From NCBI GenBank assembly GCA_016211945.1, contig JACRHV010000004.1:66649-130648 (forward strand): a stretch of DNA of 64,000 bases. The letters run 5' to 3'. Shown one piece after another: positions 1-64,000 of this stretch. Both the position numbers and the translations under genes were made by a program. The notes under the pieces were generated by a model. That model saw only the letters and a list, made by a program, of their open reading frames with translations. It had not been told where the DNA came from and ran no database searches. How positions within the stretch are numbered: the stretch's first letter is position 1; the number at the start of each line of letters is the position of its first letter. This DNA is from Minisyncoccota bacterium (GTDB lineage Bacteria > Patescibacteriota > Microgenomatia > UBA1400 > UBA12028).

Positions 1-1643
1 TCGCTTTTTGAAAACATCTTGGCATATGCCAGCATCATCCCTGTTAAAATCCAATACGTTTGGATAACTTTTGATGAGACAAAGACATCGATGTATATTG
101 CATTAATCATGAGGCCAATCGTGATTGCGGTATGCACAACTGCGAAGAGATACAATAACTCATCTTGTGATACCTTTGTTTTTCTCCACAGGTACCCCAT
201 TGCGATAACCATTGTCCCGTAGAACGTGAGAAATCCAAGTAATCCAGTCTCGCCGAGTGTACGAAGGTAGTCATTATCCGTAGACTCTGCCTCTGTAAAC
301 TGGTCACGTGTATATTTTGTTAAGGTTGAGTATCCTGATCCGAGCAATGGATTTCGCAAAAATCCCCGAATTGCAAATGGCCAGAGCGTATCCAATCGGA
401 TTGCAGCAGACAATCCTAAGCGATGTGCATTCTCTGAGAAAACACGCGGAATGATTACCTCGATTTCCTTGCCCTCAGCAGAAGTTGTTGCAATAACCCT
501 ATCCGGAATATTCTCGTACACATCCGGCGGGAGAACCTGATCCACTGGTGCTACGGGTGTAGGAAGCGTGTCTGTTTTGTCTATGACTTTTTCACGCTTT
601 GCTGCCTCTGCTGCAGCTCTCGCAACGTCGTCGATAGAGATAGCATCTTTGGGTTTTTCCACAAGCGGCGTTTGCGCTTTCTCCTTTGCCTCATTCACTG
701 TATTTTGTAATGCGGTATACGCAGAGTTGTCCTTGAATATCTGCCCAAATCTCAAGAGAAGATCACCAAATATCATGAGGAAAACCGCGGTGACGGCATA
801 ACATACTACCATGCGTGTAACACCCCATATGAGCCCCTTCCGGATAGCAAAAAACACAAGAATCGTCGTGAGTGCGGCAAGATACGCGAGAAACGACGAT
901 CGTGAGGAGGTCATCATCATTCCCCACAAACTTATGAGAAATGTACCCGCTAAACCAAGCTTGAGTTTTTTGTTCTTCACAAAAAACAACAGAGCTAAAA
1001 CAAGTGGTAAGCCTATGACGAGAAACGCCGCGTAGTCATAGTGACCTCCAAACGTCGACTGTACACGCGCGTGTTCGGTGAGATAGAGGCGCAATCCTTT
1101 ACTGAACTCTCTGTTCATTGTTGAGTACACGGGCCAATACAGATACTTCTGTCCCAGTCCATAGATTCCAACTAATGCGGTTGATATCACAAAAATTGCA
1201 AGAAACTTTTTTACTTGGCTTTTAGTTTGAATTGCTGAAAAGGTAATAAAGAACAGTGAAAAATACTCTATTCTTCTCCCGTAGTGCAGAAACATCTTTA
1301 AGATGTGTGGTGCACTCATTGGGACTGTTTTTGTCCAATATATAGCGGAGAGAGATGAGAGAAACCCTACTACTAAATACGCCCCAACCACCCATGTTAA
1401 CGGAGTACTCAGTGATATTTTTTTACGGATAACCTGCACAAACCAAAGCACACTCGCCCCTGCGATAAGAAGATCTTCTATTCGAAGTCTCACGATATAC
1501 CCGGGCAATATGTCTGCCAACGGTAACTTCGGATACAGAGGAATGAATGCAAGTAAAAATCCAGCGATTGCAAGAAGTCCCCACCGATCAAGTAATGAAA
1601 ATACGGCGCTGAGCTTCCATGTATGTGTGTTTTCTTGCTTCAT
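1..1643 (-). CDS. O-antigen ligase/polymerase-like (Wzy_C-type) polytopic membrane protein; C-terminus runs off the window start (partial)
   Basis: Not in the ORF track because there is no stop inside the window. Manual minus-strand translation gives MKQENTHTWKLSAVFSLLDRWGLLAIAGFLLAFIPLYPKL..., several hydrophobic helices, then a charged/Pro-rich loop (KEKAQTPLVEKPKDAISIDDVARAAAEAAKREKV...PTPVAPVDQVLPPDV), a Wzy_C-like motif RLDTLWPFAIRGFLRNPLLGSGYS and more helices. The frame was checked at both ends (ATG at 1643..1641; continuous to position 3). The start overlaps the upstream GT2 by about 56 nt, so a later start (e.g. MSAPHILKMF) is possible. Confidence 0.5.
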   Translation of the reverse strand, partial: MKQENTHTWKLSAVFSLLDRWGLLAIAGFLLAFIPLYPKLPLADILPGYIVRLRIEDLLIAGASVLWFVQVIRKKISLSTPLTWVVGAYLVVGFLSSLSAIYWTKTVPMSAPHILKMFLHYGRRIEYFSLFFITFSAIQTKSQVKKFLAIFVISTALVGIYGLGQKYLYWPVYSTMNREFSKGLRLYLTEHARVQSTFGGHYDYAAFLVIGLPLVLALLFFVKNKKLKLGLAGTFLISLWGMMMTSSRSSFLAYLAALTTILVFFAIRKGLIWGVTRMVVCYAVTAVFLMIFGDLLLRFGQIFKDNSAYTALQNTVNEAKEKAQTPLVEKPKDAISIDDVARAAAEAAKREKVIDKTDTLPTPVAPVDQVLPPDVYENIPDRVIATTSAEGKEIEVIIPRVFSENAHRLGLSAAIRLDTLWPFAIRGFLRNPLLGSGYSTLTKYTRDQFTEAESTDNDYLRTLGETGLLGFLTFYGTMVIAMGYLWRKTKVSQDELLYLFAVVHTAITIGLMINAIYIDVFVSSKVIQTYWILTGMMLAYAKMFSKS

Positions 1644-2532
1644 CACGCATCAGTATACCAAAAAGTATGATACGCAACCACGACCCTAGGAAGAGAATGA
1701 CGCGTACACATGGAATTTCCCAGCCTTGTTTATGTTTTTTCCAGTAATAAATCAGATTCTCTATCTCACCAACCTGTGAGTGCATAGGACCCCCAACGCT
1801 TATGTGTTGGTGATGAAGTATCTTTGCAAGCGGAACATAGGCAACAAACTTTTGTTCTTTGTGGATCCGCGCACATATCTCAACGTCCTCAGCATAAAGA
1901 TGTATGTTTTCATCCCATCCACCGATTGCATCAAAAACTTCACGTGGAATCATGAGCGCAGTACCACCTACCCATCCTCCATGCATATGCACTTGAGTAA
2001 AATATGTGATGTTTCTTTGCTGATAGGGAAGGAGAATCGTGTTCACTCCGGGAATATCGTCCAAGAAAAACATCCATAAACAGATGTTCCATAGGGTAGG
2101 GAGTGCTCCTCCTTGTGGTTGAATTGAATGGTCTGTGTTAACCAACTGACCACTCACCGCGCCTCTCGTTGAATTTTTTTCAAGTGCGTCTACCAAGATA
2201 TCTATCGCCCCATCAAATACTTCTGTGTCAGGATTCAGAAAGAAAAGGTGGCGGCCGCTGGCAGATTGTGCACCGAGATTATTTGCCGCGGAAAATCCCA
2301 GAAGTGATCTTGTTTTTACGACTCTCACATCACGAAAAGATGAAACGATAGCCTCGTATGATCCGTCTGTCGACATATTTTCAACGACAATGACTTCACA
2401 TTGTCTTCTGTGCATTGCGGCGTATACTGCCTGTATTGCTTTGAGCGTATATAATTTTGTGTTATATGAAACGATAATAACCGATACATCAATATTATTT
2501 TTTGATTTTTTCTTTACTGTGACGTTCTTCAT
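1588..2532 (-). CDS. family 2 glycosyltransferase (GT-A fold)
   Basis: 314 aa. N-terminal VSVIIVSYNTKLYTLKAIQAVY...VVENMSTDGS is typical of GT2. A 4-nt gap separates it from the upstream gene. Confidence 0.8.
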   Translation of the reverse strand: MKNVTVKKKSKNNIDVSVIIVSYNTKLYTLKAIQAVYAAMHRRQCEVIVVENMSTDGSYEAIVSSFRDVRVVKTRSLLGFSAANNLGAQSASGRHLFFLNPDTEVFDGAIDILVDALEKNSTRGAVSGQLVNTDHSIQPQGGALPTLWNICLWMFFLDDIPGVNTILLPYQQRNITYFTQVHMHGGWVGGTALMIPREVFDAIGGWDENIHLYAEDVEICARIHKEQKFVAYVPLAKILHHQHISVGGPMHSQVGEIENLIYYWKKHKQGWEIPCVRVILFLGSWLRIILFGILMRDEARKHTYMEAQRRIFIT

Positions 2533-2536
2533 AGTG

Positions 2537-3145
2537 TTATTGAAAAAGGCGATGCCTGCCTAATCTATATGCGAGTTCTCGTGTTTTTCTTTTCATGATT
2601 TCCTTTGCTGGAACACCACCAACGATAGAAAGTGGCGCGATATCCTTTGTTACAACGGCGCCGGCGCCAACAACAGCACCTTTACCAATGTGAACACCTG
2701 GAAGAATGATCGCGTTTGGTCCAATGAACACGTAATCATCAATGACTACTTCCGCCTCAATGGGACCAAAATCATCAGCATGTACGTCGTGCTCGCTATT
2801 AAAGATCATCACGCGTGATGCAATGTCCACGTGATTTCCAATGCGTAGTGCGGACCGACCGTCAAGAACCACTTGATCACCAATGATCGTTCCATTGCCA
2901 ATAGAAATATGCGTGGGATCGTACATGCGGCAAAACATATGGAGTGTTGATCCTTTTCCCAAACGGACGCCCGCGGTTTTATAGAAGAAATTTCGGATAG
3001 TATGTGAAGGCACTGACCCCACAACGTACCACAAAAATCCCGTGACAAACTCGAGCAAATAGCTCCATACGCGCACACGCATTTTTCTGATTGCCAGTGA
3101 CCAACCTAGCGGTTTTCCCATTCTGTCGCGAAATGGAGAACTCAT
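2537..3145 (-). CDS. hexapeptide-repeat (left-handed beta-helix) acetyltransferase, WcaF/CysE-like sugar O-acetyltransferase
   Basis: 202 aa with hexapeptide repeats IGNGTIIGDQVVL, IGNHVDIASRVMIF, IGPNAIILPGVHIGKGAVVGAGAVVTKDI. ATGA overlap with the upstream gene. Confidence 0.8.
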   Translation of the reverse strand: MSSPFRDRMGKPLGWSLAIRKMRVRVWSYLLEFVTGFLWYVVGSVPSHTIRNFFYKTAGVRLGKGSTLHMFCRMYDPTHISIGNGTIIGDQVVLDGRSALRIGNHVDIASRVMIFNSEHDVHADDFGPIEAEVVIDDYVFIGPNAIILPGVHIGKGAVVGAGAVVTKDIAPLSIVGGVPAKEIMKRKTRELAYRLGRHRLFQ

Positions 3146-4260
3146 ACTTTACCTCCAACATCATGCAATACTTCTGCAATAATCTTACCAGTTTCTTCCC
3201 AAGAAAACTTCTCTGTTTGTTTTTTCCCTTTTTCCAACAGAAACTCTCTTTGTTGTTTCGTATAGTGGAGCACTTCATTCATTCCGCGCACTATGTCATC
3301 AACTGAATACGGATCAATCAACACGCCTGCGTCTCCTACCACTTCTGGTAAGCTCGCGGTTTCAGACACGATGGGAATGGTGTGTTCTGCCATAGCCTCG
3401 AGGGGAGGAATTCCAAATCCTTCGTATAAACCTGCTAACACTGCCGCTTTTGCTCCTCTGTACAACGCAGATTTTTCACGATCTGAAATAAAGCCAAGAA
3501 GATGTATACGCTTTTTCACCGGACTCTGCTGTACGGCGCGAACAACATCATCAGCCATCCATCCCACTTTGCCGGCAAGAACAAGCGAAAGATCATGATG
3601 CGATTGTGCCACATGTTCAAATGCTTTCACCACACGAACAAGATTTTTTCTTGGCTGTAGAGTTCCGATATACACAAGATACGGCTGTTGGATGTGATGT
3701 TTGTGTAAAACCTCGGAAACAGAGAGGTGTCGTTCTTCGTGTTCAAATCCTGGATACGCGAGGATAACGTCGTCACCTTTTTTGCGGTACACAGTACAGA
3801 CATCTTTTTTTGTGTGGCGAGAGATGACGATAATTTTCTTTGCGTTCTCTACGCAGTGTGCAGTCCAATGCGTAAGTTTCATCATGTCGTTCTTTTTGAA
3901 AAACTCGGGGAATTGGAGAAATGCAAGATCCATCACCGTTACGACGCTTGAAAATGGGCAGTACCAAGGACCGTAATGCCCAAGTGAGTAGAAAACATGA
4001 AATGTTTTACCGCGCAAAGCATGCGCGTACAACGCCGATGGCAATCTCCAAATAGACCAAAAAAGTGAGGGTCTCAAAACGCGATACGTCCATCCTTTTC
4101 TCTCTTTTGGAAGATCTGGCAATGGATCACTGGGGAGGTATATCACCACATCGTCATGGACAAGCAATTTTTCCAGCTCAACAAGGACACGAAACGCATA
4201 CTGGTTACTTCCCACACGATTGGACACATTAGCCTCATATGCATTAATGCCGATGTTCAT
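3142..4260 (-). CDS. family 4 glycosyltransferase (GT-B fold)
   Basis: C-terminal motif LYEGFGIPPLEAMAEHTIPIVSETASLPEVVGDAGVLIDP. The start is placed at MNIGINAYEANVSNRVG (typical GT4 N-terminus). The ORF-track extension to 4353 is probably an alternative-start artefact. Confidence 0.8.
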   Translation of the reverse strand: MNIGINAYEANVSNRVGSNQYAFRVLVELEKLLVHDDVVIYLPSDPLPDLPKERKGWTYRVLRPSLFWSIWRLPSALYAHALRGKTFHVFYSLGHYGPWYCPFSSVVTVMDLAFLQFPEFFKKNDMMKLTHWTAHCVENAKKIIVISRHTKKDVCTVYRKKGDDVILAYPGFEHEERHLSVSEVLHKHHIQQPYLVYIGTLQPRKNLVRVVKAFEHVAQSHHDLSLVLAGKVGWMADDVVRAVQQSPVKKRIHLLGFISDREKSALYRGAKAAVLAGLYEGFGIPPLEAMAEHTIPIVSETASLPEVVGDAGVLIDPYSVDDIVRGMNEVLHYTKQQREFLLEKGKKQTEKFSWEETGKIIAEVLHDVGGKV

Positions 4261-5353
4261 ACGCAATCGCCTTCTTGTATACCTGAATTGTTTTCTTTGC
4301 CACGTCGTCCCAGGAAGAGAATTTTTTAACTTGTTCTTTTCCCCTATCAACATATTTTTTTCTGTGATGCAGCGCTTCTTCTATACCATGCGTGATACTT
4401 TCCACGTGCAGAGGATCAACAAGAACCGCAGCGTCACCGGAAACTTCCGGCATGCTTGAAACATTTGATGTTAGAACGGGAACACCATGATAGAATCCAT
4501 CCAGAATAGGGAGACCAAATCCCTCGTACAACGAGGGATATGCTAAGGCTTCTGCCCCACCATAGAGTGCCGCAAGTTGCTCGTTATTAACCATCCCAAC
4601 AACATGAAGTCCTTGCTCTTGTTTCATCGCGTCCCAACCTTGTGCGCCAGCGAGCACTAGCTCGACTTCCTTTTTTAACGGCCTCCATGCTTGGATCAGC
4701 CGATGGAGATTCTTTCTTGGCTCAAGCGTCCCGATAAAAAAGATATACGGTTTTGTCAAACGAAGTTCCAGTAAGAGGGTGTCGCGTCGAACGGTGGTTA
4801 CTCGAAGCTTTGCCTCTTTTGGTAAGGCTTCATTCACAACATGTACGCGCTCAGGTTCTATCCCCAGGAGTTCGACAACGTCTTTTTTTGTCGACTCAGA
4901 TACCGCGATTATTGCTTTTCCTTCTTTCTTCAGGTGATCCCATGATGCTTTGTTCATCGAGTATACGTACGAATCCGCAGTTTTGGGGTATCGAATCATT
5001 GCAAGATCATGGATTGTGCTTACAAGTGCCGCAGATTTTAAGGGCGGCTGCATCTCCCAAGAGTGAAACACATCAATGTTTCCTAAAAAGGACTCTGGAG
5101 ATACTCTGTGCAGTCTATTCCATACAATATTCATGATTTTTACAGGGTGTGGTAAAAAAACCGCATGTGCTTGAGGTGTTTCATCTGCAACAAATGTGTG
5201 CAATGCGCCACGTTGTCGAAAAGATGAACCAAAAAGGCGGAGGACAACCTCCTCTGACTGCGCGTAAAGACCTCGAACAAGATTTGATGTATAGCGGGAA
5301 ACGCCACGGTTATACGGGAGCGAGCTTATATCAAACCCAACGTGAAGCGGCAT
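4244..5353 (-). CDS. family 4 glycosyltransferase (GT-B fold)
   Basis: 369 aa with MPLHVGFDISSLPYNRGVSRY at the N-terminus and YEGFGLPILDGFYHGVPVLTSNVSSMPEVSGDAAVLVDP near the C-terminus. Confidence 0.8.
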   Translation of the reverse strand: MPLHVGFDISSLPYNRGVSRYTSNLVRGLYAQSEEVVLRLFGSSFRQRGALHTFVADETPQAHAVFLPHPVKIMNIVWNRLHRVSPESFLGNIDVFHSWEMQPPLKSAALVSTIHDLAMIRYPKTADSYVYSMNKASWDHLKKEGKAIIAVSESTKKDVVELLGIEPERVHVVNEALPKEAKLRVTTVRRDTLLLELRLTKPYIFFIGTLEPRKNLHRLIQAWRPLKKEVELVLAGAQGWDAMKQEQGLHVVGMVNNEQLAALYGGAEALAYPSLYEGFGLPILDGFYHGVPVLTSNVSSMPEVSGDAAVLVDPLHVESITHGIEEALHHRKKYVDRGKEQVKKFSSWDDVAKKTIQVYKKAIAYEHRH

Positions 5354-5367
5354 AGGCGTATTGTATC

Positions 5368-6843
5368 CTAGTTCTTCACCGAGATAAACGTATTTCTCTC
5401 ATAAACTCGAATAAATCCCATGTTTTTCGTCTGGATAATCGTTTTCTGTTCAAATCCATGTGTCTCCACCCATGACTCTATGAGGCGTGACGGATCGGTA
5501 AGATCGCGCAGATAGTCAAAGATAAGAATCGTTTTGTATGATTCAAGTGTTGCAAACGACTGTTCCACCTCTTTTTGCACGAGTGGGAATGATGAAAATG
5601 ATGCCGTAGGAAAACGGAAGTTTTTGTTTCGCTCATAGAATATCCAAGGGGCAAAAGGCTCGGTAAATCCAAACACTGCAACGGAAGTACCTGCGGAGTA
5701 TTGTTGGCGAATAGCTGCAATACTCTCTCTCCACCCTTCTCTCTGCATATACGGAAGCGTCCAGTATGACACTAGCCCCATTCCTTGATAAACCAGACAG
5801 AGTGCTATTCCAGCGTACCACACTGATTTCTGTTTTAGGGATAGTATCGCCTGTGTTATGAGGAGAAAAAACGCCGGTAAGACAAAGAGAACCCGTTTTG
5901 GAGCAAGAACAGGAACAATAAACGATACAAGCCAGGCAAGAAACAGAGAAAGACCCAACCACAGAAGAAGTGCACGCGACAAAGTATGTCTTGATTTCCA
6001 CACTGCATAACTAAGAAACACTATCGGAACCCCAAAGTACACAATATCTTGTAACGACATGTCAATCTTCACCCCCCCGCCAAAAAACTTCAGTAGAACG
6101 AGCGGAAGGGCTTTCCACTGTGGCGTACTCACGACAGTCGACCAGCCTGGTAATGTATGTTGCAATGTTCTCCCCACCTTCAGTTGAAAAAGAAAATACG
6201 GAACCCATGGCAAAAATCCCAAGGTAATCCAACCTGCATCCTGGAGGTGTTTTTTTATCTCCTTTGTGTGAGAGAAAACCAGAAAGGCAAATTGAGAGAT
6301 CAAGAGAAAAGGGTAGACATACATTGTGTAAAGTCCAGCAATACTACAAAAAATAAAACATGTTCTATCGCGCATATTCCACATTTTTTTCTGTTGCGCG
6401 CGTAAAAGGACGTACCAAGATATCGTTGCCCAACACGCAGCCAACGCATACGGCCGTAGTTCCTGTGAAAAGTACACATGAAACGCCGATAGTGAGAGAA
6501 GCATCGAAGAAAGAAATCCAATGATGTGTTGGCGTTTTTCTGTCTTGCCAAACAACATACCAATGCGATACGTAAAAAAAATCGTGACAAGTCCCGGTAT
6601 GAGCGAGGCGAGTCGTAGCCACCACTCCTCAACCCCCCATCGCGTGAGGAGATGAACAAGAACATGAAAAAGAGGGGGTTGAAAATCTGCACCAATATCT
6701 AACTGCTGAGAAAGCGGCCGCATACTTTCCAAAACTTGTGCTGCTTCATCAAGCCAAAATGATCCATCGATGAGTGGAACTCTTACGAGTAAAGCGATGA
6801 ATAAGGGAACACTTACACTCAATATCGATTTCATATTTCGCAT
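5368..6843 (-). CDS. polytopic membrane glycosyltransferase, GT-C fold (PMT_2/ArnT-like)
   Basis: At least 10 hydrophobic helices. The first loop FWLDEAAQVLESMRP carries a DE motif like GT39/GT83 enzymes. Start chosen at MRNMKSILSV; the ORF-track N-terminus up to 7095 overlaps the divergent gene at 6878 and is probably not translated. Confidence 0.6.
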   Translation of the reverse strand: MRNMKSILSVSVPLFIALLVRVPLIDGSFWLDEAAQVLESMRPLSQQLDIGADFQPPLFHVLVHLLTRWGVEEWWLRLASLIPGLVTIFFTYRIGMLFGKTEKRQHIIGFLSSMLLSLSAFHVYFSQELRPYALAACWATISWYVLLRAQQKKMWNMRDRTCFIFCSIAGLYTMYVYPFLLISQFAFLVFSHTKEIKKHLQDAGWITLGFLPWVPYFLFQLKVGRTLQHTLPGWSTVVSTPQWKALPLVLLKFFGGGVKIDMSLQDIVYFGVPIVFLSYAVWKSRHTLSRALLLWLGLSLFLAWLVSFIVPVLAPKRVLFVLPAFFLLITQAILSLKQKSVWYAGIALCLVYQGMGLVSYWTLPYMQREGWRESIAAIRQQYSAGTSVAVFGFTEPFAPWIFYERNKNFRFPTASFSSFPLVQKEVEQSFATLESYKTILIFDYLRDLTDPSRLIESWVETHGFEQKTIIQTKNMGFIRVYERNTFISVKN

Positions 6844-6877
6844 ACCCAAAGTGTAGCATGCTATCATAGTTGGGAGT
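6844..6877. promoter_or_regulatory. short divergent intergenic region presumably holding promoters for the ArnT-like GT-C gene (-) and the UXS-like gene (+)
   Basis: 34 bp between divergent starts; GGGAG lies before the + gene. It is inferred from gene arrangement only. Confidence 0.3.
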
Positions 6878-7846
6878 ATGGAATACACAAATAAAACAGT
6901 ACTTGTTACCGGAGCTGCGGGGTTCCTTGGATCGCATGTGTGTGACCGACTTCTTGAACAGGGGGCACATGTGATAGGTGTCGATTCGCTTATCACCGGA
7001 AGGAAAGAAAATCTCTCTTCCGCTCTTTCTCGCACAACCTTTACATTCATCGAGGCAGATTGCTCCACCTCACCAAGATCGTACCTGCCTGCCACGGTAA
7101 AACCGGATGTGATTTTTCACCTCGCCTCGCCCGCAAGTCCACCAATATACCAACAATTTCCCATAGACACATATCTCGTGAATGCGTTAGGCACACACCA
7201 GCTTCTTCAATATCTTCTTACTGAAAATCGCCAAGGACGATTTATTTTCGCCTCAACATCAGAAGTCTACGGCGATCCTAAGGAACGACCGCAAAAGGAG
7301 TCGTATTGGGGAAATGTGAATCCAAACGGTGTTCGATCGTGTTATGACGAGTCCAAACGATTCGGCGAGATGGTTTGTGGTGTACATAGTCGTGATTTTG
7401 GTCTAGATGTTCGGATTGTACGTATTTTTAATACCTACGGTCCGCGCATGAGTCCGCTTGATGGTCGCGTCATCCCAAACTTCATGATGCAGGCGTTGAA
7501 AAACGAGCCACTAACAATTTATGGCGACGGAACTCAAACGCGATCATTCTGCTATGTTGATGATCTTATCCGGGGAATACTTCTTCTTGGATCCACAGAC
7601 TCGGCAAAAAATGAGACCGTGAATATAGGGAGTCCTACAGAAAAAACCGTCAATGAACTTGCCGAAATGATTCAAGCCGCCACACATGCTACCGGTGAGT
7701 ACGTCTATAAACCACTACCCAGTGATGATCCTACCCAACGTCTTCCTGATATTTCAAAAGCTGTATCGCTTTTGGGATGGAAGCTGGAAATAGACTTCCC
7801 AACTGGACTAGAAAAAACACTTGAGTATTTTAAGACGCAAGTTTAA
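6878..7846 (+). CDS. UDP-glucuronate decarboxylase (UDP-xylose synthase)-like NAD-dependent epimerase/dehydratase
   Basis: 322 aa. Rossmann motif VLVTGAAGFLGSHVCDRL, then ASTSEVYGDP and the YDESKR catalytic region typical of the UXS/ArnA C-terminal decarboxylase family. The preceding GGGAG could serve as an RBS. Confidence 0.7.
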   Translation: MEYTNKTVLVTGAAGFLGSHVCDRLLEQGAHVIGVDSLITGRKENLSSALSRTTFTFIEADCSTSPRSYLPATVKPDVIFHLASPASPPIYQQFPIDTYLVNALGTHQLLQYLLTENRQGRFIFASTSEVYGDPKERPQKESYWGNVNPNGVRSCYDESKRFGEMVCGVHSRDFGLDVRIVRIFNTYGPRMSPLDGRVIPNFMMQALKNEPLTIYGDGTQTRSFCYVDDLIRGILLLGSTDSAKNETVNIGSPTEKTVNELAEMIQAATHATGEYVYKPLPSDDPTQRLPDISKAVSLLGWKLEIDFPTGLEKTLEYFKTQV

Positions 7847-8097
7847 TCACGCATTCTTTCACAGAGAGACATACAAAACTGCTGAAGCTCCTCCAGTCCA
7901 TCCCGAAGCTCTGCTACCTGATGTGCGAGTACAGTATGGTCCTCAAAAAGAGCTTGATGTTTTGCATACATGTCTGATTTAAACTGCATGTAATCGCTCC
8001 AAAGTTGTGTGTATCTTTCATCGACAATTTTTTCTACTTTTTGTACAAGTTCTTTTTCCGTTTGTAAAGGAGATTTTCTCGAGGTATTGTCATTCAT
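7843..8097 (-). CDS. small hypothetical protein, predicted coiled-coil, no recognised domain
   Basis: About 84 aa (MNDNTSRKSPLQTEKELVQKVEKIVDERYTQLW...ELRDGLEELQQF). The ORF-track start at 8118 is a TTG. Its stop shares a TTAA with the convergent gene at 6878..7846. Confidence 0.35.
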   Translation of the reverse strand: MNDNTSRKSPLQTEKELVQKVEKIVDERYTQLWSDYMQFKSDMYAKHQALFEDHTVLAHQVAELRDGLEELQQFCMSLCERMRD

Positions 8098-8132
8098 TCC
8101 ACATACTATATCGCACAAACCTTACAATTAGC

Positions 8133-8345
8133 TTACAATTCAGGAAGTCGTCTATCTTTAAAGTTTGGCTTCGGTCCTCTTCCCTGGAGATATGCGATAA
8201 GTTCCTGGTTCACCTGATGCATTGCATCCAAAAATATACAGGTTCTACGACCCATTTCACACATTGACTCAAGCATCTCCACGGAAAATCTGTCTAGCTT
8301 TTTATTCAGTACCGCTATGAACTCATCTTCCATTCTATATTTCAT
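8133..8345 (-). CDS. small hypothetical protein (70 aa), no recognised domain
   Basis: MKYRMEDEFIAVLNKKLDRFSVEMLESMCEMGRRTCIFLDAMHQVNQELIAYLQGRGPKPNFKDRRLPEL. It lies in an operon-like position downstream of the membrane GT genes. Confidence 0.35.
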   Translation of the reverse strand: MKYRMEDEFIAVLNKKLDRFSVEMLESMCEMGRRTCIFLDAMHQVNQELIAYLQGRGPKPNFKDRRLPEL

Positions 8346-8407
8346 ATAGAGTTATCCTAGTGTGGTAAGAACACACCGTCAAGCGGATCTTTTGTAATCA
8401 AAAAAGA

Positions 8408-9892
8408 TCATTTGGAGAGAAGAAACAGAGTGATTGATTTGTTCGTGACCATCAGTGTTTCAAGTCTCTTTGCGTACTTGGGTCCAAACTGCGTTACTTC
8501 CCAATGCGGAAGGTTTATTGGGTCTTTTTCCCCTTCTTCCCGTATCACATAGAGTACATCAGCATCTTGATATCTGTACTCGCTTACCGGTATATATCCA
8601 TCTCGCTCGAGTAAAAACCGATATTCATATCCCAAACCTGTCATGCCGTCGGAGCTGTCCTTAAAAATTGTAAATCGCTTGATCCCTCTTACATCGATAT
8701 CTTGCTCTATTGCATGAACCACTCGCGTAAGATTTGATAATGTCCGATATGTTGGTGAGTACAATGGAAATAATTTTGGTATCCATTGCACAAGGATGAG
8801 CAGCACAACTCCACTCATCATCAGTTTTATTTTCGATACATGTCCAATCATGAAAGATACAAAAAGCAATACGACGGTGCAAGGAACAATGAGATAGTAT
8901 GAGAATAAATATCCCTTATAGATCATGAGTAAACCGAGAACAGAACTTGTGAGAATGGTCAACACACCAGCATACGTATATGATGTATGTGATCTTGCTT
9001 TTTTTCTCTGCTTCCAGATTGTTATGAGACCTAAGCCTACTGCGATAAGAATCGCACCCTGTGTCCAGATATTTCCTCCAATGAATTGGAGAACCTTCTC
9101 AGTTTTTTCTGCGAGCGTCCAGTGCGGCAACGTACTGACAATACCCCCTCCCCGTGCCGATAAAAGAATGTAGGAAAGAAATGCTCGGGAATTGATGAAT
9201 CCGTGTCGAAGATCAAAAAGAAGAAGTGGGGAGGCCATGAGAAAAACTCCAAACATGTGCATACATGTTTGCCACACTTTTGCCCATATTTTTTTCTCAC
9301 CGTACACCAGAATAGAAACAACATACCCCGGAAATAACAGCAATGCGCTAAAATGCAGATGAAGAAATAGCCCAAACGAGACACCCGTTACGATGGACCA
9401 AAATGTTTTTGGCCGCTCCAATGACTTTATGAGCGTAGCAACAAAAAGAACAACAACGATTGAAAGCATCGGTTGATGCGTTGCACCACGACTCGCGGAA
9501 ACAAGAAGCGGTTGGAACATAAACAGCAGTGCGAATACAATTCCCGCAGAATACGATCCATACTTTCGCTGTACATGAAATCCCAAAAGTAAAGTAAAAA
9601 CCGCTAACACCACAAAAAGTAAAGAAATAATCTCCGGCACAAAGCCAAAGACGCGATAGCACAATGCAATAGCATAGAAATACAGCGGACCGAGGTAAAA
9701 CCCTCCAACGCTTGCCTGCGCCCCGAGTAATGTCAACTTCCCATGGAGGATTCGCAAAGCAAACAGACTATCTCTGCCAAAATCACTATCGAATTGAATA
9801 CTTGAAAAAAGGCCGTATATTCGAATAAAAAATGCAATGACACAGAGAAAAATGAGAAATACTCTGATATACGATGAATAACTTCTCTTCAT
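8408..9892 (-). CDS. polytopic membrane protein, putative GT-C-like glycosyltransferase (uncharacterised family; paralog of 59679..61166 and 61167..62699)
   Basis: 494 aa with more than 10 helices. The N-terminal loop motif FDSDFGRDSLFALRILHGKLTLLGAQASVGGFYLGPLYFYAIAL is shared with the two other paralogs. Confidence 0.5.
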   Translation of the reverse strand: MKRSYSSYIRVFLIFLCVIAFFIRIYGLFSSIQFDSDFGRDSLFALRILHGKLTLLGAQASVGGFYLGPLYFYAIALCYRVFGFVPEIISLLFVVLAVFTLLLGFHVQRKYGSYSAGIVFALLFMFQPLLVSASRGATHQPMLSIVVVLFVATLIKSLERPKTFWSIVTGVSFGLFLHLHFSALLLFPGYVVSILVYGEKKIWAKVWQTCMHMFGVFLMASPLLLFDLRHGFINSRAFLSYILLSARGGGIVSTLPHWTLAEKTEKVLQFIGGNIWTQGAILIAVGLGLITIWKQRKKARSHTSYTYAGVLTILTSSVLGLLMIYKGYLFSYYLIVPCTVVLLFVSFMIGHVSKIKLMMSGVVLLILVQWIPKLFPLYSPTYRTLSNLTRVVHAIEQDIDVRGIKRFTIFKDSSDGMTGLGYEYRFLLERDGYIPVSEYRYQDADVLYVIREEGEKDPINLPHWEVTQFGPKYAKRLETLMVTNKSITLFLLSK

Positions 9893-11550
9893 TTCGCTCT
9901 CTCACGAACACTGTAGATGTTACAGAGATTGTAGCAACCTGTCTTTTCTAACGAAAGGAGAAAGGCATCTCTAAGTTGATTCATGGATTGATGGAGATAC
10001 GATTCATTGCCTAAACCATACGTCATCGCATACAGTGGCCTTCCCATCTTGAGATAGCTTCTATACAGTGCGAGCAAGTCCGAGTAGTCATGGTCACCCC
10101 ATACTTCCTTTTTCTGAGAACGAAACTCCTGATCTTTAGAGAGGGGTAAAAGGTCATAGGTGTTTTTTGAAAAGTAATCGAAGAAATAGGGTGGAATTGC
10201 AGAGATCACGATGGGCCTCTTCCCATCATTCGTCTGATGATCTTTCATAAATGCTTCTGTTTCTTGTATCGAGATATACCACCATGGCGTCTCCGCGTAT
10301 TTTATATTCACCATGATTTGGCGTTTTATTCTAAAGATGTTTGTGACACCAAAAATCAATACGTATCCAATAAAAAGAATGTACCATATTTTCTCTTTCC
10401 TCATGGCACAGCAGTACTCAAAGAAAATCTGCATCATCCAACCAAATCCTATCAGAAGAAAAGGGATAGAAAAGAGAAGATATCGCATGTCAGGTAGATA
10501 AAACGTCGACATGAAAAGAACCTCTCCTAAAAGGAGGGATAAAAGAACTGACGCGTATTTTTTCCAGGTCGATGAAAAAAGGCGCAATACCAAACCAGCA
10601 AGTCCCCATGAGGCGACAAATCCCGGAAGAATCGGTGTGTAGTCCCATAAAAACTTCATTCCTTCACCGTGTAATCCTCTCCAATGAAAGAGTAAATTAT
10701 TCGGCAGATATCGAAGTGAAAACCATGCGTGTTGCGCCACAACCGCTTCTCCTTGATCACCTCGTGAGGAGTTGTATTGATTCCAAAAACTCAAGAGTAT
10801 CCCCCATGCTGCACCAAACACATTCCTCCCCTGTAAGGAATAATCTAACGCAATGAAACCAAGAAAACAGATTGATAAGCATGCGATGTACTTCTTGAGA
10901 TATGGCGTGTTCTTATAGTGAAAGAAATAGAGGACGGCGAATACGATGGTGAGTGGTGCGTATGCGTACTTCACTCCGTAAAAAAGTATTGATACGATTC
11001 CAGCGTGTAATGCATTTCTTGTAGATTTCACTTCCAAAAAGAGGGACAGCCCATAGAGCATCATTGGAAGCATGAGGTTTTCTGCCATCGCCCATTGTGG
11101 ATACCAAGAAATGTAGTAATTCGTTACATACGCAAAGAAAAGAAATACTTGTATATACTCGTGCGGAACAACTTTTTTTACGATACGAACAAAAAAGAGA
11201 TAAGCCACAATGGCAAAAATGTAGTTTGCTGCATAAAACATTCTTGGGTCATTTTTCAATACAAAAAATGGTAAAAGCGTGAAAGAGTAGAACGGGGCAA
11301 CACTTGGAACAAAAGAGTATCCGTTGCGATACATGGAAAAACCATGACCTGCTAAAAAAGAACGAATCGGGACAATGTAGTGGAATGTGTCTGGGAATGG
11401 TTCAAAATTTGGAATAAGCGTACGCACAGAAAATGGGTTTCTTGCGAGCAAAAGGACAAGTAGAAACCCCGCTGCCCAGGGAGAGATTCGCAACCAATAC
11501 GCACGCGGAGGAAGTTTTGAGATGAAATTTTTTAACACAACACCGATCAT
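9889..11550 (-). CDS. polytopic membrane protein, putative GT-C-like glycosyltransferase
   Basis: 553 aa with many helices. Early loop motif FEPFPDTFHYIVPIRSF (a D-x-x-H-Y type). ATGA overlap with the downstream gene. Confidence 0.45.
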   Translation of the reverse strand: MIGVVLKNFISKLPPRAYWLRISPWAAGFLLVLLLARNPFSVRTLIPNFEPFPDTFHYIVPIRSFLAGHGFSMYRNGYSFVPSVAPFYSFTLLPFFVLKNDPRMFYAANYIFAIVAYLFFVRIVKKVVPHEYIQVFLFFAYVTNYYISWYPQWAMAENLMLPMMLYGLSLFLEVKSTRNALHAGIVSILFYGVKYAYAPLTIVFAVLYFFHYKNTPYLKKYIACLSICFLGFIALDYSLQGRNVFGAAWGILLSFWNQYNSSRGDQGEAVVAQHAWFSLRYLPNNLLFHWRGLHGEGMKFLWDYTPILPGFVASWGLAGLVLRLFSSTWKKYASVLLSLLLGEVLFMSTFYLPDMRYLLFSIPFLLIGFGWMMQIFFEYCCAMRKEKIWYILFIGYVLIFGVTNIFRIKRQIMVNIKYAETPWWYISIQETEAFMKDHQTNDGKRPIVISAIPPYFFDYFSKNTYDLLPLSKDQEFRSQKKEVWGDHDYSDLLALYRSYLKMGRPLYAMTYGLGNESYLHQSMNQLRDAFLLSLEKTGCYNLCNIYSVRERAK

Positions 11551-11563
11551 ATCTGTCGTTATA

Positions 11564-13132
11564 TCAAGTCTTTGGTAAAAACGCTACAAGCTCTTTTTTA
11601 AATCGTTCGCGACTGAAATACTGACTTCTCTCTAATGCCTTCCTACTTTTTTCCTTCAATATTTTGGGATCTTGAATCAGTAGTATCGTGTATCGCATGA
11701 GTTCTTCTCTAGTATTCCACACAAAACCGCAGTCTTGTGTCACAATTTCTGGCTGACCACCGCAGTTAATGACGACCGGAACACAGCCAGAAGCCATCGC
11801 CTCCACCGTTGTAATTCCAAAATGTTCTAATCGAACCGGATATCGTTCGTTGTCTTCGTCTAATCCAGTTGCATGCCAATAAATCTTGGCTTCTGAGAGT
11901 AGCGTTCGGAGTTCGGTAAATGAAACGTTTGTATGAAGAAAGATCGGATATCCCAATGATTCTTCCTTTATTGACTCCACATACTGCCGATGCGCATGAC
12001 CTTCGGCGATACCTCCAACAAAATGGAGCTCCCAATCTTTCAAGCCGGTCTCGACAAGACGTTTAAATACCCGAGCCATGTCGAGTTGTTTCTTTGAGTG
12101 CCCCCCCAGAAAAAACCTCCCCACATGCATAATGATATTTTTTTTCTGCTTCGCGGGTGCGAACGCTTTCACATCAACAGGAGGATACAGTATCCCGCTT
12201 CTCATCCCCCAGTATCGATGAATCCAGTCCTGTGAAAACTTTGATATTGCTATTACACGATCATATGAGTCTATGTCCGAAAAACGCGTGGGAGAAGGAC
12301 CGCCGTGCAGACGCATCTCCCAAGTTGGAAATAATGATTTAAATAAGTTATAGAGCATATATCGCGGATGATTAATACTCATACTGGTGAGTGCAATTGC
12401 ATCCGAGTACTCGGACTCCGGAAGTACAATGGTTAAACCAGTATCTTTTACCGGCACAGTAAAGGTAAATTCGTATTGAATTGCGTTTGAAACTCTATTG
12501 ACGATACGCGAGACAGGCTCAACCTTCATTTTCCCCAAGCGGAAAAAAATCTGATCAATGCATGAGAATGCGAGATAGTCCACACGTAGTTCGATACAAA
12601 GATGGTGCGTATTTTGATTAAAGTAAATTGTTGATTCTTTTCCAAGCCATTTATAGAGCCTACCACCGCGATATTCATCGTATCGAAATCCTTCAAACTG
12701 CGACGGATAAATAAAAAAACGACGAAGTGATGGAATAATATGCGCACGTTTCATGTACTCATACACAGAAACCTTTATCCTTGACGGAAAGAAGATCGAA
12801 AGAACACCGTATTTGCTTCTATTGGGAATGTAATCCAAATATGAATTCGAAACGAAAACATCATACCCTTCCGTATATTGGCTCAATTGATAATCGAGGA
12901 AATTGGGAAGATACCGCATAGTGATGTCGTGAAGATCCACATGCATTTTGCTTTCAGCTTCATGCATATCGAACTTTTTATGTGTCAAAATCTCTGTGCG
13001 ATACCCTAAATCACGAAGTGTTTCCGCATATGCAAACGCCACTTGCTCTCCACCGCCTAGTGTGTGAAGCCAGCGGTCATATACTGCCGCCCTTTTTTGT
13101 TTACGATCTTTCTTTTTTATTGTGTCTGGCAT
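11564..13132 (-). CDS. family 4 glycosyltransferase with a large N-terminal extension domain
   Basis: C-terminal EHFGITTVEAMASGCVPVVINCGGQPEIV (GT-B EX7E region). Start chosen at MPDTIKKKDRK, which is preceded by GAGGATAAAAGG. Confidence 0.7.
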   Translation of the reverse strand: MPDTIKKKDRKQKRAAVYDRWLHTLGGGEQVAFAYAETLRDLGYRTEILTHKKFDMHEAESKMHVDLHDITMRYLPNFLDYQLSQYTEGYDVFVSNSYLDYIPNRSKYGVLSIFFPSRIKVSVYEYMKRAHIIPSLRRFFIYPSQFEGFRYDEYRGGRLYKWLGKESTIYFNQNTHHLCIELRVDYLAFSCIDQIFFRLGKMKVEPVSRIVNRVSNAIQYEFTFTVPVKDTGLTIVLPESEYSDAIALTSMSINHPRYMLYNLFKSLFPTWEMRLHGGPSPTRFSDIDSYDRVIAISKFSQDWIHRYWGMRSGILYPPVDVKAFAPAKQKKNIIMHVGRFFLGGHSKKQLDMARVFKRLVETGLKDWELHFVGGIAEGHAHRQYVESIKEESLGYPIFLHTNVSFTELRTLLSEAKIYWHATGLDEDNERYPVRLEHFGITTVEAMASGCVPVVINCGGQPEIVTQDCGFVWNTREELMRYTILLIQDPKILKEKSRKALERSQYFSRERFKKELVAFLPKT

Positions 13133-13146
13133 CCTTTTATCCTCTG

Positions 13147-14583
13147 CTAATACAGCGATGTATACAATGATTGTATGGATCTCTTCTCCTGTCTCCCCAA
13201 CATCCATCGTTTGTGTAACAGCTCGAACATGTGGACAAATATCCACCGCAACACTTCAAGTCGAAACTTCTGTCTCTCTTCCCACAACTCGAACTTCATC
13301 CAACTTCCCTTTACTCCCCATTTCATCATCCTGATGTACGAGATCAACCAGGCCATACATTGCATAACAAGTTGTTTTCCAACAACGATCCATGGAAACT
13401 GTTTGATGACAAGTGCTAAATGGTTTCTCTCCGCGTGATACTGAACGAAGGAAGACCACTCTCCACTGGAGGCTGAGTGGATATGGTGAACAACTGCCTT
13501 TGGCTCATATGCTATATCGTATCCCATACGCCACATACGAAGACTGAGATCGATATCCTCGTAGTACATGAAGAATGACTCATCAAACCCGCCGAGATTC
13601 ATAAAGACATCTCTTTTTAATAACACGTTCACTCCGCAAAATGCGATGATCTTCCGATCTACGGCGTAGTACGGATTATCGATTTCGTATCGTTGCATGT
13701 GGTGTTTTGCCGTAACCCCCAAGTCCCGAACATATCCGTTCTTGAACACAGCGTTGCCTGCGTTTTGCACCGCGTAGAGCGCGTGCTTCTTTAGCGCAGT
13801 TTTAGGAATTGTAATCGAGTATTGCTTGACCTGTGCTGGCTCAAGCACATGTTTTTCGAGCTCAGTTTCACCCAGCTTAACCACGAATGGGGTTTTCAGT
13901 CCGGATCTCCCCTTTTGAGAACGCATTGTCATTGTTAGAGATATTTTTTCACCATTGGGATCGAAGGGGATGAGTAAACGTCCATCCCCATTTGTCCACC
14001 GAGCGATGATCGTTCCTTTTTCTTTTTCGTAAAATCCGGAACGGTACTGCACAAGGTGTTGAAGTGATTTGTCCTCTATCTCAACATGTTCAACAAGCAC
14101 ACCGACTTGTTGAAAATCAGCAGTTTGCGTAAACTCAGATTTGGTGAACACATCCGAGACAATGCGAAGTTCGATAAAGGGATACCACAGAAGTGACTTT
14201 CCATTCACAGCGCCAATACTTCGTGACGATTCCGCGCGATGCACTAACGCTGTCAACCAATCGGGGTCCACAGTCGTGTCATTATTCAGCAGTACGACGT
14301 ATGTTCCACGAGCATGCTTCACACCCAGATTGTTCCCACCAGCAAATCCTACATTATGCTCGCTCTCTATGATATGAACCTCTGGATATTCTCTTTTGAG
14401 ATATGCAACAGAGTCATCCCAAGAATTGTTGTCGACAACAACGATCTCAAGCTGTGATTCTGGAAAATGGAGAAGGTAGAGAGAATCTAAACACGATTTT
14501 AAAAAACGTTTTCCGTTATAATTGACAATAATGATGGATACAATCGGATGTTTTTGCATATTTGAATACAACTGTTTCTTCAC
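13147..14583 (-). CDS. family 2 glycosyltransferase with a C-terminal extension
   Basis: IVSIIIVNYNGKRFLKSCLDSL...VVVDNNSWDDS...NVGFAGGNNLGVKHARGTYVVLLNNDTTVDPDWL. Confidence 0.8.
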   Translation of the reverse strand: MKKQLYSNMQKHPIVSIIIVNYNGKRFLKSCLDSLYLLHFPESQLEIVVVDNNSWDDSVAYLKREYPEVHIIESEHNVGFAGGNNLGVKHARGTYVVLLNNDTTVDPDWLTALVHRAESSRSIGAVNGKSLLWYPFIELRIVSDVFTKSEFTQTADFQQVGVLVEHVEIEDKSLQHLVQYRSGFYEKEKGTIIARWTNGDGRLLIPFDPNGEKISLTMTMRSQKGRSGLKTPFVVKLGETELEKHVLEPAQVKQYSITIPKTALKKHALYAVQNAGNAVFKNGYVRDLGVTAKHHMQRYEIDNPYYAVDRKIIAFCGVNVLLKRDVFMNLGGFDESFFMYYEDIDLSLRMWRMGYDIAYEPKAVVHHIHSASSGEWSSFVQYHAERNHLALVIKQFPWIVVGKQLVMQCMAWLISYIRMMKWGVKGSWMKFELWEERQKFRLEVLRWIFVHMFELLHKRWMLGRQEKRSIQSLYTSLY

Positions 14584-14613
14584 CTACAGTATACTATAAA
14601 AAAAGATCATAAT

Positions 14614-16623
14614 ATGAAATTTGCTTTTTTTTATTTCTTCTTCATTTTTTTTACTCTAGCTTTTTTCTCTTCTGGTGTACTGGATTCAGAAGACAGTTGG
14701 CTATATGTTTCTGTCGCAAAAAACATCTACTACAATCATGAGATAACAGCCGCACCAAATGAATATGCGCAAAGAAAGAACGTGAATTTTAACGCTACAC
14801 TCGGAGCAGATGGAAAATGGAGGACATCACAAGCGCTAGGATATTCGATTGCAATGGTACCAGCAGTAGCGCTGTCCGATGTAGTTCATAGATATTATGG
14901 AGTTCCCTCAACAAATCATTTTCCTCTAGAACACGACTGGACTCTCCATTTTTTTGCCAGTTTTACAAACTCATTTTTAGCGGCTCTCCTTGCTGTGTAT
15001 ATCTATTTTTACGGCATACTCCTAGGTCTACCCAAAAAATCTGCCCTCATCCTTAGTCTCTTTGTGACCTTTGCTACTATCGTGATGCCGATGTCAAAAC
15101 TAGGTTTTGCGCAGATGTTGTTCACATCGGCATTGGTCGCAACCTGGTATCATATGACCCGTTGGCTAAAATTATCTGAAAGAAAAGACATTGTTTTTTT
15201 CTGTGTAACTTTCGGAACTCTTATTCTCTCATATAACTCTTCTTATCTTCTTACAATCCCGCCACTCGCGCTTTATGTGTATCTTGTTCTTTTAAAGAAA
15301 TATGACTGGCTTGCACAACATCACAAAAGGAATCTTCTTTTTCTTGTCATTGGCGGCATTGTTTGTTCTTTTCTTTTTTTCTCCCCATCAATTCTTTCAG
15401 TTTTAGAAGCGTTTCGCCCCAAAGCATTGTTTGAAGGAGTCTGGGGATTTTTGCTAAGCCCTGGCAAAAGTGTTTTTTTGTACAATCCACCACTTATTAT
15501 TTTGCTCATTTTTTGGTACAAAATCCCAAAAAAATATATGCCAGAAACAATATCGTGGATCTTTCTTGCTTTCCTCTATCTCTTTGTTTATGGATCAGCA
15601 CGCCTCAGAGAGGATGTGTATATTTGGCACGGCGGTATGGGGTGGGGTGCTCGATACATTTTTCCTCTCGTTCCTTTTTTTGCGATGCTCGCGTATCTCA
15701 CTACCCAACGTCTTTCATCACTCCAAAGAAAATTGGTGTGGTATCCGTTTATCGCATTGAGCATCTTTATACAGATCATAGGTTCAACAATTCCATATCT
15801 CGTTCAATACCGCAGTCTTCCATACAACATTTTCATCAATAAAATGGAAATTCTTCACTACGATTATGCAAGTTTTCTCCCCAGATACTCTCCGCTCATC
15901 CTGATGCTGAGAGAGTTTAAAACAAAATTGCGAGAGCTCCCTCTTACGATTGATCATGGTGATTACAAAGCACGACTTGTTGACGGGTTCAACCCACCAC
16001 TCAAGATAGGAAACGGAGCATTTCGTGGAATACAACGTCAAGGATATCTGGAATATCAACAGCAGAAATCTCGACCGCTAAAATCCATAGCCCTTAGTCT
16101 TTACAATGCACCAGACAATCCAAGCATAGGAACATACTCTGCGCTGCTACAACTCAAGTTGAACGAACACCAAATTGAACAAGACATTATTATTCCCTCT
16201 CAAAAAGATGTAACTTCTCGTCTCCAAATCCCAGACGGAATAGAAAAACAAGCAGATAATCTTATTGAATTTTCTGTGCAATATATAGGAACGTCATCGG
16301 CACACCAAGTACTGTACGTAAAATCGCTTGCGTTTAATGACGCCCCCATCAATATTCGTTCTCTCGATTATCCGGATCTTTCCGCATTAGGAGAAAAAAC
16401 GAGTAATCGACCATATCGAGTATTTGGGAAAGAACGGAAAGACCTCTGGGAGTTATGGAATCTTCGTGCTCGTATTTCTGAGGAAACATTTGATCTTTGG
16501 TGGATTAAAAATTTGTATTATTGGGACCGACCTCAAAATCTTGTTTGGGCCTTATTTTGTGTAAATGTTGCGGGAATATTTGTCACAGGCTGGTATGTCT
16601 TTCGTCGAGTGATGTATACTTAA
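14614..16623 (+). CDS. large polytopic membrane protein with a C-terminal soluble domain, putative GT-C-like
   Basis: 669 aa. The N-terminal half has 12 or more hydrophobic helices and an early loop DSEDSWLYVSVAKNIYYNHE. The C-terminal ~250 aa are hydrophilic. Confidence 0.45.
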   Translation: MKFAFFYFFFIFFTLAFFSSGVLDSEDSWLYVSVAKNIYYNHEITAAPNEYAQRKNVNFNATLGADGKWRTSQALGYSIAMVPAVALSDVVHRYYGVPSTNHFPLEHDWTLHFFASFTNSFLAALLAVYIYFYGILLGLPKKSALILSLFVTFATIVMPMSKLGFAQMLFTSALVATWYHMTRWLKLSERKDIVFFCVTFGTLILSYNSSYLLTIPPLALYVYLVLLKKYDWLAQHHKRNLLFLVIGGIVCSFLFFSPSILSVLEAFRPKALFEGVWGFLLSPGKSVFLYNPPLIILLIFWYKIPKKYMPETISWIFLAFLYLFVYGSARLREDVYIWHGGMGWGARYIFPLVPFFAMLAYLTTQRLSSLQRKLVWYPFIALSIFIQIIGSTIPYLVQYRSLPYNIFINKMEILHYDYASFLPRYSPLILMLREFKTKLRELPLTIDHGDYKARLVDGFNPPLKIGNGAFRGIQRQGYLEYQQQKSRPLKSIALSLYNAPDNPSIGTYSALLQLKLNEHQIEQDIIIPSQKDVTSRLQIPDGIEKQADNLIEFSVQYIGTSSAHQVLYVKSLAFNDAPINIRSLDYPDLSALGEKTSNRPYRVFGKERKDLWELWNLRARISEETFDLWWIKNLYYWDRPQNLVWALFCVNVAGIFVTGWYVFRRVMYT

Positions 16624-16629
16624 CACATC

Positions 16630-17412
16630 ATGATTTCAATCATACTGCGGCCGTTCCAGTCATACAAATATCTCTTGTTGCAACTTACACAGCGCGAGAT
16701 AAAATCTCGATATAAGCAGTCTTTTGTGGGTTATGCTTGGGTAATCCTGAACCCGTTAGCGCAACTTCTTGTGTATTCGTTTGTTTTTTCTGTTGTTTTC
16801 CGCTTCCCAACACATGATATTCCATACATCATTTTCTTGTATGCTGGTTTACTTCCTTGGGGACTTTTTCAAGGATCGATTTCAGCAGCAACACAATCGC
16901 TTGTTGAGAATGCACCTCTTATTCGCAAGGTGAATTTTCCACGTGAGATTATTCCATATTCCGTTGTTCTTGCAAAAATAGTCGATTTTCTTGTTTCTGC
17001 GCTTATTTTTATTGGATTTATGATCGCTTTTCGCGTTCCATTTTCATCAACCACGATCTATCTTGTCCCATTATTTTTCAGTCAACTCCTTCTTACTATT
17101 GGTATTTCGCTCATACTATCGGCAGGTAATCTGTTTTATAGAGATATTCAATACCTCGCAAATCTCCTACTTATGCTCTGGATGTACATGACTCCTGTTG
17201 TCTATCCTCTGTCACTTGTACCAACACAGTATGTTTGGTTCTATAAACTCAACCCCATGGTTGGTATTTTAGAGGGTTATCGATCTGCACTATTTAACTA
17301 CCCATTTGAATGGACTATTATATCTTGGTCTTTGGCTATTTCATGCCTCGTTTTTCTCATTGGATTTTTTGTATTTAAAAAAAGTGACAAGATTTTTGCG
17401 GATATTGCATAA
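16630..17412 (+). CDS. ABC-2 type polysaccharide/teichoic-acid exporter permease (Wzm/TagG/KpsM-like)
   Basis: 260 aa with 6 TM helices. N-terminus LLLQLTQREIKSRYKQSFVGYAWVILNPLAQLLVYSFVF is characteristic of ABC-2 permeases. Confidence 0.85.
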   Translation: MISIILRPFQSYKYLLLQLTQREIKSRYKQSFVGYAWVILNPLAQLLVYSFVFSVVFRFPTHDIPYIIFLYAGLLPWGLFQGSISAATQSLVENAPLIRKVNFPREIIPYSVVLAKIVDFLVSALIFIGFMIAFRVPFSSTTIYLVPLFFSQLLLTIGISLILSAGNLFYRDIQYLANLLLMLWMYMTPVVYPLSLVPTQYVWFYKLNPMVGILEGYRSALFNYPFEWTIISWSLAISCLVFLIGFFVFKKSDKIFADIA

Positions 17413-17413
17413 C

Positions 17414-18154
17414 ATGAATACGCCAATACACATTCCTGCTATTAGATTTGATCGGGTTTCAAAATCGTATTATCTTCAGGAGGATCGTACGTTTAAAGAC
17501 GTCATTCCAAGCTTGCTTCTTGGAAAGCCATGGGCAAAAAAACATATCGTGTTCCATGATTTGAATTTCTCTATCGCGCAGGGGGAAACTGTTGGAATTG
17601 TAGGAAAAAATGGAGCCGGAAAATCTACCATGTTGAAACTCATTGCAGGAGTAACGTACCCCAATACTGGTTCTGTTGTGGTTCAAGGTCGTGTTGCACC
17701 TCTTATTGAATTGGGTGCTGGTTTTCATCACGAACTATCCGGATATGAAAATATATTTCTAAACGCAGCGATTCTTGGTATGCACAAAAAAGAAATTGAG
17801 TTAAAAATAGATGAGATTATCAAGTTTAGTGAACTTGAAGAATTCATTCATGTTCCAGTAAAACGATATTCGTCTGGTATGCATATGAGGCTTGGATTTT
17901 CCGTTGCCATCCATGTTGATGTGCCGATCTTACTCATTGATGAAGTTCTTGCTGTTGGTGACCGAGATTTCCAGCAAAAATGTTTGAATAAACTTCAAGA
18001 GTTAAAGCAGAATAAACAAAAAACAATTGTTTTTGTAAGTCATAATGAAGAAGCGGTAAGAAGCTTTTGCGATCGAGCGATTCTTCTAGAACACGGGAAA
18101 ATTATTGAAGACGGAAATCCAAAGAGGGTGTTTGAACGATATAATAAGGCGTAA
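17414..18154 (+). CDS. ABC transporter ATP-binding protein (Wzt/TagH/KpsT-like), short form without a C-terminal glycan-binding domain
   Basis: Walker A GIVGKNGAGKST, signature YSSGMHMRLGFS, Walker B ILLIDEVLAVGD. Start set at MNTPIHIPAIRF immediately after the Wzm stop; the ORF-track extension to 17306 is probably spurious. Confidence 0.85.
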   Translation: MNTPIHIPAIRFDRVSKSYYLQEDRTFKDVIPSLLLGKPWAKKHIVFHDLNFSIAQGETVGIVGKNGAGKSTMLKLIAGVTYPNTGSVVVQGRVAPLIELGAGFHHELSGYENIFLNAAILGMHKKEIELKIDEIIKFSELEEFIHVPVKRYSSGMHMRLGFSVAIHVDVPILLIDEVLAVGDRDFQQKCLNKLQELKQNKQKTIVFVSHNEEAVRSFCDRAILLEHGKIIEDGNPKRVFERYNKA

Positions 18155-18155
18155 T

Positions 18156-18785
18156 TTATTTTTTGCCGCGAATAAAAAGCCAGTGATACCATTCTATCTT
18201 GTGCCAATCCATATTCCCTTGAACATCCTCTGCCTTCCAATTGAGCAGTGGTTTCCCCAAAATTTCTGGAGTTGGATTACAGTTTCTACAATCTTTAAAC
18301 CTCGCTTCCTTAAACCAGCGTTTTGCATCCTGATATGTCCATAACCAATGATGTACATCATACTCATTTTCATGTCCACCGACTGCCCATCGTTGGAGCC
18401 AATAGTTGCTTACTCGTTTTAGAGAAGAAGATGTACATATTTTTTCAAAGTCAGGAGTGACAATGAAAAATGTACCACCTGGCTTTAATATTCGATATAC
18501 CTCCTTTACAACTTCTACTGTTGTTCCATATCGTTTCTGCATTGATTTACTGCTATATTCTGGATGACAAAAGTGTTCCATGATGTGTACAGCACGTACT
18601 TCCTTCCTTACAAAATTATCTGGAATTGGTGTTTTCCGTACATCGGAAAGAATATCTAAATCGGGTAAATTTGGAAGAATATCAAGATGAACATATCCAG
18701 ATTCAGGATTGTTACCAGATCCGATTTCGAGTTTCTCAATACCATTGGGAAAAGATTGTAATACCTGATTTTTTTTCGTTAACAT
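18156..18785 (-). CDS. class I SAM-dependent methyltransferase
   Basis: SAM-binding motif LEIGSGNNPESGYVHLD, motif II ILKPGGTFFIVTPD. It is convergent with wzt, 1 nt apart. Confidence 0.7.
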   Translation of the reverse strand: MLTKKNQVLQSFPNGIEKLEIGSGNNPESGYVHLDILPNLPDLDILSDVRKTPIPDNFVRKEVRAVHIMEHFCHPEYSSKSMQKRYGTTVEVVKEVYRILKPGGTFFIVTPDFEKICTSSSLKRVSNYWLQRWAVGGHENEYDVHHWLWTYQDAKRWFKEARFKDCRNCNPTPEILGKPLLNWKAEDVQGNMDWHKIEWYHWLFIRGKK

Positions 18786-18875
18786 GTGCGTACCTCTGTA
18801 TTTATACTACGACATATTCGTGTAAAATAAAATCAACTGTCTTCGAATGAGATTAAAAAGTAAAGAGAAAATTCT
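18786..18875. promoter_or_regulatory. divergent promoter region between the methyltransferase (-) and the UDP-GlcA 4-epimerase-like gene (+)
   Basis: 90-bp AT-rich spacer containing tatttatact and taaaataaaa TATA-like hexamers. Inference only. Confidence 0.3.
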
Positions 18876-19844
18876 ATGACAATACTCGTTACGGGTGCTG
18901 CTGGTTTTATCGGTTTTCACACATGTTCTCGTCTTTTAAGCGAGAATATTTCGGTGATTGGCATAGATAGTTTTGATCCATATTACTCACTCGCAATAAA
19001 ACATGCCCACATAGACGCATTAAAAAAGTCATCTCTTTTTTCTTTTTACTTATGCGATATACGTTCAAAAGAATTTTCATCACTCATACGCCAAACCAAA
19101 CCAGATATTATTATACATTTAGCTGCAAAGGCTGGCGTGCGAAACAGTTTTCTCTATCCATTTGAATACTTTGATGTAAATGTACACGGAACAATGCTTG
19201 TGTTGCAGGCAGCAAAAACAGCAAGTATTCCCAGAGTACTCATCGCTTCAAGTTCTTCAGTATATGGAACAAATAAAAAAATTCCGTTTCACGAAAACGA
19301 TGTTGTTGAACATCAAGTTTCCCCGTATGCAGCAAGCAAACGTGCAATGGAAATAGTAACAAAATCATTTGCCAAATCAACAGGAATTCATGTTCAGCTT
19401 TTCCGTTTTTTTACTGTCTATGGTCCATCTGGCCGTCCTGATATGGCTCCATACCTTTTTACAAAAGCTATTGATGCTGAACAACCTCTCACCATCTTTG
19501 GTGATATGACAACAAAACGAGATTACACATATATTGATGATATTACTGAAGGCTTACTATCGGCAACTAAACGTGATGATGTATTTGAAATCTATAATTT
19601 GGGGAATAACAAGCCCGTTACATTGAAAACGTTCATACATACCATTGAAAAAGTTGTTGGGAAAAAAGCTAAATTACATAGAGTTCCCAAACAAAAAGGC
19701 GATGTACCATATACTTGGGCTGATATTTCAAAAGCACAGAAATTTTTAAGGTTTTCTCCTCAAACAAGTTTATTCAATGGTCTTACAAAGTTTTATTCAT
19801 GGTATAAAACAAACTCACATTTTTATACAACACAACTAGATTAA
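18876..19844 (+). CDS. NAD-dependent epimerase, UDP-glucuronate 4-epimerase (CapI/Cap1J/GlaKP)-like
   Basis: MTILVTGAAGFIGFHTCSRLL...IGIDSFDPYYSLAIKHAHIDAL...IHLAAKAGVRNS...YAASKRAME. Confidence 0.7.
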   Translation: MTILVTGAAGFIGFHTCSRLLSENISVIGIDSFDPYYSLAIKHAHIDALKKSSLFSFYLCDIRSKEFSSLIRQTKPDIIIHLAAKAGVRNSFLYPFEYFDVNVHGTMLVLQAAKTASIPRVLIASSSSVYGTNKKIPFHENDVVEHQVSPYAASKRAMEIVTKSFAKSTGIHVQLFRFFTVYGPSGRPDMAPYLFTKAIDAEQPLTIFGDMTTKRDYTYIDDITEGLLSATKRDDVFEIYNLGNNKPVTLKTFIHTIEKVVGKKAKLHRVPKQKGDVPYTWADISKAQKFLRFSPQTSLFNGLTKFYSWYKTNSHFYTTQLD

Positions 19845-19856
19845 GGAAACACGTAT

Positions 19857-21701
19857 ATGTGTGGAATTGCAGGAAAAATCATTATTGGAGATACACCAAA
19901 AAAAGAAGACATTAGTCAAATGCTTGAGACTATTGCACATCGTGGTCCTGATGATATAGGAATATCAATAGTAGGGCCAGCAGGATTAGGGCACCGCCGA
20001 CTTGCAATTATCGATCTCTCACCCAAGGGACACCAACCAATGTCATATGCAAACGGAAGATACAACATTACATTTAATGGTGAAATATACAATTATCAAT
20101 CACTTCGAAATCTTCTTTCCCAAAAAGGATATACATTTACTTCAACGTCTGATACTGAAGTAATTCTCGCAATGTATCAGGAATTTGGTATGAAATGTCT
20201 TCACTATTTTAATGGCATGTTCGCATTTGCCCTCTATGATAAAAAAGAGAATACACTTTTTGCAGCACGCGATAGACTCGGAGAAAAGCCTTTCAAATAT
20301 TTTTTCGATGGAAAAACATTTATTTTTGCTTCTGAATTAAAGGCAATTCTTACACAAACAGAAGTTTCATGTAAACACGACATACAAGCAATTAAAGAAT
20401 ATCTTTATTGGGGATTTGTTCCTTCACCTAAGACGGGATATAAAGATATTAATAAGCTTCCCGCGGCACATTATTTATTGTTCAAAAATGGAAAAGTGAT
20501 TACAAAAAGATATTGGGACTTCTCAAACACTATAAATACATTCCGAACAGAAAAAGAGACAAAAGAAACACTACGTGAACTTTTATATGAAAGCGTTCGA
20601 CTTCGAATGATCTCAGATGTTCCAATTGGTTCTTTTCTCTCTGGAGGAATCGATTCGTGTGTTGTGACGGGAATCATGAGTGAATTATCAAAAAAACAAG
20701 TTCGCACTTACACAATTGGAATCGAAGGATGGAGTAGTGATGAAGCTTCCTTAGCTAAAATTAGTGCAAAATATCACAATACAAAACATAAACTTTTATA
20801 TGTAAAACCGAACATTTCAAAACTTATACCACTTCTTGCTAAAGCATACGAAGAACCATTCGGTGATTCGTCAGCTATACCAAGTTATTATGTAAGTCAA
20901 GCAACGCGAAAACACGTAACTGTCGCATTAAATGGCGATGGAGGAGATGAAAACTTTTGTGGATATAGCAACTATACAACACTTATTACACAAGATAAAT
21001 TACAATACACAAAACCAATCGCTACACTTGCTTACGCAATACTTTCCCCATTTAAGGCAAGTTTATGGAAATATGGAGCATATCAACGGGCATTACGCAT
21101 TTCTGATCTATTAAAAGATGATGTACTCACAGGATATGCAAGGCACGCACGATCATATCTTAACCTCATATCATTCTCTGATCTTTTTCATGAATCTGCA
21201 CCAACTGAAATCAACCTTTTTACACAATACCTTCCAAAAGAGAAAAAAGACCTTATATCCTCTGTGACATGGGCAGATTTGCATAATGTACTACCAGATG
21301 GTTTGATGCCCAAAATGGATATTGCCTCTATGCAGCACTCATTAGAAACTCGCGCACCCTTGCTCGATCATCAATTAGTTGAATTTGCTGCAACTATACC
21401 AACAGAGCTAAAATACAAAAATGGTCAAACAAAGTGGATATTTAAAGAAACATTCAAAAAACTTATTCCATTAGAAATATTAAAAAGCCCTAAGCGAGGA
21501 TTCGTCATGCCTATGGGTGATTGGTTAAGGCATGAACTTCGACCCCTCCTTGAGATCTCATTACAAGATCCAAAACATCAAATCTATTCCATTCTTCGCT
21601 ATGATACCGTACAAAAAATGATGAAATATCATATGGAAATTCAGATTGATTACACTCCATACCTTTGGAGGATACTTATGCTCTCACTTTGGATGAACTA
21701 A
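19857..21701 (+). CDS. asparagine synthase (glutamine-hydrolysing) family amidotransferase, AsnB/WbpS-like
   Basis: 614 aa. N-terminal MCGIAGKI (Ntn Cys2) and the PP-loop SGGIDSCVV. An AAGGA sits ahead of the start. Confidence 0.85.
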   Translation: MCGIAGKIIIGDTPKKEDISQMLETIAHRGPDDIGISIVGPAGLGHRRLAIIDLSPKGHQPMSYANGRYNITFNGEIYNYQSLRNLLSQKGYTFTSTSDTEVILAMYQEFGMKCLHYFNGMFAFALYDKKENTLFAARDRLGEKPFKYFFDGKTFIFASELKAILTQTEVSCKHDIQAIKEYLYWGFVPSPKTGYKDINKLPAAHYLLFKNGKVITKRYWDFSNTINTFRTEKETKETLRELLYESVRLRMISDVPIGSFLSGGIDSCVVTGIMSELSKKQVRTYTIGIEGWSSDEASLAKISAKYHNTKHKLLYVKPNISKLIPLLAKAYEEPFGDSSAIPSYYVSQATRKHVTVALNGDGGDENFCGYSNYTTLITQDKLQYTKPIATLAYAILSPFKASLWKYGAYQRALRISDLLKDDVLTGYARHARSYLNLISFSDLFHESAPTEINLFTQYLPKEKKDLISSVTWADLHNVLPDGLMPKMDIASMQHSLETRAPLLDHQLVEFAATIPTELKYKNGQTKWIFKETFKKLIPLEILKSPKRGFVMPMGDWLRHELRPLLEISLQDPKHQIYSILRYDTVQKMMKYHMEIQIDYTPYLWRILMLSLWMN

Positions 21702-22545
21702 ATTTCATGTTGGTTCTCTTCAAAATATACACTTCATAACATAAAAAGGCATAGTACAACGCTTGATAAAATGCATATTTCCATAGCGAGAATTTTTCAG
21801 TAGGAAATGAAAGTTTTAGAGATCCTAAAAAGAAGTATATAAAAATAAACGGAGCAATAAGTAAATCATAATGAGCAATCCATTCAATATGTTTTGGTTT
21901 TTGCTTTTTATAATATTGATATCGAGGTATTGCAGAGATAGGAGTAAGCACCTGTTTTGCGTGTAATCGTAGCCAATGCATCCATTTTGTTCGAAAAGCA
22001 CTCAATGTAACATTATTGTATGCAGGCTTATGCTCAAGCTGTAATGGCACATCTAGAGATGTCCCATGTATAGTCCAATCTGGATGCAAAATTGCGAGAA
22101 ATTGTAATGAAGTTTTCTTTACTACTCCAATTCTATGTGGCCATTGATGTGTATAATATTTTTTTCCATCCCAAAATCTCCACAAAAACATATAGCCATC
22201 TGCATTTCCGGAATTTACTAGTTTACGCAAATTTTTTCGAAGTTTATTACTCAGATATTCATCAGCATCTAATATCAAAATCCAATTACCTCGAGCTTTT
22301 TTGAATGTAGTTATTCTGTGCGGTTCTGGATAACCGCATGTTTTACCAATCCATATTTTATTTGTATATTTTCTTGCTATTTTTAGTGTTTTATCTGTAC
22401 AAGGTCCATCATGAACAATAATTATTTCATCAACCACGCCAATTACACTTTTTAAACACCGTCCAATTTGTTCCTGATCATTATGAACAACAAGACAGGC
22501 TGATATACTATTTTTTATAGAAGATTCGAATGTTTTTACAGACAT
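21676..22545 (-). CDS. family 2 glycosyltransferase with a C-terminal membrane segment
   Basis: ACLVVHNDQEQIGRCLKSVIGVVDEIIIVHDGPCTDKT...ILDADEY, with a hydrophobic C-terminus. Start placed at MSVKTFES. Its 3' end overlaps the convergent asnB-like gene by 26 nt. Confidence 0.7.
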   Translation of the reverse strand: MSVKTFESSIKNSISACLVVHNDQEQIGRCLKSVIGVVDEIIIVHDGPCTDKTLKIARKYTNKIWIGKTCGYPEPHRITTFKKARGNWILILDADEYLSNKLRKNLRKLVNSGNADGYMFLWRFWDGKKYYTHQWPHRIGVVKKTSLQFLAILHPDWTIHGTSLDVPLQLEHKPAYNNVTLSAFRTKWMHWLRLHAKQVLTPISAIPRYQYYKKQKPKHIEWIAHYDLLIAPFIFIYFFLGSLKLSFPTEKFSLWKYAFYQALYYAFLCYEVYILKRTNMKFSSSKVRA

Positions 22546-23617
22546 ATTCAACCTGACTTTGTGTAATTGTGGCGAACATTGGTAAAGATAAAATTTCACT
22601 TACCGTTAATTCTGCAGAAAAAAATTGATTATTCTTTCCATACAACTTTTCAAATGCTACTGTTTTATGTAGTGGAACTGGATAGTGAATTCCTGTATCA
22701 ATACCTCTATCATGAAGATATTGAATGAGTTCATCTCGATTTTTTACATGAACAACAAAAAGATGATAAACGTGTGAACCATCAAGCTTTGGCACTTGAA
22801 ATTTTACTTCTTTTATACCCCTCAATCCTTTTGCATACCATTGCACAGCTTTGAGTCTCGCTTTATTTTGATACGATAGTAACGGCAATTTTTTACGCAA
22901 AAAAACAGCTTGCATTTCACTTGCACGTAAATTCATGCCTACTATGTCGTGAAAGTACTTAATACGAGATCCATGCCCTCTATACAAACGCATATATTGA
23001 TCAAGAATAGTATTGTCTGTAACAACAGCACCCGCTTCACCGAGTGCACCAAGATTTTTTCCAGGATAAAAACTATAACACGCTACGTCACCTTCAACTT
23101 TAGATTTACCTCCAACAATCGCACCATGTGCCTGACATGCATCTTCAACAATAGCCGATGATGATTTTTTTTTCTTCAATATTTTTTTAATTTCCATAAT
23201 ATTGACTCGTTGACCATACAGATGAACTGGAATAATGGCGACCGTTTTTTTGCTTATTTTCTTTGCTGTATCTTCAAGATCCATAAGAAAAGTCTCTTTA
23301 TTAATATCCACAAAAATAGGTTTTAAACCGCAAAGAACCGCAGCTTCAGCTGTAGCAATAAAAGTATTTACTGGAATAATAACCTCTCCTCCTCTTGGTA
23401 AGTGCAGTGCAGATAAAGCTACAAAAAGCGCGCTCGTCCCATTATTCACAAGCAATGCGTGTTTGGCTCCACAATATGAAGCAAAATCCTGCTCGAAAAG
23501 TTCAGTTTCTTTTCCTGCTACAAATGAGTTTGTACGAATAATTCGTTTAAATTCTGAAATAAATACTTTTTCGAGAGGTTTATGGATACTGTATAAGTCA
23601 ACAAATGGTACCTTCAT
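22508..23617 (-). CDS. DegT/DnrJ/EryC1/StrS-family PLP-dependent sugar aminotransferase (WbpE/ArnB-like)
   Basis: 369 aa, DegT-family fold: FVDLYSIHKPLEKVFISEFKRIIRTNSFVAGKETELFEQDFASYCGAKHALLVNNGTSALFVAL. Confidence 0.85.
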   Translation of the reverse strand: MKVPFVDLYSIHKPLEKVFISEFKRIIRTNSFVAGKETELFEQDFASYCGAKHALLVNNGTSALFVALSALHLPRGGEVIIPVNTFIATAEAAVLCGLKPIFVDINKETFLMDLEDTAKKISKKTVAIIPVHLYGQRVNIMEIKKILKKKKSSSAIVEDACQAHGAIVGGKSKVEGDVACYSFYPGKNLGALGEAGAVVTDNTILDQYMRLYRGHGSRIKYFHDIVGMNLRASEMQAVFLRKKLPLLSYQNKARLKAVQWYAKGLRGIKEVKFQVPKLDGSHVYHLFVVHVKNRDELIQYLHDRGIDTGIHYPVPLHKTVAFEKLYGKNNQFFSAELTVSEILSLPMFATITQSQVEYVCKNIRIFYKK

Positions 23618-24075
23618 GTTTTTTCCCTTTTGAGATCTTTTGCAGGATTACCAATGACTGTTGTGTGTGCGCGTACATTCTTTGTCACAACAGCCCCCGC
23701 CCCAATTGTAGCTCCCTCACCTATCTCTATTCCAGGTAAGATTACTGCCCCACTACCAATTGAGGCTCCCTTCCGCACAAAAGTGTGCTCCATAACATAA
23801 TCATTTCCAGATTTTAGTGAGCCATTTGCATTACAGGCATGTGGGTACTTGTCATTTGTAAACATTACTCCGTGACCAATAAATACCTCATCTTCAATTT
23901 GAACACCAGAACAAATAAAAGTATGACTACTGATTTTACATTTCGATCCTATTTTTACCATTGATTGAATTTCAACAAATGCTCCAATCTTCGTCATATC
24001 TCCAATTTCTGCACCATAAACATTCACTGGCTCATATATCTCCACTTTTTCACCCAAGATAGTACCTTTAACCAC
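23614..24075 (-). CDS. hexapeptide-repeat N-acetyltransferase acting on an amino sugar (WbpD/QdtC/PglD-like)
   Basis: 153 aa, left-handed beta-helix repeats: IGAFVEIQSMVKIGSKCKISSHTFICSGVQIEDEVFIGHGV, IGSGAVILPGIEIGEGATIGAGAVVTKNV. Confidence 0.8.
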   Translation of the reverse strand: MVKGTILGEKVEIYEPVNVYGAEIGDMTKIGAFVEIQSMVKIGSKCKISSHTFICSGVQIEDEVFIGHGVMFTNDKYPHACNANGSLKSGNDYVMEHTFVRKGASIGSGAVILPGIEIGEGATIGAGAVVTKNVRAHTTVIGNPAKDLKREKT

Positions 24076-25066
24076 GCGCCCTCCTCAGCAATTTCTGTGT
24101 TTTAGATAATAGTCGGACAACTCGAAGACCTGCATCTCCATCATTAAGCGCCTCTTTTTTGCCACGGATTGTATCAATACATGCCTGCACAACATTTGTT
24201 AGAGTTTCTGTTTGATCAATCTTTGGTATCACGATATCTCCAGATCGATACTGAGGTTGAAACGGATTCTCTGCCGTCTTGAGTATCGAGACACCTTTAT
24301 CATACACTCTGATTTTTTCACTAGGCTCAGTATCATCGTAACGTATCATTGCTTTTTCGCCCACCAGCATGATTTGACGAACTTTTAATGGAGAAAGCCA
24401 GGACAAAGTAATATTTGCAACAAAACCTTTCGGATATCGAAGGTGAATATGTGCCAATTCCTCCTGTTTTTTTCCAATATGTGTTGATCCTGATACTTGT
24501 ATAGAAATTGGCTGCTTTCCGCCACACAGATAGTCTAAAATGGAAAAGTCATGAGGGGCTAAATCTGTTATTACGTTCGTTTTTAATTGGATGAGCCCCA
24601 TATTGAGTCGCAATGAGTCATAATAATATAACTTTCCTAATTCATCTGAATCTATTAATTCTTTCATCTTTTGTACTGCTGATGAAAATATGAAGGGGTG
24701 GTCTACAAATAATTTTAATTTTTTCTTCCTTGCTAAGGCTACAATTTTCTCTGCTTGTTCCACAGTTTCAGTCATCGGTTTTTCAACAAAAACGTGTTTT
24801 CCTGCTAATAAACATTGCCGAACAATCTCGTAATGAAAAGGTGTTGGCACCGCAACAACGATGACTTGTATTGTTGGGTCCTGGAGTAAATCGATATGAT
24901 TTTTCGTAATTTGAATAGTTGGATATTGTTTTTTCACCTTATCGAGGTTTTTTTGAATAAGATCACAAACCCACACAGTTTCAATTTCAGCGTGTGCATA
25001 AAAATTACGTAGGAGATTTGGTCCCCAATATCCGTAACCAATAAAGCCAATTCTTATCTTATCCAT
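24068..25066 (-). CDS. Gfo/Idh/MocA-family NAD-dependent oxidoreductase (WbpB-like UDP-sugar 3-dehydrogenase)
   Basis: N-terminal Rossmann motif IRIGFIGYGYWGPNLLRNF. 332 aa. It sits immediately upstream of the acetyltransferase and aminotransferase. Confidence 0.8.
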   Translation of the reverse strand: MDKIRIGFIGYGYWGPNLLRNFYAHAEIETVWVCDLIQKNLDKVKKQYPTIQITKNHIDLLQDPTIQVIVVAVPTPFHYEIVRQCLLAGKHVFVEKPMTETVEQAEKIVALARKKKLKLFVDHPFIFSSAVQKMKELIDSDELGKLYYYDSLRLNMGLIQLKTNVITDLAPHDFSILDYLCGGKQPISIQVSGSTHIGKKQEELAHIHLRYPKGFVANITLSWLSPLKVRQIMLVGEKAMIRYDDTEPSEKIRVYDKGVSILKTAENPFQPQYRSGDIVIPKIDQTETLTNVVQACIDTIRGKKEALNDGDAGLRVVRLLSKTQKLLRRARG

Positions 25067-26369
25067 TCCATGTCCTATATTCTATATAATCAATAATACG
25101 TTTAAACGTACGAAAAAACATTACGATCCTAGAATCTCTTGATACTTTATGGAATTTAATAAAATTATCATACCATAACGAAAAGGTTTTCAAATCGCTT
25201 TTTTTTACATGAATCCGAGTAAATTTATATGGAAGATTGAGTACCATTTTTATCAATTCCTCAAATTCCCTTACTACTATCCTTGATTCTATTGTTCGTA
25301 ATACTTTAGTTCTAGCATGTGATCCCCATTTTTCCCTTAAAGTTGGCTTTGCCGCTAATAATTCCAGTATTGACGTCCATTCACCATTTGTTTGTGCAAT
25401 ATAGCCATTTTCTTGATGATCGACTTGTTCAATTTGACCATTATCACAATGAGGTGAAGAGTTTGTAATTATAGGTTTTCTCCAAAACATACACTCATTT
25501 ATTGCATTACTGCATCCTTCTCCTATTTTGACTGCATGCCCAACGATATCTACGCATTGGATATATTCCATTAATATTTTGTCATTTTTTGTAGGCATGA
25601 GTACGCGTATAGTTTTCTGTAATTTGGGGAAGATAAATTGTAATATTCCTAAAATAAAACGCCGAGAACGCGGCATTCCTATGATGAGAAATTTTATTCT
25701 AGGGTGATAACGTAACTTAATCAATGAAATAAAAAGTAAGTCTCCCCATTTCACAATATCGTTTCTCCCAAATCTTCCCACAACACAATCTTTTCGAGAA
25801 AAACCTAATGATTTTCGAAGTAAACTTCTCTTATAAAGAGAAATCTGAAATTGATGGAAATATGAGGAATTTACAGGATTTGGAAGGATTGCATATTTAT
25901 GATCGGGAAATTGATGATCTCTAGGACATGATTTTTTGAATTTGATTTCAAACATCATTTTTGTTTGAAAAAGTGTGAGGTCAAATATATAATCCATTTT
26001 TTCGTCATAATACGAAAATACGTTATTTCCGATCAATTTTATTCCAGATTTTTTCAGCTTAGAAAGTAACTCCCATAGCAAAGGGTCAAACTGTCCGTCA
26101 TACCAGGTATATAAAACTGTTACTTTTTGCCTTTTGGCAAATAATGCAATTTGTTCTAGATCAGAAGTGACTATTCTTGGTGTTTTTCTTCTTATAACCT
26201 CGTCAATATTTCGAACAACAGACTCAGACATAACCGCAATTACTACTCTAAATTTTGATCTGTCCAGGTAATCGCAATACGATTTAATTCTTCTTGCTCC
26301 TCCACCAAGATCAAGGTGAGGAAGAAGTAAAAGTATTGTTTGTGTTTTCATAAGATCTGCGTATGACAC
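25059..26369 (-). CDS. GT-B fold glycosyltransferase (GT4-like), divergent
   Basis: 436 aa. C-terminal region GEGCSNAINECMFWRKPIITNSSPHCDNGQIEQVDHQENGY resembles the GT4 E-X7-E nucleotide-sugar pocket. The N-terminus LLLPHLDLGGGARRI is like GT-B glycine-rich loops. Confidence 0.55.
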   Translation of the reverse strand: MSYADLMKTQTILLLLPHLDLGGGARRIKSYCDYLDRSKFRVVIAVMSESVVRNIDEVIRRKTPRIVTSDLEQIALFAKRQKVTVLYTWYDGQFDPLLWELLSKLKKSGIKLIGNNVFSYYDEKMDYIFDLTLFQTKMMFEIKFKKSCPRDHQFPDHKYAILPNPVNSSYFHQFQISLYKRSLLRKSLGFSRKDCVVGRFGRNDIVKWGDLLFISLIKLRYHPRIKFLIIGMPRSRRFILGILQFIFPKLQKTIRVLMPTKNDKILMEYIQCVDIVGHAVKIGEGCSNAINECMFWRKPIITNSSPHCDNGQIEQVDHQENGYIAQTNGEWTSILELLAAKPTLREKWGSHARTKVLRTIESRIVVREFEELIKMVLNLPYKFTRIHVKKSDLKTFSLWYDNFIKFHKVSRDSRIVMFFRTFKRIIDYIEYRTWNG

Positions 26370-26466
26370 TCTTCAATAAGTAGACTAGTAAATTCATACT
26401 GTACACGAATTTATTAACATAAGAAACACTTGATTTATCATACTTAATATCTAATTCTCAGCTCAA

Positions 26467-26501
26467 TGATTTTCCCCGCGGCAGAGCCACGGGGAAAATC
26501 A
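26467..26501. repeat. GC-rich perfect 11-bp inverted repeat (gattttccccg / cggggaaaatc) with a 5-nt loop, forming a 12-15 bp stem, in a divergent promoter region
   Basis: Read directly: 26468-26478 gattttccccg, 26490-26500 cggggaaaatc, which is its exact reverse complement. Extra flanking pairs at 26467/26501 and 26480-81/26487-88. The surrounding DNA is AT-rich. No T-tract follows, so it is not a typical intrinsic terminator. Confidence 0.45.
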
Positions 26502-26545
26502 AGTTATATGAAATAAGCGATAAGTAACAAAAGTGCTATTTGAGA

Positions 26546-26553
26546 TGTATAAT
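26546..26553 (+). promoter_or_regulatory. putative sigma70-type -10 element (TGTATAAT) about 50 nt upstream of the wzx-like gene
   Basis: Sequence atgTATAATgtg at 26548-26553. No convincing -35 element or Shine-Dalgarno was seen. Confidence 0.25.
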
Positions 26554-26604
26554 GTGAACGTATAACACAATATTTATCAAGATATATTTAGTTTTTAAAC
26601 TTAC

Positions 26605-28002
26605 ATGCACAATTCAATACTTAAGAATATATCTTGGCAAACGTTATACCAATTTTTAGCAAGTGGTTTAGGTTTATTATTCAACATTATTTTAGCTAGA
26701 ACAATTTCTCAGTTTGAGTTTGGTACATTCAATTACATCATATCCATCCTTTCAATTTCCACACTTTTTCTTGAACTGGGGATACCCACTTATTTTTGGA
26801 GAAAATGGAGCACCGATATTTCGAAAATAAATCAGGATATAAGTTCATATTTAGTCGGTAGAGTCGGTATTGCTATACCAATTAGTTTTTTTCTTTTCTT
26901 TTATGTTTTTTTCATTGATCGATTTGTAAGCTTAGAATTTTTACTAGCCTACATTTATTTTTTACTTGACATTTTTGTACAACCAACACGACTTTTCTTT
27001 TCATCTCAAAATAAATATCACAAAACATTTATTATCGATGGTTTAGAAAGGTGCATATCATTAGGTTTAGGCATCTTATTGCTCATTTTGCATTATCCTT
27101 TACGAAAAGTATTTTTAGGATTCATATTTGGACGATTGACCTCAATTCTTTTGTGCTATGTTTTAAATAAAAATGTTCGATCATTATCTTTTTCCTTTAA
27201 GGGAATTCGTAATATCATTCATCTTTCCATACCACTCTTTATGATTGGGATATTTTCTACTTTGTATTTCCGCATCGATACACTTATGATTCGGTACCTC
27301 CTCGGTATGCAGGACGTTGCCATATATATGGCCGCATACAGACTCCTAGATGGAGGAGCTCTTATACCTGGAATTCTTACTACTGCAACAATGCCATTAA
27401 TTGTAAAACTCTATCATGACAAGGAAAAAAAGAAATTAACTCTTCTATTTCATAACATGATGATAGTATTGGCAATTCCAGCGCTATATATTGCATCAGT
27501 TTGTTTACTTTTTGCTCCAAATATTATTCCATTAATCTTTGGTCCAGAATTTAATAGTTCTATTCAAATCTTACGAGTACTTGGCTTAAGTTCAGTACTA
27601 TTATTCCTCACATACCCACTTACCCATTTTATGGTCGCAAATAAACAGGAGACTTACTATGTGAAGGTGCTGGTATTACTTACAGTAACCAACATTGTGT
27701 TTAACATTCTACTAATTCCGAAGATTGGCATACTTGGATCGGCATTAGCAACACTTTTGTGTGAACTTTTATCATTAATTTTTTTGTACCATAAAGTTCA
27801 GATTAAAATTCCAATCAAGATATTTTTAAAACTATTTTTCTCCATTTTTATTGCAACACTCATAACACTTATGCTTCCATTTCCATGGTATATCAATATT
27901 TTTTGCTTGGGTATTTTGTATTGTTGTATACTATTAATAGTAAAAATAGTAACTATACAAGAAGTTTTTTTGTACTTACGCGGAATATTAGTCAATGATT
28001 AA
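26605..28002 (+). CDS. polysaccharide biosynthesis protein, Wzx-type flippase (MOP superfamily)
   Basis: 465 aa with about 12-14 TM helices. N-terminus ILKNISWQTLYQFLASGLGLLFNIILARTISQFEFGTFNYIISILS is characteristic of Wzx/RfbX. Confidence 0.8.
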   Translation: MHNSILKNISWQTLYQFLASGLGLLFNIILARTISQFEFGTFNYIISILSISTLFLELGIPTYFWRKWSTDISKINQDISSYLVGRVGIAIPISFFLFFYVFFIDRFVSLEFLLAYIYFLLDIFVQPTRLFFSSQNKYHKTFIIDGLERCISLGLGILLLILHYPLRKVFLGFIFGRLTSILLCYVLNKNVRSLSFSFKGIRNIIHLSIPLFMIGIFSTLYFRIDTLMIRYLLGMQDVAIYMAAYRLLDGGALIPGILTTATMPLIVKLYHDKEKKKLTLLFHNMMIVLAIPALYIASVCLLFAPNIIPLIFGPEFNSSIQILRVLGLSSVLLFLTYPLTHFMVANKQETYYVKVLVLLTVTNIVFNILLIPKIGILGSALATLLCELLSLIFLYHKVQIKIPIKIFLKLFFSIFIATLITLMLPFPWYINIFCLGILYCCILLIVKIVTIQEVFLYLRGILVND

Positions 28003-29164
28003 ACTTATTAAATCCACTTTCTTTCATGAGCTACAAACAAAAAAGGCATTATGTGCTTTTATTTTGAAATCAGAACAACTTAGCATTGGAAAAAAATGTG
28101 ATGAATTCGAAAAAAGATTTGCAATCTGGCAAAAAAGAAAATTTTGTGTCCTATTCAATACGGGTAGTTCGGCAAATTTAGCTCTCATTCAGGCACTATT
28201 GAATCTTGGAGTAATTGGAAAGGGTTCAAAAATTGGATTTTCTGGTATTACCTGGGCTACAAATGTGATGCCACTAATGCAGTTGGGACTAGAACCAATT
28301 CCAATTGATGTTGAAGTTGAATCTCTGAACGTTTCACCAAAAACGTTAGAAGACTCGTATAATAAAAATCCTTTCCAATGCCTCTTTCTTACTAATTTAC
28401 TTGGACTATCAGATGATATTCTGGGTATAAAAAATTTCTGCCAAGAGAAAAACATTCTACTTCTTGAAGATAACTGCGAATCACTTGGGAGCATTTCCAA
28501 TAATATAATGCTTGGTAATTTTGGATTAGCATCCACATTTTCATTTTTTGTTGGTCATCATATGTCAGCCATAGAAGGTGGTGCAGTGTGTACAAACGAT
28601 AAAGATTTGAATCGAGAGCTTCGCATGGTGAGATCTCACGGATGGGACAGACATCTATCAAAAAAAGAACAAAAGTTTCTGAGATTAAAACATAACATTT
28701 CAGATTTTGAAGCTAAATATACTTTTTTTGATCTTGCGTATAACTTACGACCCACTGAAATTACTGGTTTCTTAGGTCTTCATCAGCTTGCATTTCTACA
28801 CAAAACAATAAAGTCTCGTGAATCAAATTTCAATGCATTCCTTACTTTGCTAAAAAATTCTGCAAAATTTTACCCCTTAAATATTAAAATGAATTGCACT
28901 TCAAATTTTGCTATGCCAATCATTTGTAAGGCGGAAGTTACTAAGAAAAAATGCATTCAATTATGTAAAAAAAAGGGTATTGAAATTCGTCCTATTGTTG
29001 GTGGTGTTATGTCTGATCAACCTTTTTTCAAAAAATATATTACGAAAACCTTTTATCTCCCCAACTCTAGACTTATTCATAAAAACGGGTTTTATTTTGC
29101 CAATAACCCTGAATTATCTCAAAAAGAGATTAAATATATTATTTCTACATTATCTTCGATATAA
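27995..29164 (+). CDS. DegT/DnrJ/EryC1-family PLP enzyme (RfbH/sugar aminotransferase or dehydratase-like)
   Basis: 389 aa. ...LSIGKKCDEFEKRFAIWQKRKFCVLFNTGSSANLALIQALL... follows the DegT-family pattern. 8-nt overlap with wzx. Confidence 0.65.
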   Translation: MIKLIKSTFFHELQTKKALCAFILKSEQLSIGKKCDEFEKRFAIWQKRKFCVLFNTGSSANLALIQALLNLGVIGKGSKIGFSGITWATNVMPLMQLGLEPIPIDVEVESLNVSPKTLEDSYNKNPFQCLFLTNLLGLSDDILGIKNFCQEKNILLLEDNCESLGSISNNIMLGNFGLASTFSFFVGHHMSAIEGGAVCTNDKDLNRELRMVRSHGWDRHLSKKEQKFLRLKHNISDFEAKYTFFDLAYNLRPTEITGFLGLHQLAFLHKTIKSRESNFNAFLTLLKNSAKFYPLNIKMNCTSNFAMPIICKAEVTKKKCIQLCKKKGIEIRPIVGGVMSDQPFFKKYITKTFYLPNSRLIHKNGFYFANNPELSQKEIKYIISTLSSI

Positions 29165-29169
29165 ATCTT

Positions 29170-30381
29170 ATGCGTATTGCAATCGTTATTTGGCAAATCG
29201 TAACCAATGGAGGATCTGTTCGGCAAGCTTTAGAACTTGCAAATTCTCTTCAGAGACTTGGTCATGACGTCGAACTAGTAACGTATGCATTTAGTAAATT
29301 ACATTGTTATCCAGAGTTAACAAAATCTTTAAAGATCTATTGTGCCGATTCTATTTCAATGTCTCAGTTCTTTTATAATCCGTCCGCATCCATTTTTGTT
29401 CGAATCTTTGGGTTTTTTTACAATATGTTCGTTGCTCATATTCATACAAGTGCAATTAAAGAAAAGCTTTTAGAAAGAAATTCATTTAAACAATTTGATG
29501 TTGTCAACTATCATGACAACGGAGTTATTCAACTCGCCAAATATTTTCCAAGATCAAAAAACATCTGGATGATGAATGATCCTTCATCATTTATTGATAC
29601 GAAAGAAAAGGATGCATCAGTGTATGCAAAAACATCATTGATTTCAATCTTAGCTTATCTTGAATCAAGATATATAAATAAACTTCTTCGGTCTATTGAT
29701 AGAATCATTGTGTTGGATGAAAGAAACAAGTCTATTGTCTGTAAATACTACAGTCGTGAAGCGCACATCGTACGTAGTGGTGTAGCTCTATGCACAACAA
29801 ACAAGTTTTCTTTCAGAAACAAAAAAAATCAAGTTTTACGTATAATGTCAACAAATATTTTTTTTCGACATAGGAGATATGAAGACCTCATTGAGGCGAT
29901 TAAAATTATTGTGTTAAGAAAAAATCATCCTCAATTTCACGTGTATATTATTGGTGATCCAATTTCAGATCTTGGATATTACCATGAAATACGTTTCAGT
30001 GTTTCAAAATATCGACTTGAAAAATATATTACATTTCTTGGAAAAGTTTCTGAATCTGAACTTAATGAACAATATGAACGCGCAGATATTTTTGTGTTCC
30101 CTAATCATAATCAAACTTGGGGATTGTCTGTTTTCGAAGCAATGCTTCATGGTTGTGCATGTATAGTAAGTAAAACTGCTGGAGCACATGAAGTGCTTAA
30201 AGATGGACAAAATGTTTTACTTATTCAACCAAAAAAACCACTCGATCTTGCTGAAAAATTGTTATTACTTCTACGATCGACAACTCTTCGTAAATCTCTA
30301 GCAAAAGAAGGATTTCAGTTTGTACAAAAAAATATATCTTGGGACAAATATGCCAAAGACATGACTGTTATTTTTTCATAA
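29170..30381 (+). CDS. family 4 glycosyltransferase
   Basis: C-terminal motif FVFPNHNQTWGLSVFEAMLHGCACIVSKTAGAHEVLKDGQNVLLIQP. Confidence 0.8.
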   Translation: MRIAIVIWQIVTNGGSVRQALELANSLQRLGHDVELVTYAFSKLHCYPELTKSLKIYCADSISMSQFFYNPSASIFVRIFGFFYNMFVAHIHTSAIKEKLLERNSFKQFDVVNYHDNGVIQLAKYFPRSKNIWMMNDPSSFIDTKEKDASVYAKTSLISILAYLESRYINKLLRSIDRIIVLDERNKSIVCKYYSREAHIVRSGVALCTTNKFSFRNKKNQVLRIMSTNIFFRHRRYEDLIEAIKIIVLRKNHPQFHVYIIGDPISDLGYYHEIRFSVSKYRLEKYITFLGKVSESELNEQYERADIFVFPNHNQTWGLSVFEAMLHGCACIVSKTAGAHEVLKDGQNVLLIQPKKPLDLAEKLLLLLRSTTLRKSLAKEGFQFVQKNISWDKYAKDMTVIFS

Positions 30382-31183
30382 AAACAGCAATTTTCTGTGA
30401 GATATTTTTTCCAATTGAAATCATAATCAAACCAGCGATATAGCGAAAAATGAGATGAATAAAAAGAAACACGTTATTTCCACAATATTTCAAAGCAACA
30501 AAAAATGCTTGATTGTGATGATGTAACGTAAATTTTGCACTTTTTGCCCCAGAGTAATACCGTAGATTAGAAAGTGTATGTGGAATGATCCCCGGTTCAG
30601 TGTACTCGAGAAAACGAAGCCAAAGGTCATAGTCCATAGCAAGATGAAGATCTTTCCGAAGATACCCAACCTTTTTTAGGAGGGCTCGCTTATAAAAACA
30701 TGATGGTTGTCCAATATTGAACGCGTATGAACGAAATAAGAAGGATGAGAAGCGCAAATGCTGGAATGATTTATATAAGTTTTCACCTTCATTTACTACA
30801 TTCCATCCGCCAAATGCCCATAAAACATCTGTGTGGGATCGAAAATATTGCAACACTCGCTTGAGTGCGTATGGCTCAAGAAAATCGTCCGAATTGACAT
30901 ATCCCACAATCTCTGCATTTGCGAGTAGAAAACCTTTATTTAAGGCATCTGACTGTCCATCGTCTTTTTCACAAATGTATACAAAATCAATTCCACTTTT
31001 CTTAAAAAGTGGTTTGTATTTATGAACAAGTGAAGACGTTTCATCTGTCGAAATAGCATCAACTAGAATGTACTGTAAATCTCCAGGTGATAGATGTTGG
31101 TTAAGAATACTTTGAAAAGTCTTCTCTATATACTTCCCTTGGTTAAAACTAGGCGTTATTATCGATATTCTCGTCTTCTTCAT
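30368..31183 (-). CDS. family 2 glycosyltransferase
   Basis: ISIITPSFNQGKYIEKTFQSILNQ...ILVDAISTDET...YVNSDDFLEP. Its 3' end overlaps the convergent GT4 by 14 nt. Confidence 0.8.
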   Translation of the reverse strand: MKKTRISIITPSFNQGKYIEKTFQSILNQHLSPGDLQYILVDAISTDETSSLVHKYKPLFKKSGIDFVYICEKDDGQSDALNKGFLLANAEIVGYVNSDDFLEPYALKRVLQYFRSHTDVLWAFGGWNVVNEGENLYKSFQHLRFSSFLFRSYAFNIGQPSCFYKRALLKKVGYLRKDLHLAMDYDLWLRFLEYTEPGIIPHTLSNLRYYSGAKSAKFTLHHHNQAFFVALKYCGNNVFLFIHLIFRYIAGLIMISIGKNISQKIAVFMKK

Positions 31184-31195
31184 ACCCTTTATTCT

Positions 31196-32965
31196 CTACT
31201 TATATACACAAAGAAACTTTTGATTATCAAGACTTTCGCACAGTAGCGCATCTGCATTGTTGTAGTCTGAACTTATTATCTTGTACTCTGCTTTTTCATA
31301 CGAAGCAACAATTCGCGTTTTGTTCTCAAATCTATCAAGTTCAATCCAAAAAGGATAGATAAATCCACTCTCAATATTAATATAAACCGACTGAGCATGC
31401 TGTTTTTCTAAATACATAGCAATATTTCTGTATGATGTTTTCCATTCTGGATATACTGTGTAATATTGGTCTGCTCTTAATACAGACCAAAAAGGTAAAG
31501 GGACTCGTATGTGATTTTTAGAAAAATAATGTAGTTGATCTTCTACAAAAGAATATGAGATATATGGCTTTAAACTATTGGTAAAAATAAGAATAAAAGC
31601 TAATAGCACAGAGAAAAATGAAATAATTTTAAGCATCCTTTTGTATCGAGATAAAACCAAAATGGCACTTATTGTCATCACTACTAGAATCGGTAGTAAT
31701 AATCTAGAATGCCATGGTTGCCAACGAAAAAGTGCTGAAAATAAAATAAACGAAGAAACACTACATAAATATACTTTTGTTTCTAACTTTTGACGCTCTC
31801 TTCTAAGTAGAGAGGCGCATATTAAAAACCCCGCTACTATGCTGAGTAATATTTGAAAAGGGTTACCAACAAGATCTTCATGTGGAAACAGAATACTTTT
31901 CACCATAAACTCTGTATTTGGCCAAGTAGTTCCAGGGTCATTCATATTTATACCCAATATGGTATGTAAGCCTGCAACAAATGATGTCATTTGTGATGAG
32001 AAAAATGGGATTGGTATTTGAAAAAATAGATTACGAATAACATTTGATAAGACAACATTTATTTCAATTCTACTATTTAAAAATGGCACTTCTATAAATT
32101 CCTCAGATATAGGAAAAAGGGAATGGAAAAGATAAAAACGCTGGAAAAGAAGTGGAGAAACAATAAAGATGCTAATTAAAAGGCAGCCTATTATCTGAAA
32201 AAAATATTCCTTCTTAAGGAAGAAAGTGCTCTTCCATAGTATAAATGGGAGTAAAAATACACCAAGAGAATCTTTACACAGTACGCTCAATGAGCCTGCA
32301 ATTGTAGCGTAACAAAGATATTTCCACTTTAATATTGAGTCTAATTTTAAAAGAAAATATACACTTGTTAAGAAAAGAAAGGTTGAAAGTAAATCTGTTT
32401 GCACTGAATTTGCCTGCAATACAGCCATTGGCATAAGACCAACTATGTAAAGTAATTCTCTTCGTATTGAATCTTTTTGCTCAAATAAGAAGGACCACAT
32501 ATACAGAACTATCAAAAATAAGACATACGAGGAAAATTGCGAAATAAATACAAGTCTATCTGATGTAGTTGTGCCAATAATTACTGCAAAAAGTATCTCT
32601 GGTAATTGTCCCATATAGTCGTGAGAAGTATAGATAGATTGTTGAAACACACTTTTCTCTTGTAACCAATATCTTGCTCTTGGAAGGTGGTATGTCATTC
32701 CATCTGTTGTATTTGCTGAACTCCAAAAACCCTGAATGAAAAGAAGTATCAGTGTTATTGAAAAGAGGATAGAAATGAAAGATTTCATGTGGAGAGAAAA
32801 AATATTCCAAATCTTTTTCCAAAAAAAAGATGCTAAAAAAAATTGAAGTAAAATCAAAGGAAATCTTGAAAAAAGGTGAAAAAGTGATAAGAATATCGAT
32901 CCAATATACGTGAGCAATATCCATTGCAATACAATGATAACGAATTTTTCAAGTTTACTTTGCAT
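31196..32965 (-). CDS. polytopic membrane protein, putative GT-C-like glycosyltransferase or polymerase
   Basis: 589 aa with about 13 helices. Early loop motif ANTTDGMTYHLPRARYW (D-G-x-x-H type). Hydrophilic C-terminal domain. Confidence 0.4.
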   Translation of the reverse strand: MQSKLEKFVIIVLQWILLTYIGSIFLSLFHLFSRFPLILLQFFLASFFWKKIWNIFSLHMKSFISILFSITLILLFIQGFWSSANTTDGMTYHLPRARYWLQEKSVFQQSIYTSHDYMGQLPEILFAVIIGTTTSDRLVFISQFSSYVLFLIVLYMWSFLFEQKDSIRRELLYIVGLMPMAVLQANSVQTDLLSTFLFLTSVYFLLKLDSILKWKYLCYATIAGSLSVLCKDSLGVFLLPFILWKSTFFLKKEYFFQIIGCLLISIFIVSPLLFQRFYLFHSLFPISEEFIEVPFLNSRIEINVVLSNVIRNLFFQIPIPFFSSQMTSFVAGLHTILGINMNDPGTTWPNTEFMVKSILFPHEDLVGNPFQILLSIVAGFLICASLLRRERQKLETKVYLCSVSSFILFSALFRWQPWHSRLLLPILVVMTISAILVLSRYKRMLKIISFFSVLLAFILIFTNSLKPYISYSFVEDQLHYFSKNHIRVPLPFWSVLRADQYYTVYPEWKTSYRNIAMYLEKQHAQSVYINIESGFIYPFWIELDRFENKTRIVASYEKAEYKIISSDYNNADALLCESLDNQKFLCVYK

Positions 32966-34026
32966 TATATTTTCCCATATATTTGTATTAGCTTTTTTCC
33001 CGATGTTACTACTCTTGATTGGATCTTCATTTTATTTGTCTGTACGAGTTTTGTTAATGTCTTACAATCAATTGCAATTAATCCTGTTAATTCAGCTAAT
33101 TTCATACTTATACTATCGTTGTACAACGATCTTTTACCAACTGCAGTCGGTAACCCTGATGCAATCGATTCATACACAGGATATCCATATCCTTCATACA
33201 CGCTTGGAAAAACCGCAGCAGAAGCCTCAAAATATAAAGAAAATAACTCTTCATCTGAAATATTTTTTCTCCAAAAAATGCCAGAGGAAGATTGAACCAA
33301 GTTTTTTACTTTTTCTTCATCTTTTCCATTCTTTCCTATTAATATAAGCGAATATTTCTTTTTCATATCCCATTTGTTGTACAGCTCAATGAGATATGGT
33401 ATCCGTTTATGTGGGTACATAGCACTTACGCATATTATGTAATCCTTTTGACGTATTCCATTCTTGCTATTTTTCATTAACAAGCGAATAAATAATGGTG
33501 AGATCCAAGGTTCAATAATTACAATTTTATTTTTGAATTGAGGAAAATAATGACAAATCCTTTGATAACTAAATGAAGAATCTGTCAAAATAAGATGTGC
33601 TGTATTTATCGAAAAAAATGAAAGAATGCATTGTACAATCCAGGTTGTTTTTGTAAAGTCTTGAGGAAAGTCTAACCAATTTGTATCATGAACCGTAATT
33701 ATTCTTTTTGCTAAAGTGAAAATGGGTCCTATATATCCAAATGAGTGAATAATATTGCACCTATTCCAAACTATGATCAATGGAAAAATAAATTGTTCAT
33801 AAAATATTCTTAAAATTCTATGTGTGGCTAAGATCGGACATAACACTTTTTTAACGTTCTTACTAGTGACCACGAATGAAAAATAATTCTCTTTATTACA
33901 AAAAAGAATATATTGATTTTTCTGATCTATTCTTTCTAATTCTTGAATAAAAAGTCGAGCATAACGCTCTGTGCCACCGACTTGACCAGGCACAAGATAA
34001 AGAAGGTTAATTCCGATACGTTTCAT
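32965..34026 (-). CDS. family 4 glycosyltransferase
   Basis: AAVFPSVYEGYGYPVYESIASGLPTAVGKRSLYND. Start placed at MKRIGINLLYLVPGQVGGTERY. Confidence 0.8.
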   Translation of the reverse strand: MKRIGINLLYLVPGQVGGTERYARLFIQELERIDQKNQYILFCNKENYFSFVVTSKNVKKVLCPILATHRILRIFYEQFIFPLIIVWNRCNIIHSFGYIGPIFTLAKRIITVHDTNWLDFPQDFTKTTWIVQCILSFFSINTAHLILTDSSFSYQRICHYFPQFKNKIVIIEPWISPLFIRLLMKNSKNGIRQKDYIICVSAMYPHKRIPYLIELYNKWDMKKKYSLILIGKNGKDEEKVKNLVQSSSGIFWRKNISDEELFSLYFEASAAVFPSVYEGYGYPVYESIASGLPTAVGKRSLYNDSISMKLAELTGLIAIDCKTLTKLVQTNKMKIQSRVVTSGKKLIQIYGKI

Positions 34027-34967
34027 TGTGCATTCTTGATACCCATATACCACTCTATTGTCTTTTTTAACCCCACATTAAAATCTACTGTAGATTTAAA
34101 ACCAAATTCTCGTTCTGCTAATCGACTATCAATTTTCCTCTTTGGTTGCCCATCTGGTTTTGTATGATCGAATATAATTTCACCTTGAAAATCAACAAGT
34201 TTTGCTATAAGTCGGGCAAGTTCTCCAATACTAATCTCAAGATTTGAACCTAAGTTAACTGGATTTGCTTTATTATATTTTTTTGTAGCTAGAACTATTC
34301 CTTTTGCTGCATCCTCAACATATAAGAATTCACGAGTTGGCGTACCAGTCCCCCATATATCCACCTCAGAAACATTTGTAGATTTTGCGTCACAGAATTT
34401 TTTTATCAAAGCTGGAATTACATGTGAAACTTTGGGATCAAACTTGTCTCCAGGACCATAGAGATTTGTTGGTAATAGAAAAATAGCATTAAATCCATAC
34501 TGCTTTCGATATGCAGCAGATTGAACAAGTAACATTTTTTTCGCCAAACCATATGGTGCATTTGTTTCTTCTGGATATCCATTCCAAATATCTTTTTCTT
34601 TAAATGGTACTGGAGTAAATTTTGGATATGCACAGATTGTACCCAGAGCAACAAATTTCTGCACTCCCGCTTTCCAAGCTTCATGCATAGCATGTACACC
34701 CATCAAAATATTATCGTAAAAGAGCTCCGCAGGATGTTCTTGGTTATATCCAATTCCTCCAACATTTGCCGCAAGATGAATAACAACATCTGTATTTTTA
34801 AAAAGGCGAGCACAAACATCAGGCCTACGCAAATCATAGTCTTTTGATGATGGAATAATAATCTCTTTAACTTCTTCTTTCTTTAACTCTGCAACTAGGT
34901 GCTTTCCTAAAAACCCGTTTCCACCAGTGACTACAATAATCTTATTTTTCAACAAAAGCTCCTTCAT
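34023..34967 (-). CDS. fcl: GDP-L-fucose synthase (GDP-4-keto-6-deoxy-D-mannose 3,5-epimerase/4-reductase)
   Basis: 314 aa. IIVVTGGNGFLGKHL...VIHLAANVGGIGYNQEHPAELFYDNILMG...NAPYGLAKKML...FLLPTNLYGPGDKFDPKVSHVIPALIKKF matches Fcl/WcaG closely. Confidence 0.85.
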   Translation of the reverse strand: MKELLLKNKIIVVTGGNGFLGKHLVAELKKEEVKEIIIPSSKDYDLRRPDVCARLFKNTDVVIHLAANVGGIGYNQEHPAELFYDNILMGVHAMHEAWKAGVQKFVALGTICAYPKFTPVPFKEKDIWNGYPEETNAPYGLAKKMLLVQSAAYRKQYGFNAIFLLPTNLYGPGDKFDPKVSHVIPALIKKFCDAKSTNVSEVDIWGTGTPTREFLYVEDAAKGIVLATKKYNKANPVNLGSNLEISIGELARLIAKLVDFQGEIIFDHTKPDGQPKRKIDSRLAEREFGFKSTVDFNVGLKKTIEWYMGIKNAQ

Positions 34968-35008
34968 AATATGAATTGTATCAAGAATATACGTGGAAGA
35001 ACAGGTTC

Positions 35009-35788
35009 TTATTTTATTATTAAGTACGCACGAACAATAAACTTGGCGTGAAGTTTATGCAATTCTAATAAGATAGGATTTGTTGTGTATCTCTTCAACA
35101 CCATAACCTCTTCTTCAAATTGATTCACAAACTGAGATCTGCCCTTTGATTGTTGATGAATACGAAAAACGGATAAAGCTTCAGGCATGACATATAAAGG
35201 ATATTTTTGTATCAATCTCAACCAAAAATCATAATCCATGCAATAGTGCAGCGACACATCGAATATTCCAATCTCTCTCATCGCACCACGTCGCCAAAAC
35301 GTACTTGGTTGTGCAATGCTATTTGCAATACCTAGAGTAAAGAACGTTGGTACTTTCCGTAACATCTTCTTATACCAACGAACATATTCATGTATTCTTT
35401 TCCCTCGTCCATTTACGATAAAATAATCTCCCGTCACCCACATAGCTTTAGGATTATCTGCAAAAAAAGCCGCAACTTTTTGCAATGTGCCAGGGAGGTA
35501 ATAATCATCTGAGTTCAAATACCCGATAATGTCGCCGTGCGATCGTTCAATTCCTTTATTAATGGCATCGGCTTGTCCCTTGTCCCTCGTACTTTCCCAC
35601 AATACTCTTTTTCCGTATGATCTTAAAATGTTTACAGAACCATCGGTTGATCCGCCGTCCATAACAATATATTCAACTCGTGGGTAATCTTGTTGTACGA
35701 CACTCTCAATTGTTTGTGGGAGAAACGATGCTTGGTTGTAACTTGGTGTGATGATACTAATGGTTGGAGATTTTACGTTTGTTGGCAT
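35009..35788 (-). CDS. family 2 glycosyltransferase
   Basis: ISIITPSYNQASFLPQTIESVVQQDYPRVEYIVMDGGSTDGS...YLNSDDYYLPG. Confidence 0.8.
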   Translation of the reverse strand: MPTNVKSPTISIITPSYNQASFLPQTIESVVQQDYPRVEYIVMDGGSTDGSVNILRSYGKRVLWESTRDKGQADAINKGIERSHGDIIGYLNSDDYYLPGTLQKVAAFFADNPKAMWVTGDYFIVNGRGKRIHEYVRWYKKMLRKVPTFFTLGIANSIAQPSTFWRRGAMREIGIFDVSLHYCMDYDFWLRLIQKYPLYVMPEALSVFRIHQQSKGRSQFVNQFEEEVMVLKRYTTNPILLELHKLHAKFIVRAYLIIK

Positions 35789-36128
35789 ACATCGCTCTTT
35801 CCCTAATCATGTGTTCTAATTTTTTCTCCAGTCGCTTGAAGTACATGCGATTCTGAAAAGTGAAAAAAACAACGATCATCAGTGCAACAATAACGAGTAG
35901 ATCAAATACTCGGGAGATATGCAGTGTCTCTGTTATACCTTGAAATGTCTGTGGAAACAGTGCGGTTAATCCGAATGCTGTCCACAGGCTTATCCAACAC
36001 CAAAACTCAAGGGCATCAAGATGTTGTTTTTTATGATGAATACGAACGACATACATCATAAAGAAGGCAAAAATAACAGAAATTACCTGCAATGGAATCA
36101 TAGCCCCACCCTCCATTGAAAGAGACAT
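35757..36128 (-). CDS. small 3-4 TM membrane protein, DUF2304/GtrA-like partner of a polyprenol-phosphate GT2
   Basis: 123 aa. Hydrophobic segments MIPLQVISVIFAFFMMYVV, FWCWISLWTAFGLTALF, VFDLLVIVALMIVVFF, then a basic tail. It overlaps both neighbours by about 31 nt, so the start may be a later Met. Confidence 0.5.
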   Translation of the reverse strand: MSLSMEGGAMIPLQVISVIFAFFMMYVVRIHHKKQHLDALEFWCWISLWTAFGLTALFPQTFQGITETLHISRVFDLLVIVALMIVVFFTFQNRMYFKRLEKKLEHMIRERAMYANKRKISNH

Positions 36129-36757
36129 CGCGCGATATGCGCCGCATCAATCGCGGTCATTCCCTTTTCTGCATCATGATAAATCGCATCAATCTCGATG
36201 ATCGAGAACGGCATCCTCAACTTCGCCACACGTACTGCAATCTCGGTCTCAACCTCATACCCCGCCGAGTTCCATTGGAGCTTGGCATACGCTTTTTTTG
36301 ACATTGCTTTGTATCCCGACGGAATGTCTGGAATATATCGTCCAAATAATACATTAAGCAATACTGAGGCAAGTCTGTTTCCAAGGAACTTCATCATTGG
36401 TGTTGTCGGGCTGAATTTTCTCACACCAAACACTACTTGATTTCCCTGCTTTAATGCATCAAAGAATTTAGGAAGTTCTGCTACGTCATGCTGATCGTCT
36501 GCATCCATAAAAACTACCGCGTCTGCCTTTATTGTATGAAAAACGTAGTCGCACGCTGTGCGCAACGCCGCCCCCTTGCCAAGGTTCGACTCGTGTACAA
36601 GAACGTGATCTGTATATCGTCGTGCAATCTGCGCAGATTTGTCTCGAGAACCATCGTCAACATAGACAATATTCGAGCTGTATTGTTTCACTTTCTTTAA
36701 TACAGCCCCCAAATACTTCTCTTCGTTGTATCCCGGAATGACAACATAAATGAACAT
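36098..36757 (-). CDS. polyprenol-phosphate glycosyltransferase, GT2 (DPM1/ArnC/GtrB-like)
   Basis: 219 aa. IYVVIPGYNEEKYLGAVLKKV...VYVDDGSRDKSAQIA...NLGKGAALRTA...VFMDADDQHD. Its short length and the adjacent small membrane partner fit lipid-carrier monosaccharide synthases. Confidence 0.7.
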   Translation of the reverse strand: MFIYVVIPGYNEEKYLGAVLKKVKQYSSNIVYVDDGSRDKSAQIARRYTDHVLVHESNLGKGAALRTACDYVFHTIKADAVVFMDADDQHDVAELPKFFDALKQGNQVVFGVRKFSPTTPMMKFLGNRLASVLLNVLFGRYIPDIPSGYKAMSKKAYAKLQWNSAGYEVETEIAVRVAKLRMPFSIIEIDAIYHDAEKGMTAIDAAHIARCLFQWRVGL

Positions 36758-36769
36758 ATCAGCAGTGTA

Positions 36770-37906
36770 TCAAGTTTTTTTTGCATTTGCTATGGAATGC
36801 ATTTTCTCGGAAACCGCACGAATCTGTTCTTCAGTCAGCGCTAGTCCAGATGGAAGATAAAGCCCTCGTTCTGATAAGTCTGTAGAAATTGGGTACATTG
36901 ATTGATCGTATGAAAATCTTCTCACTAAAACAGGCTGGAGATGGAGTGGGTAAAAATATGTACGCGTTTCTACTCCAAGTGCCTGCAGCAAATTCATACA
37001 CTCTGCCCGTTTGATCGGGGCATTTGACTTGAGAAGAATGGTGTACATCCAGAACACGCTTTCTGCATAAGGCATCATTTGGGGAAGCTCAATCCATGGT
37101 ATGTCTGACAATAATTCACGATAGTGTTGTGCCATCCAGATTTTTTTCTCTATACTTTCCTTCACATGGAGAAGACCCGCGCATCCCAATGCAGCCTGCA
37201 TATTCGTCATGCGCATGTTAAAACCCAGTTCCTCATGGTAAAACCGTCTTCCGTGCTTATGTGACAGATTCATAAGAAGTGACGCTTTTTCGTATAAAAC
37301 ATCATCATGCATCAGTATCATTCCACCTTCACCCGTTGTAATAATCTTATTTCCATAAAAACTAAAACACCCAATATCGCCGATGCTACCAACCTTTTTC
37401 CCTTTGTACGTTGCACCATGCGCCTCAGCGGCATCCTCGATTACCCTAAGGTTGTGTTTTCGTGCGATTTTCATGATGGGATCCATATCAGCCGCTTGCC
37501 CGTACAGATGCACTACCATGATCGCCTTTGTTCTTGGTGTGATACATTTTTCGATCTTCAATGGATCAATATTTCCCGTTTTTAAATCAACATCGACAAG
37601 CACCGGCTTTGCACCAACGTAAAGTGCGGCAAACGCGCATGAAATAATGGTAAGGTCGGGTATGATAATCTCATCGCCGGCGCCAATTCCTAGTGTTGCC
37701 AGCGCGAGATGTAATGCTTCTGTCCCATTTGTCACAGAAACGGCGTGTTCTACATCCAAAAACCGAGCGAACTCTTCCTCAAAACGCTTGACATACTTTC
37801 CGGAAGATGAAATCCATCCTGTGTCCAGACAGTCCAACACATACGTCCTCGCCTCGGGATAAATGACTGGCTCGTTTACGCGGATTGTTGGTTGTATATT
37901 CGCCAT
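36770..37906 (-). CDS. DegT-family PLP-dependent aminotransferase, ArnB-like (UDP-4-keto-sugar aminotransferase)
   Basis: 378 aa. ...YVLDCLDTGWISSSGKYVKRFEEEFARFLDVEHAVSVTNGTEALHLALATLGIGAGDEIIIP. Confidence 0.85.
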   Translation of the reverse strand: MANIQPTIRVNEPVIYPEARTYVLDCLDTGWISSSGKYVKRFEEEFARFLDVEHAVSVTNGTEALHLALATLGIGAGDEIIIPDLTIISCAFAALYVGAKPVLVDVDLKTGNIDPLKIEKCITPRTKAIMVVHLYGQAADMDPIMKIARKHNLRVIEDAAEAHGATYKGKKVGSIGDIGCFSFYGNKIITTGEGGMILMHDDVLYEKASLLMNLSHKHGRRFYHEELGFNMRMTNMQAALGCAGLLHVKESIEKKIWMAQHYRELLSDIPWIELPQMMPYAESVFWMYTILLKSNAPIKRAECMNLLQALGVETRTYFYPLHLQPVLVRRFSYDQSMYPISTDLSERGLYLPSGLALTEEQIRAVSEKMHSIANAKKT

Positions 37907-37910
37907 ACGC

Positions 37911-38354
37911 CTATTGTACTTGAACCTTTACGTTCGTCGTTCCATGATACGGACCTTGTTTTACCTCAATAACGCGCGCATCCTCGATGATCTCAATTCC
38001 ATGCGCCATACCAACCTGCAAGACGGTGTCACCCTCAAAAAGATCAACAGAATCAATCTTTTTTCCATCCAGAGTGTAGTACGTTATTCTTATCTTGCCT
38101 TTTACAATATACAGCACTTCTTGAATCGCAGTGATTGTCCTCGGATCGCCGGAATGAAGGTGTGGGAAAAGCACTACTCCTGCTTTTTTTTCATGGAATC
38201 CGAGCTGGAGCGGCTGCTCCTCGCTTCCAACAAACTCAACATTATCGACGGGGTGATCTTTTCGCACAATAACAGCGACAAGAGTCCCACCATATGTAAT
38301 AGAAAAACGTGTTTCTTGTAAAGACAGTGCGCTCATTATGCTTTCATAATCCAC
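37911..38354 (-). CDS. cupin-fold protein, WxcM/FdtA-like sugar-nucleotide 3,4-ketoisomerase or epimerase-like
   Basis: 147 aa. ...QLGFHEKKAGVVLFPHLHSGDPRTITAIQEVLYIVKGKIRI... fits a cupin beta-barrel with His residues. The start may be the internal Met at 38336. Confidence 0.45.
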   Translation of the reverse strand: MDYESIMSALSLQETRFSITYGGTLVAVIVRKDHPVDNVEFVGSEEQPLQLGFHEKKAGVVLFPHLHSGDPRTITAIQEVLYIVKGKIRITYYTLDGKKIDSVDLFEGDTVLQVGMAHGIEIIEDARVIEVKQGPYHGTTNVKVQVQ

Positions 38355-39235
38355 TGAATAGTTTTGTGGAGTCCCTCTTCCAACTCAACCTGCGGTTCCC
38401 AGCCCAACACTTTCTTTGCTTTTGACGCGTCTGCGAAAAGTTCACTCGGATCACCAGGTCGTGCATCAAAATGCGTAACTTTTGCAGGTTTTCCAATGAG
38501 TTTTTCAAGTATTTGAATAATTTCGAGTACCGATGTTGCATTCTTTCCAGATAAATTCATGTAGTGATATCCTTGGGGAAGAGAAAGGGCGAGAAGATGG
38601 GCACGAACGACATCTTCAACGTACACATAATCCCTTTTATTGCTCCCATCGCCCCATACCGTTACCTCGTCACTGTGCATAATTTGACGCGCGAAACGTG
38701 GAATTGCATGTGTTTCAGGCTCGTGATCTTCCTCCGGTCCATACAAATTAAAATACCGCAACGCAACTCCTGTAAATCCAAATGCGTATGCGTACGAAGA
38801 GACAAGTCCTTCCATTGCAAGTTTTGTCATGCCATACGGATTAATTGGCAATGTTCGATCATTTTCTTGAATGGGAGTACGAAGCGGTTCGCCATAGATA
38901 GCAGCACTACTTGAAAATAAGAACTTCTTTACCTCATGTTTTCGCATCGATTCCAGTACAACAAGGGTTCCGAGTATATTATTTTCCGTGTACTTTCTTG
39001 GCTGCTCCACAGACTCTCCAGCTTCTATGTAGCTCGCAAGGTGAAATACTGCATCATGTCCAGGCATGGTCTGATCCACAAGCATCTCGTCCATAACATC
39101 ACCCACAACCGTCTGAACTCCTTGCAATGTACAAGGTTTTTTGTCGATGTTTGTGACGATATGTCTTGCTGCCACTAATGCCCTGCAAAGATGCTTCCCA
39201 AGAAACCCAGAGCCACCGGTAACAAGAATCTTCAT
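38336..39235 (-). CDS. NAD-dependent nucleotide-sugar epimerase/dehydratase (GalE/WcaG-like SDR)
   Basis: MKILVTGGSGFLGKHLCRAL...FHLAS...YGMTKLAMEG...RYFNLYGP. Confidence 0.8.
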   Translation of the reverse strand: MKILVTGGSGFLGKHLCRALVAARHIVTNIDKKPCTLQGVQTVVGDVMDEMLVDQTMPGHDAVFHLASYIEAGESVEQPRKYTENNILGTLVVLESMRKHEVKKFLFSSSAAIYGEPLRTPIQENDRTLPINPYGMTKLAMEGLVSSYAYAFGFTGVALRYFNLYGPEEDHEPETHAIPRFARQIMHSDEVTVWGDGSNKRDYVYVEDVVRAHLLALSLPQGYHYMNLSGKNATSVLEIIQILEKLIGKPAKVTHFDARPGDPSELFADASKAKKVLGWEPQVELEEGLHKTIQWIMKA

Positions 39236-39278
39236 ATACCGCGTAGTATATCTGTTTCACCATTGAAAAAGAAGAGAT

Positions 39279-40481
39279 CTATGCAACCCAAAGACCTTGG
39301 ACAAAGAGCATTGTATTGATGATGAGGAATATGAGTTGGACGACACACAAGAAATAAAAAAATCTTCTATTGTTGTGATACATACGTTCCATGAGAAAAA
39401 ATAGGGGAAAGATAATCATGATATACCGAGGCATACTTTGGAGTGTCCCCGTAAGCGTGGGGAGAATATATGCACCCCAAGAATAGATGAGGTAGGAGAG
39501 ACGAACCATACCTTTTTTGACCGTTGCGATTGCTAACACAATCCCAACACTACTGGTAAAAACCAGTTCTTGAAGATAGGCATAGTACGACCAAGACCAA
39601 ATCGGCCATCCATTCTCTCCAAGGATAAAAAAGGACAAAAAGATTCGCATATACCTATAAAGCACTTGTAGCAACGGCACAAAAGACTCCTGCCGACCGC
39701 CACCAAACTCTGCCTGTACATGCAAGAAGTATAGTGGATCATGAAACTTCCACGCCAAAAATGCCATGTAGAGGAAAAGCCCGCCTAATCCAATGCACAC
39801 GACACCAATAAGACGAAAGAACCTTGATGTGTGTGTTTTCTTTGTAGATCGAAACTCTTGATACATCTCAACCAAGAGTGCAAGTACGAGGAAAACTCCT
39901 GTAATTCGTGTTGCTGTCGCAAAAAAAGAGCACAAGATTGCGACATCCCATCGGCGCAAACGGATAGCGTAGAACGAAGAAAATACCAAAAAAAGAAACA
40001 ATGATTCTGTGTACATTGCCCCGAAGAAAAAGGATGTTGGAAAGATCAGTAGTGAAAGGCAGAGTGCAAAAAAAGAAGACTTCTTGCGTTCAGTCCCTAA
40101 CAACTTTCCGGCAAAAACAAGCATGAGATATGTAAAAATATGCGAGACCAAAAGACCGGAATACACAACATTATGAAAAAGATTAAACAATTGCGTCATT
40201 GCCGGGTACAAAGGAAAAAAAGCCTGAATAAGTCCAGTACCAATATATCCTTTCGTCGCGATCGTGATGTAATGTACGCCATCAAATCCTGCCCATCGTA
40301 CGAGCCACCACGGACCCCTGTTCGCCAACATTGATTCGTAATAGGGGTAACTTGGGGAAAAAGGAATAAGTTTGTCCGCGAACAATGTAGACACAACAAG
40401 AAGCACTCTCCACACGATCAACATGAGTGCCGCGGTGAACCAAATGTTTGATATCACTTTCTTAACGAAGAATTTGTTCAT
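39279..40481 (-). CDS. polytopic membrane mannosyltransferase-like GT-C protein (PIG-V/DUF2029-like)
   Basis: 400 aa with about 10 helices. Motif WAGFDGVHYITIATKGY resembles the conserved W-D-x-x-H-Y...IA..GY loop of PIG-V/GT-C mannosyltransferases. Confidence 0.5.
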   Translation of the reverse strand: MNKFFVKKVISNIWFTAALMLIVWRVLLVVSTLFADKLIPFSPSYPYYESMLANRGPWWLVRWAGFDGVHYITIATKGYIGTGLIQAFFPLYPAMTQLFNLFHNVVYSGLLVSHIFTYLMLVFAGKLLGTERKKSSFFALCLSLLIFPTSFFFGAMYTESLFLFLVFSSFYAIRLRRWDVAILCSFFATATRITGVFLVLALLVEMYQEFRSTKKTHTSRFFRLIGVVCIGLGGLFLYMAFLAWKFHDPLYFLHVQAEFGGGRQESFVPLLQVLYRYMRIFLSFFILGENGWPIWSWSYYAYLQELVFTSSVGIVLAIATVKKGMVRLSYLIYSWGAYILPTLTGTLQSMPRYIMIIFPLFFLMERMYHNNRRFFYFLCVVQLIFLIINTMLFVQGLWVA

Positions 40482-42081
40482 ACCGTTTCCATTGTACTGC
40501 GATAAAACCTACGAGAATAAAGGCGAAAAGCGTGATGCTGTTTCCAACAATACGCGCTGGTGTGTATTGTGTAAATCGCGTGGAAATATTGTGTGTACCA
40601 GCAGAAACATAAAATGACAGTAATCCCTCGGTGTCTTTGTACGTGTATGGAACTTTCTTCCCGTCAACCCTCGTTTCCCAACCTGCAAAATATGCCGTTG
40701 GTTCTGTAATGCGTTGATCTCTGTCAAGTTTTACGGTATAGACATGCTCTGATCCATTCCACATTTTTCTCTCAAGGATCTCGCCTTGCTGTATATGCGG
40801 TTGCTGATCGCTCAACATTCCCGATTGATACGTTAATGTTCTTGGACGATTTTCGTCTACAGTTGTTGATGTTTCCGCGAATGTTTTGTAGTACAGATCG
40901 TCGTGATGAATATACGAATCAATTTTTCTTTGAGATACTCGAATAAGTGAGAAAAGAAGACAAAGAAGAAGCAATGTTCGAGATATTTTTCCCACGTGTG
41001 CATATGTGTACGCGACAAGCATTGACGACACTATTGTCAATGGCCCCAGTAATCTCCATGGAAACTGGATGTACTGCATAAATGGAATAGCGGACCAGAG
41101 TGGCATACTTATGGGCAACATGAATAAAAGAAGGAACACCGTTCCAACAATTAATGCAATATATTCTTTTTTTCTTTTTGCATAGATGCAATACCAAATG
41201 GAAAGTACAAGCGAACAAAAAGATATTATTCCTAACGAAAAAGATAGGGTATCTACCGGTCCCGGAAAGGAGAATCCCCATTGCCACGGGGAGGAAAGAA
41301 CTTGGCTAAAAGTGGGAGCATGTTCTGCGTATGCTCGAGAAAGGTTGACCTGATCTAAGGTAACGAGTGATTTTTCAACTAGTGCTGGAATCCAAAAAAA
41401 TGAAGAGGCCGCCAATCCAGCCAAAATAGGAAAATAAAGGCCGTATTTCTTTGTGTGCAATACGTGTGAATATATGGAAATAAGAACACACGGAATGATG
41501 AGCATTGCAATGATGTTGTGGGCAAGTGCGAGAAACAACACTCCGAAAAAAAGAACGAAAAACATTCCTTTTGACTGTCTTTTCTTCCATTTGTGCATCG
41601 CATAGAAAATCCATGGCACTATAGCATACGCAAGTACTTCACCTACTGCCCCGCGAACATACAGGTTTGTAAAGACAAAAGGGGCAAGAAGATAACTTGC
41701 AACGCCAACGCCAGCTGAGATTGATGACACATGGTGCCTGAACCAAACATAGAGACCAATGACAGAGCTCACTATGGCAGTACTGAGTAAAATCTTCATC
41801 GTCCACTCAACTGAAAGTCCTATCGCCAAGAATGGCAGTGCGAGAATATTTGCCAAAGGATAATTATAGTTAAACACAGGATAACCGTATCCTGCCCAAA
41901 AGGTTGGAGCCCACCGTGGCGGAAACTGACCTTGTTTTACAGCCACAGCGTAGTTTGCGATACGCGCAAGATGGTTCACCCCATCATGTGTTTCCGGAAA
42001 ACCCGCGTTAAAGAGAAGTGGACGAAGCAATATAATCAAGAGAGATACTCCACCAAAAACCAGTACCATACGGCGCATCAT
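40462..42081 (-). CDS. polytopic membrane protein, putative GT-C-like glycosyltransferase
   Basis: About 540 aa with many helices. Early loop FPETHDGVNHLARIANYAVAV (D-G-x-x-H motif). Start placed at MMRRMVLVFGG, abutting the stop of the upstream GT4. Confidence 0.4.
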   Translation of the reverse strand: MMRRMVLVFGGVSLLIILLRPLLFNAGFPETHDGVNHLARIANYAVAVKQGQFPPRWAPTFWAGYGYPVFNYNYPLANILALPFLAIGLSVEWTMKILLSTAIVSSVIGLYVWFRHHVSSISAGVGVASYLLAPFVFTNLYVRGAVGEVLAYAIVPWIFYAMHKWKKRQSKGMFFVLFFGVLFLALAHNIIAMLIIPCVLISIYSHVLHTKKYGLYFPILAGLAASSFFWIPALVEKSLVTLDQVNLSRAYAEHAPTFSQVLSSPWQWGFSFPGPVDTLSFSLGIISFCSLVLSIWYCIYAKRKKEYIALIVGTVFLLLFMLPISMPLWSAIPFMQYIQFPWRLLGPLTIVSSMLVAYTYAHVGKISRTLLLLCLLFSLIRVSQRKIDSYIHHDDLYYKTFAETSTTVDENRPRTLTYQSGMLSDQQPHIQQGEILERKMWNGSEHVYTVKLDRDQRITEPTAYFAGWETRVDGKKVPYTYKDTEGLLSFYVSAGTHNISTRFTQYTPARIVGNSITLFAFILVGFIAVQWKRYEQILR

Positions 42082-43133
42082 CTCTCCACCACTTTCTCGT
42101 ATATTTTCGCTGTCTTTTCTGCTGTTTTTTCCCACCGGAAATGGTCAGCGTGTTTTTCCAACACTTTTCTGCCTATCATCGACTGTTTTCTTGATAACAC
42201 GTTTATCATTGCTCTCGCCATATCTTCACTGTCGTAGGGATTGCAATACTCCACAATAGTGCCTCCTATTTCCGGCAACGAAGAGGTGTTTGATGAAACA
42301 ACAGGGACCCCACATTGCAACGCGTCCAGAACCGAGAGGCCGAAGCCTTCATATAATGAAGGCTGTATGTACAGCGATGCCTGTGTGAAAATTGCCGCGA
42401 GGTCAGCTATAGGATCTTTTGGTACTTCTGTTAACAGGAGTACGCGCGAATCAACCTTGTTTTTCTGTATTGCTTCTTGGAGCGCAGCGCCTTCTGGAAT
42501 ATCAATGTTTTTTAGCGATCGACCCACCATCACAAGCGAATATTCATCCGGTAATTTTGAAAACGCTTCGATACATCGTGGGAGGTTTTTGTTGTAGTTG
42601 ATATCTCCAACATAGAGCACATACTTTTGCGGAAGTTTGTATTGAAGTGCAACTCGACGTACAACCTCCGAAGCTTGTCTTCTCATCCCTGGGTTACCAG
42701 CAAGGTACACAACATGAATTTTCTCTTTGGGCATCCCCAAGTACTTCATGATATCTTTCTTTGAACATTCGGAGTCTGTGATGATTGCTGATACTGTACG
42801 CAAACTCATAAGTTGAAGAAAAAATCGAATCATTCCTTTCACTCCAGGTTTATATCTCTGTGGGAAAATCAAAGGGATGACATCATGAATTGTCACAACA
42901 GTTTTCGCTTCTTTATGTAGGGGGAGTGTGTGAAAAAAAAGATCAAAATAAGGGTAGTGAACAACATCTATCTTGTGTTTCCTCCCACCCGCATACAGAT
43001 GGACCTGCATGCCAGATATTTTCTTGAGATGTTGAACGAGAAAATCTGTGTAAATCCCAACCCCGCGAAAGGCGTTAGCTTTGTGGAGATGTGAGATATC
43101 AATGCGTATATTCACAAGCCTATTGTAACGCAA
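42078..43133 (-). CDS. family 4 glycosyltransferase
   Basis: IQPSLYEGFGLSVLDALQCGVPVVSSNTSSLPEIGGTIVEYCNP. Confidence 0.8.
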   Translation of the reverse strand: MRYNRLVNIRIDISHLHKANAFRGVGIYTDFLVQHLKKISGMQVHLYAGGRKHKIDVVHYPYFDLFFHTLPLHKEAKTVVTIHDVIPLIFPQRYKPGVKGMIRFFLQLMSLRTVSAIITDSECSKKDIMKYLGMPKEKIHVVYLAGNPGMRRQASEVVRRVALQYKLPQKYVLYVGDINYNKNLPRCIEAFSKLPDEYSLVMVGRSLKNIDIPEGAALQEAIQKNKVDSRVLLLTEVPKDPIADLAAIFTQASLYIQPSLYEGFGLSVLDALQCGVPVVSSNTSSLPEIGGTIVEYCNPYDSEDMARAMINVLSRKQSMIGRKVLEKHADHFRWEKTAEKTAKIYEKVVER

Positions 43134-43824
43134 ACTTGATAATCAAGAGAAGATGGCGAAATCCATCACGAAATGTGTTGAGCTTCGAGTAAGACTTGTT
43201 GTGTCGTTGACCGTACGAGATCGGAACCTCGGTCATCTTCAATTTTTCTTGACTTGCGCGCATAAGCATCTCGGATGCAAACTCCATACCATAAGACTTG
43301 AGCTGGAGTTTTTCATACGCTGTTCTGCTCAACAACCGCATTCCACAATGTCCATCCCAAATATGCGTCCAAAAAAAGAGATTGAGAATGAGTGTGAGGA
43401 CAGGAACTCCGATATATCGATGAATGAAGGGCATTGCCAATGGATCAATATTTCCTTTTAATCTATTTCCACTTACTAAGTCATATCCTTCAATGAATTT
43501 TGCATAGAGGAGTGGAATCTCGCGAAAATCATAGGTATCATCGGAATCTCCCATCACGAGAATATCTCCCTTTGCTTTCTCAAAACCCTTCATAAGAGCA
43601 GCTCCATAACCGCGCTGTTTTACCTCGACGATACGTGCTCCCGCTTTCTTTGCTATCTCGACCGAATGATCGCGCGAACCATTATCAGCAATCACAACTT
43701 CACCGGAAAGGCCCGTTTTCTTTATACCTTCAAATGCTTTCTGTATGGAAGCTTGAAGCGTTTCCTCTTCATTAAGACATGGAAGAACGACCGAGATACT
43801 ATGCGCTTTGGTATTTCTTTGCAT
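43120..43824 (-). CDS. polyprenol-phosphate glycosyltransferase, GT2 (DPM1/ArnC-like)
   Basis: ISVVLPCLNEEETLQASIQKAF...VVIADNGSRDHSVEIA...GYGAALMKGF...LVMGDSDDTYD. Start chosen at MQRNTKAHS; the ORF-track start at 43893 is probably an extension. Confidence 0.65.
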   Translation of the reverse strand: MQRNTKAHSISVVLPCLNEEETLQASIQKAFEGIKKTGLSGEVVIADNGSRDHSVEIAKKAGARIVEVKQRGYGAALMKGFEKAKGDILVMGDSDDTYDFREIPLLYAKFIEGYDLVSGNRLKGNIDPLAMPFIHRYIGVPVLTLILNLFFWTHIWDGHCGMRLLSRTAYEKLQLKSYGMEFASEMLMRASQEKLKMTEVPISYGQRHNKSYSKLNTFRDGFRHLLLIIKFALQ

Positions 43825-45097
43825 GCAGATATGATGACATGATGAGAACGGTTGGTGCAAGATGCAAAGTAAGACGTGAAACGGCCGCCGCAATAAAACT
43901 CGCTTGCTCTTCTGGTGCGACGGTAAATATGATCATGTACATCACTAACTGCATCGCGAGACCTGCATAAATAATGTGGAGTGATTTTTCTGCACATATC
44001 TCTCTGAAACGTGTAAGTGATAGTGTAATGAAGAAGAAAAATAGGAGATTCCATTTCTGGAGATTGCGAAACTCCTCTCGAAACGCGTGAATGCTGTACA
44101 CCGCATACTCAACCCACGGTCTTGCGTATAGCTCTCCAAATTTAAAATATTGACTCGAATCAACGTGAATTGCCTGTATAAAAAACCTCCAAGGTAGGAG
44201 AAGAAATGTGCCAACCATTGTCATCCACAATCGTAAATGTGGATAGTAGATGAACAAAATAAATGATGTAACACCGGCAAACACCAATCCTTCACTTTTC
44301 ACCCAAGGTAGAGAAAACCATAAAATCTGAGCAAGTAATGGTCGTTTGTATAGCAAAGCAACTGCTCCCGCACACATATACGTACCAACAAGAATGTCTG
44401 CTGTTCCCACATATTCACCACCAACATGTTCTCGAAAAATAAAGAGTGAAATAAAAAGTACAATCCAAAAAATAGCCCTCCATCCTCCTATCTTTGTGTA
44501 TAGCCAACTCCCCATAGACCAAAGCAATGCGATGGTGAACCCAAACAACGCTCCCTTTGCAGCAACCTCATTTGGTGCTTGGGTTAATAGAAATGCATTC
44601 GCGCCTGTAAGTGGAAGGAGTAACGGGTATTCAGGATGATTAAATGGAACAAGCGCCTCCGCGCGCACAATATTTTCCGACCATAATGCCGACATCTTGG
44701 GAACCCAAAATGCAATTGAGTCCCATGTATACATCACGCGGGAAACTGAACGTGTAAAGAAGAATAATGAAAACACGATGATGATGCTCCAAAAGAAAAG
44801 ATGTTTAGCATTCCAATCAATGTTTGGCCTACGCCACCAGCATTTTCTGCTTAAATAAAGTCCAAGTACACCGAGCATAAAAAAGAAAGAGAAGGATAGT
44901 GAAAGTGAAACGCCAATTTGTGAAAAAAGAAACTGTCCAAAGGTTGTTCCCACCGCTCCCAAGAGAAACCAAAATGGGAAAGGATGAACCTCCTGGACCA
45001 TCTTTTTTTCAACTTTCTCGATAAAATATGCAATGAATGAACCAACTCCCAGATAGTTTATCCAGATGAGTAGGACTGGAATAAGGATTTCTCTCAT
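43799..45097 (-). CDS. polytopic membrane protein of unknown function (possibly a glycan polymerase or GT-C)
   Basis: 432 aa with 10 or more hydrophobic helices and no recognised motif. Confidence 0.4.
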   Translation of the reverse strand: MREILIPVLLIWINYLGVGSFIAYFIEKVEKKMVQEVHPFPFWFLLGAVGTTFGQFLFSQIGVSLSLSFSFFFMLGVLGLYLSRKCWWRRPNIDWNAKHLFFWSIIIVFSLFFFTRSVSRVMYTWDSIAFWVPKMSALWSENIVRAEALVPFNHPEYPLLLPLTGANAFLLTQAPNEVAAKGALFGFTIALLWSMGSWLYTKIGGWRAIFWIVLFISLFIFREHVGGEYVGTADILVGTYMCAGAVALLYKRPLLAQILWFSLPWVKSEGLVFAGVTSFILFIYYPHLRLWMTMVGTFLLLPWRFFIQAIHVDSSQYFKFGELYARPWVEYAVYSIHAFREEFRNLQKWNLLFFFFITLSLTRFREICAEKSLHIIYAGLAMQLVMYMIIFTVAPEEQASFIAAAVSRLTLHLAPTVLIMSSYLHAKKYQSA

Positions 45098-45600
45098 TTT
45101 CCCACCTCAGTCTGAATAAGATATTTATCACCACTTTGTCCAAGCACGCGAACCTGTTTTAAACTCGCGTAGGTAGACGTATTCACAACTGCGAGGGAAG
45201 GACTCTTTGGCAATGTTTCGCTTATGACTACAGAGGAAGGAAAGAGATACATCCGTGCATAGTGATACTCCCTAGCTGATACATTCAACAGATGCACAAC
45301 TTGTCCACGATGAACGAGCGGTCGAAACACCCGATAATAGGTGTTGTAATATGTGCCTGATTCATATGATATTTTTTGTTCAAATCGATCAAAAAGCGTT
45401 TTCTTTGTTTCCGCGTATAACTGCACCTCTGCTTGAAGATTGAATAGTGAAAGTATGACTGCGTAGAGTCCAAATGTTCCATAGAATATTCTTCTTATGA
45501 GATGAAATCTGTATTTTGTCATATATTCAAAAACCACAAAAACAAAAATTGAAACATAAAACCATCCAAGTAAAGGAAAAAGTGCGAGTAATTTATGCAT
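45094..45600 (-). CDS. membrane-anchored hypothetical protein
   Basis: 168 aa. Two N-terminal hydrophobic helices (LLALFPLLGWFYVSIFVFVVF, IFYGTFGLYAVILSLF) and a soluble C-terminal domain. ATGA-type overlaps on both sides. Confidence 0.35.
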   Translation of the reverse strand: MHKLLALFPLLGWFYVSIFVFVVFEYMTKYRFHLIRRIFYGTFGLYAVILSLFNLQAEVQLYAETKKTLFDRFEQKISYESGTYYNTYYRVFRPLVHRGQVVHLLNVSAREYHYARMYLFPSSVVISETLPKSPSLAVVNTSTYASLKQVRVLGQSGDKYLIQTEVGK

Positions 45601-46444
45601 GGATCATTTCCCAATATTTCATATATGCAAGCGGATAGTGTAATCCTGAAAAAAGGGCCCAGACGAACCCTGGAAAGCCATCCAATATCCCTTTATGTCG
45701 CAAGTATAGTTGTAGAAAAACCTGCACGGGTTTGATACACATGTAATAGATGGTCGCCCACAACGTGGTTTTGATGTCATTCTTCCTCATCTGTTCTGCT
45801 GTGAGTGAGGTGTATCGATTTGCGCGCATAAGATACCGAGAAAACGTGGGGTCTGCGTAATGGAGAAGATCTGCAGAAAGCCACGCAATCTTCCCATGTA
45901 CTTTCGGTTGTTCGTGAATATATTTACATGGCCAAGCTGTTGCATTTTTTTTTACGAAACGAATGACACCATCCGGGTATACACCTCCATGCCTCAACCA
46001 GCCTCCAAGAAAAAAATTTAATCGGGGAATAAAATATGCTGTTACCTCACCGGAATCACTTCCTATTTTTCCATCGCGTTCCTCGATACTGCGTTGATGC
46101 CGCTCAAAAAGGAGCTTCTTTTTATTACCGGTCATTTTAATAGACACGCCACGCATGACTTTTTTTATCTGATCTGCGAGTTCTTCACTCACTCTTTCAT
46201 CTGCGTCTAACTGCAAGATCCAGTCGCCTTTTGCCGCATCAAGCGCTTTTTGTTTGTTAATATGAAACATTGCAACTTTTTTTGCAGAGATAACTTTTGC
46301 TCCGTATAACCGCGCTATCTCGGCAGTTTTATCAGTACTTTCACCGTCGACCACGATAATCTCGTCCGCAATGTTTTTTACAGACTCCAAGCATTCGCCT
46401 AAATTTTTTTCTTCATTATAAACAGCCAGTGCGACTGAAAGCAT
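45593..46444 (-). CDS. family 2 glycosyltransferase (WaaE/KdtX-like subgroup)
   Basis: LSVALAVYNEEKNLGECLESVKNIADEIIVVDGESTDKT...LQLDADERVS...GILDGFPGFVWALFSGLHYPLAYMKYWE. Confidence 0.75.
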   Translation of the reverse strand: MLSVALAVYNEEKNLGECLESVKNIADEIIVVDGESTDKTAEIARLYGAKVISAKKVAMFHINKQKALDAAKGDWILQLDADERVSEELADQIKKVMRGVSIKMTGNKKKLLFERHQRSIEERDGKIGSDSGEVTAYFIPRLNFFLGGWLRHGGVYPDGVIRFVKKNATAWPCKYIHEQPKVHGKIAWLSADLLHYADPTFSRYLMRANRYTSLTAEQMRKNDIKTTLWATIYYMCIKPVQVFLQLYLRHKGILDGFPGFVWALFSGLHYPLAYMKYWEMIHA

Positions 46445-46462
46445 ACTTTATTGTACCGTATC

Positions 46463-47962
46463 TCACTCGCGTACATCCTCAAGTATTTTTACGGTATATT
46501 TTTCCTTATTCTGTGCATCAATTTGAGCTGAAAATCGAAAATGTCCGAAAGACTTTACTTGTGATAACCCAAGGTTGTCGAGAGGATAATATTGAACGGA
46601 CGATCTAAAAATATCAGGATTTACTGCCAAATAAAAAAGCGGGTAAATATACGCGTAGTGTGTATCCCCATATACTACAACGTTCATATCTTGTGATCTC
46701 TGTTTCTCTACTTCCAATAATGCACGTTGAGTTCCCACCCCCCACTCAATTTGGGGATGTGTAGAAAATTCACAAAGATACAGACGCATATACAACGACA
46801 CTTCAATAAGAAGTATGCATGTCATGAGAAAAGCAAAAGTCTTGTTGTATGTGATAAGCCATCTCATTCCAATTGCCGCAAATATGACAAACATATACAG
46901 AAAAAAGAGCATGCGTGTAGCTTGCGGTGCGTCGATTGTGATGGCAGAGGCTAGGGGACTGATGAGAAGAGATCCGTACAACAATACTCGCTGCTTGTGT
47001 TGCGGATAGATTTTCCATGCAAAAGTTATGCCTATCGCAAACAACAGCACCAAGCTCCAAGACATATGTCCCCAACCCGGTGGTTGATGCCAAGGATTAC
47101 TTCCACCACCTTTCACTAAAAATTGCGGATCATATGATGAAAAATAATTGCGTGTGAGTGTGGGGATAACAAAAAATAATGGATTTGATAACACCCTTTG
47201 TATTGAGTATGTTTCGGAATTTGCTCGAGCTTGTCTTGACTGTTCCATGAGCTGTTGATTAGAAAAGATCGTGATATTCCCTTTTCCTTTTGTCGCGGGA
47301 AAAACAAGTGCAAATACAAGAATACCAATACCAACAAAAAGTAAAGGTTGAAGATAGATGCGTTTTTGTGCAAAAAAGAGGAGACCTACAATTCCCGGAA
47401 GTAATACAAGTGGCGCATTGTACGTGAGTAATGAAAGCATCATTGCAACAGTTGAAAGTACAATACAAATTCCTCTCTTATCTCCCGCCAAAGTAAGTGA
47501 GAAAACAAAAAAGAACAACGCAAGATTAGCTTCAAAACCAACGTGACTGTAATGAATGGCCCAAGGTGTTAGTGAGATGAAAAAAGCAGTAAGAAGCCCA
47601 AAAACCTTATCTTTCGTGATCTGTAACACAAGAAAATAACTTATGAGGATGAGAAGAATGCCCGCGATCAAAGAGGGTACTCGAACAACCCATTGATTCA
47701 ACCCAAAGATTGAGACAAACGGGATGAGTGAGTAAATGTATCCCGCCAATTTATAGTCACCAAAGGATCGAAAAACGATCGGCCATGATACTCCCCACTC
47801 ATCCATACCCGTTTTTAGTAGTGAATATGCGTTGTATCCCAAAGCCGCTTCATCACGATTCAGAGAACTGGGAATCATTCCAAATCCTAGAAGACGCAGA
47901 AAAATACCAACAAAACATATGATGAGAAGAATCCATGTTGTGTATTTGTGTATATATTTCAT
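46463..47962 (-). CDS. PMT_2/ArnT-like GT-C membrane glycosyltransferase (tandem paralog 1 of 4)
   Basis: 499 aa. Loop-1 motif SSLNRDEAALGYNAYSLLKTGMDEWG...SFGDYKLAGYIY and a later NPWHQPPGWG. Confidence 0.7.
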   Translation of the reverse strand: MKYIHKYTTWILLIICFVGIFLRLLGFGMIPSSLNRDEAALGYNAYSLLKTGMDEWGVSWPIVFRSFGDYKLAGYIYSLIPFVSIFGLNQWVVRVPSLIAGILLILISYFLVLQITKDKVFGLLTAFFISLTPWAIHYSHVGFEANLALFFFVFSLTLAGDKRGICIVLSTVAMMLSLLTYNAPLVLLPGIVGLLFFAQKRIYLQPLLFVGIGILVFALVFPATKGKGNITIFSNQQLMEQSRQARANSETYSIQRVLSNPLFFVIPTLTRNYFSSYDPQFLVKGGGSNPWHQPPGWGHMSWSLVLLFAIGITFAWKIYPQHKQRVLLYGSLLISPLASAITIDAPQATRMLFFLYMFVIFAAIGMRWLITYNKTFAFLMTCILLIEVSLYMRLYLCEFSTHPQIEWGVGTQRALLEVEKQRSQDMNVVVYGDTHYAYIYPLFYLAVNPDIFRSSVQYYPLDNLGLSQVKSFGHFRFSAQIDAQNKEKYTVKILEDVRE

Positions 47963-49563
47963 TTTCTTGTATCGGTATATCCTAGTGATTCATTTCCTTC
48001 AGAAGAAATGAGTGTTGGTTTACTAAATTCGTTCAAGTCGGCCATCTGCCCAATAATGAGGGTGTTCGGAACTGTGAATTCATTTTGTATTGGAAATCCA
48101 AATCCAACTTTTTCAAACGCAACTTTAGCATATCCTTTTTCCTCTGCGCGTTGAATTATGCGCATGTCGTAATTTCCGTAGAATACAATCCACAAAAACA
48201 GTCGTTCATCTGCTAAAACTCGTATATTTTTGTATTCTTTCTCGTGATCTCGTACATATATTGCCATCGCTTTTCTACTCGCAGACCATGCTTCTGCTGA
48301 TCGTTGTGGATAGTGCGAAAAATAATCATGGATAAAGAAGATAGCGTTTAATGACAGTCCACCGCTTATCACTGCTATAAAAACAAATAAATGTTTTTGG
48401 TATAACCAAAAGAAAAGTTCGTACGCTCCAAAACCAACAAGTGAAATGAGCGGGATTAATCCATTCAATGATCGGAGAGCGTGTGGCGTATCGTACGGAA
48501 CTGATGCCGGAAGCAGCGCCACAATAAACCAACAAAGCAGAAAAATTCCGACTTTCCTATATCTCTTTGCACACACATAGATACCCACAACAAGAAATGG
48601 AATGTATGAAAAATACAGAATGCCAACAACTCCCGTGCCATGCCGTAAATTCTTATCACCGGTAACAAAAAGATAGGCTGGGTTAAGGTGATCTCCAACA
48701 TGACCCATCAATGTTTTTCCCGCGTAATAGTATCGATGATGGATAACTCGGGAAAACAATGTATTGTTATCTGCATCACGAAGTTCATTTGACCGTATCA
48801 CTGGATATGTATCTGAAACAATGTTTTTCGTCGAGTATCGGAGTATTTCCATTGGTCGATAATGGGGTGAGCGGATCATAGGGATTAGTGTGAAGAAAAA
48901 TACGAACAATCCCAACATTAAAGTGAAGAGACTTTGTCTCCATGTTTTTTTTCTGAATGTGAGTACAAAAACCGCGATAAATAGTACAGGAAAAACGAAG
49001 CGAACGCTGAAGTATGAGTACGTCGCTACTCCACCCATCAAACCAGCAACAACACTCATCCAAGCCCTTTTTTGTATCGTGAAGGCACAAAGCACTGAAA
49101 CAAGTAACATCATTTGTCCTACATGCCCTTCAAAACCTGTTCTTGAAAAGAGAAGGCTCCATGGCGTGATTGCCAAAAGAAACGCCGTTGAGAGCGCAAT
49201 CACTTCCTTTCTCTTGTGTGACGAAAAGAGAAGGCATATGAGGTGATATACACAATACACAGAAATTACACCCGCAATTGCTGATGGAAGTCGAACGGCA
49301 AATTCTGTCGCACCAAAAAACTTTACTGTGAGACTGGCTAACCAAATGTAGACGGGAAGCTTAAAATCTCCATAGGAAGGAAAAATTGGCTGGTACCACG
49401 CATTTCCGTGAATATCGCGGCCCGTTTGCGCGATCGACTTTGCATCAACACCGATCGCAACCTCATCAATATACATGCTTGCGGGAACAGTCCCAAGTTT
49501 ATAGAGACGCAGTGCTGCAGCAACGACAAGAATGATGAGAAGAAGTATTGTGTTATTCTTCAT
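47959..49563 (-). CDS. PMT_2/ArnT-like GT-C membrane glycosyltransferase (tandem paralog 2 of 4)
   Basis: ASMYIDEVAIGVDAKSIAQTGRDIHGNAWYQPIFPSYGDFKLPVYIW and a later GDKNLRHGTG. Start placed at MKNNTILLL (4-nt overlap). Confidence 0.7.
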   Translation of the reverse strand: MKNNTILLLIILVVAAALRLYKLGTVPASMYIDEVAIGVDAKSIAQTGRDIHGNAWYQPIFPSYGDFKLPVYIWLASLTVKFFGATEFAVRLPSAIAGVISVYCVYHLICLLFSSHKRKEVIALSTAFLLAITPWSLLFSRTGFEGHVGQMMLLVSVLCAFTIQKRAWMSVVAGLMGGVATYSYFSVRFVFPVLFIAVFVLTFRKKTWRQSLFTLMLGLFVFFFTLIPMIRSPHYRPMEILRYSTKNIVSDTYPVIRSNELRDADNNTLFSRVIHHRYYYAGKTLMGHVGDHLNPAYLFVTGDKNLRHGTGVVGILYFSYIPFLVVGIYVCAKRYRKVGIFLLCWFIVALLPASVPYDTPHALRSLNGLIPLISLVGFGAYELFFWLYQKHLFVFIAVISGGLSLNAIFFIHDYFSHYPQRSAEAWSASRKAMAIYVRDHEKEYKNIRVLADERLFLWIVFYGNYDMRIIQRAEEKGYAKVAFEKVGFGFPIQNEFTVPNTLIIGQMADLNEFSKPTLISSEGNESLGYTDTRK

Positions 49564-51194
49564 TTCTGCTCCCAAATATCCCAAACTACAGAACCGTTAG
49601 GTAAGTAAATGGACGTTTTCAATATGCTCGTGGACGGTCGTTTTCCCGGACTTGAAGCGACAAGCATTCCTTTGTCCAAAGGAATGGCAACACCAAATCG
49701 GTACGAACCGACCTCGAGTAATTCCTGTTGATCCTTAACCGCAACACGATCGTGTTCCTGCACTTTTTTTGGATCATACGCAGTAAAAAAGAGGTAATAT
49801 ATTGATGGCCTTCCCTGTTCACGCGTGATAAAAACTTTTTGGTCGGGTTTTTTGTTTCTCTCCAATGCAGATATGAGCTCACGATACCCGAACTGCCAGT
49901 CGCGAGCCGATGCAGATGCGTAATGAGTGAAATAATAGTGAAGGTACATCGTGAGATCGAAAAGAATCCAAGTTGTTAAAACAAAAAAAAGAACACCTTT
50001 TAACATGACGTGCTTTATGTGTAAAACTCCTTCAAAGATTCTTATTCCTCCAATCGCTGACAGAAAGGCAAATGCCGGTGAGGAGATAAGAAAACGTAGC
50101 GTATGGGGCGAAACCGTTGTCAATGCAGCCGGAATACCTGCGAGGCCAATCCACATTAGGATGAGCCAATACTCCTTTTTCTTTTTTTCCATCATGACGT
50201 ACAATCCAACAAGTAATGTAAAAAACTCCCAATGATGAAGTACTCCAAATTCTTGTGTCCCGTGCCGCATATTGTCATCACCGTATAGAAAAAGAAAATC
50301 CGGTGAAAATTGCGCGAAATATTTTGAGGCAAAAAGGTGACCAAACACAATGACTCGATGATGCATAAGTTTTGATATAACTCCACCACCATCTTGATCC
50401 CGTAGTGTATTACTCTCAACGATCGGTTGGAGGAGGGAAAATATGCTCGTTTCAGTTGCACGTTGTGCAATGATAGGAGACCTCGCATTCCACAAGATGG
50501 GGACAAACATAACACACACGGTGCAGAACGCAACCACGCACGCCTTTCGATCTTTCCAGTACTCTTTGAACCATAAAAAACCGATTCCCATACCTAAAAG
50601 CGGCGCAACAATACGTGCAGAATGATATGTATATAAAGATAATCCCATGCTCACTGCAGCAAAAAGCAAAAACCACGGATGTTTTCTTGCCCTGACCATC
50701 GCCCATATACCAAGCACAATAAAAAAAGTTGCGAGATTTGTTTCAAACCCAACCCTTGATATCTGTATGCTCCAGGGTTGTACGGCATAGAACATTACCG
50801 CAAGTAGTCCAATGCGCTCATCCCATAATTCTTTTGCGAGAAAATACAAGACAATGACAATCCCTACTCCAGCAAGTATCGACGGCATGCGAACCGCGAG
50901 AACATCAAGGCCAAATACCTGAATAAAAGGAACTATCGTGTAAAAATAGAGAGAAGGTTTATAGTCGCCAAATGAGGGAAATGCGAGCAACGGAAATGCA
51001 TTCCCGTGGTAATCTTTCCCTGTTTTTAGAATTGAGTACGCATCGTAACCCAATGCAGCTTCTTCCCAGTATGGAGAAGGCGGAATCGTTGTCACTCGAT
51101 ACAGTCGCAAAAACAGCGCAAGTACAACAATACCAACAACAGCCCATCGATATATCCAAGCTCTTTTCTCTGTTTTCTTTTCCATTGTACTCAT
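49560..51194 (-). CDS. PMT_2/ArnT-like GT-C membrane glycosyltransferase (tandem paralog 3 of 4)
   Basis: PSPYWEEAALGYDAYSILKTGKDYHGNAFPLLAFPSFGDYKPSLYFY and a later GDDNMRHGTQ. Confidence 0.7.
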   Translation of the reverse strand: MSTMEKKTEKRAWIYRWAVVGIVVLALFLRLYRVTTIPPSPYWEEAALGYDAYSILKTGKDYHGNAFPLLAFPSFGDYKPSLYFYTIVPFIQVFGLDVLAVRMPSILAGVGIVIVLYFLAKELWDERIGLLAVMFYAVQPWSIQISRVGFETNLATFFIVLGIWAMVRARKHPWFLLFAAVSMGLSLYTYHSARIVAPLLGMGIGFLWFKEYWKDRKACVVAFCTVCVMFVPILWNARSPIIAQRATETSIFSLLQPIVESNTLRDQDGGGVISKLMHHRVIVFGHLFASKYFAQFSPDFLFLYGDDNMRHGTQEFGVLHHWEFFTLLVGLYVMMEKKKKEYWLILMWIGLAGIPAALTTVSPHTLRFLISSPAFAFLSAIGGIRIFEGVLHIKHVMLKGVLFFVLTTWILFDLTMYLHYYFTHYASASARDWQFGYRELISALERNKKPDQKVFITREQGRPSIYYLFFTAYDPKKVQEHDRVAVKDQQELLEVGSYRFGVAIPLDKGMLVASSPGKRPSTSILKTSIYLPNGSVVWDIWEQK

Positions 51195-51204
51195 CTCTTT
51201 TTTC

Positions 51205-52725
51205 CTAGAGTTGCACGATGCGGAACACCACCGACCCATCTGGGTAGTAGATTTCCTTCACGATGTGTTCTGCATTGGCCGGAATTTCCTGTGGTGTTCC
51301 GATAAGCAGCAGACTTTTTCTGTTCCTATCTTCATCCCATTTTATATCTCGAATTTCGTAGTTTGCCAACGCACCCTGATTGTATTGTATCGGGGTGAGT
51401 CGCTTGAAAAACACCATGTAGATGTATGGTTGACCGTATGCGCTTGTGAGAAGTACCTTCTCCACATCCTTCTCTTTTGACCGAGCGTACCGAATTGCCT
51501 GTTCGTATCCGTACTGAAAATCTTTTGCTGCCACGATAGTGTAGATGTGTACATACCAATATCCATATATCACTGTCTGCAACACGACGAGTATTATCGA
51601 AATATATACAAATATCTTTTTCTTTTTTTCCGTAAAATACTCATACCAAAACATCCAACCAAATGCCGCAATAATCTGAACCCACGGTACAATGCCGTGT
51701 ATTCTGTTGCTGTTTGGTACCTCATTGCTCAGTGTTGCAGGCAAAATGCCGATAAGTACGCACAGGAACAACCAAGAATATTTCCTGTATACCTTCTTTT
51801 TCCAAAAGGAGAATATTCCACTGATCACAAAAAGGAATTCGAGATATGAGAGGATGCCGAAAGTACCATTTCCGTGACGCAAAGAATCCGTCTTCCCAAA
51901 GAGGAGAAACACTGGGTCAAGGTGAGTGAGTACGTTCTTTGTAATAACACGTCCTATTTCCCCCGGAGACTTGAGATTGTTCTTCGTCGAGATTGCTGAT
52001 GTCATAGAAAATCGCTCCACCGCCTTCCCGTATATCATTTCCTTTGCAAGTGGAAAGAGGAGTAATGCGCTCACTATACAGGCGAGGAATACCCAAACTT
52101 TCTGCTTTTTGATTGATGAAAAACACCAAACTCCTAGGACTAAAAGCAATAAGGGAACAGCAATTTTTGTGCTGTGATACGCGTACAACGACATGACAAA
52201 GCTCACTCCTGACAAAAGATATAACCATGGAACGTCTGCTGCATACAACAATAGTGCAGTTCCAACTGATACAAGACTTACCGCGATTCCAGACTCAAAT
52301 CCGATACGAGCAAAGTGAATATTGAGTGGTGAGAGCGCGACAGTTATCATGGCAACCAAGGCGAACACCTCCTGTTTCATCATTTTTCGTGCGATACCAT
52401 AAGTAGCAACAACCGTAATCAAACTTGCTACTGCCATGGGGAATCGAACTGCAAATCCATTGAGACCGAGAAGCGATGTCGATACTGCATCCGCATAGAT
52501 AGCAACTGCTGCCTTGTAGTCTCCAAAAGACTTGAAGGTAATTGGCATTCTGTTTAACCATTCGTCACGGTGCACTGTTGCAATGCCGAACCCGTTATAT
52601 CCAATTGCAGCCTCGTCCCAACTGAGTCCGACCGGAATTGAACCCAACCATGAAAAGCGGAGTATGAAAGCTATGAAAAGAACCGTGAAAAAGACGCGAT
52701 ACTTTACCAAAGTCTTATATATCAT
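51205..52725 (-). CDS. PMT_2/ArnT-like GT-C membrane glycosyltransferase (tandem paralog 4 of 4)
   Basis: VGLSWDEAAIGYNGFGIATVHRDEWLNRMPITFKSFGDYKAAVAIY and a later GKTDSLRHGNG. Start placed at MIYKTLVK (ATGA overlap with the next gene). Confidence 0.7.
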   Translation of the reverse strand: MIYKTLVKYRVFFTVLFIAFILRFSWLGSIPVGLSWDEAAIGYNGFGIATVHRDEWLNRMPITFKSFGDYKAAVAIYADAVSTSLLGLNGFAVRFPMAVASLITVVATYGIARKMMKQEVFALVAMITVALSPLNIHFARIGFESGIAVSLVSVGTALLLYAADVPWLYLLSGVSFVMSLYAYHSTKIAVPLLLLVLGVWCFSSIKKQKVWVFLACIVSALLLFPLAKEMIYGKAVERFSMTSAISTKNNLKSPGEIGRVITKNVLTHLDPVFLLFGKTDSLRHGNGTFGILSYLEFLFVISGIFSFWKKKVYRKYSWLFLCVLIGILPATLSNEVPNSNRIHGIVPWVQIIAAFGWMFWYEYFTEKKKKIFVYISIILVVLQTVIYGYWYVHIYTIVAAKDFQYGYEQAIRYARSKEKDVEKVLLTSAYGQPYIYMVFFKRLTPIQYNQGALANYEIRDIKWDEDRNRKSLLLIGTPQEIPANAEHIVKEIYYPDGSVVFRIVQL

Positions 52726-53630
52726 GTGCGTACCTTTTTTATCACAGCACCATCGGAAAGAGACCACAGTGGTGACACTTTCTTTCGTTTTTCAACCACT
52801 TCATGCATTTGAAGTAATGCCTGGCAGAATCCTAAAATAATGCGTCCTCGCGATCGCCATCCTCCAACGATCAAATGATAGGGAAGCCAAAGAAGATGTG
52901 AAAGAAAGATTTGCGGATCAGTGACATTCTTCCACAAAAAAAGGAAGCTATTTTTGTATGACATCACGTCCATAACCTCTTTTCCAAAAACCGTGGAGTT
53001 TGTTGATTCGTGTCCATGTACGACGAAAGCTTTAGGCTCAAAGAGTACGAACCATCCATGCTTCCACGCGCGATAACTGATATCAATATCTTCGTAATAT
53101 GCAGGTCTGTAGAGATTATCCATACCACCGATCAGCTGCCAATACGATTTTCTCACCATCATGCTACCGCCAGTAGCCCACATGGTCCTACCGGGTTGAA
53201 AATTTTGTGCTCGATTATGCATAAACATACCTCGAGAAAAACGACCAGTGCTCTTCCCGCTTATTTGACCGGAAGGTGCGTGTTCTAAACATCCGACAGC
53301 AAATATGTCAATATCTTTAAAATGCGGAAGAAGGTATGCTTTTACGTTTGCATTGGGTGATACATCATTATTTAGGAGCAATATAAATTCGTTTTTTGCT
53401 TGTTCTATCCCATTATTGCATGTATCAGCGTACCTTTTGTTCTCGTTATTTTTCACTATTTTCACTCGAGGGTAATTCTTGCTCAAGTAACTCATTGAGT
53501 CATCGGTAGAGGCGTCGTCAACCACGATAATCTCATCATTTTTCTCGAGTGCTAAAATTACACTTGGCAAATGCTTCTCAAGTAAGTCTCGACCATTGAA
53601 GTTTGGTATCACGACACTGATGTTCATCAA
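52722..53630 (-). CDS. family 2 glycosyltransferase
   Basis: ISVVIPNFNGRDLLEKHLPSVI...IIVVDDASTDDS...LLNNDVSP. Confidence 0.8.
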   Translation of the reverse strand: MMNISVVIPNFNGRDLLEKHLPSVILALEKNDEIIVVDDASTDDSMSYLSKNYPRVKIVKNNENKRYADTCNNGIEQAKNEFILLLNNDVSPNANVKAYLLPHFKDIDIFAVGCLEHAPSGQISGKSTGRFSRGMFMHNRAQNFQPGRTMWATGGSMMVRKSYWQLIGGMDNLYRPAYYEDIDISYRAWKHGWFVLFEPKAFVVHGHESTNSTVFGKEVMDVMSYKNSFLFLWKNVTDPQIFLSHLLWLPYHLIVGGWRSRGRIILGFCQALLQMHEVVEKRKKVSPLWSLSDGAVIKKVRT

Positions 53631-54757
53631 ATCATCTCCTCAAGTGTCTTATGAAAAGTATCCTTATTAAACTGCATGGCCTTTTCCCGCGCCTCCTGGC
53701 GCATTTTGTTCGTCAAAACATGATTATTCATACATGTCAGACTGTACTTCACGATATCATCCTCTGTGTCGCAAAGAAATCCTTGGATCCCGTGATCAAT
53801 AATCTCCGGTGTACCCCCCTTGCCTATAACAATAGGTATTGCACCGGAAGACATAGCCTCAACAATAGAGATCCCAAAGTGCTCAACCTTCTTTGGCTCT
53901 TTTCCCGAGTCGATACCGAAACCAGCGGCATGCCAGTACAATGATGCGTGCGAATAATATTGACGTAAAACGTCGAATGATGCGTCATGGAGTATCTTGA
54001 TGGGATACCCCTTCGCCGCCGCTGCCACTTGCTGCGCATATTTTTGATTATCCTCTCCTGGATCTACCGTACCAATAAGCACGAGTCTCCATCCCTGTGC
54101 GACCTTCATATCGATGAGTGTTTTAAAGGTCTCAACTAAGATATCTTGTCTTTTACAGTGTAATCCTGATTTTTCTCCCGTAAAAAAACGGCCAACGGAA
54201 AGAATGATGTGTTCTTTTTTTGCTGGAACAAAAATCTCGTGATCAATAAAGGGGTAATGCACATATTGAATTGGAACCTTCCATGCATGCTCAACAACTT
54301 TTTTTGTAAAAATAGAGTTTGCGTTTCTAGTGCTCCATTGATGCAACTTTAATCTTTCTACCACTCCGCAAATGGGTGTGGTAAACGGGAATTGAATGTG
54401 AACAATATTTTTTCTCGCCCCAGAGAAAAAAAAGCTCCCGTCGGTGAGATAATACATGACGTCATAGGGAAGTGTTTCTCGAAAGATTTGCAGTGGATGA
54501 GATCGCACTCCCAGAGAGGTAAACTTAAAATGAACACGTGAAAGGTTCAAATGAAAAGCTTGTTCATATCTTTTTCGGAGAACATCTTGGTCGGGAATGG
54601 CAGAAAAAATTCTTTCCACTATATCACTGCGAACGAGAATAACAACGTCGTGGTGAATACTCGCACACTCAGCGACAGAAAAAATGTACCGCTCACCGCC
54701 TCCAAAATGCTCGGGAATATATGGGGAATAGATCCCTATACGTTTTCTTTTTGCCAT
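53627..54757 (-). CDS. family 4 glycosyltransferase
   Basis: KVEHFGISIVEAMSSGAIPIVIGKGGTPEIIDHGIQGFLC. Confidence 0.8.
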   Translation of the reverse strand: MAKRKRIGIYSPYIPEHFGGGERYIFSVAECASIHHDVVILVRSDIVERIFSAIPDQDVLRKRYEQAFHLNLSRVHFKFTSLGVRSHPLQIFRETLPYDVMYYLTDGSFFFSGARKNIVHIQFPFTTPICGVVERLKLHQWSTRNANSIFTKKVVEHAWKVPIQYVHYPFIDHEIFVPAKKEHIILSVGRFFTGEKSGLHCKRQDILVETFKTLIDMKVAQGWRLVLIGTVDPGEDNQKYAQQVAAAAKGYPIKILHDASFDVLRQYYSHASLYWHAAGFGIDSGKEPKKVEHFGISIVEAMSSGAIPIVIGKGGTPEIIDHGIQGFLCDTEDDIVKYSLTCMNNHVLTNKMRQEAREKAMQFNKDTFHKTLEEMI

Positions 54758-55560
54758 ACGCGGACAATATCCTTTTCAAGCTTTTCATACGTTTCACGCA
54801 GCGATGGGTTCTGTTGGAGTTCCCAAAGACGTTCATAGACCATAAATCTATTCATCGACTGCACCATCGCCTCGATAACTCCTTGCGTTCCGTCCCTGTA
54901 TGCTTTCAATGCAATCATGCGATAGAGAAAGTCCCAAATCACAACCTTCAGCAGGCGTAGAGCACTCATTTGAGGATGATGCGCATTGAAAAGCAGACGA
55001 GCCTCTATTTCCGTCCATTCGTACGATTTCTTTAGTCCATCGACCATGTTTCGATGTGTGAGATGTACGAGTGGTTCATGAAGGTCAGCAGTTGATCCCG
55101 TAATTTCTGCGTGCTCATGGACATCTCCCTCCCATTGTTTTATTGCTTGTGTCTGAAACAACCGCACAAGTTTGTCATACTGCCAGCCACCGTGCTGCAT
55201 CCACTTTCCATAATGGATATTATTTCTTGGTATTCTATACGCGGAGTGCGCTCCAACGCTGGATATGACCTGCTGAATTTCTTTCTTTAATGTGGGGGTT
55301 ACACGTTCATCGGCATCAATGTACAGCACCCACGAGGTCTTAACCTGTTTTAATCCAAGATTCCGCAACTCGGCAAGACCAAGACCTTGTGCGGAAACAA
55401 CGTTGGCACCTTGTCTTTCTGCAAGCTGCGATGTTCTGTCTTCGGACCCATTGTCAATCACAACAACAGCATGACACCATCGAACTGTGTCTATGCAGTT
55501 TGCAATCATGGATTCTTCATTTTTTGCGATGATAACAGCGGTAATCTTTTGTTCTGACAT
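54736..55560 (-). CDS. family 2 glycosyltransferase (WaaE-like subgroup)
   Basis: ITAVIIAKNEESMIANCIDTVRWCHAVVVIDNGSEDRT...YIDADERV. Start placed at MSEQKIT, which is preceded by GGAAGGAG. Confidence 0.75.
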   Translation of the reverse strand: MSEQKITAVIIAKNEESMIANCIDTVRWCHAVVVIDNGSEDRTSQLAERQGANVVSAQGLGLAELRNLGLKQVKTSWVLYIDADERVTPTLKKEIQQVISSVGAHSAYRIPRNNIHYGKWMQHGGWQYDKLVRLFQTQAIKQWEGDVHEHAEITGSTADLHEPLVHLTHRNMVDGLKKSYEWTEIEARLLFNAHHPQMSALRLLKVVIWDFLYRMIALKAYRDGTQGVIEAMVQSMNRFMVYERLWELQQNPSLRETYEKLEKDIVRVWQKENV

Positions 55561-55591
55561 AGACTCCTTCCCGTTTTCTCCATTGTACAGG

Positions 55592-57649
55592 TTATTTTCT
55601 CCCATGCAGACGGTCTTGTACAACAAGATAGAGATTCCACCATAATTCCCGCGGGTCTCGCAGACATGAAAGCGGAGATTTTTTGCAGTTTGTGACAAAT
55701 CGAATAGAAGGAAAATGCGTGGTTTCGTTGTCTATGATGAGATCTACCGCTGTACTTCCCGCCTGCTTCCCATCAATATCAATAAAATACTCTCCCTTCG
55801 ATGTTTCGGGTTGCTGAATCGTTATCTGTCCACAAATCTCTTTTTTGCATCTGATCATTGGATTCTGTTGCGCCATTGTGGATCGTCTTTGATCGTCTCT
55901 AAGATGTATTACGATACGAATAGGGTTTCTCCCCATCATTGCATAGGCCGTATCAAGTCTTATCGTGGACTGTTGCATGCTGATCGGATTTCTTTGTTCT
56001 TCTGGAGCATATGCCTGACGGTAGGTAACATCTTGTCCTCCATGGATGTTCTTTATCTCAGGAAAATACGTGACTCCCCGTTGTGTTTTTCGCTCACGCA
56101 GTATCTTTGAACCATCCTTCATCATCTCGAGAAGATCTCCATTAAGCACAGACAGTTTGGGTAGTTCGGGACCTTCAAACTCAAAATAGTCATTCGTAAA
56201 AAATATGTTCACTTCATTATTGTTCTCTGTTTCGTACGACAACGCGATCGAGTTCGAATCTCGCACACTTTTGATCTTGCCATTTTTCTGCGCCATGGGA
56301 AACACCAAAGCCGCGGTGTCTTGATAAAGATCATTCAATATCGCGTTTTTTTCTGTTCGTACCGGCGTTTTCTTCGTCATTTTCCACCATATCTTATCCC
56401 ACAGTTTTGTTGGGAGATATGCGGGTTGTTCAGTATTTCTAAATCGAGACCCATCCAAGACAAACGGCGTGATCCAGTACGCATTTGGGGTACTCACCGG
56501 CATCGTGGCGTAGGGATCTTCCAGTGCTGAACTATAGATACGAAGATCGGTGAGTTTTACCTGATGTCCTGTTCGAATCAGTCGCGCTCGATATGATGGT
56601 GTCGATATCCAAAATGCCTGATGTGTTACTCCATTACTTTCTGTCTCTCCTTCAGAAAATTGTATAAAGGGTTGTGCTAGTAATCGATGTTTTACTTCCT
56701 TTGCGTATGTTGTGATCGTGGGCTGCCAAACATCCGAATGCTCTTTCAGAATTTTTTCGATATATGCTAATTGACGTATGTACTCTCGCTGGACATCCGA
56801 TGGCATTGTGTTTTCCAAACCAATGACCGTGGCACCGTTCCCCTTCACTAGTGATTGGTCGACTAGATGGACAAAGTATTCAAAACCACGAGAAGCAAGT
56901 GTGTAGTCATTCGGTTGGGAGGTGGTACTGCTCGTTGTATCTCCATAGTTCAGTACTGGATCAGGAATGGTTTGTCGAATCATCACGAGTGGAAGTGTGT
57001 CTTTCCCCTGTGATGGAACAAGCGGCCATCGGGTACTTGGAAGGTATGGACCCTGGAAAGGTCCACCATACAAGGTATAACTATCGGTGCCCCATTGCTC
57101 GCGCGTCAGTTCGTGCACCTCTACTCCATACTGACTGGAAAGGTAGTTGAGCGACCACGCGTCGATCATCCATGCAACCGTTATCTTTGGAAAAACGGCA
57201 AACGTCTTCTTGTATTGAGTCATGTATGTATCAATAAGAGCTTTTCGATCCTTCACGGAATATCCCAATAAATACGCATTTTTTGCTTTATACCATCGAT
57301 CTTCTGGGCCTTCATAACGAACGTGTGCATCGACCGCTAAACTCGGAATAATCTCTAAAAATGCCGCTGCTTCTATTTCCTGAGATGGCAACTGCTGGTG
57401 TATCAGTGAAACCATTGCCTCGTTTTGCAACGCATCGTATCGAAACGCAAATGCGGCTTTCAAATGATGCTGGGTTATCGAGTCCACCTGCAATCGTAGA
57501 GCGTCAACAGATCCGGGATCACAGCACGATGCACCTCGAACCTGATTGATGATGAGAAGTGCGGATGAGATTTCTTGTGATTGTGCGCGCACATATTGCG
57601 GAAAAAATGAAAAGAAAAAGAGTATGAAAAAAAGAAAAAACCGAGTCAT
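55592..57649 (-). CDS. secreted or envelope protein of unknown function (685 aa) with an N-terminal signal peptide
   Basis: MTRFFLFFILFFFSFFPQYVRA|QSQE gives a Sec signal with an AXA-like cleavage site. The remainder is hydrophilic with an S/T-rich patch DTTSSTTSQPND and no recognised catalytic motif. Confidence 0.5.
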   Translation of the reverse strand: MTRFFLFFILFFFSFFPQYVRAQSQEISSALLIINQVRGASCCDPGSVDALRLQVDSITQHHLKAAFAFRYDALQNEAMVSLIHQQLPSQEIEAAAFLEIIPSLAVDAHVRYEGPEDRWYKAKNAYLLGYSVKDRKALIDTYMTQYKKTFAVFPKITVAWMIDAWSLNYLSSQYGVEVHELTREQWGTDSYTLYGGPFQGPYLPSTRWPLVPSQGKDTLPLVMIRQTIPDPVLNYGDTTSSTTSQPNDYTLASRGFEYFVHLVDQSLVKGNGATVIGLENTMPSDVQREYIRQLAYIEKILKEHSDVWQPTITTYAKEVKHRLLAQPFIQFSEGETESNGVTHQAFWISTPSYRARLIRTGHQVKLTDLRIYSSALEDPYATMPVSTPNAYWITPFVLDGSRFRNTEQPAYLPTKLWDKIWWKMTKKTPVRTEKNAILNDLYQDTAALVFPMAQKNGKIKSVRDSNSIALSYETENNNEVNIFFTNDYFEFEGPELPKLSVLNGDLLEMMKDGSKILRERKTQRGVTYFPEIKNIHGGQDVTYRQAYAPEEQRNPISMQQSTIRLDTAYAMMGRNPIRIVIHLRDDQRRSTMAQQNPMIRCKKEICGQITIQQPETSKGEYFIDIDGKQAGSTAVDLIIDNETTHFPSIRFVTNCKKSPLSCLRDPRELWWNLYLVVQDRLHGRK

Positions 57650-58602
57650 CGTCCTCTCTTTGCGTGAAACTCTTGACGCTTCCCATATCTATGGATGAGA
57701 ACATCAAAGGCGGAAGAGCGCAAAGTCACATCCCTCGATCCCAACAGTGAGAAAAGTTCACGAAGTAATGCGAGTTTTGTTCGAAAAGATGCGTAACGCA
57801 AACCATACATAAACCGATTTCTCGTCTGATAATACGCATGCATCCGTGATCCACTTCCTCCTGTTGATCCCGCATTTTTATGCCATATGACTGCTGACGG
57901 AACATACCATACCGATCCCTTTTTCCTTCTCACACGTTCACAATACTCCAAATCTTCAAGATACATAAAATAGGAGGTATTCCACGATCCCACGACCTCC
58001 CAGGTCTTCTTTGAGACAACCATACAACAACCTGTCGCAAAATCAGTTTCTTCTTCATCATCACATTGTCCTCGGTCTATCTCGTCAACATTACGATGCC
58101 AACCAAACACATTTTTCTTGTCGATATTTCCCCCCGCATACCAAATCACCCTACCTATTTCATCTTTCTTATAGGTTTCTTTATGAAATTCATATCCTTT
58201 CTCAAAATAGATTTTGGGAGAAGCCACACAGATCTCATTTTGGTGTTGAATACTCCACTTTCCAATATTTTGAATAGAGTTTTCCTCAACGCGCGTGTCA
58301 TTGTTCAAAAAAATAACTCCATCGGCGTGAAGCGACTCAAACGCATACTTGGCACCAAGATTATTCGCCCCAGAAAATCCAAGATTTTTTGACTCGATAC
58401 TATGGACATTAGGATATGCTTTTTTTATTTCATTGCTTTGATTTTCTTTGCGATCATCGTCTTCTTCATTTACGATAACAACATCGTATGTAAAGTTTGC
58501 TGTTTTTGACTGGAAAATCGAGTGTAAACACTCGAGTGTATCGTGAAGACCATAGTAATTGAGGATAATGACGGCGAGATGATATTTTATATTGGAATTC
58601 AT
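57646..58602 (-). CDS. family 2 glycosyltransferase
   Basis: LAVIILNYYGLHDTLECLHSIFQ...VVIVNEEDDD...FLNNDTRVEE. Confidence 0.8.
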   Translation of the reverse strand: MNSNIKYHLAVIILNYYGLHDTLECLHSIFQSKTANFTYDVVIVNEEDDDRKENQSNEIKKAYPNVHSIESKNLGFSGANNLGAKYAFESLHADGVIFLNNDTRVEENSIQNIGKWSIQHQNEICVASPKIYFEKGYEFHKETYKKDEIGRVIWYAGGNIDKKNVFGWHRNVDEIDRGQCDDEEETDFATGCCMVVSKKTWEVVGSWNTSYFMYLEDLEYCERVRRKKGSVWYVPSAVIWHKNAGSTGGSGSRMHAYYQTRNRFMYGLRYASFRTKLALLRELFSLLGSRDVTLRSSAFDVLIHRYGKRQEFHAKRGR

Positions 58603-59420
58603 ATTGCCTTTATTTCCTGAGTAATGACTGTAATCATTTCCTTGTAACTCATATCTTTTATATTTAATTCTTCAAAAAATCTTGGTTTTTCTATACTAAG
58701 TGGAATGACGAGATTATCATTTTTTGGTTGTACTTCTTTTTTAAAGTTGCTTAATATATCTTTTGCTAACTTGTATTGTGTTACAACCTCTTTTATAAAA
58801 ATTGGAATAATTTTCCCCGTGATGTTTCTTCTCACAATACGTTCAACAACCTGAGAAATATGACCAATATATGTTGGCTGAAACTCCCATGATGTATCCC
58901 AATATGTTGGTTTATCTTGAGACATTGCCTTTAAAATCCTATTAAATGGCCTATCATTTGTCACATTAGGACTCATTCCAACGATATAAGAAGGTCGAAT
59001 AATTGTCCATTTCCCATGAGATTTTTGAATAATTTCTTCCGAATTCTTTTTTGTTTTACCATATATATTCCTGGGATTCAGAACTGCCAATGATGAAATA
59101 TATATCAAATGTGATTGATGTTTCATTGCCACGTCCGCAATATATGATGTGGCTTTTTCATTAAGATTCTTTGCCTCTTCTGGGTGTGATTCGCACCAAC
59201 TTCCACTTCCATTATTCGCTGTATGGACAATATAATCAGGTTTTAATTCTTTAACAGTTTTTTCCACCGCAATTGGATCTGTAATATCTAATTGAATAGA
59301 ATTTTCCCAAAATGGTGAGCTGTGATATTGTGGCACAATATCAAGTGTCATATGCAAATCTTGATAAATACGGGCACCCAGATATCCATTAGAACCCAAT
59401 AACAATATTTTGCTCCGCAT
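58599..59420 (-). CDS. NAD(P)-dependent sugar-nucleotide reductase/epimerase, RmlD (dTDP-4-dehydrorhamnose reductase)-like
   Basis: 273 aa. ILLLGSNGYLGARIYQDL...PDYIVHTANNG...LIYISSLAVLNPRNIYGKTKKNSEEI follows the RmlD substrate-binding-domain pattern. Confidence 0.55.
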   Translation of the reverse strand: MRSKILLLGSNGYLGARIYQDLHMTLDIVPQYHSSPFWENSIQLDITDPIAVEKTVKELKPDYIVHTANNGSGSWCESHPEEAKNLNEKATSYIADVAMKHQSHLIYISSLAVLNPRNIYGKTKKNSEEIIQKSHGKWTIIRPSYIVGMSPNVTNDRPFNRILKAMSQDKPTYWDTSWEFQPTYIGHISQVVERIVRRNITGKIIPIFIKEVVTQYKLAKDILSNFKKEVQPKNDNLVIPLSIEKPRFFEELNIKDMSYKEMITVITQEIKAI

Positions 59421-59425
59421 ATCTT

Positions 59426-59638
59426 CTATTCCTTCACAAATTCAAATCGAGGGACTTTTTTTCCATCCACCTCAATGTGTTCTATAAACATTTTTACTGG
59501 TCTTATCCATAACTGACCGTTTTCATTTGGATAAAGGCAATAATATGTCACGTATTCTTCAAGAGTTTCACTGTGCTTTGCAACTTCGATGACTTGATAA
59601 TATTTCCCTTTGTAGTGTCTATACGTTCCACATTTCAT
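59426..59638 (-). CDS. DUF1653-family small protein
   Basis: 70 aa. YRHYKGKYYQVIEVAKHSETLEEYVTYYCLYPNENGQLWIRPVKMF matches the DUF1653 consensus (Y-x-H-Y-K-G...Y...H-S-E-T-x-E...V-x-Y...W-x-R-P-x-x-M-F). Confidence 0.7.
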   Translation of the reverse strand: MKCGTYRHYKGKYYQVIEVAKHSETLEEYVTYYCLYPNENGQLWIRPVKMFIEHIEVDGKKVPRFEFVKE

Positions 59639-59678
59639 ATCTTCATTTCATTTTACCACCCAACACCTCCTCTATGAT

Positions 59679-61166
59679 ATGCTTTCAGATATGGGAATTC
59701 TGCTTGCAATCTACGCGGTTCTTCTTCGACTCATTCCTATTTTAAATAATCGCTTCTCATTCATGTATGACAACGCGAAAGACTCATTGGTTATGCTGGA
59801 GATGTTCCAATATCATAAGCCAGCACTCCTTGGACCAACGACAAGTTTGGAAGGATTATTCTACGGGCCAGCGTGGTATTACATCGCATTGCCTTTTAAC
59901 ATTCTTGGTCAATTTCACCCATTTGCGAGTGTTGCGATGGTGTTATTCTTGGTCGCACTGAGTACCTTCGTATTGACTCGAGTTTTTGGAAAAACCACAG
60001 GATTTCTTTTTGCCGTATCAATTGGCGCCATCGGAACACAAAATACTGCATGGACACCATACATGACTACTTTCCCCATGATTGCTGTATTTATACTTCT
60101 TTCCTCTATGAAACATCAAAAAAAGATTTCTTTGTGGCTATCCGCACTTCTTGGTCTTTTTGTTTCACTCATGTTCCATTTTCAAGTCGCATATGCCGTT
60201 GTTTTTCTTCCGCTCGTTTTTCTCGTTCTCATCAAAGAAAAAATTCCATTCGCATGGAAACACTGGTGCGTCGCGTTCTTCGCGTTCCTTCTCCCTATGC
60301 TCCCACAAGCTTTCTTTGAGACACGACACGACTTTCTTCAAACACGTTCAGTGATCCGTTACATTCATACATATTGTTCTGAGTCACAAAAAATACAACC
60401 CAATTCCTCTGGCATATTGCGAGTAAAAGAAGTTACTGAGTATATGTTTGATAACGCAAAACTCAGTGTATTGTCTTTTGACCAAGCATGGATTGCCACG
60501 ATCGTTCTTCTTTTTATTGGTATTAGTATAGTAAAAAGAAAAAAGAATTTTCTTGTCCGCACCTCACTCACTTTTATTGTCGGAAGCTTTCTTTTCTATC
60601 TCGTTCTCCCCATCAAACCTTACTATCTCACCGCTCTTATTCCTGTGTGGATCATACTTTTTTCACAATGTTTACAAACAGTATCCAAAAATTCTCGATC
60701 ATTCATTCTTGTGAGTTATGCAGTACTTAGTGTCGTTCATTTGCAACAGGGTATAGATCGAGCAAAACAATACGAAAAAACGGATGTCTTTTTTCTTGGT
60801 CCAAAAATGCAGGCGATTCAAACCGCATATGAGATGAGTGAAGGAAAACCATTTGCTTCATACCAGTATGTTCCAGAAATTTACGACTACACCTATCAAT
60901 ACCTTTATCTCGTGGGTCAGCAAAACGGGAAACAACTTCCGACAGAGTTTAGTTATGCGGCCGGAGAATACACCTATATTCCACAAAAACATGTACAACG
61001 CTCAACAACCCGGCCAACCTTCACCATACTTATTGTTGAAAAACCAAAAACCAACTGGCTGTACGATCAATGGAAAGATCGTGTAACAAAAAATCTCGAA
61101 ATTATTGAAACTCGAAAAATTAATGACGCGCTTACGGTGTACAAAACTATCCCCAAAAAATTGTAA
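59679..61166 (+). CDS. polytopic membrane protein, putative GT-C-like (uncharacterised family; paralog of 8408..9892 and 61167..62699)
   Basis: 495 aa. Shared loop motif FSFMYDNAKDSLVMLEMFQYHKPALLGPTTSLEGLFYGPAWYYIALPF. Confidence 0.5.
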   Translation: MLSDMGILLAIYAVLLRLIPILNNRFSFMYDNAKDSLVMLEMFQYHKPALLGPTTSLEGLFYGPAWYYIALPFNILGQFHPFASVAMVLFLVALSTFVLTRVFGKTTGFLFAVSIGAIGTQNTAWTPYMTTFPMIAVFILLSSMKHQKKISLWLSALLGLFVSLMFHFQVAYAVVFLPLVFLVLIKEKIPFAWKHWCVAFFAFLLPMLPQAFFETRHDFLQTRSVIRYIHTYCSESQKIQPNSSGILRVKEVTEYMFDNAKLSVLSFDQAWIATIVLLFIGISIVKRKKNFLVRTSLTFIVGSFLFYLVLPIKPYYLTALIPVWIILFSQCLQTVSKNSRSFILVSYAVLSVVHLQQGIDRAKQYEKTDVFFLGPKMQAIQTAYEMSEGKPFASYQYVPEIYDYTYQYLYLVGQQNGKQLPTEFSYAAGEYTYIPQKHVQRSTTRPTFTILIVEKPKTNWLYDQWKDRVTKNLEIIETRKINDALTVYKTIPKKL

Positions 61167-62699
61167 CTATTCTTCTGTATCCTTTGGTTTTCGAACCTGT
61201 ATTCGATGATTGTTCATAACAAACTCTTTCACCAGTATTGTATGGTTGTCCTGATACTCACGAAAATTCTTGGTAAACTCAGGACCGATATCAAAATTCG
61301 GTTCATATATTGTGATATGCGTTTGGAAAGGCCCATCTGATCTTGGTAATATTTCATCACCGATATACCCATCAGCTGCAAACCCATACCACTGTGGAAT
61401 GACAACATCACGTTTACTCTTGTACCAAGAAAAATAATAACTCCAGGCAGATCGAATTCCATACGGCGTTTCAAATATGCTCACGGTAAATGGAGTATTC
61501 TGTGGAACCTGTGCATATACCGCATCAAGCACCTGCTTTCTCTGCCGCAGCAATACTCCATCCTGCACCTGCACATACGCATGATTGTCACGAGCTTGAA
61601 CATATATCATTCGTAGTTGGCTTCCTATCGCGAGAAAAATAATGATTGTGGCAATAACACTACGCATGTTCTTTGTATATGTTGTGAGAACATATGTAAA
61701 AAGAATCATCATAAGTATTCCCATTCCTATGAAGAAAAACTTTTCTGGAGGACGACCTGTAAAGAAAAGTACAACAGACCATAATAATGGGCCTAATAAA
61801 AAAAACACTTGAGAAAGATTTGATGTTCTCTTGGAATACCATACCGCACCACAAATTATACATATTAGGAATAGTCCAGCAAAAAGAGTTGGGAATCCCC
61901 AAACATTTTTTTGAAATAATGTGACCATCATTTCCCCATATTTCACTAACGGAAAAGTCGTCTCTGTTTGCACCGGAGGTTTTGTGTGCTGTACGCGCGA
62001 AAGCACATATCCGATAAGTCCACGAATAACCTGTCCGCGAAATTTCACTTCTGCGAGAAGAAGCGGGAGTACGCCTAGTATTGCTCCACCGTGAAATATT
62101 ATCCAATCACGAATATTTGATTTTTTTATCGCAAAAAAAGAATAGACAAAAAAGAGTAAAAATCCCATCACAAGTTCGGACTGAATAATTAATCCAAAAA
62201 GAATTCCAGCAATAAAGATATTTCTCACAAGTCTTTGTTGATTCCATAGGAAATAGAGAAACCATGGAAAAAGCGGAATAACAAGAACGGGATTGCTTAA
62301 CCATTTCGCATATGAAACAATTTCATACGAAAACAAGAAAAGTATCGATGATATGAACGCAACCTGGTGAGAAAAAAGACTACGGGATAAAGCATATACA
62401 CCGCTCACTGCGCATATATTCAAAAAAACAAAAAAGAGAAGCGGAAGCCAAGGATCCCATTTTGATAGAGCATATAATGGAGCAATGATGTAGTAAAAAA
62501 GTGGGCCATGGTGAACACCTGGTATATCGCTCACCGGACCGAGTAGTTTTAGATTTTTATGTAATACCATCTCGCGAACAACAAGCGCATCGCGCGCTTG
62601 ATCGTATGGAAAAATACTTTCGTAAATCCCTGGATAAATTCGGAGAAAAATTCCAAAAAAGATACACAATCCCAGTAAGAACTTTTGCCAAAGACTCAT
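61167..62699 (-). CDS. polytopic membrane protein, putative GT-C-like (uncharacterised family; paralog)
   Basis: 510 aa. FPYDQARDALVVREMVLHKNLKLLGPVSDIPGVHHGPLFYYIIAPLY. Its stop codon directly abuts the stop of its convergent paralog. Confidence 0.5.
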   Translation of the reverse strand: MSLWQKFLLGLCIFFGIFLRIYPGIYESIFPYDQARDALVVREMVLHKNLKLLGPVSDIPGVHHGPLFYYIIAPLYALSKWDPWLPLLFFVFLNICAVSGVYALSRSLFSHQVAFISSILFLFSYEIVSYAKWLSNPVLVIPLFPWFLYFLWNQQRLVRNIFIAGILFGLIIQSELVMGFLLFFVYSFFAIKKSNIRDWIIFHGGAILGVLPLLLAEVKFRGQVIRGLIGYVLSRVQHTKPPVQTETTFPLVKYGEMMVTLFQKNVWGFPTLFAGLFLICIICGAVWYSKRTSNLSQVFFLLGPLLWSVVLFFTGRPPEKFFFIGMGILMMILFTYVLTTYTKNMRSVIATIIIFLAIGSQLRMIYVQARDNHAYVQVQDGVLLRQRKQVLDAVYAQVPQNTPFTVSIFETPYGIRSAWSYYFSWYKSKRDVVIPQWYGFAADGYIGDEILPRSDGPFQTHITIYEPNFDIGPEFTKNFREYQDNHTILVKEFVMNNHRIQVRKPKDTEE

Positions 62700-62702
62700 A
62701 TA

Positions 62703-63257
62703 TTACTTTACTGCCTTACAAAAAGTATTAAACCCAAACTCAAACATCTGAACATTCACTTTTTGAAATCCAACATTTTTCATGACCTTCCGCAGTCTTT
62801 CTTCCGTAAAATAATTTTCGTGCTGTTCAATCATTTCTTTTCGCACAAGACCTACCTTCGCAAAAAGATCTAGGAGCGGTTTACTTGAGGGAGAAGGAAC
62901 CGTGATCAGTAACATTCCACCTTTTTTTAGAATGCGAAAACATTCACGCACAATATCTTTTGGATGTTTCATATGTTCCAATACCGCCATCATCGTAACA
63001 ATATCAGCAGATTGAGAAGGAAAATCTATTTTTTTTTGGAGATCCTGACAAAGTATTCGAACGTTTCCATATGAGTAACGACTTACAACGCAATCAATCC
63101 CTATACAGGCCTTCATGTCATCTTTTATTCGATCAATAAAAACTTGTGGCTGGTCACAGCCAATGTCCACAAGAACACTATCTTTTTTTAGATACGGCAA
63201 TATTTTTCGAATACGGAGCTCCTGGAATAGAGGTTCAAACAATGTAATTTTTTTCAT
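62703..63257 (-). CDS. class I SAM-dependent methyltransferase
   Basis: VLVDIGCDQPQVF (motif I)...ILKKGGMLLITVP. Confidence 0.7.
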   Translation of the reverse strand: MKKITLFEPLFQELRIRKILPYLKKDSVLVDIGCDQPQVFIDRIKDDMKACIGIDCVVSRYSYGNVRILCQDLQKKIDFPSQSADIVTMMAVLEHMKHPKDIVRECFRILKKGGMLLITVPSPSSKPLLDLFAKVGLVRKEMIEQHENYFTEERLRKVMKNVGFQKVNVQMFEFGFNTFCKAVK

Positions 63258-63258
63258 A

Positions 63259-63978
63259 TCAAATTGTGGAGAGGCGGTATTTTAGAATTGCACCTACCGC
63301 TAGTATCCAATCAATTCCTGTGATTTTCTTTCCTTCTGCATATGTTCGACCAATGTATGTTATCGGTATTTCAAGAATTTTGACACCTCGCAATAATAAT
63401 TTGCATGTAATTTCCGGCTCTATACGAAAATCATTTTCGGACAATTTTAAATCCTTCATTAGTTGTGTTGGCAAAATTTTATAACATGTCTCCATATCAG
63501 AAAGAATCGTGTCATACAAAACATTAATGAATAGATTTAGGAGTTGGTTGCCAACATAATGCCAATAATACATATTCGTTCGTGCTCCAAAAAAGCGTGA
63601 TCCATATACAACTTCAACTCGTCCTAGACGTATTGGTTCCAATAATTTTGGTATTTCTTTTGGATCATATTCCAAATCTGCATCTTGAATAAGAATATAA
63701 TTCCCTTTTGCCATGCGCAATGCAGTCTGAATTGCTTTTCCTTTTCCTTGATTTTCTGTGTGTGAATATACATGGAGTCGTTTGACCTTTTTCTTTTTTG
63801 CCAAAACTGCCGTTTTGTCTTTTGATGCGTCATCTACAACAATTACCTCAAATACATCTTTTTGTGCAAGTACTTGAGTTAATACTTGTTGAATTGTTTT
63901 TTCTTCGTTGTATGCCGGGATAATAACAGTAAGTCGGATAGAATCCTTCATATTTTCAATTTCCTTCGAACTTTCCAA
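63259..63978 (-). CDS. polyprenol-phosphate glycosyltransferase, GT2 (DPM1/ArnC-like)
   Basis: LTVIIPAYNEEKTIQQVLTQVL...VIVVDDASKDKT...NQGKGKAIQTAL...LIQDADLEYDP. 239 aa. Confidence 0.7.
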   Translation of the reverse strand: MESSKEIENMKDSIRLTVIIPAYNEEKTIQQVLTQVLAQKDVFEVIVVDDASKDKTAVLAKKKKVKRLHVYSHTENQGKGKAIQTALRMAKGNYILIQDADLEYDPKEIPKLLEPIRLGRVEVVYGSRFFGARTNMYYWHYVGNQLLNLFINVLYDTILSDMETCYKILPTQLMKDLKLSENDFRIEPEITCKLLLRGVKILEIPITYIGRTYAEGKKITGIDWILAVGAILKYRLSTI

Positions 63979-64000
63979 TAGATCTTCTCCACAAATGAAG

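Follow-up and report, generated by a model that had tools for sequence, protein, structure and literature searches.

Known systems for lipid-linked sugar donors

Glycosyltransferases of the GT-C fold depend on lipid-linked donors (review PMC8035078), and two systems that supply such donors with the help of a DUF2304 protein are among the closest described relatives of the locus analyzed here. GacI, GacJ, GacK and GacL attach GlcNAc side chains to the group A carbohydrate of Streptococcus pyogenes and form a type 'b' multi-component transmembrane glycosylation system. PpgS (Rv3631), Rv3632, GalE1 (Rv3634c) and Rv3779 of Mycobacterium tuberculosis, like the ppgS cluster of Corynebacterium glutamicum, serve the GalN decoration of arabinogalactan. 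GacJ and Rv3632 are DUF2304 proteins which stimulate GacI and PpgS (bioRxiv 10.1101/180810). GacJ co-purifies with GacI and the apparent Km for Und-P falls from 18.7 to 1.1 uM, PpgS is likewise stimulated by Rv3632, and GacI-GacJ fusions occur naturally (10.1101/180810; PMC9671496; review PMC8035078). GacI and PpgS are both of the DUF2304 partners studied so far, and the product is polyprenyl-P-HexNAc in each case (10.1101/180810; PMC9671496).

Organization of the locus

The locus lies in a Candidatus Pacebacteria (Patescibacteria) MAG, in a glycan cluster of at least 84 kb which extends beyond the window, i.e., the whole 64,000-nt stretch of DNA analyzed. The preliminary description had placed an aminotransferase, a GT2 and a small membrane protein here, and all three ORFs were recovered at the positions given there as tightly packed minus-strand genes with strong profile support for each (Table 1). 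The gap between cupin and aminotransferase genes is 4 nt and that between aminotransferase and GT2 genes 12 nt, while the GT2 and DUF2304 genes overlap by 4 nt. A cupin gene and then a GalE-like SDR gene, both missing from the preliminary description, are found upstream of the aminotransferase gene.

Table 1. Genes at the locus, with positions in the window.
Feature	Position	Strand	Basis
GT2_219, GT-A glycosyltransferase, Dpm1/GtrB/ArnC class, 219 aa	36098..36757	-	PF00535, fold match
DUF2304 small membrane protein, 114 aa	35757..36101 (ORF to 36128, 123 aa)	-	PF10066
AT378, PLP-dependent sugar aminotransferase, GDP-perosamine-synthase-like, 378 aa	36770..37906	-	DegT_DnrJ_EryC1, PDB identity
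Cupin, WbuC-like, 141 aa	37911..38336 (GTG ORF to 38354, 147 aa)	-	NCBIfam WbuC, sub-cut-off
GalE299, GalE-type NAD-dependent 4-epimerase	38336..39235	-	NCBIfam GalE, PDB
MEM400, GT-C-fold membrane glycosyltransferase, PIG-V/Gpi18-like	39279..40481	-	homologue families, AF2 fold
GTC557, multi-pass membrane protein, PTPS_related	40462..42135	-	PF10131
GT2_259, soluble GT2	35009..35788	-	PF00535
Fcl314, GDP-L-fucose-synthase-like 3,5-epimerase/4-reductase	34023..34967	-	NCBIfam, PDB

A GT2 and DUF2304 pair

GT2_219 matches Glycos_transf_2 (PF00535) with an E of 3e-24 in the profile search, and the DDGS and DADDQH motifs are invariant in its family. Among the NCBIfam models it scores 101 bits for AglJ, 84.5 for PpgS, 70 for a Dol-P-hexose transferase and 41.4 for ArnC, all below the cut-offs (370 bits for PpgS and 529 for ArnC). 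The PpgS model covers the protein almost end to end (E 7e-24); as the score is far under the cut-off, GT2_219 is not a PpgS ortholog. The closest PDB sequence is Pyrococcus DPMS, of which residues 25-245 of 374 align with residues 3-210. Because the alignment stops there, the C-terminal membrane domain of DPMS has no counterpart in GT2_219, and no hydrophobic segment or transmembrane helix was found in the protein. The AF2 model (pLDDT 90.8) has ArnC (TMq 0.79), GtrB and DPMS as top folds, and the best 12 matches are all polyprenyl-phosphate glycosyltransferases. However, fold alone is no proof of a lipid acceptor since soluble GpgS enzymes rank close behind; the soluble GT-A enzymes GpgS and WrtF fit the model with TMq 0.72-0.78. 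The earlier assignment to the polyprenol-P type agrees with these fold matches and with the order of the NCBIfam scores, and we predict that GT2_219 is a polyprenyl-phosphate sugar synthase similar to GacI and PpgS.

The small membrane protein matches DUF2304 (PF10066) with 60.8 bits (gathering score 25.5), and the profile search returned no GtrA, EamA or SMR match. Thus, of the three identities proposed for it earlier (ArnE/F, DUF2304 or GtrA), only DUF2304 stands. It was also described as a 123-aa protein with 3-4 transmembrane segments. It is indeed a membrane protein, but most likely one of 114 aa starting at the ATG at 36101, which an independent gene caller also picked. Three of its segments are hydrophobic (residues 1-19, about 31-49, and 62-80), and its C-terminal tail is basic (10 K/R vs 3 D/E). 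The ATG at 36101 shares the sequence ATGA with the stop codon of GT2_219. By analogy with GacJ and Rv3632, the protein is predicted to be the partner of GT2_219.

The synteny counts come from 54 related species, with denominators that differ by gene and distance. DUF2304 immediately follows the GT2_219-family gene in 43 of the 52 species loci; 3 more have it within 800 nt, and the loci of the closest GT2_219 homologues also have it directly downstream. Other neighbors recur less often: the GalE299 ortholog immediately 5' (16/51 loci), the MEM400 family up to 1.1 kb upstream (14/49), a GTC557 homologue within 10 kb (14/36), the GT2_259 type up to 1.1 kb downstream (29/50) and the Fcl314 type up to 3 kb downstream (25/45). 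The locus contains a conserved module of Microgenomates-group Patescibacteria with the order GT-C, GT-C, GalE-like, GT2, DUF2304, GT2 and Fcl-like. Since the GalE-like flank and the Fcl-like flank each occur in no more than about one third to one half of related loci, synteny does not settle the donor sugar.

GalE299 scores 226 bits against NCBIfam GalE (cut-off 262), its closest PDB entries are UDP-glucose 4-epimerases, and its motif is SSSAAIYG, in contrast to T-D-E or S-S-E in 4,6-dehydratases. The position of its orthologs directly upstream of the GT2 parallels GalE1 (Rv3634c, Cgp_0391) in the PpgS system (PMC9671496). The homologues of MEM400 are named 'Gpi18-like mannosyltransferase'; PF04188 matches 7 of 23 family members and others match PMT_2, ALG10 or GT87. 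An FDGxHY loop motif is invariant in this family, and the AF2 model (pLDDT 86.9) has GT-C folds for all of its top 26 PDB matches (TM 0.33-0.49), which makes MEM400 a candidate user of a lipid-linked sugar. GTC557 has at least 8 hydrophobic segments and matches PTPS_related (PF10131), a family which belongs to the GT-C clan, with 44.6 bits (gathering score 26.4). That the window contains many GT-C enzymes, as proposed earlier, is borne out by PMT_2, PMT and PTPS_related matches and by MEM400, with GT-C enzymes directly upstream of this locus. On the other side, the GT2_259 gene overlaps the DUF2304 gene by 32 nt. GT2_259 matches PF00535 with an E of 7e-31 and TuaG with 81.6 bits, and its closest PDB match is the glycosyltransferase chain 9omh/9omj, of which 9omh is labelled WrtF fucosyltransferase. 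Fcl314 scores 286.6 bits for NCBIfam GDP-L-fucose synthase (cut-off 500), and its PDB matches above 120 bits are GDP-L-fucose synthases only, up to 203 bits.

Taken together, the core of the locus is probably a synthase of two proteins that loads a sugar onto a lipid carrier, as GacI/GacJ and PpgS/Rv3632 do, next to a cupin-aminotransferase pair that forms a separate unit of the GDP-perosamine-synthase type. The catalytic part would be GT2_219, a GT-A domain of the Dpm1/GtrB/ArnC class that lacks the C-terminal membrane helices of those enzymes, and the membrane part would be added in trans by the translationally coupled DUF2304 protein with its hydrophobic segments and basic tail. This protein may, by analogy, form a complex with GT2_219 and increase the affinity of GT2_219 for polyprenyl phosphate. 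The pair would then load a single sugar, taken from a nucleotide sugar, onto polyprenyl phosphate at the cytoplasmic face, and after a flip a GT-C enzyme of the cluster (MEM400, GTC557 or another) would pass it on to a glycan or protein at the surface. Our leading guess for the cargo is a 4-epimerised UDP-hexose or UDP-HexNAc.

The aminotransferase and the lipid-linked cargo

AT378 matches DegT_DnrJ_EryC1 with an E of 3e-121 and is 48% identical over 357 residues to the Caulobacter perosamine synthetase 3bn1. GDP-perosamine synthase is the best solved relative with 338 bits, compared with 162 for ArnB, and the NCBIfam scores are 341.5 bits for the LegC family (cut-off 420) and 197.5 for ArnB (cut-off 631). 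The homologues carry the JGI name 'perosamine synthetase', GMD (GDP-mannose 4,6-dehydratase) is encoded in 14 of 80 loci of the clade, and the Lys of FSFYGNK and the Asp of EDAAEA are invariant in it. The ArnB identity proposed earlier was therefore rejected on the family score, the closer match to perosamine synthase and the link to GMD, and these results also place the enzyme elsewhere than in a UDP-pentose clade.

The start ATG of the cupin gene shares one base with the stop codon of the GalE-like gene. The cupin scores 33.2 bits for NCBIfam WbuC (cut-off 42), it has no Pfam family at E<=0.01 (a looser cut-off gives a weak Cupin_3 match, E 0.08) and no convincing PDB match, and H65, H67, E79, H118 and a KQGPY motif are invariant in its family. 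It precedes the aminotransferase in 36 of 66 AT378-clade loci and is thus the usual partner of this clade. Cupin and aminotransferase would work as one unit on a GDP-4-keto-6-deoxyhexose.

The preliminary description regarded the three genes as an amino-sugar donor module. In a corrected form based on a GDP-hexose and not on Ara4N, cupin and aminotransferase would make a GDP-linked amino-dideoxyhexose of the perosamine type, which GT2_219 and DUF2304 would attach to polyprenyl phosphate for use by the GT-C enzymes in this lineage. The short gaps and the overlap from cupin through DUF2304 are consistent with this. In addition, a different Dpm1/ArnC-like GT2 (243 aa, no transmembrane helix), often with GNAT and with GT-C genes nearby, directly follows the aminotransferase in 15 of 56 AT378-clade loci; the pairing of this type of aminotransferase with a lipid-carrier synthase is thus genuine in other genomes. 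As the window holds no ortholog of the 243-aa GT2, GT2_219 takes its position here. There are also precedents in Und-P-Ara4FN made via ArnC, in polyprenyl-P-GalNAc made via PpgS (PMC9671496) and in the FucNAc side branch of Xanthomonas wxc region 3, which depends on wxcK and on wxcN, a gene for a small membrane protein (PMC4878081).

However, more than 50 species have a GT2_219 ortholog (42-66% identity), whereas none of the 51 species loci counted has an aminotransferase ortholog directly upstream of it and 2 of 36 have one within 10 kb. None was found near the two closest GT2_219 homologues. Those relatives that do have the cupin-aminotransferase pair (L002/L029, L036 and L059) carry it 3-5 kb further downstream, behind Fcl or Fcl-GT4, and a GT2_219-type gene is present in just 3 of 80 AT378-clade loci. 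Furthermore, in contrast to the 243-aa GT2/GNAT cassette, no N-acyltransferase is encoded beside AT378, and no 4,6-dehydratase including GMD was found in the approximately 84 kb around the locus. The aminotransferase is thus no conserved partner of the GT2 and DUF2304 genes, and the amino-sugar donor claim comes down to adjacency in a single lineage. An amino sugar as lipid-linked cargo is unlikely here on synteny, and we give the corrected reading a low probability; the preliminary interpretation is partly supported. Under the two-unit reading, the cupin-aminotransferase pair, which lies between epimerase and GT2_219 in this lineage, most likely makes the amino-deoxy sugar used by one of the cluster's many soluble glycosyltransferases and not the cargo of the lipid carrier.

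Other explanations for the GT2

It is less probable still that GT2_219 is an ordinary peripheral GT2 that lengthens a glycan on an Und-PP-linked or protein acceptor, with DUF2304 as a mere membrane tether or in an unrelated role, and that no polyprenyl-monophosphate sugar is made. The sub-cut-off equivalog scores and the fit of the soluble GT-A enzymes to the model would allow this, and the cluster is rich in conventional GT2 and GT4 enzymes, with a Bac_transf initiating enzyme encoded just beyond the window. Against it stand the twelve top fold matches, the polyprenyl-P-HexNAc products of both studied DUF2304 partners, and the fact that the pair is kept beside GT-C enzymes, whose donors must be lipid-linked.

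An ArnB-ArnC-ArnE/F-type pathway from UDP-glucuronate to undecaprenyl-phosphate-4-amino-arabinose, as first proposed, can be set aside as highly improbable: the aminotransferase-GT2 order as in arnB-arnC, the superposition of GT2_219 on ArnC, the PMT_2-type GT-C enzymes (ArnT belongs to this family) and a UDP-glucuronate decarboxylase homologue at 6878..7846 speak for it, but neither AT378 nor GT2_219 reaches the Arn family models, GT2_219 has no hydrophobic segment whereas ArnC is membrane-embedded, the small protein belongs to DUF2304 and lacks any SMR/EamA-type match, formyltransferase (ArnA) and deformylase (ArnD) domains are absent from all ORFs scanned, and the decarboxylase, which had been called UXS/ArnA-like, does exist but resembles human UXS1 (291 bits) and not ArnA (85 bits), lies 29 kb from the three genes on the other strand, and belongs to a type that reduces its 4-keto intermediate and does not release it.

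Comparison with known systems

The Arn system (ArnB-ArnC-ArnA-ArnD-ArnT-ArnE/F), which makes Und-P-Ara4N for lipid A modification, shares with this locus the general route from nucleotide sugar to polyprenyl-P-sugar to GT-C enzyme, the aminotransferase-GT2 gene order and the ArnC catalytic domain as best structural match. It differs in that aminotransferase, GT2 and small membrane protein each fail the Arn models, the formyltransferase and deformylase are lacking, the decarboxylase is of the UXS type, and the aminotransferase groups with GDP-6-deoxyhexose enzymes.

AT378 resembles GDP-perosamine synthase (Per/RfbE; Caulobacter crescentus 3BN1) over its full length, with the PLP lysine motif kept and a clade linked to GMD, and the cluster also has a ManC-like gene just beyond the window. 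The AT378 clade is usually preceded by a cupin, which per loci are not known to have. No GMD was found in or near the window, and AT378 would aminate its substrate at C4 or C3.

The PpgS system is similar in its short GT2 with a DUF2304 stimulator, its GalE-type 4-epimerase, its GT-C transferase and an additional glycosyltransferase in the cluster (cf. Cgp_0396). GT2_219 is, however, outside the PpgS orthologs, and its cargo may differ from GalNAc. The mycobacterial system has no sugar aminotransferase and obtains the amino group by GalNAc deacetylation, whereas an aminotransferase is present here.

The Gac system is similar as well. GT2_219 would correspond to GacI as a cytoplasmic GT-A GT2 without membrane helices, and the DUF2304 protein to GacJ (~113 aa, three transmembrane helices, gene immediately 3' of the GT2). 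Both clusters encode a GT-C enzyme, and a polyprenyl-monophosphate sugar for use outside the membrane is expected from each. Differences are the phylum (Patescibacteria) and the flipping step: there is no adjacent Wzx-type flippase like GacK and no GtrA-type flippase, and the only Wzx-like gene of the window lies 8 kb off on the opposite strand. Moreover, the GT-C partners are PIG-V-like and PTPS_related and not of the GacL type, and the flanks are GalE-like, Fcl-like and a second GT2, with cupin and aminotransferase added in this lineage.

The GT2 enzyme and its small membrane partner

The GT2 glycosyltransferase GT2_219 and the small membrane protein encoded next downstream form, by analogy with the GacI/GacJ and PpgS/Rv3632 systems, a predicted polyprenyl-phosphate-sugar synthase, which is of a known kind but lies in a phylum where it had no earlier description. 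The preliminary description had placed both genes, together with the adjoining aminotransferase AT378, in a lipid-linked amino-sugar donor module resembling the 4-amino-arabinose (Ara4N) pathway, which provides polymyxin resistance. All three ORFs were confirmed on the minus strand with Pfam support. The Ara4N analogy is attractive but wrong, as none of the three proteins passes the models of the Arn families, and neither a formyltransferase (ArnA) nor a polysaccharide-deacetylase domain (ArnD deformylase) was found in the ORFs scanned.

The closest solved sequence relative of GT2_219 is the Pyrococcus Dol-P-Man synthase (DPMS). Since residues 3-210 align to residues 25-245 of the 374 in DPMS, the match stops where the membrane domain of DPMS starts, and GT2_219 has no hydrophobic segment; its C-terminal end carries an amphipathic helix (residues 202-216). 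The AlphaFold model (pLDDT 90.8) has Salmonella ArnC as its top fold match (TMq 0.79), followed by GtrB and DPMS, with the soluble GpgS enzymes ranking close behind. The DDGS and DADDQH motifs are kept across the family. The top NCBIfam scores, for AglJ (101 bits), PpgS (84.5 bits) and Dol-P-hexose transferase (70 bits), are all far under the cut-offs; for the PpgS equivalog (NF058614) the cut-off is 370 bits, and profile positions 2-198 of 226 are covered. The proposed likeness to ArnC therefore holds for the catalytic fold and not for family membership, where the ArnC equivalog NF007986 gives 41.4 vs. 529 bits. GT2_219 is a GT-A GT2 of the Dpm1/GtrB/ArnC class without membrane helices of its own.

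For the small protein, the most likely start codon is the ATG at 36101, also picked by an independent gene caller, giving 114 aa. This ATG overlaps the GT2_219 stop codon by 4 nt (ATGA). The encoded protein combines three hydrophobic segments with a basic tail, and its Pfam matches at E<=0.01 are limited to DUF2304, CcmD_alt and DUF3611, with no GtrA or SMR/EamA-type match. Of the families that had been proposed for the small membrane partner, DUF2304 is thus retained, and ArnE/F and GtrA are not.

GacJ and Rv3632 both belong to DUF2304, Rv3632 stimulates PpgS, and GacI-GacJ fusions occur naturally (bioRxiv 10.1101/180810; PMC9671496). GacI is a GT2 without TM segments that co-purifies with GacJ, and its apparent Km for undecaprenyl phosphate is lowered by GacJ from 18.7 to 1.1 uM (bioRxiv 10.1101/180810). 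Candidates for the cargo sugar of the GT2_219/DUF2304 pair are a 4-epimerised UDP-hexose or UDP-HexNAc, based on the GalE-like neighbour and the analogy with PpgS and GacI, a GDP-6-deoxyhexose, based on the Fcl-like neighbour, and the product of AT378.

Features of the locus and of the surrounding glycan cluster
Feature	Position	Strand	Remarks
575-aa ORF	5368..7095	-	no Pfam hit
UXS1-type UDP-glucuronate decarboxylase	6878..7846	+	291 bits UXS1 vs. 85 bits ArnA
SDR	18876..19844		ASSSSVYG, epimerase-type motif
AsnB-like amidotransferase	19857..21701
WbpB/WbpD/WbpE-like trio	22508..25066	-	adjacent genes
Wzx/MOP-like gene	26605..28002	opposite to GT2/DUF2304 pair	8 kb from pair
Third DegT-family protein	27995..29164	+	best model RfbH, 188 bits, below cut-off
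Small membrane protein, DUF2304 (PF10066)	35757..36128 (ORF)	-	60.8 bits, gathering score 25.5 (Pfam)
GT2_219	36098..36757	-	219 aa; Glycos_transf_2, E 3e-24 (Pfam)
AT378 aminotransferase	36770..37906	-	378 aa; DegT_DnrJ_EryC1, E 3e-121 (Pfam)
Cupin	37911..38354 (ORF)	-
MEM400	39279..40481	-	GT-C superfamily; no own Pfam hit
257-aa GT2	43120..43893	-	AglJ model, 123 bits
239-aa GT2	63259..63978	-	AglJ model, 128 bits

Conserved neighbourhood in the Microgenomates group

Close homologues of GT2_219 (42-66% identity) were found only in Patescibacteria of the Microgenomates group. To count their neighbours, the window proteins were run by tblastn against 54 species-representative loci; the denominators vary by neighbour.

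Neighbours of GT2_219 homologues in species-representative loci
Neighbour	Position relative to GT2_219 homologue	Loci
DUF2304	directly downstream	43/52; 3 more within 800 nt
259-aa-type GT2	within 1.1 kb downstream	29/50
Fcl-like SDR	within 3 kb downstream	25/45
GalE299 (GalE-type epimerase) ortholog, >= 50% identity	directly upstream	16/51
MEM400 (GT-C-fold membrane protein)	within 1.1 kb upstream	14/49
AT378 ortholog	directly upstream	0/51
AT378 ortholog	anywhere within 10 kb	2/36

These counts separate the aminotransferase from the GT2/DUF2304 module to which the preliminary description had assigned it, and no neighbouring aminotransferase is found at the loci of the two closest GT2_219 homologues (66% identity). 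At L002/L029, L036 and L059, loci of relatives, the cupin and aminotransferase pair is present 3-5 kb downstream, after Fcl or Fcl-GT4. Together with the neighbour counts, this position gives the usual order as GT-C / GT-C / GalE-like / GT2 / DUF2304 / GT2 / Fcl-like. The window differs in that the cupin and aminotransferase genes lie between the epimerase and GT2_219. A compositionally foreign origin of the pair was rejected, as its GC of 0.44 and GC3 of 0.41-0.43 match the upstream genes and GT2_219; composition thus gives no sign of recent import.

Many module-bearing GTDB records (L008, L010, L011, L013-L019 and others) have 'uncultured Pseudomonadales bacterium' or 'uncultured Gammaproteobacteria bacterium' as their title. 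Judging from the gene content of these records and from 50-60% identity to proteins of Woesebacteria and Pacebacteria, such titles are probably placeholders and do not reflect the true taxonomy.

The module of a predicted GacI/GacJ-type synthase with flanking GT-C enzymes is conserved across more than 50 species of the Microgenomates group, and suggests that glycosylation outside the cytoplasm is a regular trait of their envelope. How Patescibacteria (CPR) construct their cell surface is, to our knowledge, poorly understood, and the literature searched held nothing joining Patescibacteria with GT-C glycosyltransferases.

The aminotransferase and its sugar supply

AT378 resembles GDP-perosamine synthases and not, as had been proposed, ArnB. 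The closest solved relative is the Caulobacter GDP-perosamine synthase 3bn1 (338 bits, 48% identity over 357 residues, E 4e-100), whereas ArnB structures reach 162 bits and the score on the ArnB model (NF008658) is 197.5 bits, with the cut-off at 631. The PseC model gives 257.5 bits (cut-off 423.5). Membership of the LegC family (TIGR04181) was rejected, as its score of 341.5 bits is under the cut-off of 420. The FSFYGNK lysine, i.e., the PLP lysine, is invariant in the AT378 clade. AT378 is closely similar in sequence to a characterised Per over its full length, with this lysine in place, and 'perosamine synthetase' is the name given to its homologues by JGI.

The synteny of the AT378 clade was analyzed in 80 metagenome loci, with subsets of 66 for the cupin and 56 with enough downstream sequence. 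GDP-mannose 4,6-dehydratase (GMD) is present in 14 of the 80 loci; one example scores above the gmd cut-off (516.6 bits) and two, at 392 and 395, are just under 415. This places the clade, by its predicted substrate, on GDP-4-keto-6-deoxymannose and not on UDP-pentose as in the Ara4N reading. The decarboxylase that had been called UXS/ArnA-like is of the UXS1 type and not ArnA-like, and is on the opposite strand at a distance of 29 kb. A search of the window and of 10 kb on each side of it (about 84 kb) gave neither GMD nor any other 4,6-dehydratase; a ManC-like gene of the same cluster is located just outside the window. The epimerase GalE299 was rejected as the missing 4,6-dehydratase, as its SSSAAIYG is like GalE and differs from the Ser/Thr-x-Glu motif of dehydratases.

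The cupin is the usual partner of the aminotransferase, being encoded upstream of it in 36 of the 66 loci. No Pfam family fits it at E<=0.01, and PDB gave no convincing match; a family profile compared with PDB sequences and Pfam gave marginal generic cupin matches only, and the score on the WbuC model (NCBIfam) is 33 bits, below the cut-off of 42. The family alignment has invariant H65, H67, E79 and H118 and a KQGPY motif. We speculate that the cupin might be a GDP-4-keto-6-deoxymannose isomerase or epimerase.

Outside the window, a recurrent cassette combines a cupin (about 136 aa), a perosamine-synthase-like aminotransferase, a GT2 (about 243 aa) and often a GNAT protein (about 192 aa), with GT-C genes nearby (L060:6001-8420, L061:5594-8410, L062-L064, L067, L069, L073, L075, L081, L083, L087, L089, L091, L101, L107, L110, L113, L123). 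The 243-aa GT2 is Dpm1/ArnC-like without TM segments and directly follows the aminotransferase in 15 of 56 AT378-clade metagenome loci. Its NCBIfam scores are 75 bits for Dol-P-hexose transferase, 72 for ArnC and 72 for PgfS, and it shares only 22% identity with GT2_219. The cassette resembles a pathway that would provide polyprenyl-P-(N-acetyl)perosamine as a donor on a lipid carrier. We know of no description of such a pathway, or of a lipid-monophosphate carrier for a perosamine-type sugar, and the repeated coupling of a perosamine-type aminotransferase clade to a Dpm1-like GT2 and GNAT may outrank the window itself in interest.

These cassettes independently follow the logic of an alternative reading of the window, in which the GacI/GacJ-type pair has been recruited in this Pacebacteria lineage to carry the product of the cupin and AT378. 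The resulting donor for the GT-C enzymes would be a polyprenyl-phosphate-linked 4-amino-4,6-dideoxyhexose (or the 3-amino isomer), and GT2_219 holds the position equivalent to the 243-aa GT2, an ortholog of which is absent from the window. However, a GT2_219-type gene is found in only 3 of the 80 AT378-clade loci, and the GT2_219 family is overwhelmingly without an aminotransferase. We regard such a recruitment as unlikely.

GT-C enzymes and the large glycan cluster

MEM400 can be placed in the GT-C superfamily on the basis of its relatives, fold and motif. Its homologues carry the name Gpi18-like mannosyltransferases, and Pfam matches PIG-V in 7 of 23 family members and PMT_2, ALG10 or GT87 in others. 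The top 26 PDB matches of the model (pLDDT 86.9) all have the GT-C fold, with modest TM scores of 0.33-0.49, and include OST/AglB, ALG12, ALG9, Pmt4, EmbC, PglB, PimE and PIG-U. The invariant FDGxHY loop motif is also kept. The adjacent GTC557 is a PTPS_related membrane protein (Pfam), and profile scans found at least eight GT-C-like membrane proteins in the window, with six PMT_2/PMT proteins besides these two. As GT-C enzymes require lipid-linked donors, which is established for the superfamily (summarised in PMC8035078), a lipid-carrier synthase beside MEM400 and GTC557 is functionally sensible. On this reading, the earlier interpretation of a lipid-carrier synthase feeding GT-C enzymes is partly right.

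According to ORF profile scans, the whole window is a single large glycan cluster with three DegT aminotransferases, many GT2 and GT4 genes, an ABC-2 exporter and a Wzx-like gene. It extends at least 10 kb past both ends (L145:10890-20945 before position 1, L144:1-9999 beyond position 64000). One flank has Wzy_C-like, PMT_2 and several GT4/GT2 genes, a ManC-like GDP-mannose pyrophosphorylase and a Bac_transf initiating transferase, and on the opposite flank a MurJ/Polysacc_synt flippase-like gene accompanies further GT-C-like proteins. Between about 59.4 and 30.4 kb, every gene points the same way, with tiny gaps or overlaps. A consensus scan of 30000..43500 gave no intergenic promoter or terminator; promoter-like sites were fewer than in shuffles and each one intragenic. 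Therefore, a sub-operon boundary could not be placed, and adjacency within the array is weak evidence of a functional sub-unit. The tRNA and Rfam scans of the whole window gave no matches and hence no taxonomic anchor; two proteins with 100% identity to window proteins (P0121 and P0241) assign the window to a Candidatus Pacebacteria MAG.

The composition steps at about 35-36 kb, from a GC3 of 0.38-0.46 in the 36-43 kb genes to 0.22-0.34 in the 26.6-35 kb genes (Fcl-like, GT4, 589-aa membrane protein, GT2, GT4, DegT aminotransferase and Wzx-like). In the 2-kb profile, GC is low from about 18 to 35 kb, a stretch that could be an imported or variable section of the cluster.

Two more Dpm1/AglJ/PpgS-like GT2s, of 257 and 239 aa, are encoded in the window. 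Neither has a DUF2304 partner beside it, the 239-aa enzyme has no hydrophobic segment and the 257-aa enzyme a borderline single one, and mutual identity among these two and GT2_219 is 27-30%. The cluster may thus make several different lipid-linked sugars. Adjacent genes for a GFO/IDH/MocA oxidoreductase (151 bits on the archaeal UDP-GlcNAc 3-dehydrogenase model), an LbH acetyltransferase and a DegT aminotransferase are a WbpB/WbpD/WbpE-like trio for a 3-acetamido sugar, with the AsnB-like amidotransferase nearby. The third DegT-family protein, for which the best model is a CDP-4-keto-6-deoxyglucose 3-dehydrase, might not be an aminotransferase but a dehydrase. The 575-aa ORF is divergent from the UXS gene and overlaps it by 218 nt; its GTG start is probably too far upstream, as the gene caller gives 499 aa for this membrane protein.

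Comparison with known systems

What is left of the likeness to the Arn pathway is the logic of nucleotide sugar to polyprenyl-P-sugar to GT-C enzyme, and an ArnC-like catalytic fold. ArnC is a GT2 with C-terminal membrane helices, and GT2_219 resembles it in the catalytic domain only. Similarly, GtrB of the GtrA/GtrB systems has two C-terminal membrane helices where GT2_219 has none, and the small protein has no GtrA match in Pfam. The type 'b' multi-component transmembrane glycosylation system pairs a cytoplasmic GT-A enzyme with a separate membrane protein and adds a flippase and a GT-C enzyme (PMC8035078). As for the flippase, the Wzx/MOP-like gene of the window lies 8 kb from the pair on the opposite strand, and no GtrA match was found in the other window ORFs scanned. 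The features shared with the GacI/GacJ and PpgS/Rv3632 systems are a GT-A GT2 without TM segments, an adjoining DUF2304 gene and a GT-C enzyme in the cluster.

Follow-up and report, generated by a model that had tools for sequence, protein, structure and literature searches.

The window analyzed here is a stretch of 64,000 nucleotides from a Minisyncoccota bacterium. Positions 46463–52725 are filled exactly by four consecutive open reading frames on the minus strand, which we name after the ortholog groups to which they belong (see below):

51205..52725, minus strand: gene D, first of the array, GT-C_A membrane glycosyltransferase of 506 aa from the ATG at 52725
49560..51194, minus strand: gene C, GT-C_A membrane glycosyltransferase of 544 aa from the ATG at 51194
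47959..49563, minus strand: gene B, GT-C_A membrane glycosyltransferase of 534 aa from the ATG at 49563
46463..47962, minus strand: gene A, 499 aa, the most divergent of the four paralogs

The longest open reading frame of D starts at a GTG at 52767, and the start of C at 51194 matches the NCBI annotation of an identical protein (P0001). ATGA overlaps are found at three junctions, those of D with the preceding GT2 gene, of C with B, and of B with A. A first-pass annotation of this DNA had described the overlaps between the four genes as of ATGA type or 4 nt; this is correct for C/B and B/A but not for D/C, where there is no overlap but a 10-nt spacer (GAAAAAAGAG). Gene A is followed by the next gene after an 18-nt gap. 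The tight packing expected of four genes in one operon is thus real. Scans of the window with Rfam and for tRNAs were empty, and scans for promoter and terminator consensus sequences gave counts at or below the shuffle expectation and are uninformative.

The array is embedded in a longer series of genes on the same strand, identified with Pfam and, downstream of the array, NCBIfam, with estimates of transmembrane (TM) helices:

52722..58602, minus strand: conserved upstream part of the operon; most related loci have GT2-GT2-GT4-GT2 ahead of D
57646–58602, minus strand: GT2
55592–57649, minus strand: secreted protein of 685 aa
54736–55698, minus strand: GT2
53627–54757, minus strand: GT4
52722–53630, minus strand: GT2, overlapping D
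39279..46444, minus strand: conserved downstream part of the operon; same ortholog order in the related loci L001 and L002 and in many others
45593–46444, minus strand: GT2
45094–45600, minus strand: single-TM protein of 168 aa
43799–45097, minus strand: polytopic protein of 432 aa
43120–43893, minus strand: AglJ/Dol-P-hexose-synthase-like GT2 (NCBIfam AglJ 1.9e-35, Dol-P-hexose transferase 2.8e-28)
42078–43133, minus strand: GT4
40462–42135, minus strand: PTPS_related GT-C-like membrane protein of 557 aa
39279–40481, minus strand: polytopic protein of 400 aa
36098..39235, minus strand: probable donor-supply genes at the operon end (NCBIfam, synteny)
38336–39235, minus strand: GalE-like UDP-hexose 4-epimerase (NCBIfam GalE 226 bits, cut-off 262)
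36770–37906, minus strand: LegC/PseC-like aminotransferase
36098–36757, minus strand: AglJ/PpgS-like polyprenyl-phosphate sugar synthase GT2 (NCBIfam AglJ 7e-29, PpgS 7e-24)

The 168-, 432-, 400-, and 685-aa proteins have no Pfam match at E ≤ 1. No description of this operon was found in the literature searched.

The four proteins had been called PMT_2/ArnT-like paralogs of the GT-C class, and this assignment stands, with weak Pfam matches. PMT_2 (PF13231, gathering cut-off 26.1 bits) recognizes B (47.9 bits) and C (50.6 bits), falls short for D (24.8 bits), and has no match in A. PMT (PF02366, cut-off 22.7 bits) recognizes C (43.4 bits), fails for A (20.5 bits), and matches neither B nor D. 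The polytopic membrane domain superposes on those of ArnT, STT3, PMT, and ALG enzymes, which identifies a GT-C_A fold. The AlphaFold2 model of A (pLDDT 92.7) has the same fold order as C, and Foldseek returns for it the same GT-C_A matches. The top matches are the oligosaccharyltransferases STT3, AglB, and PglB, and the structural relatives include the heteromeric enzymes Pmt1-Pmt2 (6p25) and EmbA-EmbB (7bvf).

The residues expected of the catalytic loop are nearly invariant. An acidic dyad [DE]E after TM1 is 96–100% conserved across all four ortholog groups, as are the D and K of GDxK, the E of GFE, and the R of PHxxR. In C the dyad corresponds to residues 44–45, where the first juxtamembrane helix begins, and its counterparts are the active-site acidic pairs D55/E56 of ArnT and D77/E78 of Pmt1 (PMC7801869). 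In D the conserved residues are D37, E38, D69, K71, E144, R283, and R341. The histidine of PHxxR is kept in 94–95% of the D and A orthologs and is missing from D and A of the window. All four genes contain [DE]E-[AV]A-[IL]-G-x-[DN]-[AG], a motif that the first-pass annotation had noticed in a form with [ILQ]; the [FY]GDYK loop noted with it does not extend to B, which has YGDFK. The RHG motif is indeed present in three of the four (B, C, and D). Gene A has WHQ, with W in place of R, and a shorter C-terminal domain. The best reading of these sequences is that the four proteins are catalytically competent, non-redundant extracytoplasmic transferases.

Three characterized GT-C families, GT39, GT83, and GT66, do not accommodate them. 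Protein O-mannosyltransferases (GT39; Pmt1-Pmt2 6P25, Pmt4 9E61) are 12–13% identical, A and D are below the Pfam gathering scores, and only C exceeds the PMT cut-off; the marks of a PMT architecture, the MIR domain of eukaryotic members and a C-terminal PMT_4TMC, were not reported in the Pfam scan of the four proteins. The NCBI name, glycosyltransferase family 39 protein, hence rests on weak similarity. GT39 enzymes also differ in adding a single mannose to protein, whereas the operon around the array points to glycan assembly. ArnT (GT83; 5EZM/5F15), the undecaprenyl-phosphate-L-Ara4N:lipid A transferase, is structurally very similar but fails at the sequence level: the array proteins are 11% identical to it, the C-family profile matches 5ezm at E = 0.02, and the NCBIfam scan of C returned no ArnT model, its sole return being archaeo_STT3, whose 24 bits are far below the cut-off of 450. 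Moreover, ArnT is one enzyme, whereas here there are four fixed paralogs and no lipid A pathway in view. As for the GT66 oligosaccharyltransferases, their WWDYG is absent, C having DWQ[YF]G, D DFQxG, B WxQxG, and A only the G. The ortholog groups, for which no characterized member was found, are at the sequence level only remote matches to GT39, GT83, and GT66, so specificity cannot be read from annotation.

It is nevertheless conceivable that these enzymes glycosylate surface proteins, such as an S-layer protein or pilins, either as PMT-like O-glycosyltransferases or by oligosaccharyltransferase-like transfer of a preassembled glycan, with four protein targets as in PMT1/2/4 or TMTC1-4. The GT39 naming, the PMT score of C, and the Foldseek ranking are consistent with this, as is the match of the C-family profile to the TM region of AglB (E = 4e-6). 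In addition, the DWQ[YF]G of C is conserved and follows the last TM helix, which is presumably about where oligosaccharyltransferases carry WWDYG. Yet the canonical motif is lacking and is degraded in B and lost in A. The profile of the C-terminal domain matched no PDB chain at E ≤ 10, which leaves the idea of an oligosaccharyltransferase-like C-terminal domain unsupported. Finally, the operon encodes many cytoplasmic GT2s and GT4s along with polyprenyl-phosphate sugar synthases, which fits the stepwise building of a glycan. We consider protein glycosylation rather unlikely. Because the top structural matches are oligosaccharyltransferases, the mechanism may also be one of en bloc transfer.

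The homology among the four proteins extends over nearly their entire length. Paralogs align near full length with 25–30% identity (BLASTP E from 1e-31 to 1e-66), and their TM parts align with hhalign E-values of 1e-62 to 1e-102. The C-terminal extracytoplasmic regions had been described as 150–200 aa long and different from one another. They are in fact 98–118 aa long, with the final TM helix ending around residue 428 in the 544-aa C and around residue 401 in the 499-aa A, and they share one fold: pairs of C-terminal domains align with hhalign probabilities of 93–99.5% and identical order of secondary structure elements. They are homologous domains that have diverged, typically more than the membrane part, with 14–22% identity in most paralog pairs against 27–32% for the TM parts. 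The exception is the C–D pair, with 33% identity in the C-terminal domain and 29% in the TM part. All four keep the catalytic loop motifs, and divergence among the paralogs plausibly reflects different acceptor or linkage specificities, as first proposed.

If the array resulted from recent local duplication, one would expect the paralogs to resemble each other more than their counterparts elsewhere. The opposite is found. The positional orthologs in L001 and L002 are 54% (D), 53% (C), 47% (B), and 45% (A) identical to the proteins of the window, against the 25–30% between paralogs. Clustering of 326 GT-C open reading frames from 83 loci gave four groups, each single-copy per locus (C in 83 loci, D in 54, B in 48, A in 46), with mean identities of 37–40% within and 28–30% between groups. 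D and C are adjacent in 68 of 82 loci, the four genes are consecutive in 28 of the 62 loci with enough flank, and dozens of species share the order D-C-B-A. The surrounding operon is conserved in about 80 species-level genomes, with the order GT2-GT2-GT4-GT2-D-C-B-A-GT2-…-GT4-GT-C-GT-C-GalE-GT2; it comprises about 14 genes, or 14–20 by the wider estimate. The carriers are labeled Pacebacteria, Woesebacteria, Beckwithbacteria, Microgenomates, Cerribacteria, and Buchananbacteria, a breadth read from record labels alone, which are inconsistent and include many "uncultured Pseudomonadales." Since one-to-one positional orthologs and a common operon are found in so many genomes, the duplications must be ancient, and by their sequences the four paralogs are a strongly conserved gene set common to many of the ultra-small Patescibacteria.

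The proposal that such duplicates diversify a surface glycan, possibly with phase variation, is not devoid of arguments. The genes are adjacent paralogs, some lineages have extra paralogs inserted between C and B, and in A and B evolution is faster in the C-terminal domain than in the membrane part (20–22% against 35–40% identity among orthologs). However, selection is purifying throughout, C-terminus included, with dN/dS of about 0.09–0.11. These ratios (0.086 for D, 0.106 for C, 0.105 for B, and 0.03–0.115 for C-terminal parts, with no rise over the rest) were computed against a close ortholog locus (L083, 83–88% identical), because between the paralogs, the comparison suggested in the first-pass annotation, synonymous sites are saturated at 25–30% identity, which led us to reject it. 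Nor does the locus resemble a phase-variable one: the search for tandem and simple-sequence repeats (TRF) gave only chance-level two-copy repeats, the longest homopolymers are A8/T8 runs inside coding sequence that encode Lys or Phe, and the promoter and terminator scans were, as noted, at or below chance. With single-copy orthologs in each locus, closer to each other than to the paralogs and in an order kept across many species, a recent and diversifying array is extremely improbable.

The gene set is not always complete. Both GT2 anchors bound 35 of the loci. At the clustering cut, all four groups are represented in 19 of these; core-group D alone is missing from 10 and core-group A alone from 2, and the remaining 4 have just D and C. 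In most of the 12 loci lacking core-group D or A, a D-like or A-like gene fills the vacant position. The genomes with D and C only imply that not every carrier needs all four enzymes. Another reading is that the enzymes act as pairs, D with C and B with A; instead of four enzymes acting independently and in sequence, there would be two obligate heterodimers comparable to Pmt1-Pmt2 or EmbA-EmbB. It is indeed at D-C and B-A that the junctions are tight and conserved, with B followed directly by A in 41 of 44 loci (20 with a 4-nt overlap) and D by C in 37 of 53, whereas the passage from C to B is interrupted by inserts or extra paralogs in 27 of 47. The loci bounded by anchors and lacking both B and A, as well as the heteromeric enzymes among the structural relatives, go in the same direction. 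Yet consecutive steps of a pathway would also produce tight gene pairs, and the full catalytic motifs of all four proteins mean that none looks like a purely structural partner. Obligate pairing thus appears distinctly unlikely. The same holds for its extension, in which two heteromeric GT-C enzymes, together with the PTPS_related 557-aa protein and the 400- and 432-aa proteins, would polymerize, outside the membrane, a lineage-defining polymer of the Patescibacteria envelope, either a wall polysaccharide or a lipoglycan, with a function like that of LM/LAM or arabinogalactan in mycobacteria, and with the C/B slot taking extra paralogs that vary the polymer; we regard it as quite doubtful.

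The reading we favor, and think reasonably probable, is that D, C, B, and A are an ancient and fixed set of four non-redundant GT-C_A glycosyltransferases at the core of a Patescibacteria glycan-assembly operon. They probably use polyprenyl-phosphate sugars from the neighboring AglJ/DPM1-like GT2s and assemble one conserved surface glycoconjugate. The operon's cytoplasmic GT2s and GT4s would make a lipid-linked or glycolipid primer, while the GalE-like epimerase and the AglJ/DPM1-like GT2s would load polyprenyl phosphate with a monosaccharide. Once this lipid is flipped across the membrane, each of the four enzymes would rely on the [DE]E dyad in the first outer loop to add the sugar at a different position of a growing extracytoplasmic glycoconjugate, for example a lipoglycan, a polysaccharide of the cell wall, or a glycan on a surface protein, and the small C-terminal α/β domain may aid the choice of acceptor. 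The type of donor, the sequential action, and the nature of the acceptor are what we infer here; what the analysis shows directly is the homology, the fold, the orthology and synteny, the conservation of catalytic residues, and purifying selection. The epimerase and the GT2 at 36098–36757 are 53–65% identical and syntenic in distant loci, and a third AglJ/Dol-P-hexose/PpgS-like GT2 lies at 63259–63978 (three in all in the window). The matches of the GT2s at 43120–43893 and 36098–36757 are all below the equivalog cut-offs and thus indicate family-level similarity only. No flippase was found inside the conserved block, neither a small GtrA-like protein (the 168-aa protein, with its single TM helix, does not resemble GtrA) nor a MATE protein; at 26605–28002, some 20 kb distant, there is a Wzx/MATE-like gene. 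No initiating phosphoglycosyl transferase was found within the 64-kb window.

Glycan operons with GT-C paralogs in tandem are known, and in this respect the arrangement is ordinary. One of the closest parallels is mycobacterial embCAB, with tandem GT-C paralogs in one operon (EmbA-EmbB and EmbC2 complexes, 7BVF and 7BVH), together with the Aft, Mpt, and PimE enzymes of arabinogalactan and LAM. There, too, the enzymes differ from one another in acceptor or linkage and take their sugar from polyprenyl phosphate on the outside of the membrane; carbohydrate-binding domains occur at the C-terminus, and cytoplasmic GT4s, a Ppm1-like GT2, and several GT-C enzymes work jointly in lipoglycan synthesis. 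The rgt genes, which are adjacent, encode ArnT-like GalA transferases (RgtA, RgtB, and RgtC) whose donor is dodecaprenyl-P-GalA, and here the likeness, drawn from their description, is that each paralog adds the same lipid-carried sugar at a different acceptor position. RgtA and RgtB of Rhizobium leguminosarum act on the outer Kdo (PMC4402001). Their acceptor is the LPS core of a Gram-negative bacterium, unlike here. The lumenal mannosyltransferases ALG3, ALG9, and ALG12 of N-glycan assembly are eukaryotic, 7–11% identical, and have neither a C-terminal soluble domain nor an operon. Three-component systems (GtrA/GtrB/Gtr-type, CsbB/GtcA/YfhO, and GT136) share with the array a polyprenyl-phosphate sugar synthase GT2 (here by family-level similarity) encoded in one locus with the GT-C enzyme, as well as an accessory epimerase and an acceptor-binding domain at the C-terminus; their logic of GT2 synthase, flippase, and GT-C enzyme has been described, and so has a GT-C enzyme with a carbohydrate-binding domain at its C-terminus (PMC11127046). 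They differ in having one GT-C enzyme instead of four to seven and in being variable modifiers of side chains, whereas the array is part of a conserved core operon whose block has no small GtrA-like or MATE flippase.

Patescibacteria (CPR) represent a substantial fraction of the diversity of bacteria. They are found attached to host cells, a lifestyle in which surface glycans are likely to be central. The wide conservation of the operon and its GT-C content, four fixed paralogs and two or three GT-C-like proteins, single it out as a candidate for the pathway that makes a core glycoconjugate of their envelope, and it offers concrete targets for heterologous expression or glycomics.

The array consists of four long minus-strand ORFs occupying positions 46463-52767, each coding for a GT-C (PMT_2/ArnT-like) protein and named here in the order of transcription.

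51205-52725, minus strand: D, 506 aa, from the ATG chosen in the first-pass annotation
49560-51194, minus strand: C, 544 aa, with the start given by NCBI to the identical protein P0001
47959-49563, minus strand: B, 534 aa
46463-47962, minus strand: A, 499 aa

The four proteins are homologous to one another over nearly their full length (25-30% identity, E from 1e-31 to 1e-66 in BLASTP), which confirms the paralogs reported at this place. A Candidatus Pacebacteria MAG encodes proteins 100% identical to C and A, which NCBI names "glycosyltransferase family 39 protein". Pfam support is weak, as PMT_2 is above the gathering score only in B and C, D (24.8 bits) and A (20.5 bits, PMT) falling below the cut-off. 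The first-pass observation is real and its measurements are partly off: the loop motifs are present as claimed, except that B has YGDFK, and RHG is found in B, C, and D, with WHQ in A. The ATGA overlaps exist at the GT2/D, C/B, and B/A junctions, but not between D and C, which are separated by a 10-nt purine-rich spacer. The gap after A is 18 nt.

A Buchananbacteria-labelled contig (locus L001/L002) contains about 14 genes in an order matching the window, with strict positional orthology in BLASTP. Identities between counterparts at the same place in the gene order are 54% (D), 53% (C), 47% (B), and 45% (A), and the flanking proteins are 48-77% identical, with their order kept. One genome per GTDB species was scanned, yielding 124 related places; the 80 retained all belong to Patescibacteria insofar as record titles are trustworthy, and their ORFs were classified against the proteins of the window. 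The recurrent block is GT2-GT2-GT4-GT2-D-C-B-A-GT2-(…)-GT4-PTPS_related-400aa-GalE-like-GT2. Clustering of 326 GT-C ORFs from 83 loci separated four large groups with one copy each in a locus: C (83 loci), D (54), B (48), and A (46). Identity averages 37-40% inside a group and 28-30% between groups. The positional orthologs, the recurrent gene order, and the single-copy groups indicate that the duplications are much older than the split between these lineages. Hence, a recent origin for the local duplication first proposed is refuted, positional orthologs (45-54%) being closer than paralogs (25-33%) in an order that recurs across loci. The family comprises 2,570 representatives (50% clustering, E ≤ 1e-30). 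Many operon-bearing GTDB-representative records have titles naming "uncultured Pseudomonadales," "Methylococcaceae," or "Limisphaerales" (L006, L010, L011, L013, and others; L068; L073); these organism labels look wrong, because in gene content the records agree with the Patescibacteria loci.

The array forms a conserved operon in which a single slot varies. D and C are neighbours in 68 of 82 loci, and the four genes are consecutive in 28 of the 62 loci with enough flank. Among the 35 loci bounded by the GT2 genes on both sides, all four groups are present at the clustering cut in 19, core-group D alone is missing in 10, core-group A alone in 2, and D-C stand alone in 4; most of the 12 loci missing a single group have a D-like or A-like gene at the vacant position, assigned to a neighbouring cluster. 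B is followed directly by A in 41/44 loci (with a 4-nt overlap in 20) and D by C in 37/53, and the succession from C to B is interrupted in 27/47, by inserts or extra paralogs. The C-B slot is filled by inserts of 2-5 kb or by additional GT-C paralogs, sometimes encoded on the opposite strand (L016, L024, L028, L031, L038, L040, L042, L043, L048, and others), with the D-C and B-A pairs staying tight. Such tight gene pairs allow a model in which D-C and B-A act as heterodimers.

The proteins are GT-C_A enzymes without a single closest characterised family. The profile of the C family matches PDB sequences weakly (AglB at 4e-6 in the TM3-TM6 region, ArnT at 0.02). Fold comparison gave values of 25.4 for ALG12, 25.2 for ArnT, 24.0 for STT3B, 22.4 for AglB, 21.3 for Pmt4, 19.8 for Pmt2, and 18.9 for ALG9, at 7-14% identity, and Foldseek with the models of C and A placed OST catalytic subunits at the top, followed by ArnT, DPY19, ALG12, and Pmt4. 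Membership extends to the GT-C_A fold class and not, at the sequence level, to GT39, GT83, or GT66. After the last TM helix, C has a conserved, non-canonical DWQ[YF]G, not retained in A, at what we take to be the site where OSTs carry WWDYG. Conserved across the four ortholog groups are the acidic dyad that follows TM1 (at 96-100%), the D and K of GDxK, the E of GFE, and the R of PHxxR; the dyad's counterparts are the active-site pairs D55/E56 in ArnT and D77/E78 in Pmt1 (PMC7801869). Judging from these residues, D, C, B, and A all look catalytically competent. The R-H of the loop motif is invariant in B, C, and D and is W-H in A, where residue 291 is Trp in 97% of the group; this family-wide change from Arg may alter donor phosphate contacts. 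The His of PHxxR, present in 94-95% of D and A orthologs, is Asn at residue 338 (~51712) of the window's D and Gln at residue 347 (~46922) of its A.

In the AF2 models, C (544 aa) has its last TM helix ending near residue 428 and A (499 aa) near residue 401; in both, a small alpha/beta domain with identical element order comes next. Profile-profile comparison (hhalign) reveals C-terminal homology in every pair.

C-terminal comparisons (pair: hhalign probability, E, aligned columns)
C-D: 99.5%, 7e-23, 107
B-C: 99.2%, 6e-20, 109
B-D: 99.0%, 6e-18, 104
A-C: 96.7%, 3.3e-10, 78
A-B: 95.7%, 1e-08, 51
A-D: 93.4%, 2.4e-07, 51

A reading of these C-termini as non-homologous is refuted, and their description as divergent is half-true: they are homologous, yet among the window paralogs their identity is 14-22%, against 27-32% in the TM part, with the exception of C-D (33%). 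Among orthologs, the domain evolves faster than the TM part in A and B (20-22% versus 35-40% identity), but not in C and D. The C-terminal profile has no match in PDB. Diversifying selection is unsupported, dN/dS relative to L083 (a relative 83-88% identical) being 0.086 for D, 0.106 for C, 0.105 for B (481 available codons), and 0.03-0.115 for the C-terminal parts. Phase variation, also suggested initially, is refuted: tandem repeats (TRF) are at chance level, and the longest homopolymers are A8/T8 runs within coding sequence.

The entire 64-kb window consists of glycan biosynthesis genes, with many GT2 and GT4 enzymes, three DegT-type aminotransferases, several SDR epimerases or dehydratases, a Wzx-like flippase, an ABC-2 exporter, and, at its edge, a Wzy_C-like (O-antigen ligase-like) fragment; no tRNAs or Rfam families were found in it. 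D, C, B, and A belong to a co-directional run from ~59.4 kb down to ~30 kb. Inside the operon, between two GT2 genes, lies the gene for a 685-aa protein (55592-57649, minus strand) whose N-terminus carries a signal or anchor segment and which has no Pfam match even at E ≤ 1. At least 14 polytopic membrane ORFs are present, several being further PMT_2-like proteins. GT-C-like or polytopic glycan enzymes outside the array lie at 8408-9892, 59679-61166, 61167-62699, 31196-32965, 5368-7095, and 3-1646; among them are two PMT_2 proteins and a third related to both (BLASTP 1e-12), one weak PMT_2 match (0.0018), and one matching the B and D family HMMs (6e-12, 1e-9). Positions 18000-35000 have a GC content of 31-35%, against 40-45% elsewhere in the window, and carry the flippase (26605-28002), DegT aminotransferases, GT4/GT2 genes, and an AsnB-like amidotransferase (19857-21701), adjoined by the ABC-2 exporter pair (16630-18154); this stretch has the look of a glycan cassette of its own, perhaps acquired by exchange.

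The operon has AglJ/Dol-P-hexose/PpgS-like GT2 enzymes (43120-43893, 36098-36757), a further one (63259-63978) adjoining another PMT_2 gene, and its GalE-like epimerase is 53-65% conserved among distant loci. In known systems, a GT2 synthase, a flippase, and a GT-C enzyme work together, and a GT-C C-terminal domain has been shown to serve as a carbohydrate-binding module (PMC11127046). Relative to these, the GT2 enzymes and the epimerase make up the donor-supply half; no flippase occurs in the conserved block. From the donor-supply genes and this precedent, we infer that D, C, B, and A would each move a polyprenyl-phosphate-carried sugar to a distinct site on a single conserved extracytoplasmic glycoconjugate, with the C-terminal domain contributing to acceptor choice. 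Candidate acceptors are a wall polymer, a lipoglycan, and proteins such as S-layer protein or pilin. The window has 20 or more glycosyltransferases, yet its ORFs of at least 150 aa yielded no initiating phosphoglycosyl transferase of the Bac_transf or MraY/WecA type.

The closest known arrangements are embCAB and other mycobacterial GT-C enzymes, RgtA/B/C of Rhizobium, ALG3/9/12, and the PMT subfamilies; the limited set of literature searched did not describe this operon. On this point, a survey of CPR protein families goes no further than to report many Microgenomates-enriched families as membrane proteins of unknown function (PMC6744442). In conclusion, the locus is a glycan-assembly operon conserved in Patescibacteria, and its four GT-C paralogs are ancient and uncharacterised.

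Follow-up and report, generated by a model that had tools for sequence, protein, structure and literature searches.

Three anciently diverged paralogs of a predicted GT-C glycosyltransferase clade in a surface-glycan locus of Candidatus Pacebacteria

Three paralogous genes and their glycan-gene neighbors

Two convergent genes (A and B) and a third, separate gene (C) encode related membrane proteins in the window, the whole 64-kb stretch of DNA analyzed here. The three genes and the junction between the first two are as follows.

59679..61166, + strand: gene A, 495 aa, predicted A-type GT-C glycosyltransferase with about 11 transmembrane (TM) helices and a C-terminal extracytoplasmic domain
61167..62699, − strand: gene B, 510 aa, predicted B-type GT-C glycosyltransferase, from a lineage that is sister to A and shares its architecture
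61166..61167: stop-to-stop junction between A and B (gap 0 nt); the TAA of A ends at 61166, and the stop of B (CTA on the + strand) begins at 61167
8408..9892, − strand: gene C, 494 aa, third lineage within the A/B/C clade

ORF calls recovered all three genes where a first-pass annotation of the sequence had placed them, and its statement that A and B are separated by zero intergenic bases is correct. A is 100% identical to the NCBI entry "hypothetical protein HZA34_01470, Candidatus Pacebacteria." The start that NCBI assigns to A is four codons further downstream, probably at 59691, for a protein of 491 aa. The start of C overlaps the stop of an upstream gene for a 553-aa membrane protein by 4 nt. 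NCBI names both B and C "glycosyltransferase family 39 protein," and Pfam and NCBIfam searches of A returned no match. As judged by these database searches, A's own lineage is the only truly unannotated one among the three.

The first-pass annotation had also called the three proteins paralogs, and our comparisons bear this out. Pairwise BLASTP gave 22% identity for A and B (E 9e-14), 24% for A and C (E 2e-13), and 28% for B and C (E 3e-13). Profile-profile comparison with HHalign produced full-length matches of the A-type profile to the B-type profile (100%, E 8e-59, 502 columns) and to the C-type profile (100%, E 1e-44, 471 columns). These alignments place A, B, and C in one group of anciently diverged paralogs with 22-28% identity.

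The window is a dense glycan locus that includes RmlD-like, dehydratase, aminotransferase, GT2, and GT4 genes and at least 10 GT-C genes. Five of its genes bear on the predicted function of A, B, and C.

62703..63257, − strand: SAM-dependent methyltransferase (Methyltransf_23, 4e-19), directly upstream of B, with which it shares an operon
63259..63978, − strand: DPM1-like GT2 (Glycos_transf_2, 4e-36), predicted polyprenyl-phosphate-sugar synthase of the B operon
36098..36757, − strand: second DPM1/GacI/PpgS-like GT2 (Glycos_transf_2, 3e-24; AglJ, 7e-29, and PpgS, 7e-24, both below the NCBIfam cut-offs)
35757..36128, − strand: small DUF2304 membrane protein of the GacJ/Rv3632 family (PF10066, 1.8e-16, 60.8 bits against a cut-off of 25.5), predicted activator of the second GT2
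26605..28002, + strand: Wzx/MOP-family flippase (Polysacc_synt, 2e-24; MatE, 2.5e-8; MOP flippase, 2.7e-11), candidate exporter of a lipid-linked sugar or glycan

The GT2 of the B operon matched NCBIfam models for AglJ (5e-37), a Dol-P-hexose transferase (2e-21), PpgS (2e-16), and ArnC (1e-12), with both GT2 genes falling below every NCBIfam equivalog cut-off. Related loci contain orthologues of these genes next to A- and B-type genes. The order of B, methyltransferase, and GT2 is conserved in locus L003, and the orthologue of the B-operon GT2 adjoins B in L003 and a set of A-B-B genes in L007. Orthologues of the second GT2 (59-64% identical) adjoin A in L002, L004, and L006, and in L002 the GT2 and A have a DUF2304 gene next to them. 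GacJ is a member of the DUF2304 family (bioRxiv 10.1101/180810). Natural fusions of GT2 and PMT_2 proteins occur among the relatives of C. In L001, A-B is directly preceded by a Polysacc_synt (Wzx) gene in the same orientation. The Wzx gene of the window is 32 kb from A/B and could serve the main glycan pathway instead. No GtrA-type flippase was seen among the ORFs scanned. The DPM1/GacI-like GT2, GacJ-like DUF2304, and Wzx neighbors point to extracytoplasmic glycosylation from polyprenyl-phosphate sugars.

The first extracytoplasmic loop, the PMT_2 family, and the predicted fold

A, B, and C carry the following motifs in loop EL1; the canonical PMT_2 paralogs of the window are listed with them.

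59760..59789, + strand: EL1 motif of A, FMYDNAKDSL, with D31 (59769-59771, predicted catalytic Asp) and D35
59853..59879, + strand: GLFYGPAWY motif of A in EL1, with G59, G63, P64, W66, Y67, and Y68
62583..62612, − strand: EL1 motif of B, FPYDQARDAL; D33, R36, and D37 are invariant in the B-type alignment
9764..9793, − strand: EL1 motif of C, FDSDFGRDSL; D37, G39, R40, and D41 are invariant in the C-type alignment
46463-52767 and 5368-7095: canonical PMT_2 paralogs

The first-pass annotation had united the three proteins by a long N-terminal signature. The beginning of this signature held: the pattern F.[YS]D..[KR]D[SA]L matched exactly three times in a six-frame translation of the 64-kb window, once each in A, B, and C. 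Its downstream motifs are looser than proposed, with LLGA rather than LLGP in C, GP-A-W-Y in A, and G-F-Y-L-GP-L-Y-F in C. The motif also survived proper alignment, as D31 is invariant and D35 is at least 90% conserved in 120 members of the A-type family. An acidic residue is present in the first extracytoplasmic loop, right past TM1, in A (D31), B (D33), and C (D37), and D31 marks the start of helix 30-44, directly past TM1, in the AF2 model of A. The proposed catalytic Asp of GT-C enzymes is located just past TM1 (PMC11127046).

We compared this loop with that of canonical PMT_2 proteins, from whose [DE]E signature it had been thought distinct. The distinction did not hold up: MAFFT and HHalign aligned D31 of A with, or one residue off, the invariant acidic residue of the canonical W[DE]E-A-A motif, so the two motifs occupy the same structural position after TM1 or adjacent ones. 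At the G59 position, the MAFFT alignment shows no variation among A, B, C, and canonical PMT_2. The GLFYGPAWY segment of A aligns to the canonical GDYK segment, which itself aligns to KPPFHMW of ArnT. At the position of the GDYK lysine, the residues of A, B, and C in the MAFFT alignment are Y, H, and L, respectively, which suggests that the donor-binding site of A/B/C may differ from that of canonical PMT_2 and ArnT.

Searches with the PMT_2 model (PF13231) gave 29.0 bits for B and 30.0 bits for C, both above the gathering score of 26.1, and no match for A even at E<=1. The model matched 20 of 78 A-type relatives (26%) at E<=0.01, with a best value of 4.8e-11, and the remaining 74% escape it. 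HHalign matched the profile of canonical PMT_2 to the A-type profile at 98.2% (E 4.6e-14) and to the C-type profile at 96.9%, with the match confined to about 220 columns in the N-terminal half. The profile of the canonical paralogs matched ArnT (5ezm) at E 0.0078. The N-terminal catalytic half of A/B/C is thus homologous to that of canonical PMT_2, with the catalytic-loop and G59 positions in common. The two differ in EL1, which reads Y/S-D-x-x-[KR]-D in A/B/C and W-[DE]-E-A-A in the canonical proteins, and the C-terminal half and C-terminal domain of A/B/C have no detectable similarity to the canonical paralogs. The proposal of a distinct, possibly undescribed family was therefore right in part. 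The three proteins are set apart from the canonical PMT_2 proteins of the locus, since they match one another over their full length and the canonical proteins over the N-terminal half only, but they do not stand outside PMT_2, as B and C pass its cut-off and already carry the family 39 name at NCBI and a share of A-type relatives match it. We conclude that the giant surface-glycan locus encodes, in A, B, and C, enzymes of a common type from a branch with poor annotation.

The fold of A was predicted with AF2 (pLDDT 94.2, pTM 0.91). The best Foldseek match of this model in the PDB was ArnT (5f15, E 9e-7, TM-score 0.60). Ranks 1-25 were all GT-C proteins (ArnT, ALG12, ALG9, STT3/PglB, AftA, Pmt4, DPY19, Emb, and AftD), and the first match outside GT-C had a probability of 0.25. 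The model was built for A, and B and C are tied to the fold through the full-length HHalign matches. At the level of predicted structure, these results confirm the GT-C fold (GT-C_A class) that the first-pass annotation had suspected. With A, B, and the profiles of all three types as queries, phmmer/hmmsearch of the PDB sequences found no match to any solved GT-C protein, ArnT included; what ties the proteins to GT-C is thus Pfam, profile-profile comparison, and the predicted fold. The ArnT models of NCBIfam likewise matched none of the three proteins. The helices of the model, hydropathy, and the positive-inside rule suggest about 11 TM helices in A, close to the roughly 10 first estimated, in an N-in/C-out topology, and a similar number is predicted for B and C. 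In A, short K/R-rich loops would face inward; EL1, the 217-269 loop, and the following domain would face outward.

60774..61163, + strand: C-terminal alpha/beta domain of A, residues 366-495, predicted extracytoplasmic

This domain contains the invariant motifs PF..Y.Y.PE.YDY.YQ, LP.EFSY, and FLIVE, and it reached a pLDDT of 91.2 when modelled by itself with AF2. Foldseek of the domain against the PDB found nothing at E<=1e-3 (best 0.058). HHalign showed that the domain is conserved across the A-, B-, and C-type profiles. The distinctive trait of the A/B/C clade is this common C-terminal domain of about 130 aa, which has no Pfam family or significant match to a solved structure.

Arrangement of A and B across related loci

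We compared the arrangement of A and B in 10 related loci. The two genes are convergent in five loci and tandem in five, and both arrangements are interleaved inside one clade. Their junction measures 0 nt in L006, 3 nt in L003, and 6 nt in L002, and the genes overlap by 47 nt in L004. Tight convergent junctions are habitual in this genome, with gaps of 1, −26, −14, and +14 nt in four of the five other convergent gene pairs of the window. At the DNA level, we found no inverted repeat at A/B beyond chance matches of 14-28 nt. The first-pass annotation had read the tail-to-tail layout as the trace of an ancient inverted duplication. Given the labile orientation and the other abutting or overlapping convergent pairs, such a duplication is not indicated, and the stop-to-stop layout is genome compaction without special function.

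The conserved feature is the adjacency of A and B, not their convergent layout. A B-type orthologue is the immediate neighbor of the A-type gene in all eight loci of A's own clade, a set that spans identities of 35-72% for A and 28-63% for B. Across the A-type family more broadly, a B-type neighbor is missing from the 5-6 kb flanks in most loci (25 of 35). Since A and B are convergently transcribed in the window, they do not form one operon there.

Predicted function and alternative readings

We consider it likely that A, B, and C are paralogs that split long ago within a single ArnT/PMT_2-like clade of GT-C-fold membrane glycosyltransferases, encoded by a member of Candidatus Pacebacteria (CPR/Microgenomates) and using polyprenyl-phosphate sugars on the extracytoplasmic face of the membrane. 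From the homology, fold, conserved residues, and gene neighborhoods described above, we infer the following pathway. A DPM1/GacI-like GT2 on the cytoplasmic face would load a sugar onto polyprenyl phosphate; the candidates are the GT2 at 63259-63978, or the GT2 at 36098-36757 together with its DUF2304 partner at 35757-36128. The lipid-linked sugar would then be flipped outward, with the Wzx-type protein (26605-28002) as the candidate flippase. On the outer face of the membrane, A, B, and C would each pass the sugar to a position or acceptor of its own on a glycan or glycoprotein of the cell surface. D31 of A, D33 of B, and D37 of C would serve as the catalytic base, and the C-terminal domain may help to select the acceptor.

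ArnT (GT83; 5ezm/5f15) resembles A in its GT-C_A fold and in the acidic residue after TM1. Its donor is a polyprenyl-monophosphate sugar supplied by a DPM1-like GT2 (ArnC), as we predict for A/B/C, and its C-terminal domain is soluble and lies on the outer face, as predicted for A. ArnT has 13 TM helices, whereas about 11 are predicted for A, and the similarity lies in the fold, without a direct sequence match. The C-terminal domain of A also has no significant match to the ArnT structure. Lipid A would be an implausible acceptor in a CPR bacterium. At the level of the pathway, the set of a DPM1-like GT2, a DUF2304 partner, a candidate flippase of the Wzx type, and GT-C enzymes matches the components of GacI/GacJ/GacK/GacL from Streptococcus pyogenes, Gtr systems, and mycobacterial PpgS/Rv3632. 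Like the Gac system, the A/B/C locus has rhamnose-pathway-like genes. It differs in that the GT-C enzymes include a conserved paralog pair (A and B) and in that the components are scattered over about 35 kb of the window rather than gathered in one operon.

A tentative possibility is an obligate GT-C heteromer with A and B as its subunits, comparable to Pmt1-Pmt2 of yeast or EmbA-EmbB of mycobacteria; the paralogs would then stay next to each other because they function as a single enzyme. This reading is compatible with the pathway above and differs from it solely in quaternary structure. The unbroken A-B adjacency in A's clade argues for it, as do the catalytic-loop invariants kept in both proteins and the presence of the paralog heterodimers Pmt1-Pmt2 (6p25) and EmbA-EmbB (7bvf) among the Foldseek matches of A. 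The likeness to these systems is that two diverged GT-C paralogs are kept together, and embA and embB are likewise adjacent genes. Many A-B pairs, however, are convergently transcribed, which means no co-transcription in half of the 10 related loci, and the A-B pairing is one seen among genes. The many A-type loci of the broader family with no B-type neighbor also argue against an obligate complex, and successive steps on one glycan would explain the adjacency equally well.

We regard genuine protein O-mannosylation (CAZy GT39), with polyprenyl-P-mannose as the donor and Ser/Thr of secreted, S-layer, or pilin proteins as the acceptor, as an unlikely activity of A, B, and C. The NCBI names of B and C suggest this activity, as does the description of PMT_2 as "Dolichyl-phosphate-mannose-protein mannosyltransferase," but the product name stems from a generic PF13231-type model. 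The PMT family proper (PF02366) matched none of the three proteins at E<=1, and it does match canonical paralogs of the window, such as 49560-51239 (3.9e-11). Pmt4 and Pmt1-Pmt2 are among the fold matches of A, but Pmt4 ranks 13th (E 1.9e-3) and the best structural neighbor is ArnT. Loop 1 lacks the DE dipeptide of these enzymes and keeps one acidic residue in the D-x-x-[KR]-D motif (Y-D-N-A-K-D in A, Y-D-Q-A-R-D in B, S-D-F-G-R-D in C). The adjacent DPM1-like GT2 would fit a mannose donor, but the pairs of GT2 and DUF2304 are closer to HexNAc-P-polyprenol synthases (GacI/PpgS) than to mannose synthases, and the locus resembles one for polysaccharide biosynthesis.

It is quite unlikely that A, B, and C take polyprenyl-diphosphate- or monophosphate-linked oligosaccharides instead of single sugars and, as en-bloc ligases or polymerases of a WpsJ/WpsH-like or oligosaccharyltransferase-like kind, attach or extend entire glycan units. 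GT-C enzymes that move polymers from C55-P have been proposed in lactococci (PMC10821137). STT3/PglB occur among the fold matches of A (E about 1e-4), and the locus includes a flippase gene of the Wzx type, which typifies repeat-unit export; such a gene directly precedes A-B in L001. Against this, the oligosaccharyltransferase motif WWD[YWF]G was absent from all three proteins in a regular-expression search. The TM-scores of A to PglB/STT3 (0.42-0.49) are lower than those to ArnT and ALG12 (0.55), both of which are single-sugar transferases with monophosphate donors. Close linkage or fusion with DPM1-like GT2s is also a hallmark of single-sugar polyprenyl-monophosphate donors.

Finally, the reading of A, B, and C as a family separate from PMT_2, with the tail-to-tail pair as a relic of inverted duplication, is largely refuted and very improbable: the absence of Pfam and NCBIfam matches to A, the C-terminal domain missing from canonical PMT_2, and the convergent 0-6 nt gaps that recur in L002, L003, and L006 favor it, but the curated PMT_2 scores of B and C, the matching quarter of A-type relatives, the HHalign matches of 97-98% with positionally homologous motifs, the interleaved gene orientations, the lack of inverted repeats beyond chance, and the other abutting convergent pairs all argue against it.

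The A/B/C clade comprises no fewer than 1,510 clusters of 50% identity (E<=1e-30). It is possible, if improbable, that the A/B/C clade is a new CAZy-level GT-C family, found largely in CPR/Patescibacteria and neighboring candidate phyla. This family would be defined by the D-x-x-[KR]-D catalytic loop, the absence of the GDYK lysine that the canonical PMT_2 paralogs conserve, and a C-terminal acceptor-recognition domain without a solved relative. A and B would then form a two-site machine, heteromeric and obligate, for decorating the surface by which these ultra-small episymbionts contact their hosts.

Fold and family of three paralogous membrane proteins

Genes A, B and C encode paralogous membrane proteins that carry the motif F.[YS]D..[KR]D[SA]L in their predicted first extracytoplasmic loop (EL1).

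59679-61166, + strand: gene A, 495 aa
61167-62699, - strand: gene B, 510 aa
8408-9892, - strand: gene C, 494 aa

These positions match exactly the reading frames called in the first-pass annotation, as does the stop-to-stop junction of A and B. No base lies between the two genes: the last base of the TAA of A is 61166, and the reverse-strand stop of B begins at 61167. NCBI starts gene A four codons downstream, which gives a 491-aa product. All three proteins are 100% identical to proteins from a 331-kb contig of a Candidatus Pacebacteria MAG (CPR, Microgenomates group), where B and C are named 'glycosyltransferase family 39 protein' and A is a 'hypothetical protein'. Pairwise identities are 22% for A-B (E 9e-14), 24% for A-C (2e-13) and 28% for B-C (3e-13); judged by these sequence alignments, the relatedness is significant but distant. 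Six-frame translation of the whole window gave three matches to the motif, one per protein. The longer signature proposed earlier holds for this N-terminal motif in A, B and C, but the fit of its later parts is loose (LLGA in C, GP-A-W-Y in A).

B and C score 29.0 and 30.0 bits against Pfam PMT_2 (PF13231; curated cut-off 26.1), and A has no match in Pfam or NCBIfam. We aligned A with 30 homologues and used this alignment (A1) for AlphaFold2 and for a profile search. The resulting model of A is very confident (pLDDT 94.2, pTM 0.91). The top 25 Foldseek matches in the PDB are all GT-C glycosyltransferases, including ArnT (E 9e-7, TM 0.60), and the GT-C enzymes matched were ArnT, ALG12, ALG9, STT3/PglB, AftA, Pmt4, DPY19, EmbA/B/C and AftD. 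We rejected a transporter reading of A, as the first match to a non-GT-C fold has a probability of only 0.25. Since the top matches are exclusively GT-C enzymes rather than transporters or another fold, the GT-C assignment first suggested from sequence stands. At the sequence level, neither B nor the A-, B- and C-type profiles built around each gene found a significant match among all PDB chains (best AftA, E 0.73).

A family distinct from PMT_2 had also been proposed. We find the proteins to be separate at the subfamily level only, given their shared motif columns, profile matches and the PMT_2 scores of B and C. In a joint alignment, the A/B/C motif occupies the same columns as the motif of canonical PMT_2 paralogs elsewhere in the window (W-[DE]-E-A-A), and D31 of A aligns with, or one residue from, its invariant acidic residue in the paralogs at 46463-52767. 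Profile-profile comparison with canonical PMT_2 gave 98.2% (E 4.6e-14) for the A-type and 96.9% (E 1.6e-10) for the C-type, each over about 220 N-terminal columns only. The A-type profile matched the B-type (100%, E 8e-59, 502 columns) and C-type (100%, E 1e-44, 471 columns) profiles from end to end. PMT_2 matches (E<=0.01) were found in 20 of 78 representative A-type proteins (best 4.8e-11). On the strength of these profile comparisons and PMT_2 matches, we place A, B and C as three old lineages of one clade at the edge of PF13231. In the A1 profile search, full-length matches to representatives of 50%-identity clusters numbered 7,756 at E<=1e-3, falling to 5,209 at E<=1e-10 and to 1,510 at E<=1e-30. 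B and C were already annotated; the unannotated member is A, which lies within a large, CPR-centred ArnT/PMT_2-like GT-C branch. Searching the literature on GT-C enzymes of Patescibacteria yielded no papers, and a search combining CPR with mannosyltransferase yielded general genome papers only.

Adjacency and orientation of the A-B pair

We examined A-type loci from genomes (32 loci) and metagenomes (3 loci). The immediate downstream neighbour of A is a B-type orthologue in the window and in L001-L007 (8/8), and these eight A-types form one clade in a neighbour-joining (NJ) tree. In L010 and L011, the neighbours resemble B more weakly. Five loci have the pair in convergent orientation: the window (gap 0), L006 (0), L003 (3), L002 (6) and L004 (47-nt overlap). 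In L001, L005, L007, L010 and L011, it is tandem on the same strand. Tandem and convergent pairs are intermixed across the tree. Because B roots outside every A-type, the duplication is older than the whole A-type radiation.

The tail-to-tail arrangement had been read as an ancient inverted duplication, which our results do not bear out. No inverted DNA repeat beyond chance links A and B: the six inverted matches are short (14-28 nt, 75-87% complementarity), and none is symmetric about the junction. We also discounted the zero-gap junction as a special feature, since the gaps are 1, -26, -14 and +14 nt in four of the window's five other convergent pairs. The variable orientation, the lack of an inverted repeat and the similar gaps elsewhere indicate that adjacency, not geometry, is conserved. 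Compaction of the genome and repeated local inversions account for the inverted, abutting layout. It is plausible that the conserved neighbours form an obligate heterocomplex in the style of Pmt1-Pmt2 or EmbA-EmbB. The consistent adjacency favours such a complex, whereas convergent transcription and the many A-types without a B neighbour argue against it.

The surroundings of the pair differ among loci. In L002, L004 and L006, it lies between a GT2/DUF2304/GT2 cluster and an epimerase gene, whose window orthologues are at 35009-36757 and 38336-39235. In the window and L003, the pair is relocated beside methyltransferase and DPM1-like GT2 genes, and the old site in the window now holds an aminotransferase gene (36770-37906) and a 152-aa ORF. 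This displacement rearranged the glycan locus locally. Upstream of A, a 70-aa DUF1653-family ORF (59426-59638, - strand, E 2.3e-27) occupies the greater part of the 258 nt that separate A from an RmlD-like gene. Inside gene B, the palindromic hairpin TTGGGAATCCCCAA (61889-61902), with T-runs on either side, scores as terminator-like on both strands. It lies about 720 nt beyond the stop of A, and a read-through transcript from A could be stopped there, within the antisense strand of B. Terminator-like sites are somewhat enriched in 59300-63300 (7 versus 2.4 +/- 1.6 in shuffles).

Conserved residues and linked putative donor synthases

Among 120 A-type family members, D31, G52 and P421 are invariant, and D35, G59, G63, P64, Y68, P209, F213, D403, Y406 and W465 are at least 90% conserved. 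D31 is likely the catalytic Asp. From the modelled helices, hydropathy and the distribution of charges, the protein appears to have about 11 TM helices and an inside N-terminus, which would place EL1 (22-81, with D31 and D35), the loop at 217-269 and the C-terminal domain outside the cell. A conserved P209..F213-E-x-R-H217 segment precedes the second of these loops. The position of the lysine in the canonical PMT_2 'GDYK' segment, which aligns to ArnT 'KPPFHMW', is occupied by Y62 in A, H64 in B and L in C. This hints that the donor-binding site of A, B and C may be modified.

The C-terminal domain (about 130 aa; residues 366-495 of A) is common to the clade and carries the invariant motifs PF..Y.Y.PE.YDY.YQ, LP.EFSY and FLIVE. 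Prediction of the isolated domain gave a confident model (pLDDT 91.2). The domain matches no Pfam family, and Foldseek found no PDB match with E<=1e-3 (best 0.058). Resemblances to IF3 and Rossmann-like methyltransferase fragments were weak and inconsistent (E>=0.058, TM 0.2-0.4), and we set them aside as generic alpha/beta similarity.

The B operon includes a SAM methyltransferase and a DPM1-like GT2 (239 aa). The best matches of this GT2 are polyprenyl/dolichyl-phosphate sugar synthases (AglJ, Dol-P-hexose transferase, PpgS and ArnC), all under equivalog cut-offs. L003 keeps the B-methyltransferase-GT2 order, and the orthologue of this GT2 follows A-B-B in L007. In L002, L004 and L006, A is flanked by orthologues (59-64% identity) of the window GT2 at 36098-36757, which matches AglJ/PpgS-type synthases. 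Next to it come the DUF2304 gene and another GT2, and in L002 and L004 the cluster directly adjoins A in divergent orientation. A Wzx-type flippase gene is directly upstream of A-B in L001. The window copies are:

35757-36128: DUF2304 gene (PF10066, 60.8 bits)
26605-28002: Wzx-type flippase gene

The DUF2304 protein GacJ activates the undecaprenyl-P-GlcNAc synthase GacI, and its mycobacterial homologue Rv3632 likewise activates PpgS; the next step in each case is transfer of the sugar by a GT-C enzyme outside the membrane (bioRxiv 10.1101/180810; PMC10821137; PMC11127046). Among relatives of C, we observed natural GT2 (PF00535) + PMT_2 GT-C fusions of 713-745 aa in Patescibacteria (P0250, P0252-P0254, P0256, P0258, P0264, P0268, P0270, P0275, P0276, P0279, P0286 and P0299), which combine donor synthase and transferase in one polypeptide.

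The GacJ-like DUF2304 genes, linked GT2s, Wzx genes and fusions point to a multi-component extracytoplasmic glycosylation system. With fold, homology, conservation and linkage shown, we infer the donor sugar, acceptor, flippase and residue roles as follows. A GT2, with or without DUF2304, would make a polyprenyl-P-sugar that is flipped outward. A, B and C would then transfer the sugar, each to its own acceptor site on a glycan or glycoprotein of the cell surface, with the Asp after TM1 as base and the C-terminal domain contributing to acceptor specificity. An en-bloc ligase or oligosaccharyltransferase is less likely: TM-scores to PglB/STT3 are lower, linkage to DPM1-like GT2 genes is tight, and the oligosaccharyltransferase reading was rejected because A, B and C lack the WWD motif. 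Despite the NCBI product name of B and C, true GT39 protein O-mannosyltransferases are not supported, as all three proteins lack a PF02366 match and the DE dipeptide and the closest fold is ArnT, not PMT.

Locus setting and distribution of the family

The window (39.6% GC) is almost wholly a glycan-biosynthesis locus, with many GT2 and GT4 genes, RmlD-like, 4,6-dehydratase-like, DegT aminotransferase and acetyltransferase genes, and a Wzx/MOP flippase. It encodes at least 10 GT-C-type polytopic proteins in 64 kb.

5368-7095: GT-C-type gene, 97.8% to canonical PMT_2 (HHalign)
8408-9892: gene C
31196-32965: GT-C-type
40462-42135: GT-C-type
46463-52767: GT-C-type, canonical PMT_2 paralogs
59679-62699: genes A and B

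CPR bacteria have tiny genomes, yet this reduced genome invests very heavily in such enzymes and devotes the 64-kb stretch to making surface glycans. The set includes one PTPS_related member and a tandem array of four canonical PMT_2 paralogs (46463, 47959, 49560 and 51205; mutual identity 25-30%).

Other polytopic proteins were considered as clade members and rejected. A 553-aa protein with no Pfam or NCBIfam family (9889-11550, - strand) matches canonical PMT_2 only weakly (HHalign, 67%, 107 columns). A 4-nt overlap between its stop and the start of gene C suggests that the two genes are translationally coupled. The protein may be another GT-C that has diverged strongly, or it may be the partner of C. 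Two large proteins lack a GT-C signal. One (55592-57649, - strand, 685 aa) has an orthologue (31% identical) directly upstream of the A-type gene in L022, and the other (14614-16623, + strand, 669 aa) shows weak similarity to the putative glycosyltransferase family LA_3751/LA_3752 (E 3.6e-6, far under cut-off). The locus also holds a full-length glutamine-dependent asparagine synthase homologue (19857-21701, + strand; Asn_synthase 2.6e-88), which, rather than being a housekeeping AsnB, may serve as an amidotransferase for a sugar acid or cell-wall precursor.

Many A-type genes come from MAG contigs (TPA_asm assemblies) that carry the labels Pseudomonadales, Gammaproteobacteria or Limisphaerales and have neighbouring genes of CPR type. 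The taxonomy of these contigs appears to have been wrongly assigned (doubtful loci: L005, L009, L011-L013, L015, L019, L020, L025, L027, L029-L031, L034 and L035). The family reaches beyond Patescibacteria, as a complete TM6/Dependentiae genome (CP011212, L017) also has an A-type gene.

Understanding of GT-C enzymes and CPR envelopes is otherwise unchanged. The C-terminal domain, with no solved structural relative, is a reasonable structural target for acceptor recognition. The lineage of A, comprising thousands of metagenomic clusters that are nearly all 'hypothetical', is now placed in the ArnT/PMT_2-like GT-C class and travels with a B-type paralog and GacI/GacJ-like donor synthases. The outcome is a transferable annotation for this lineage and a concrete gene set for reconstitution.
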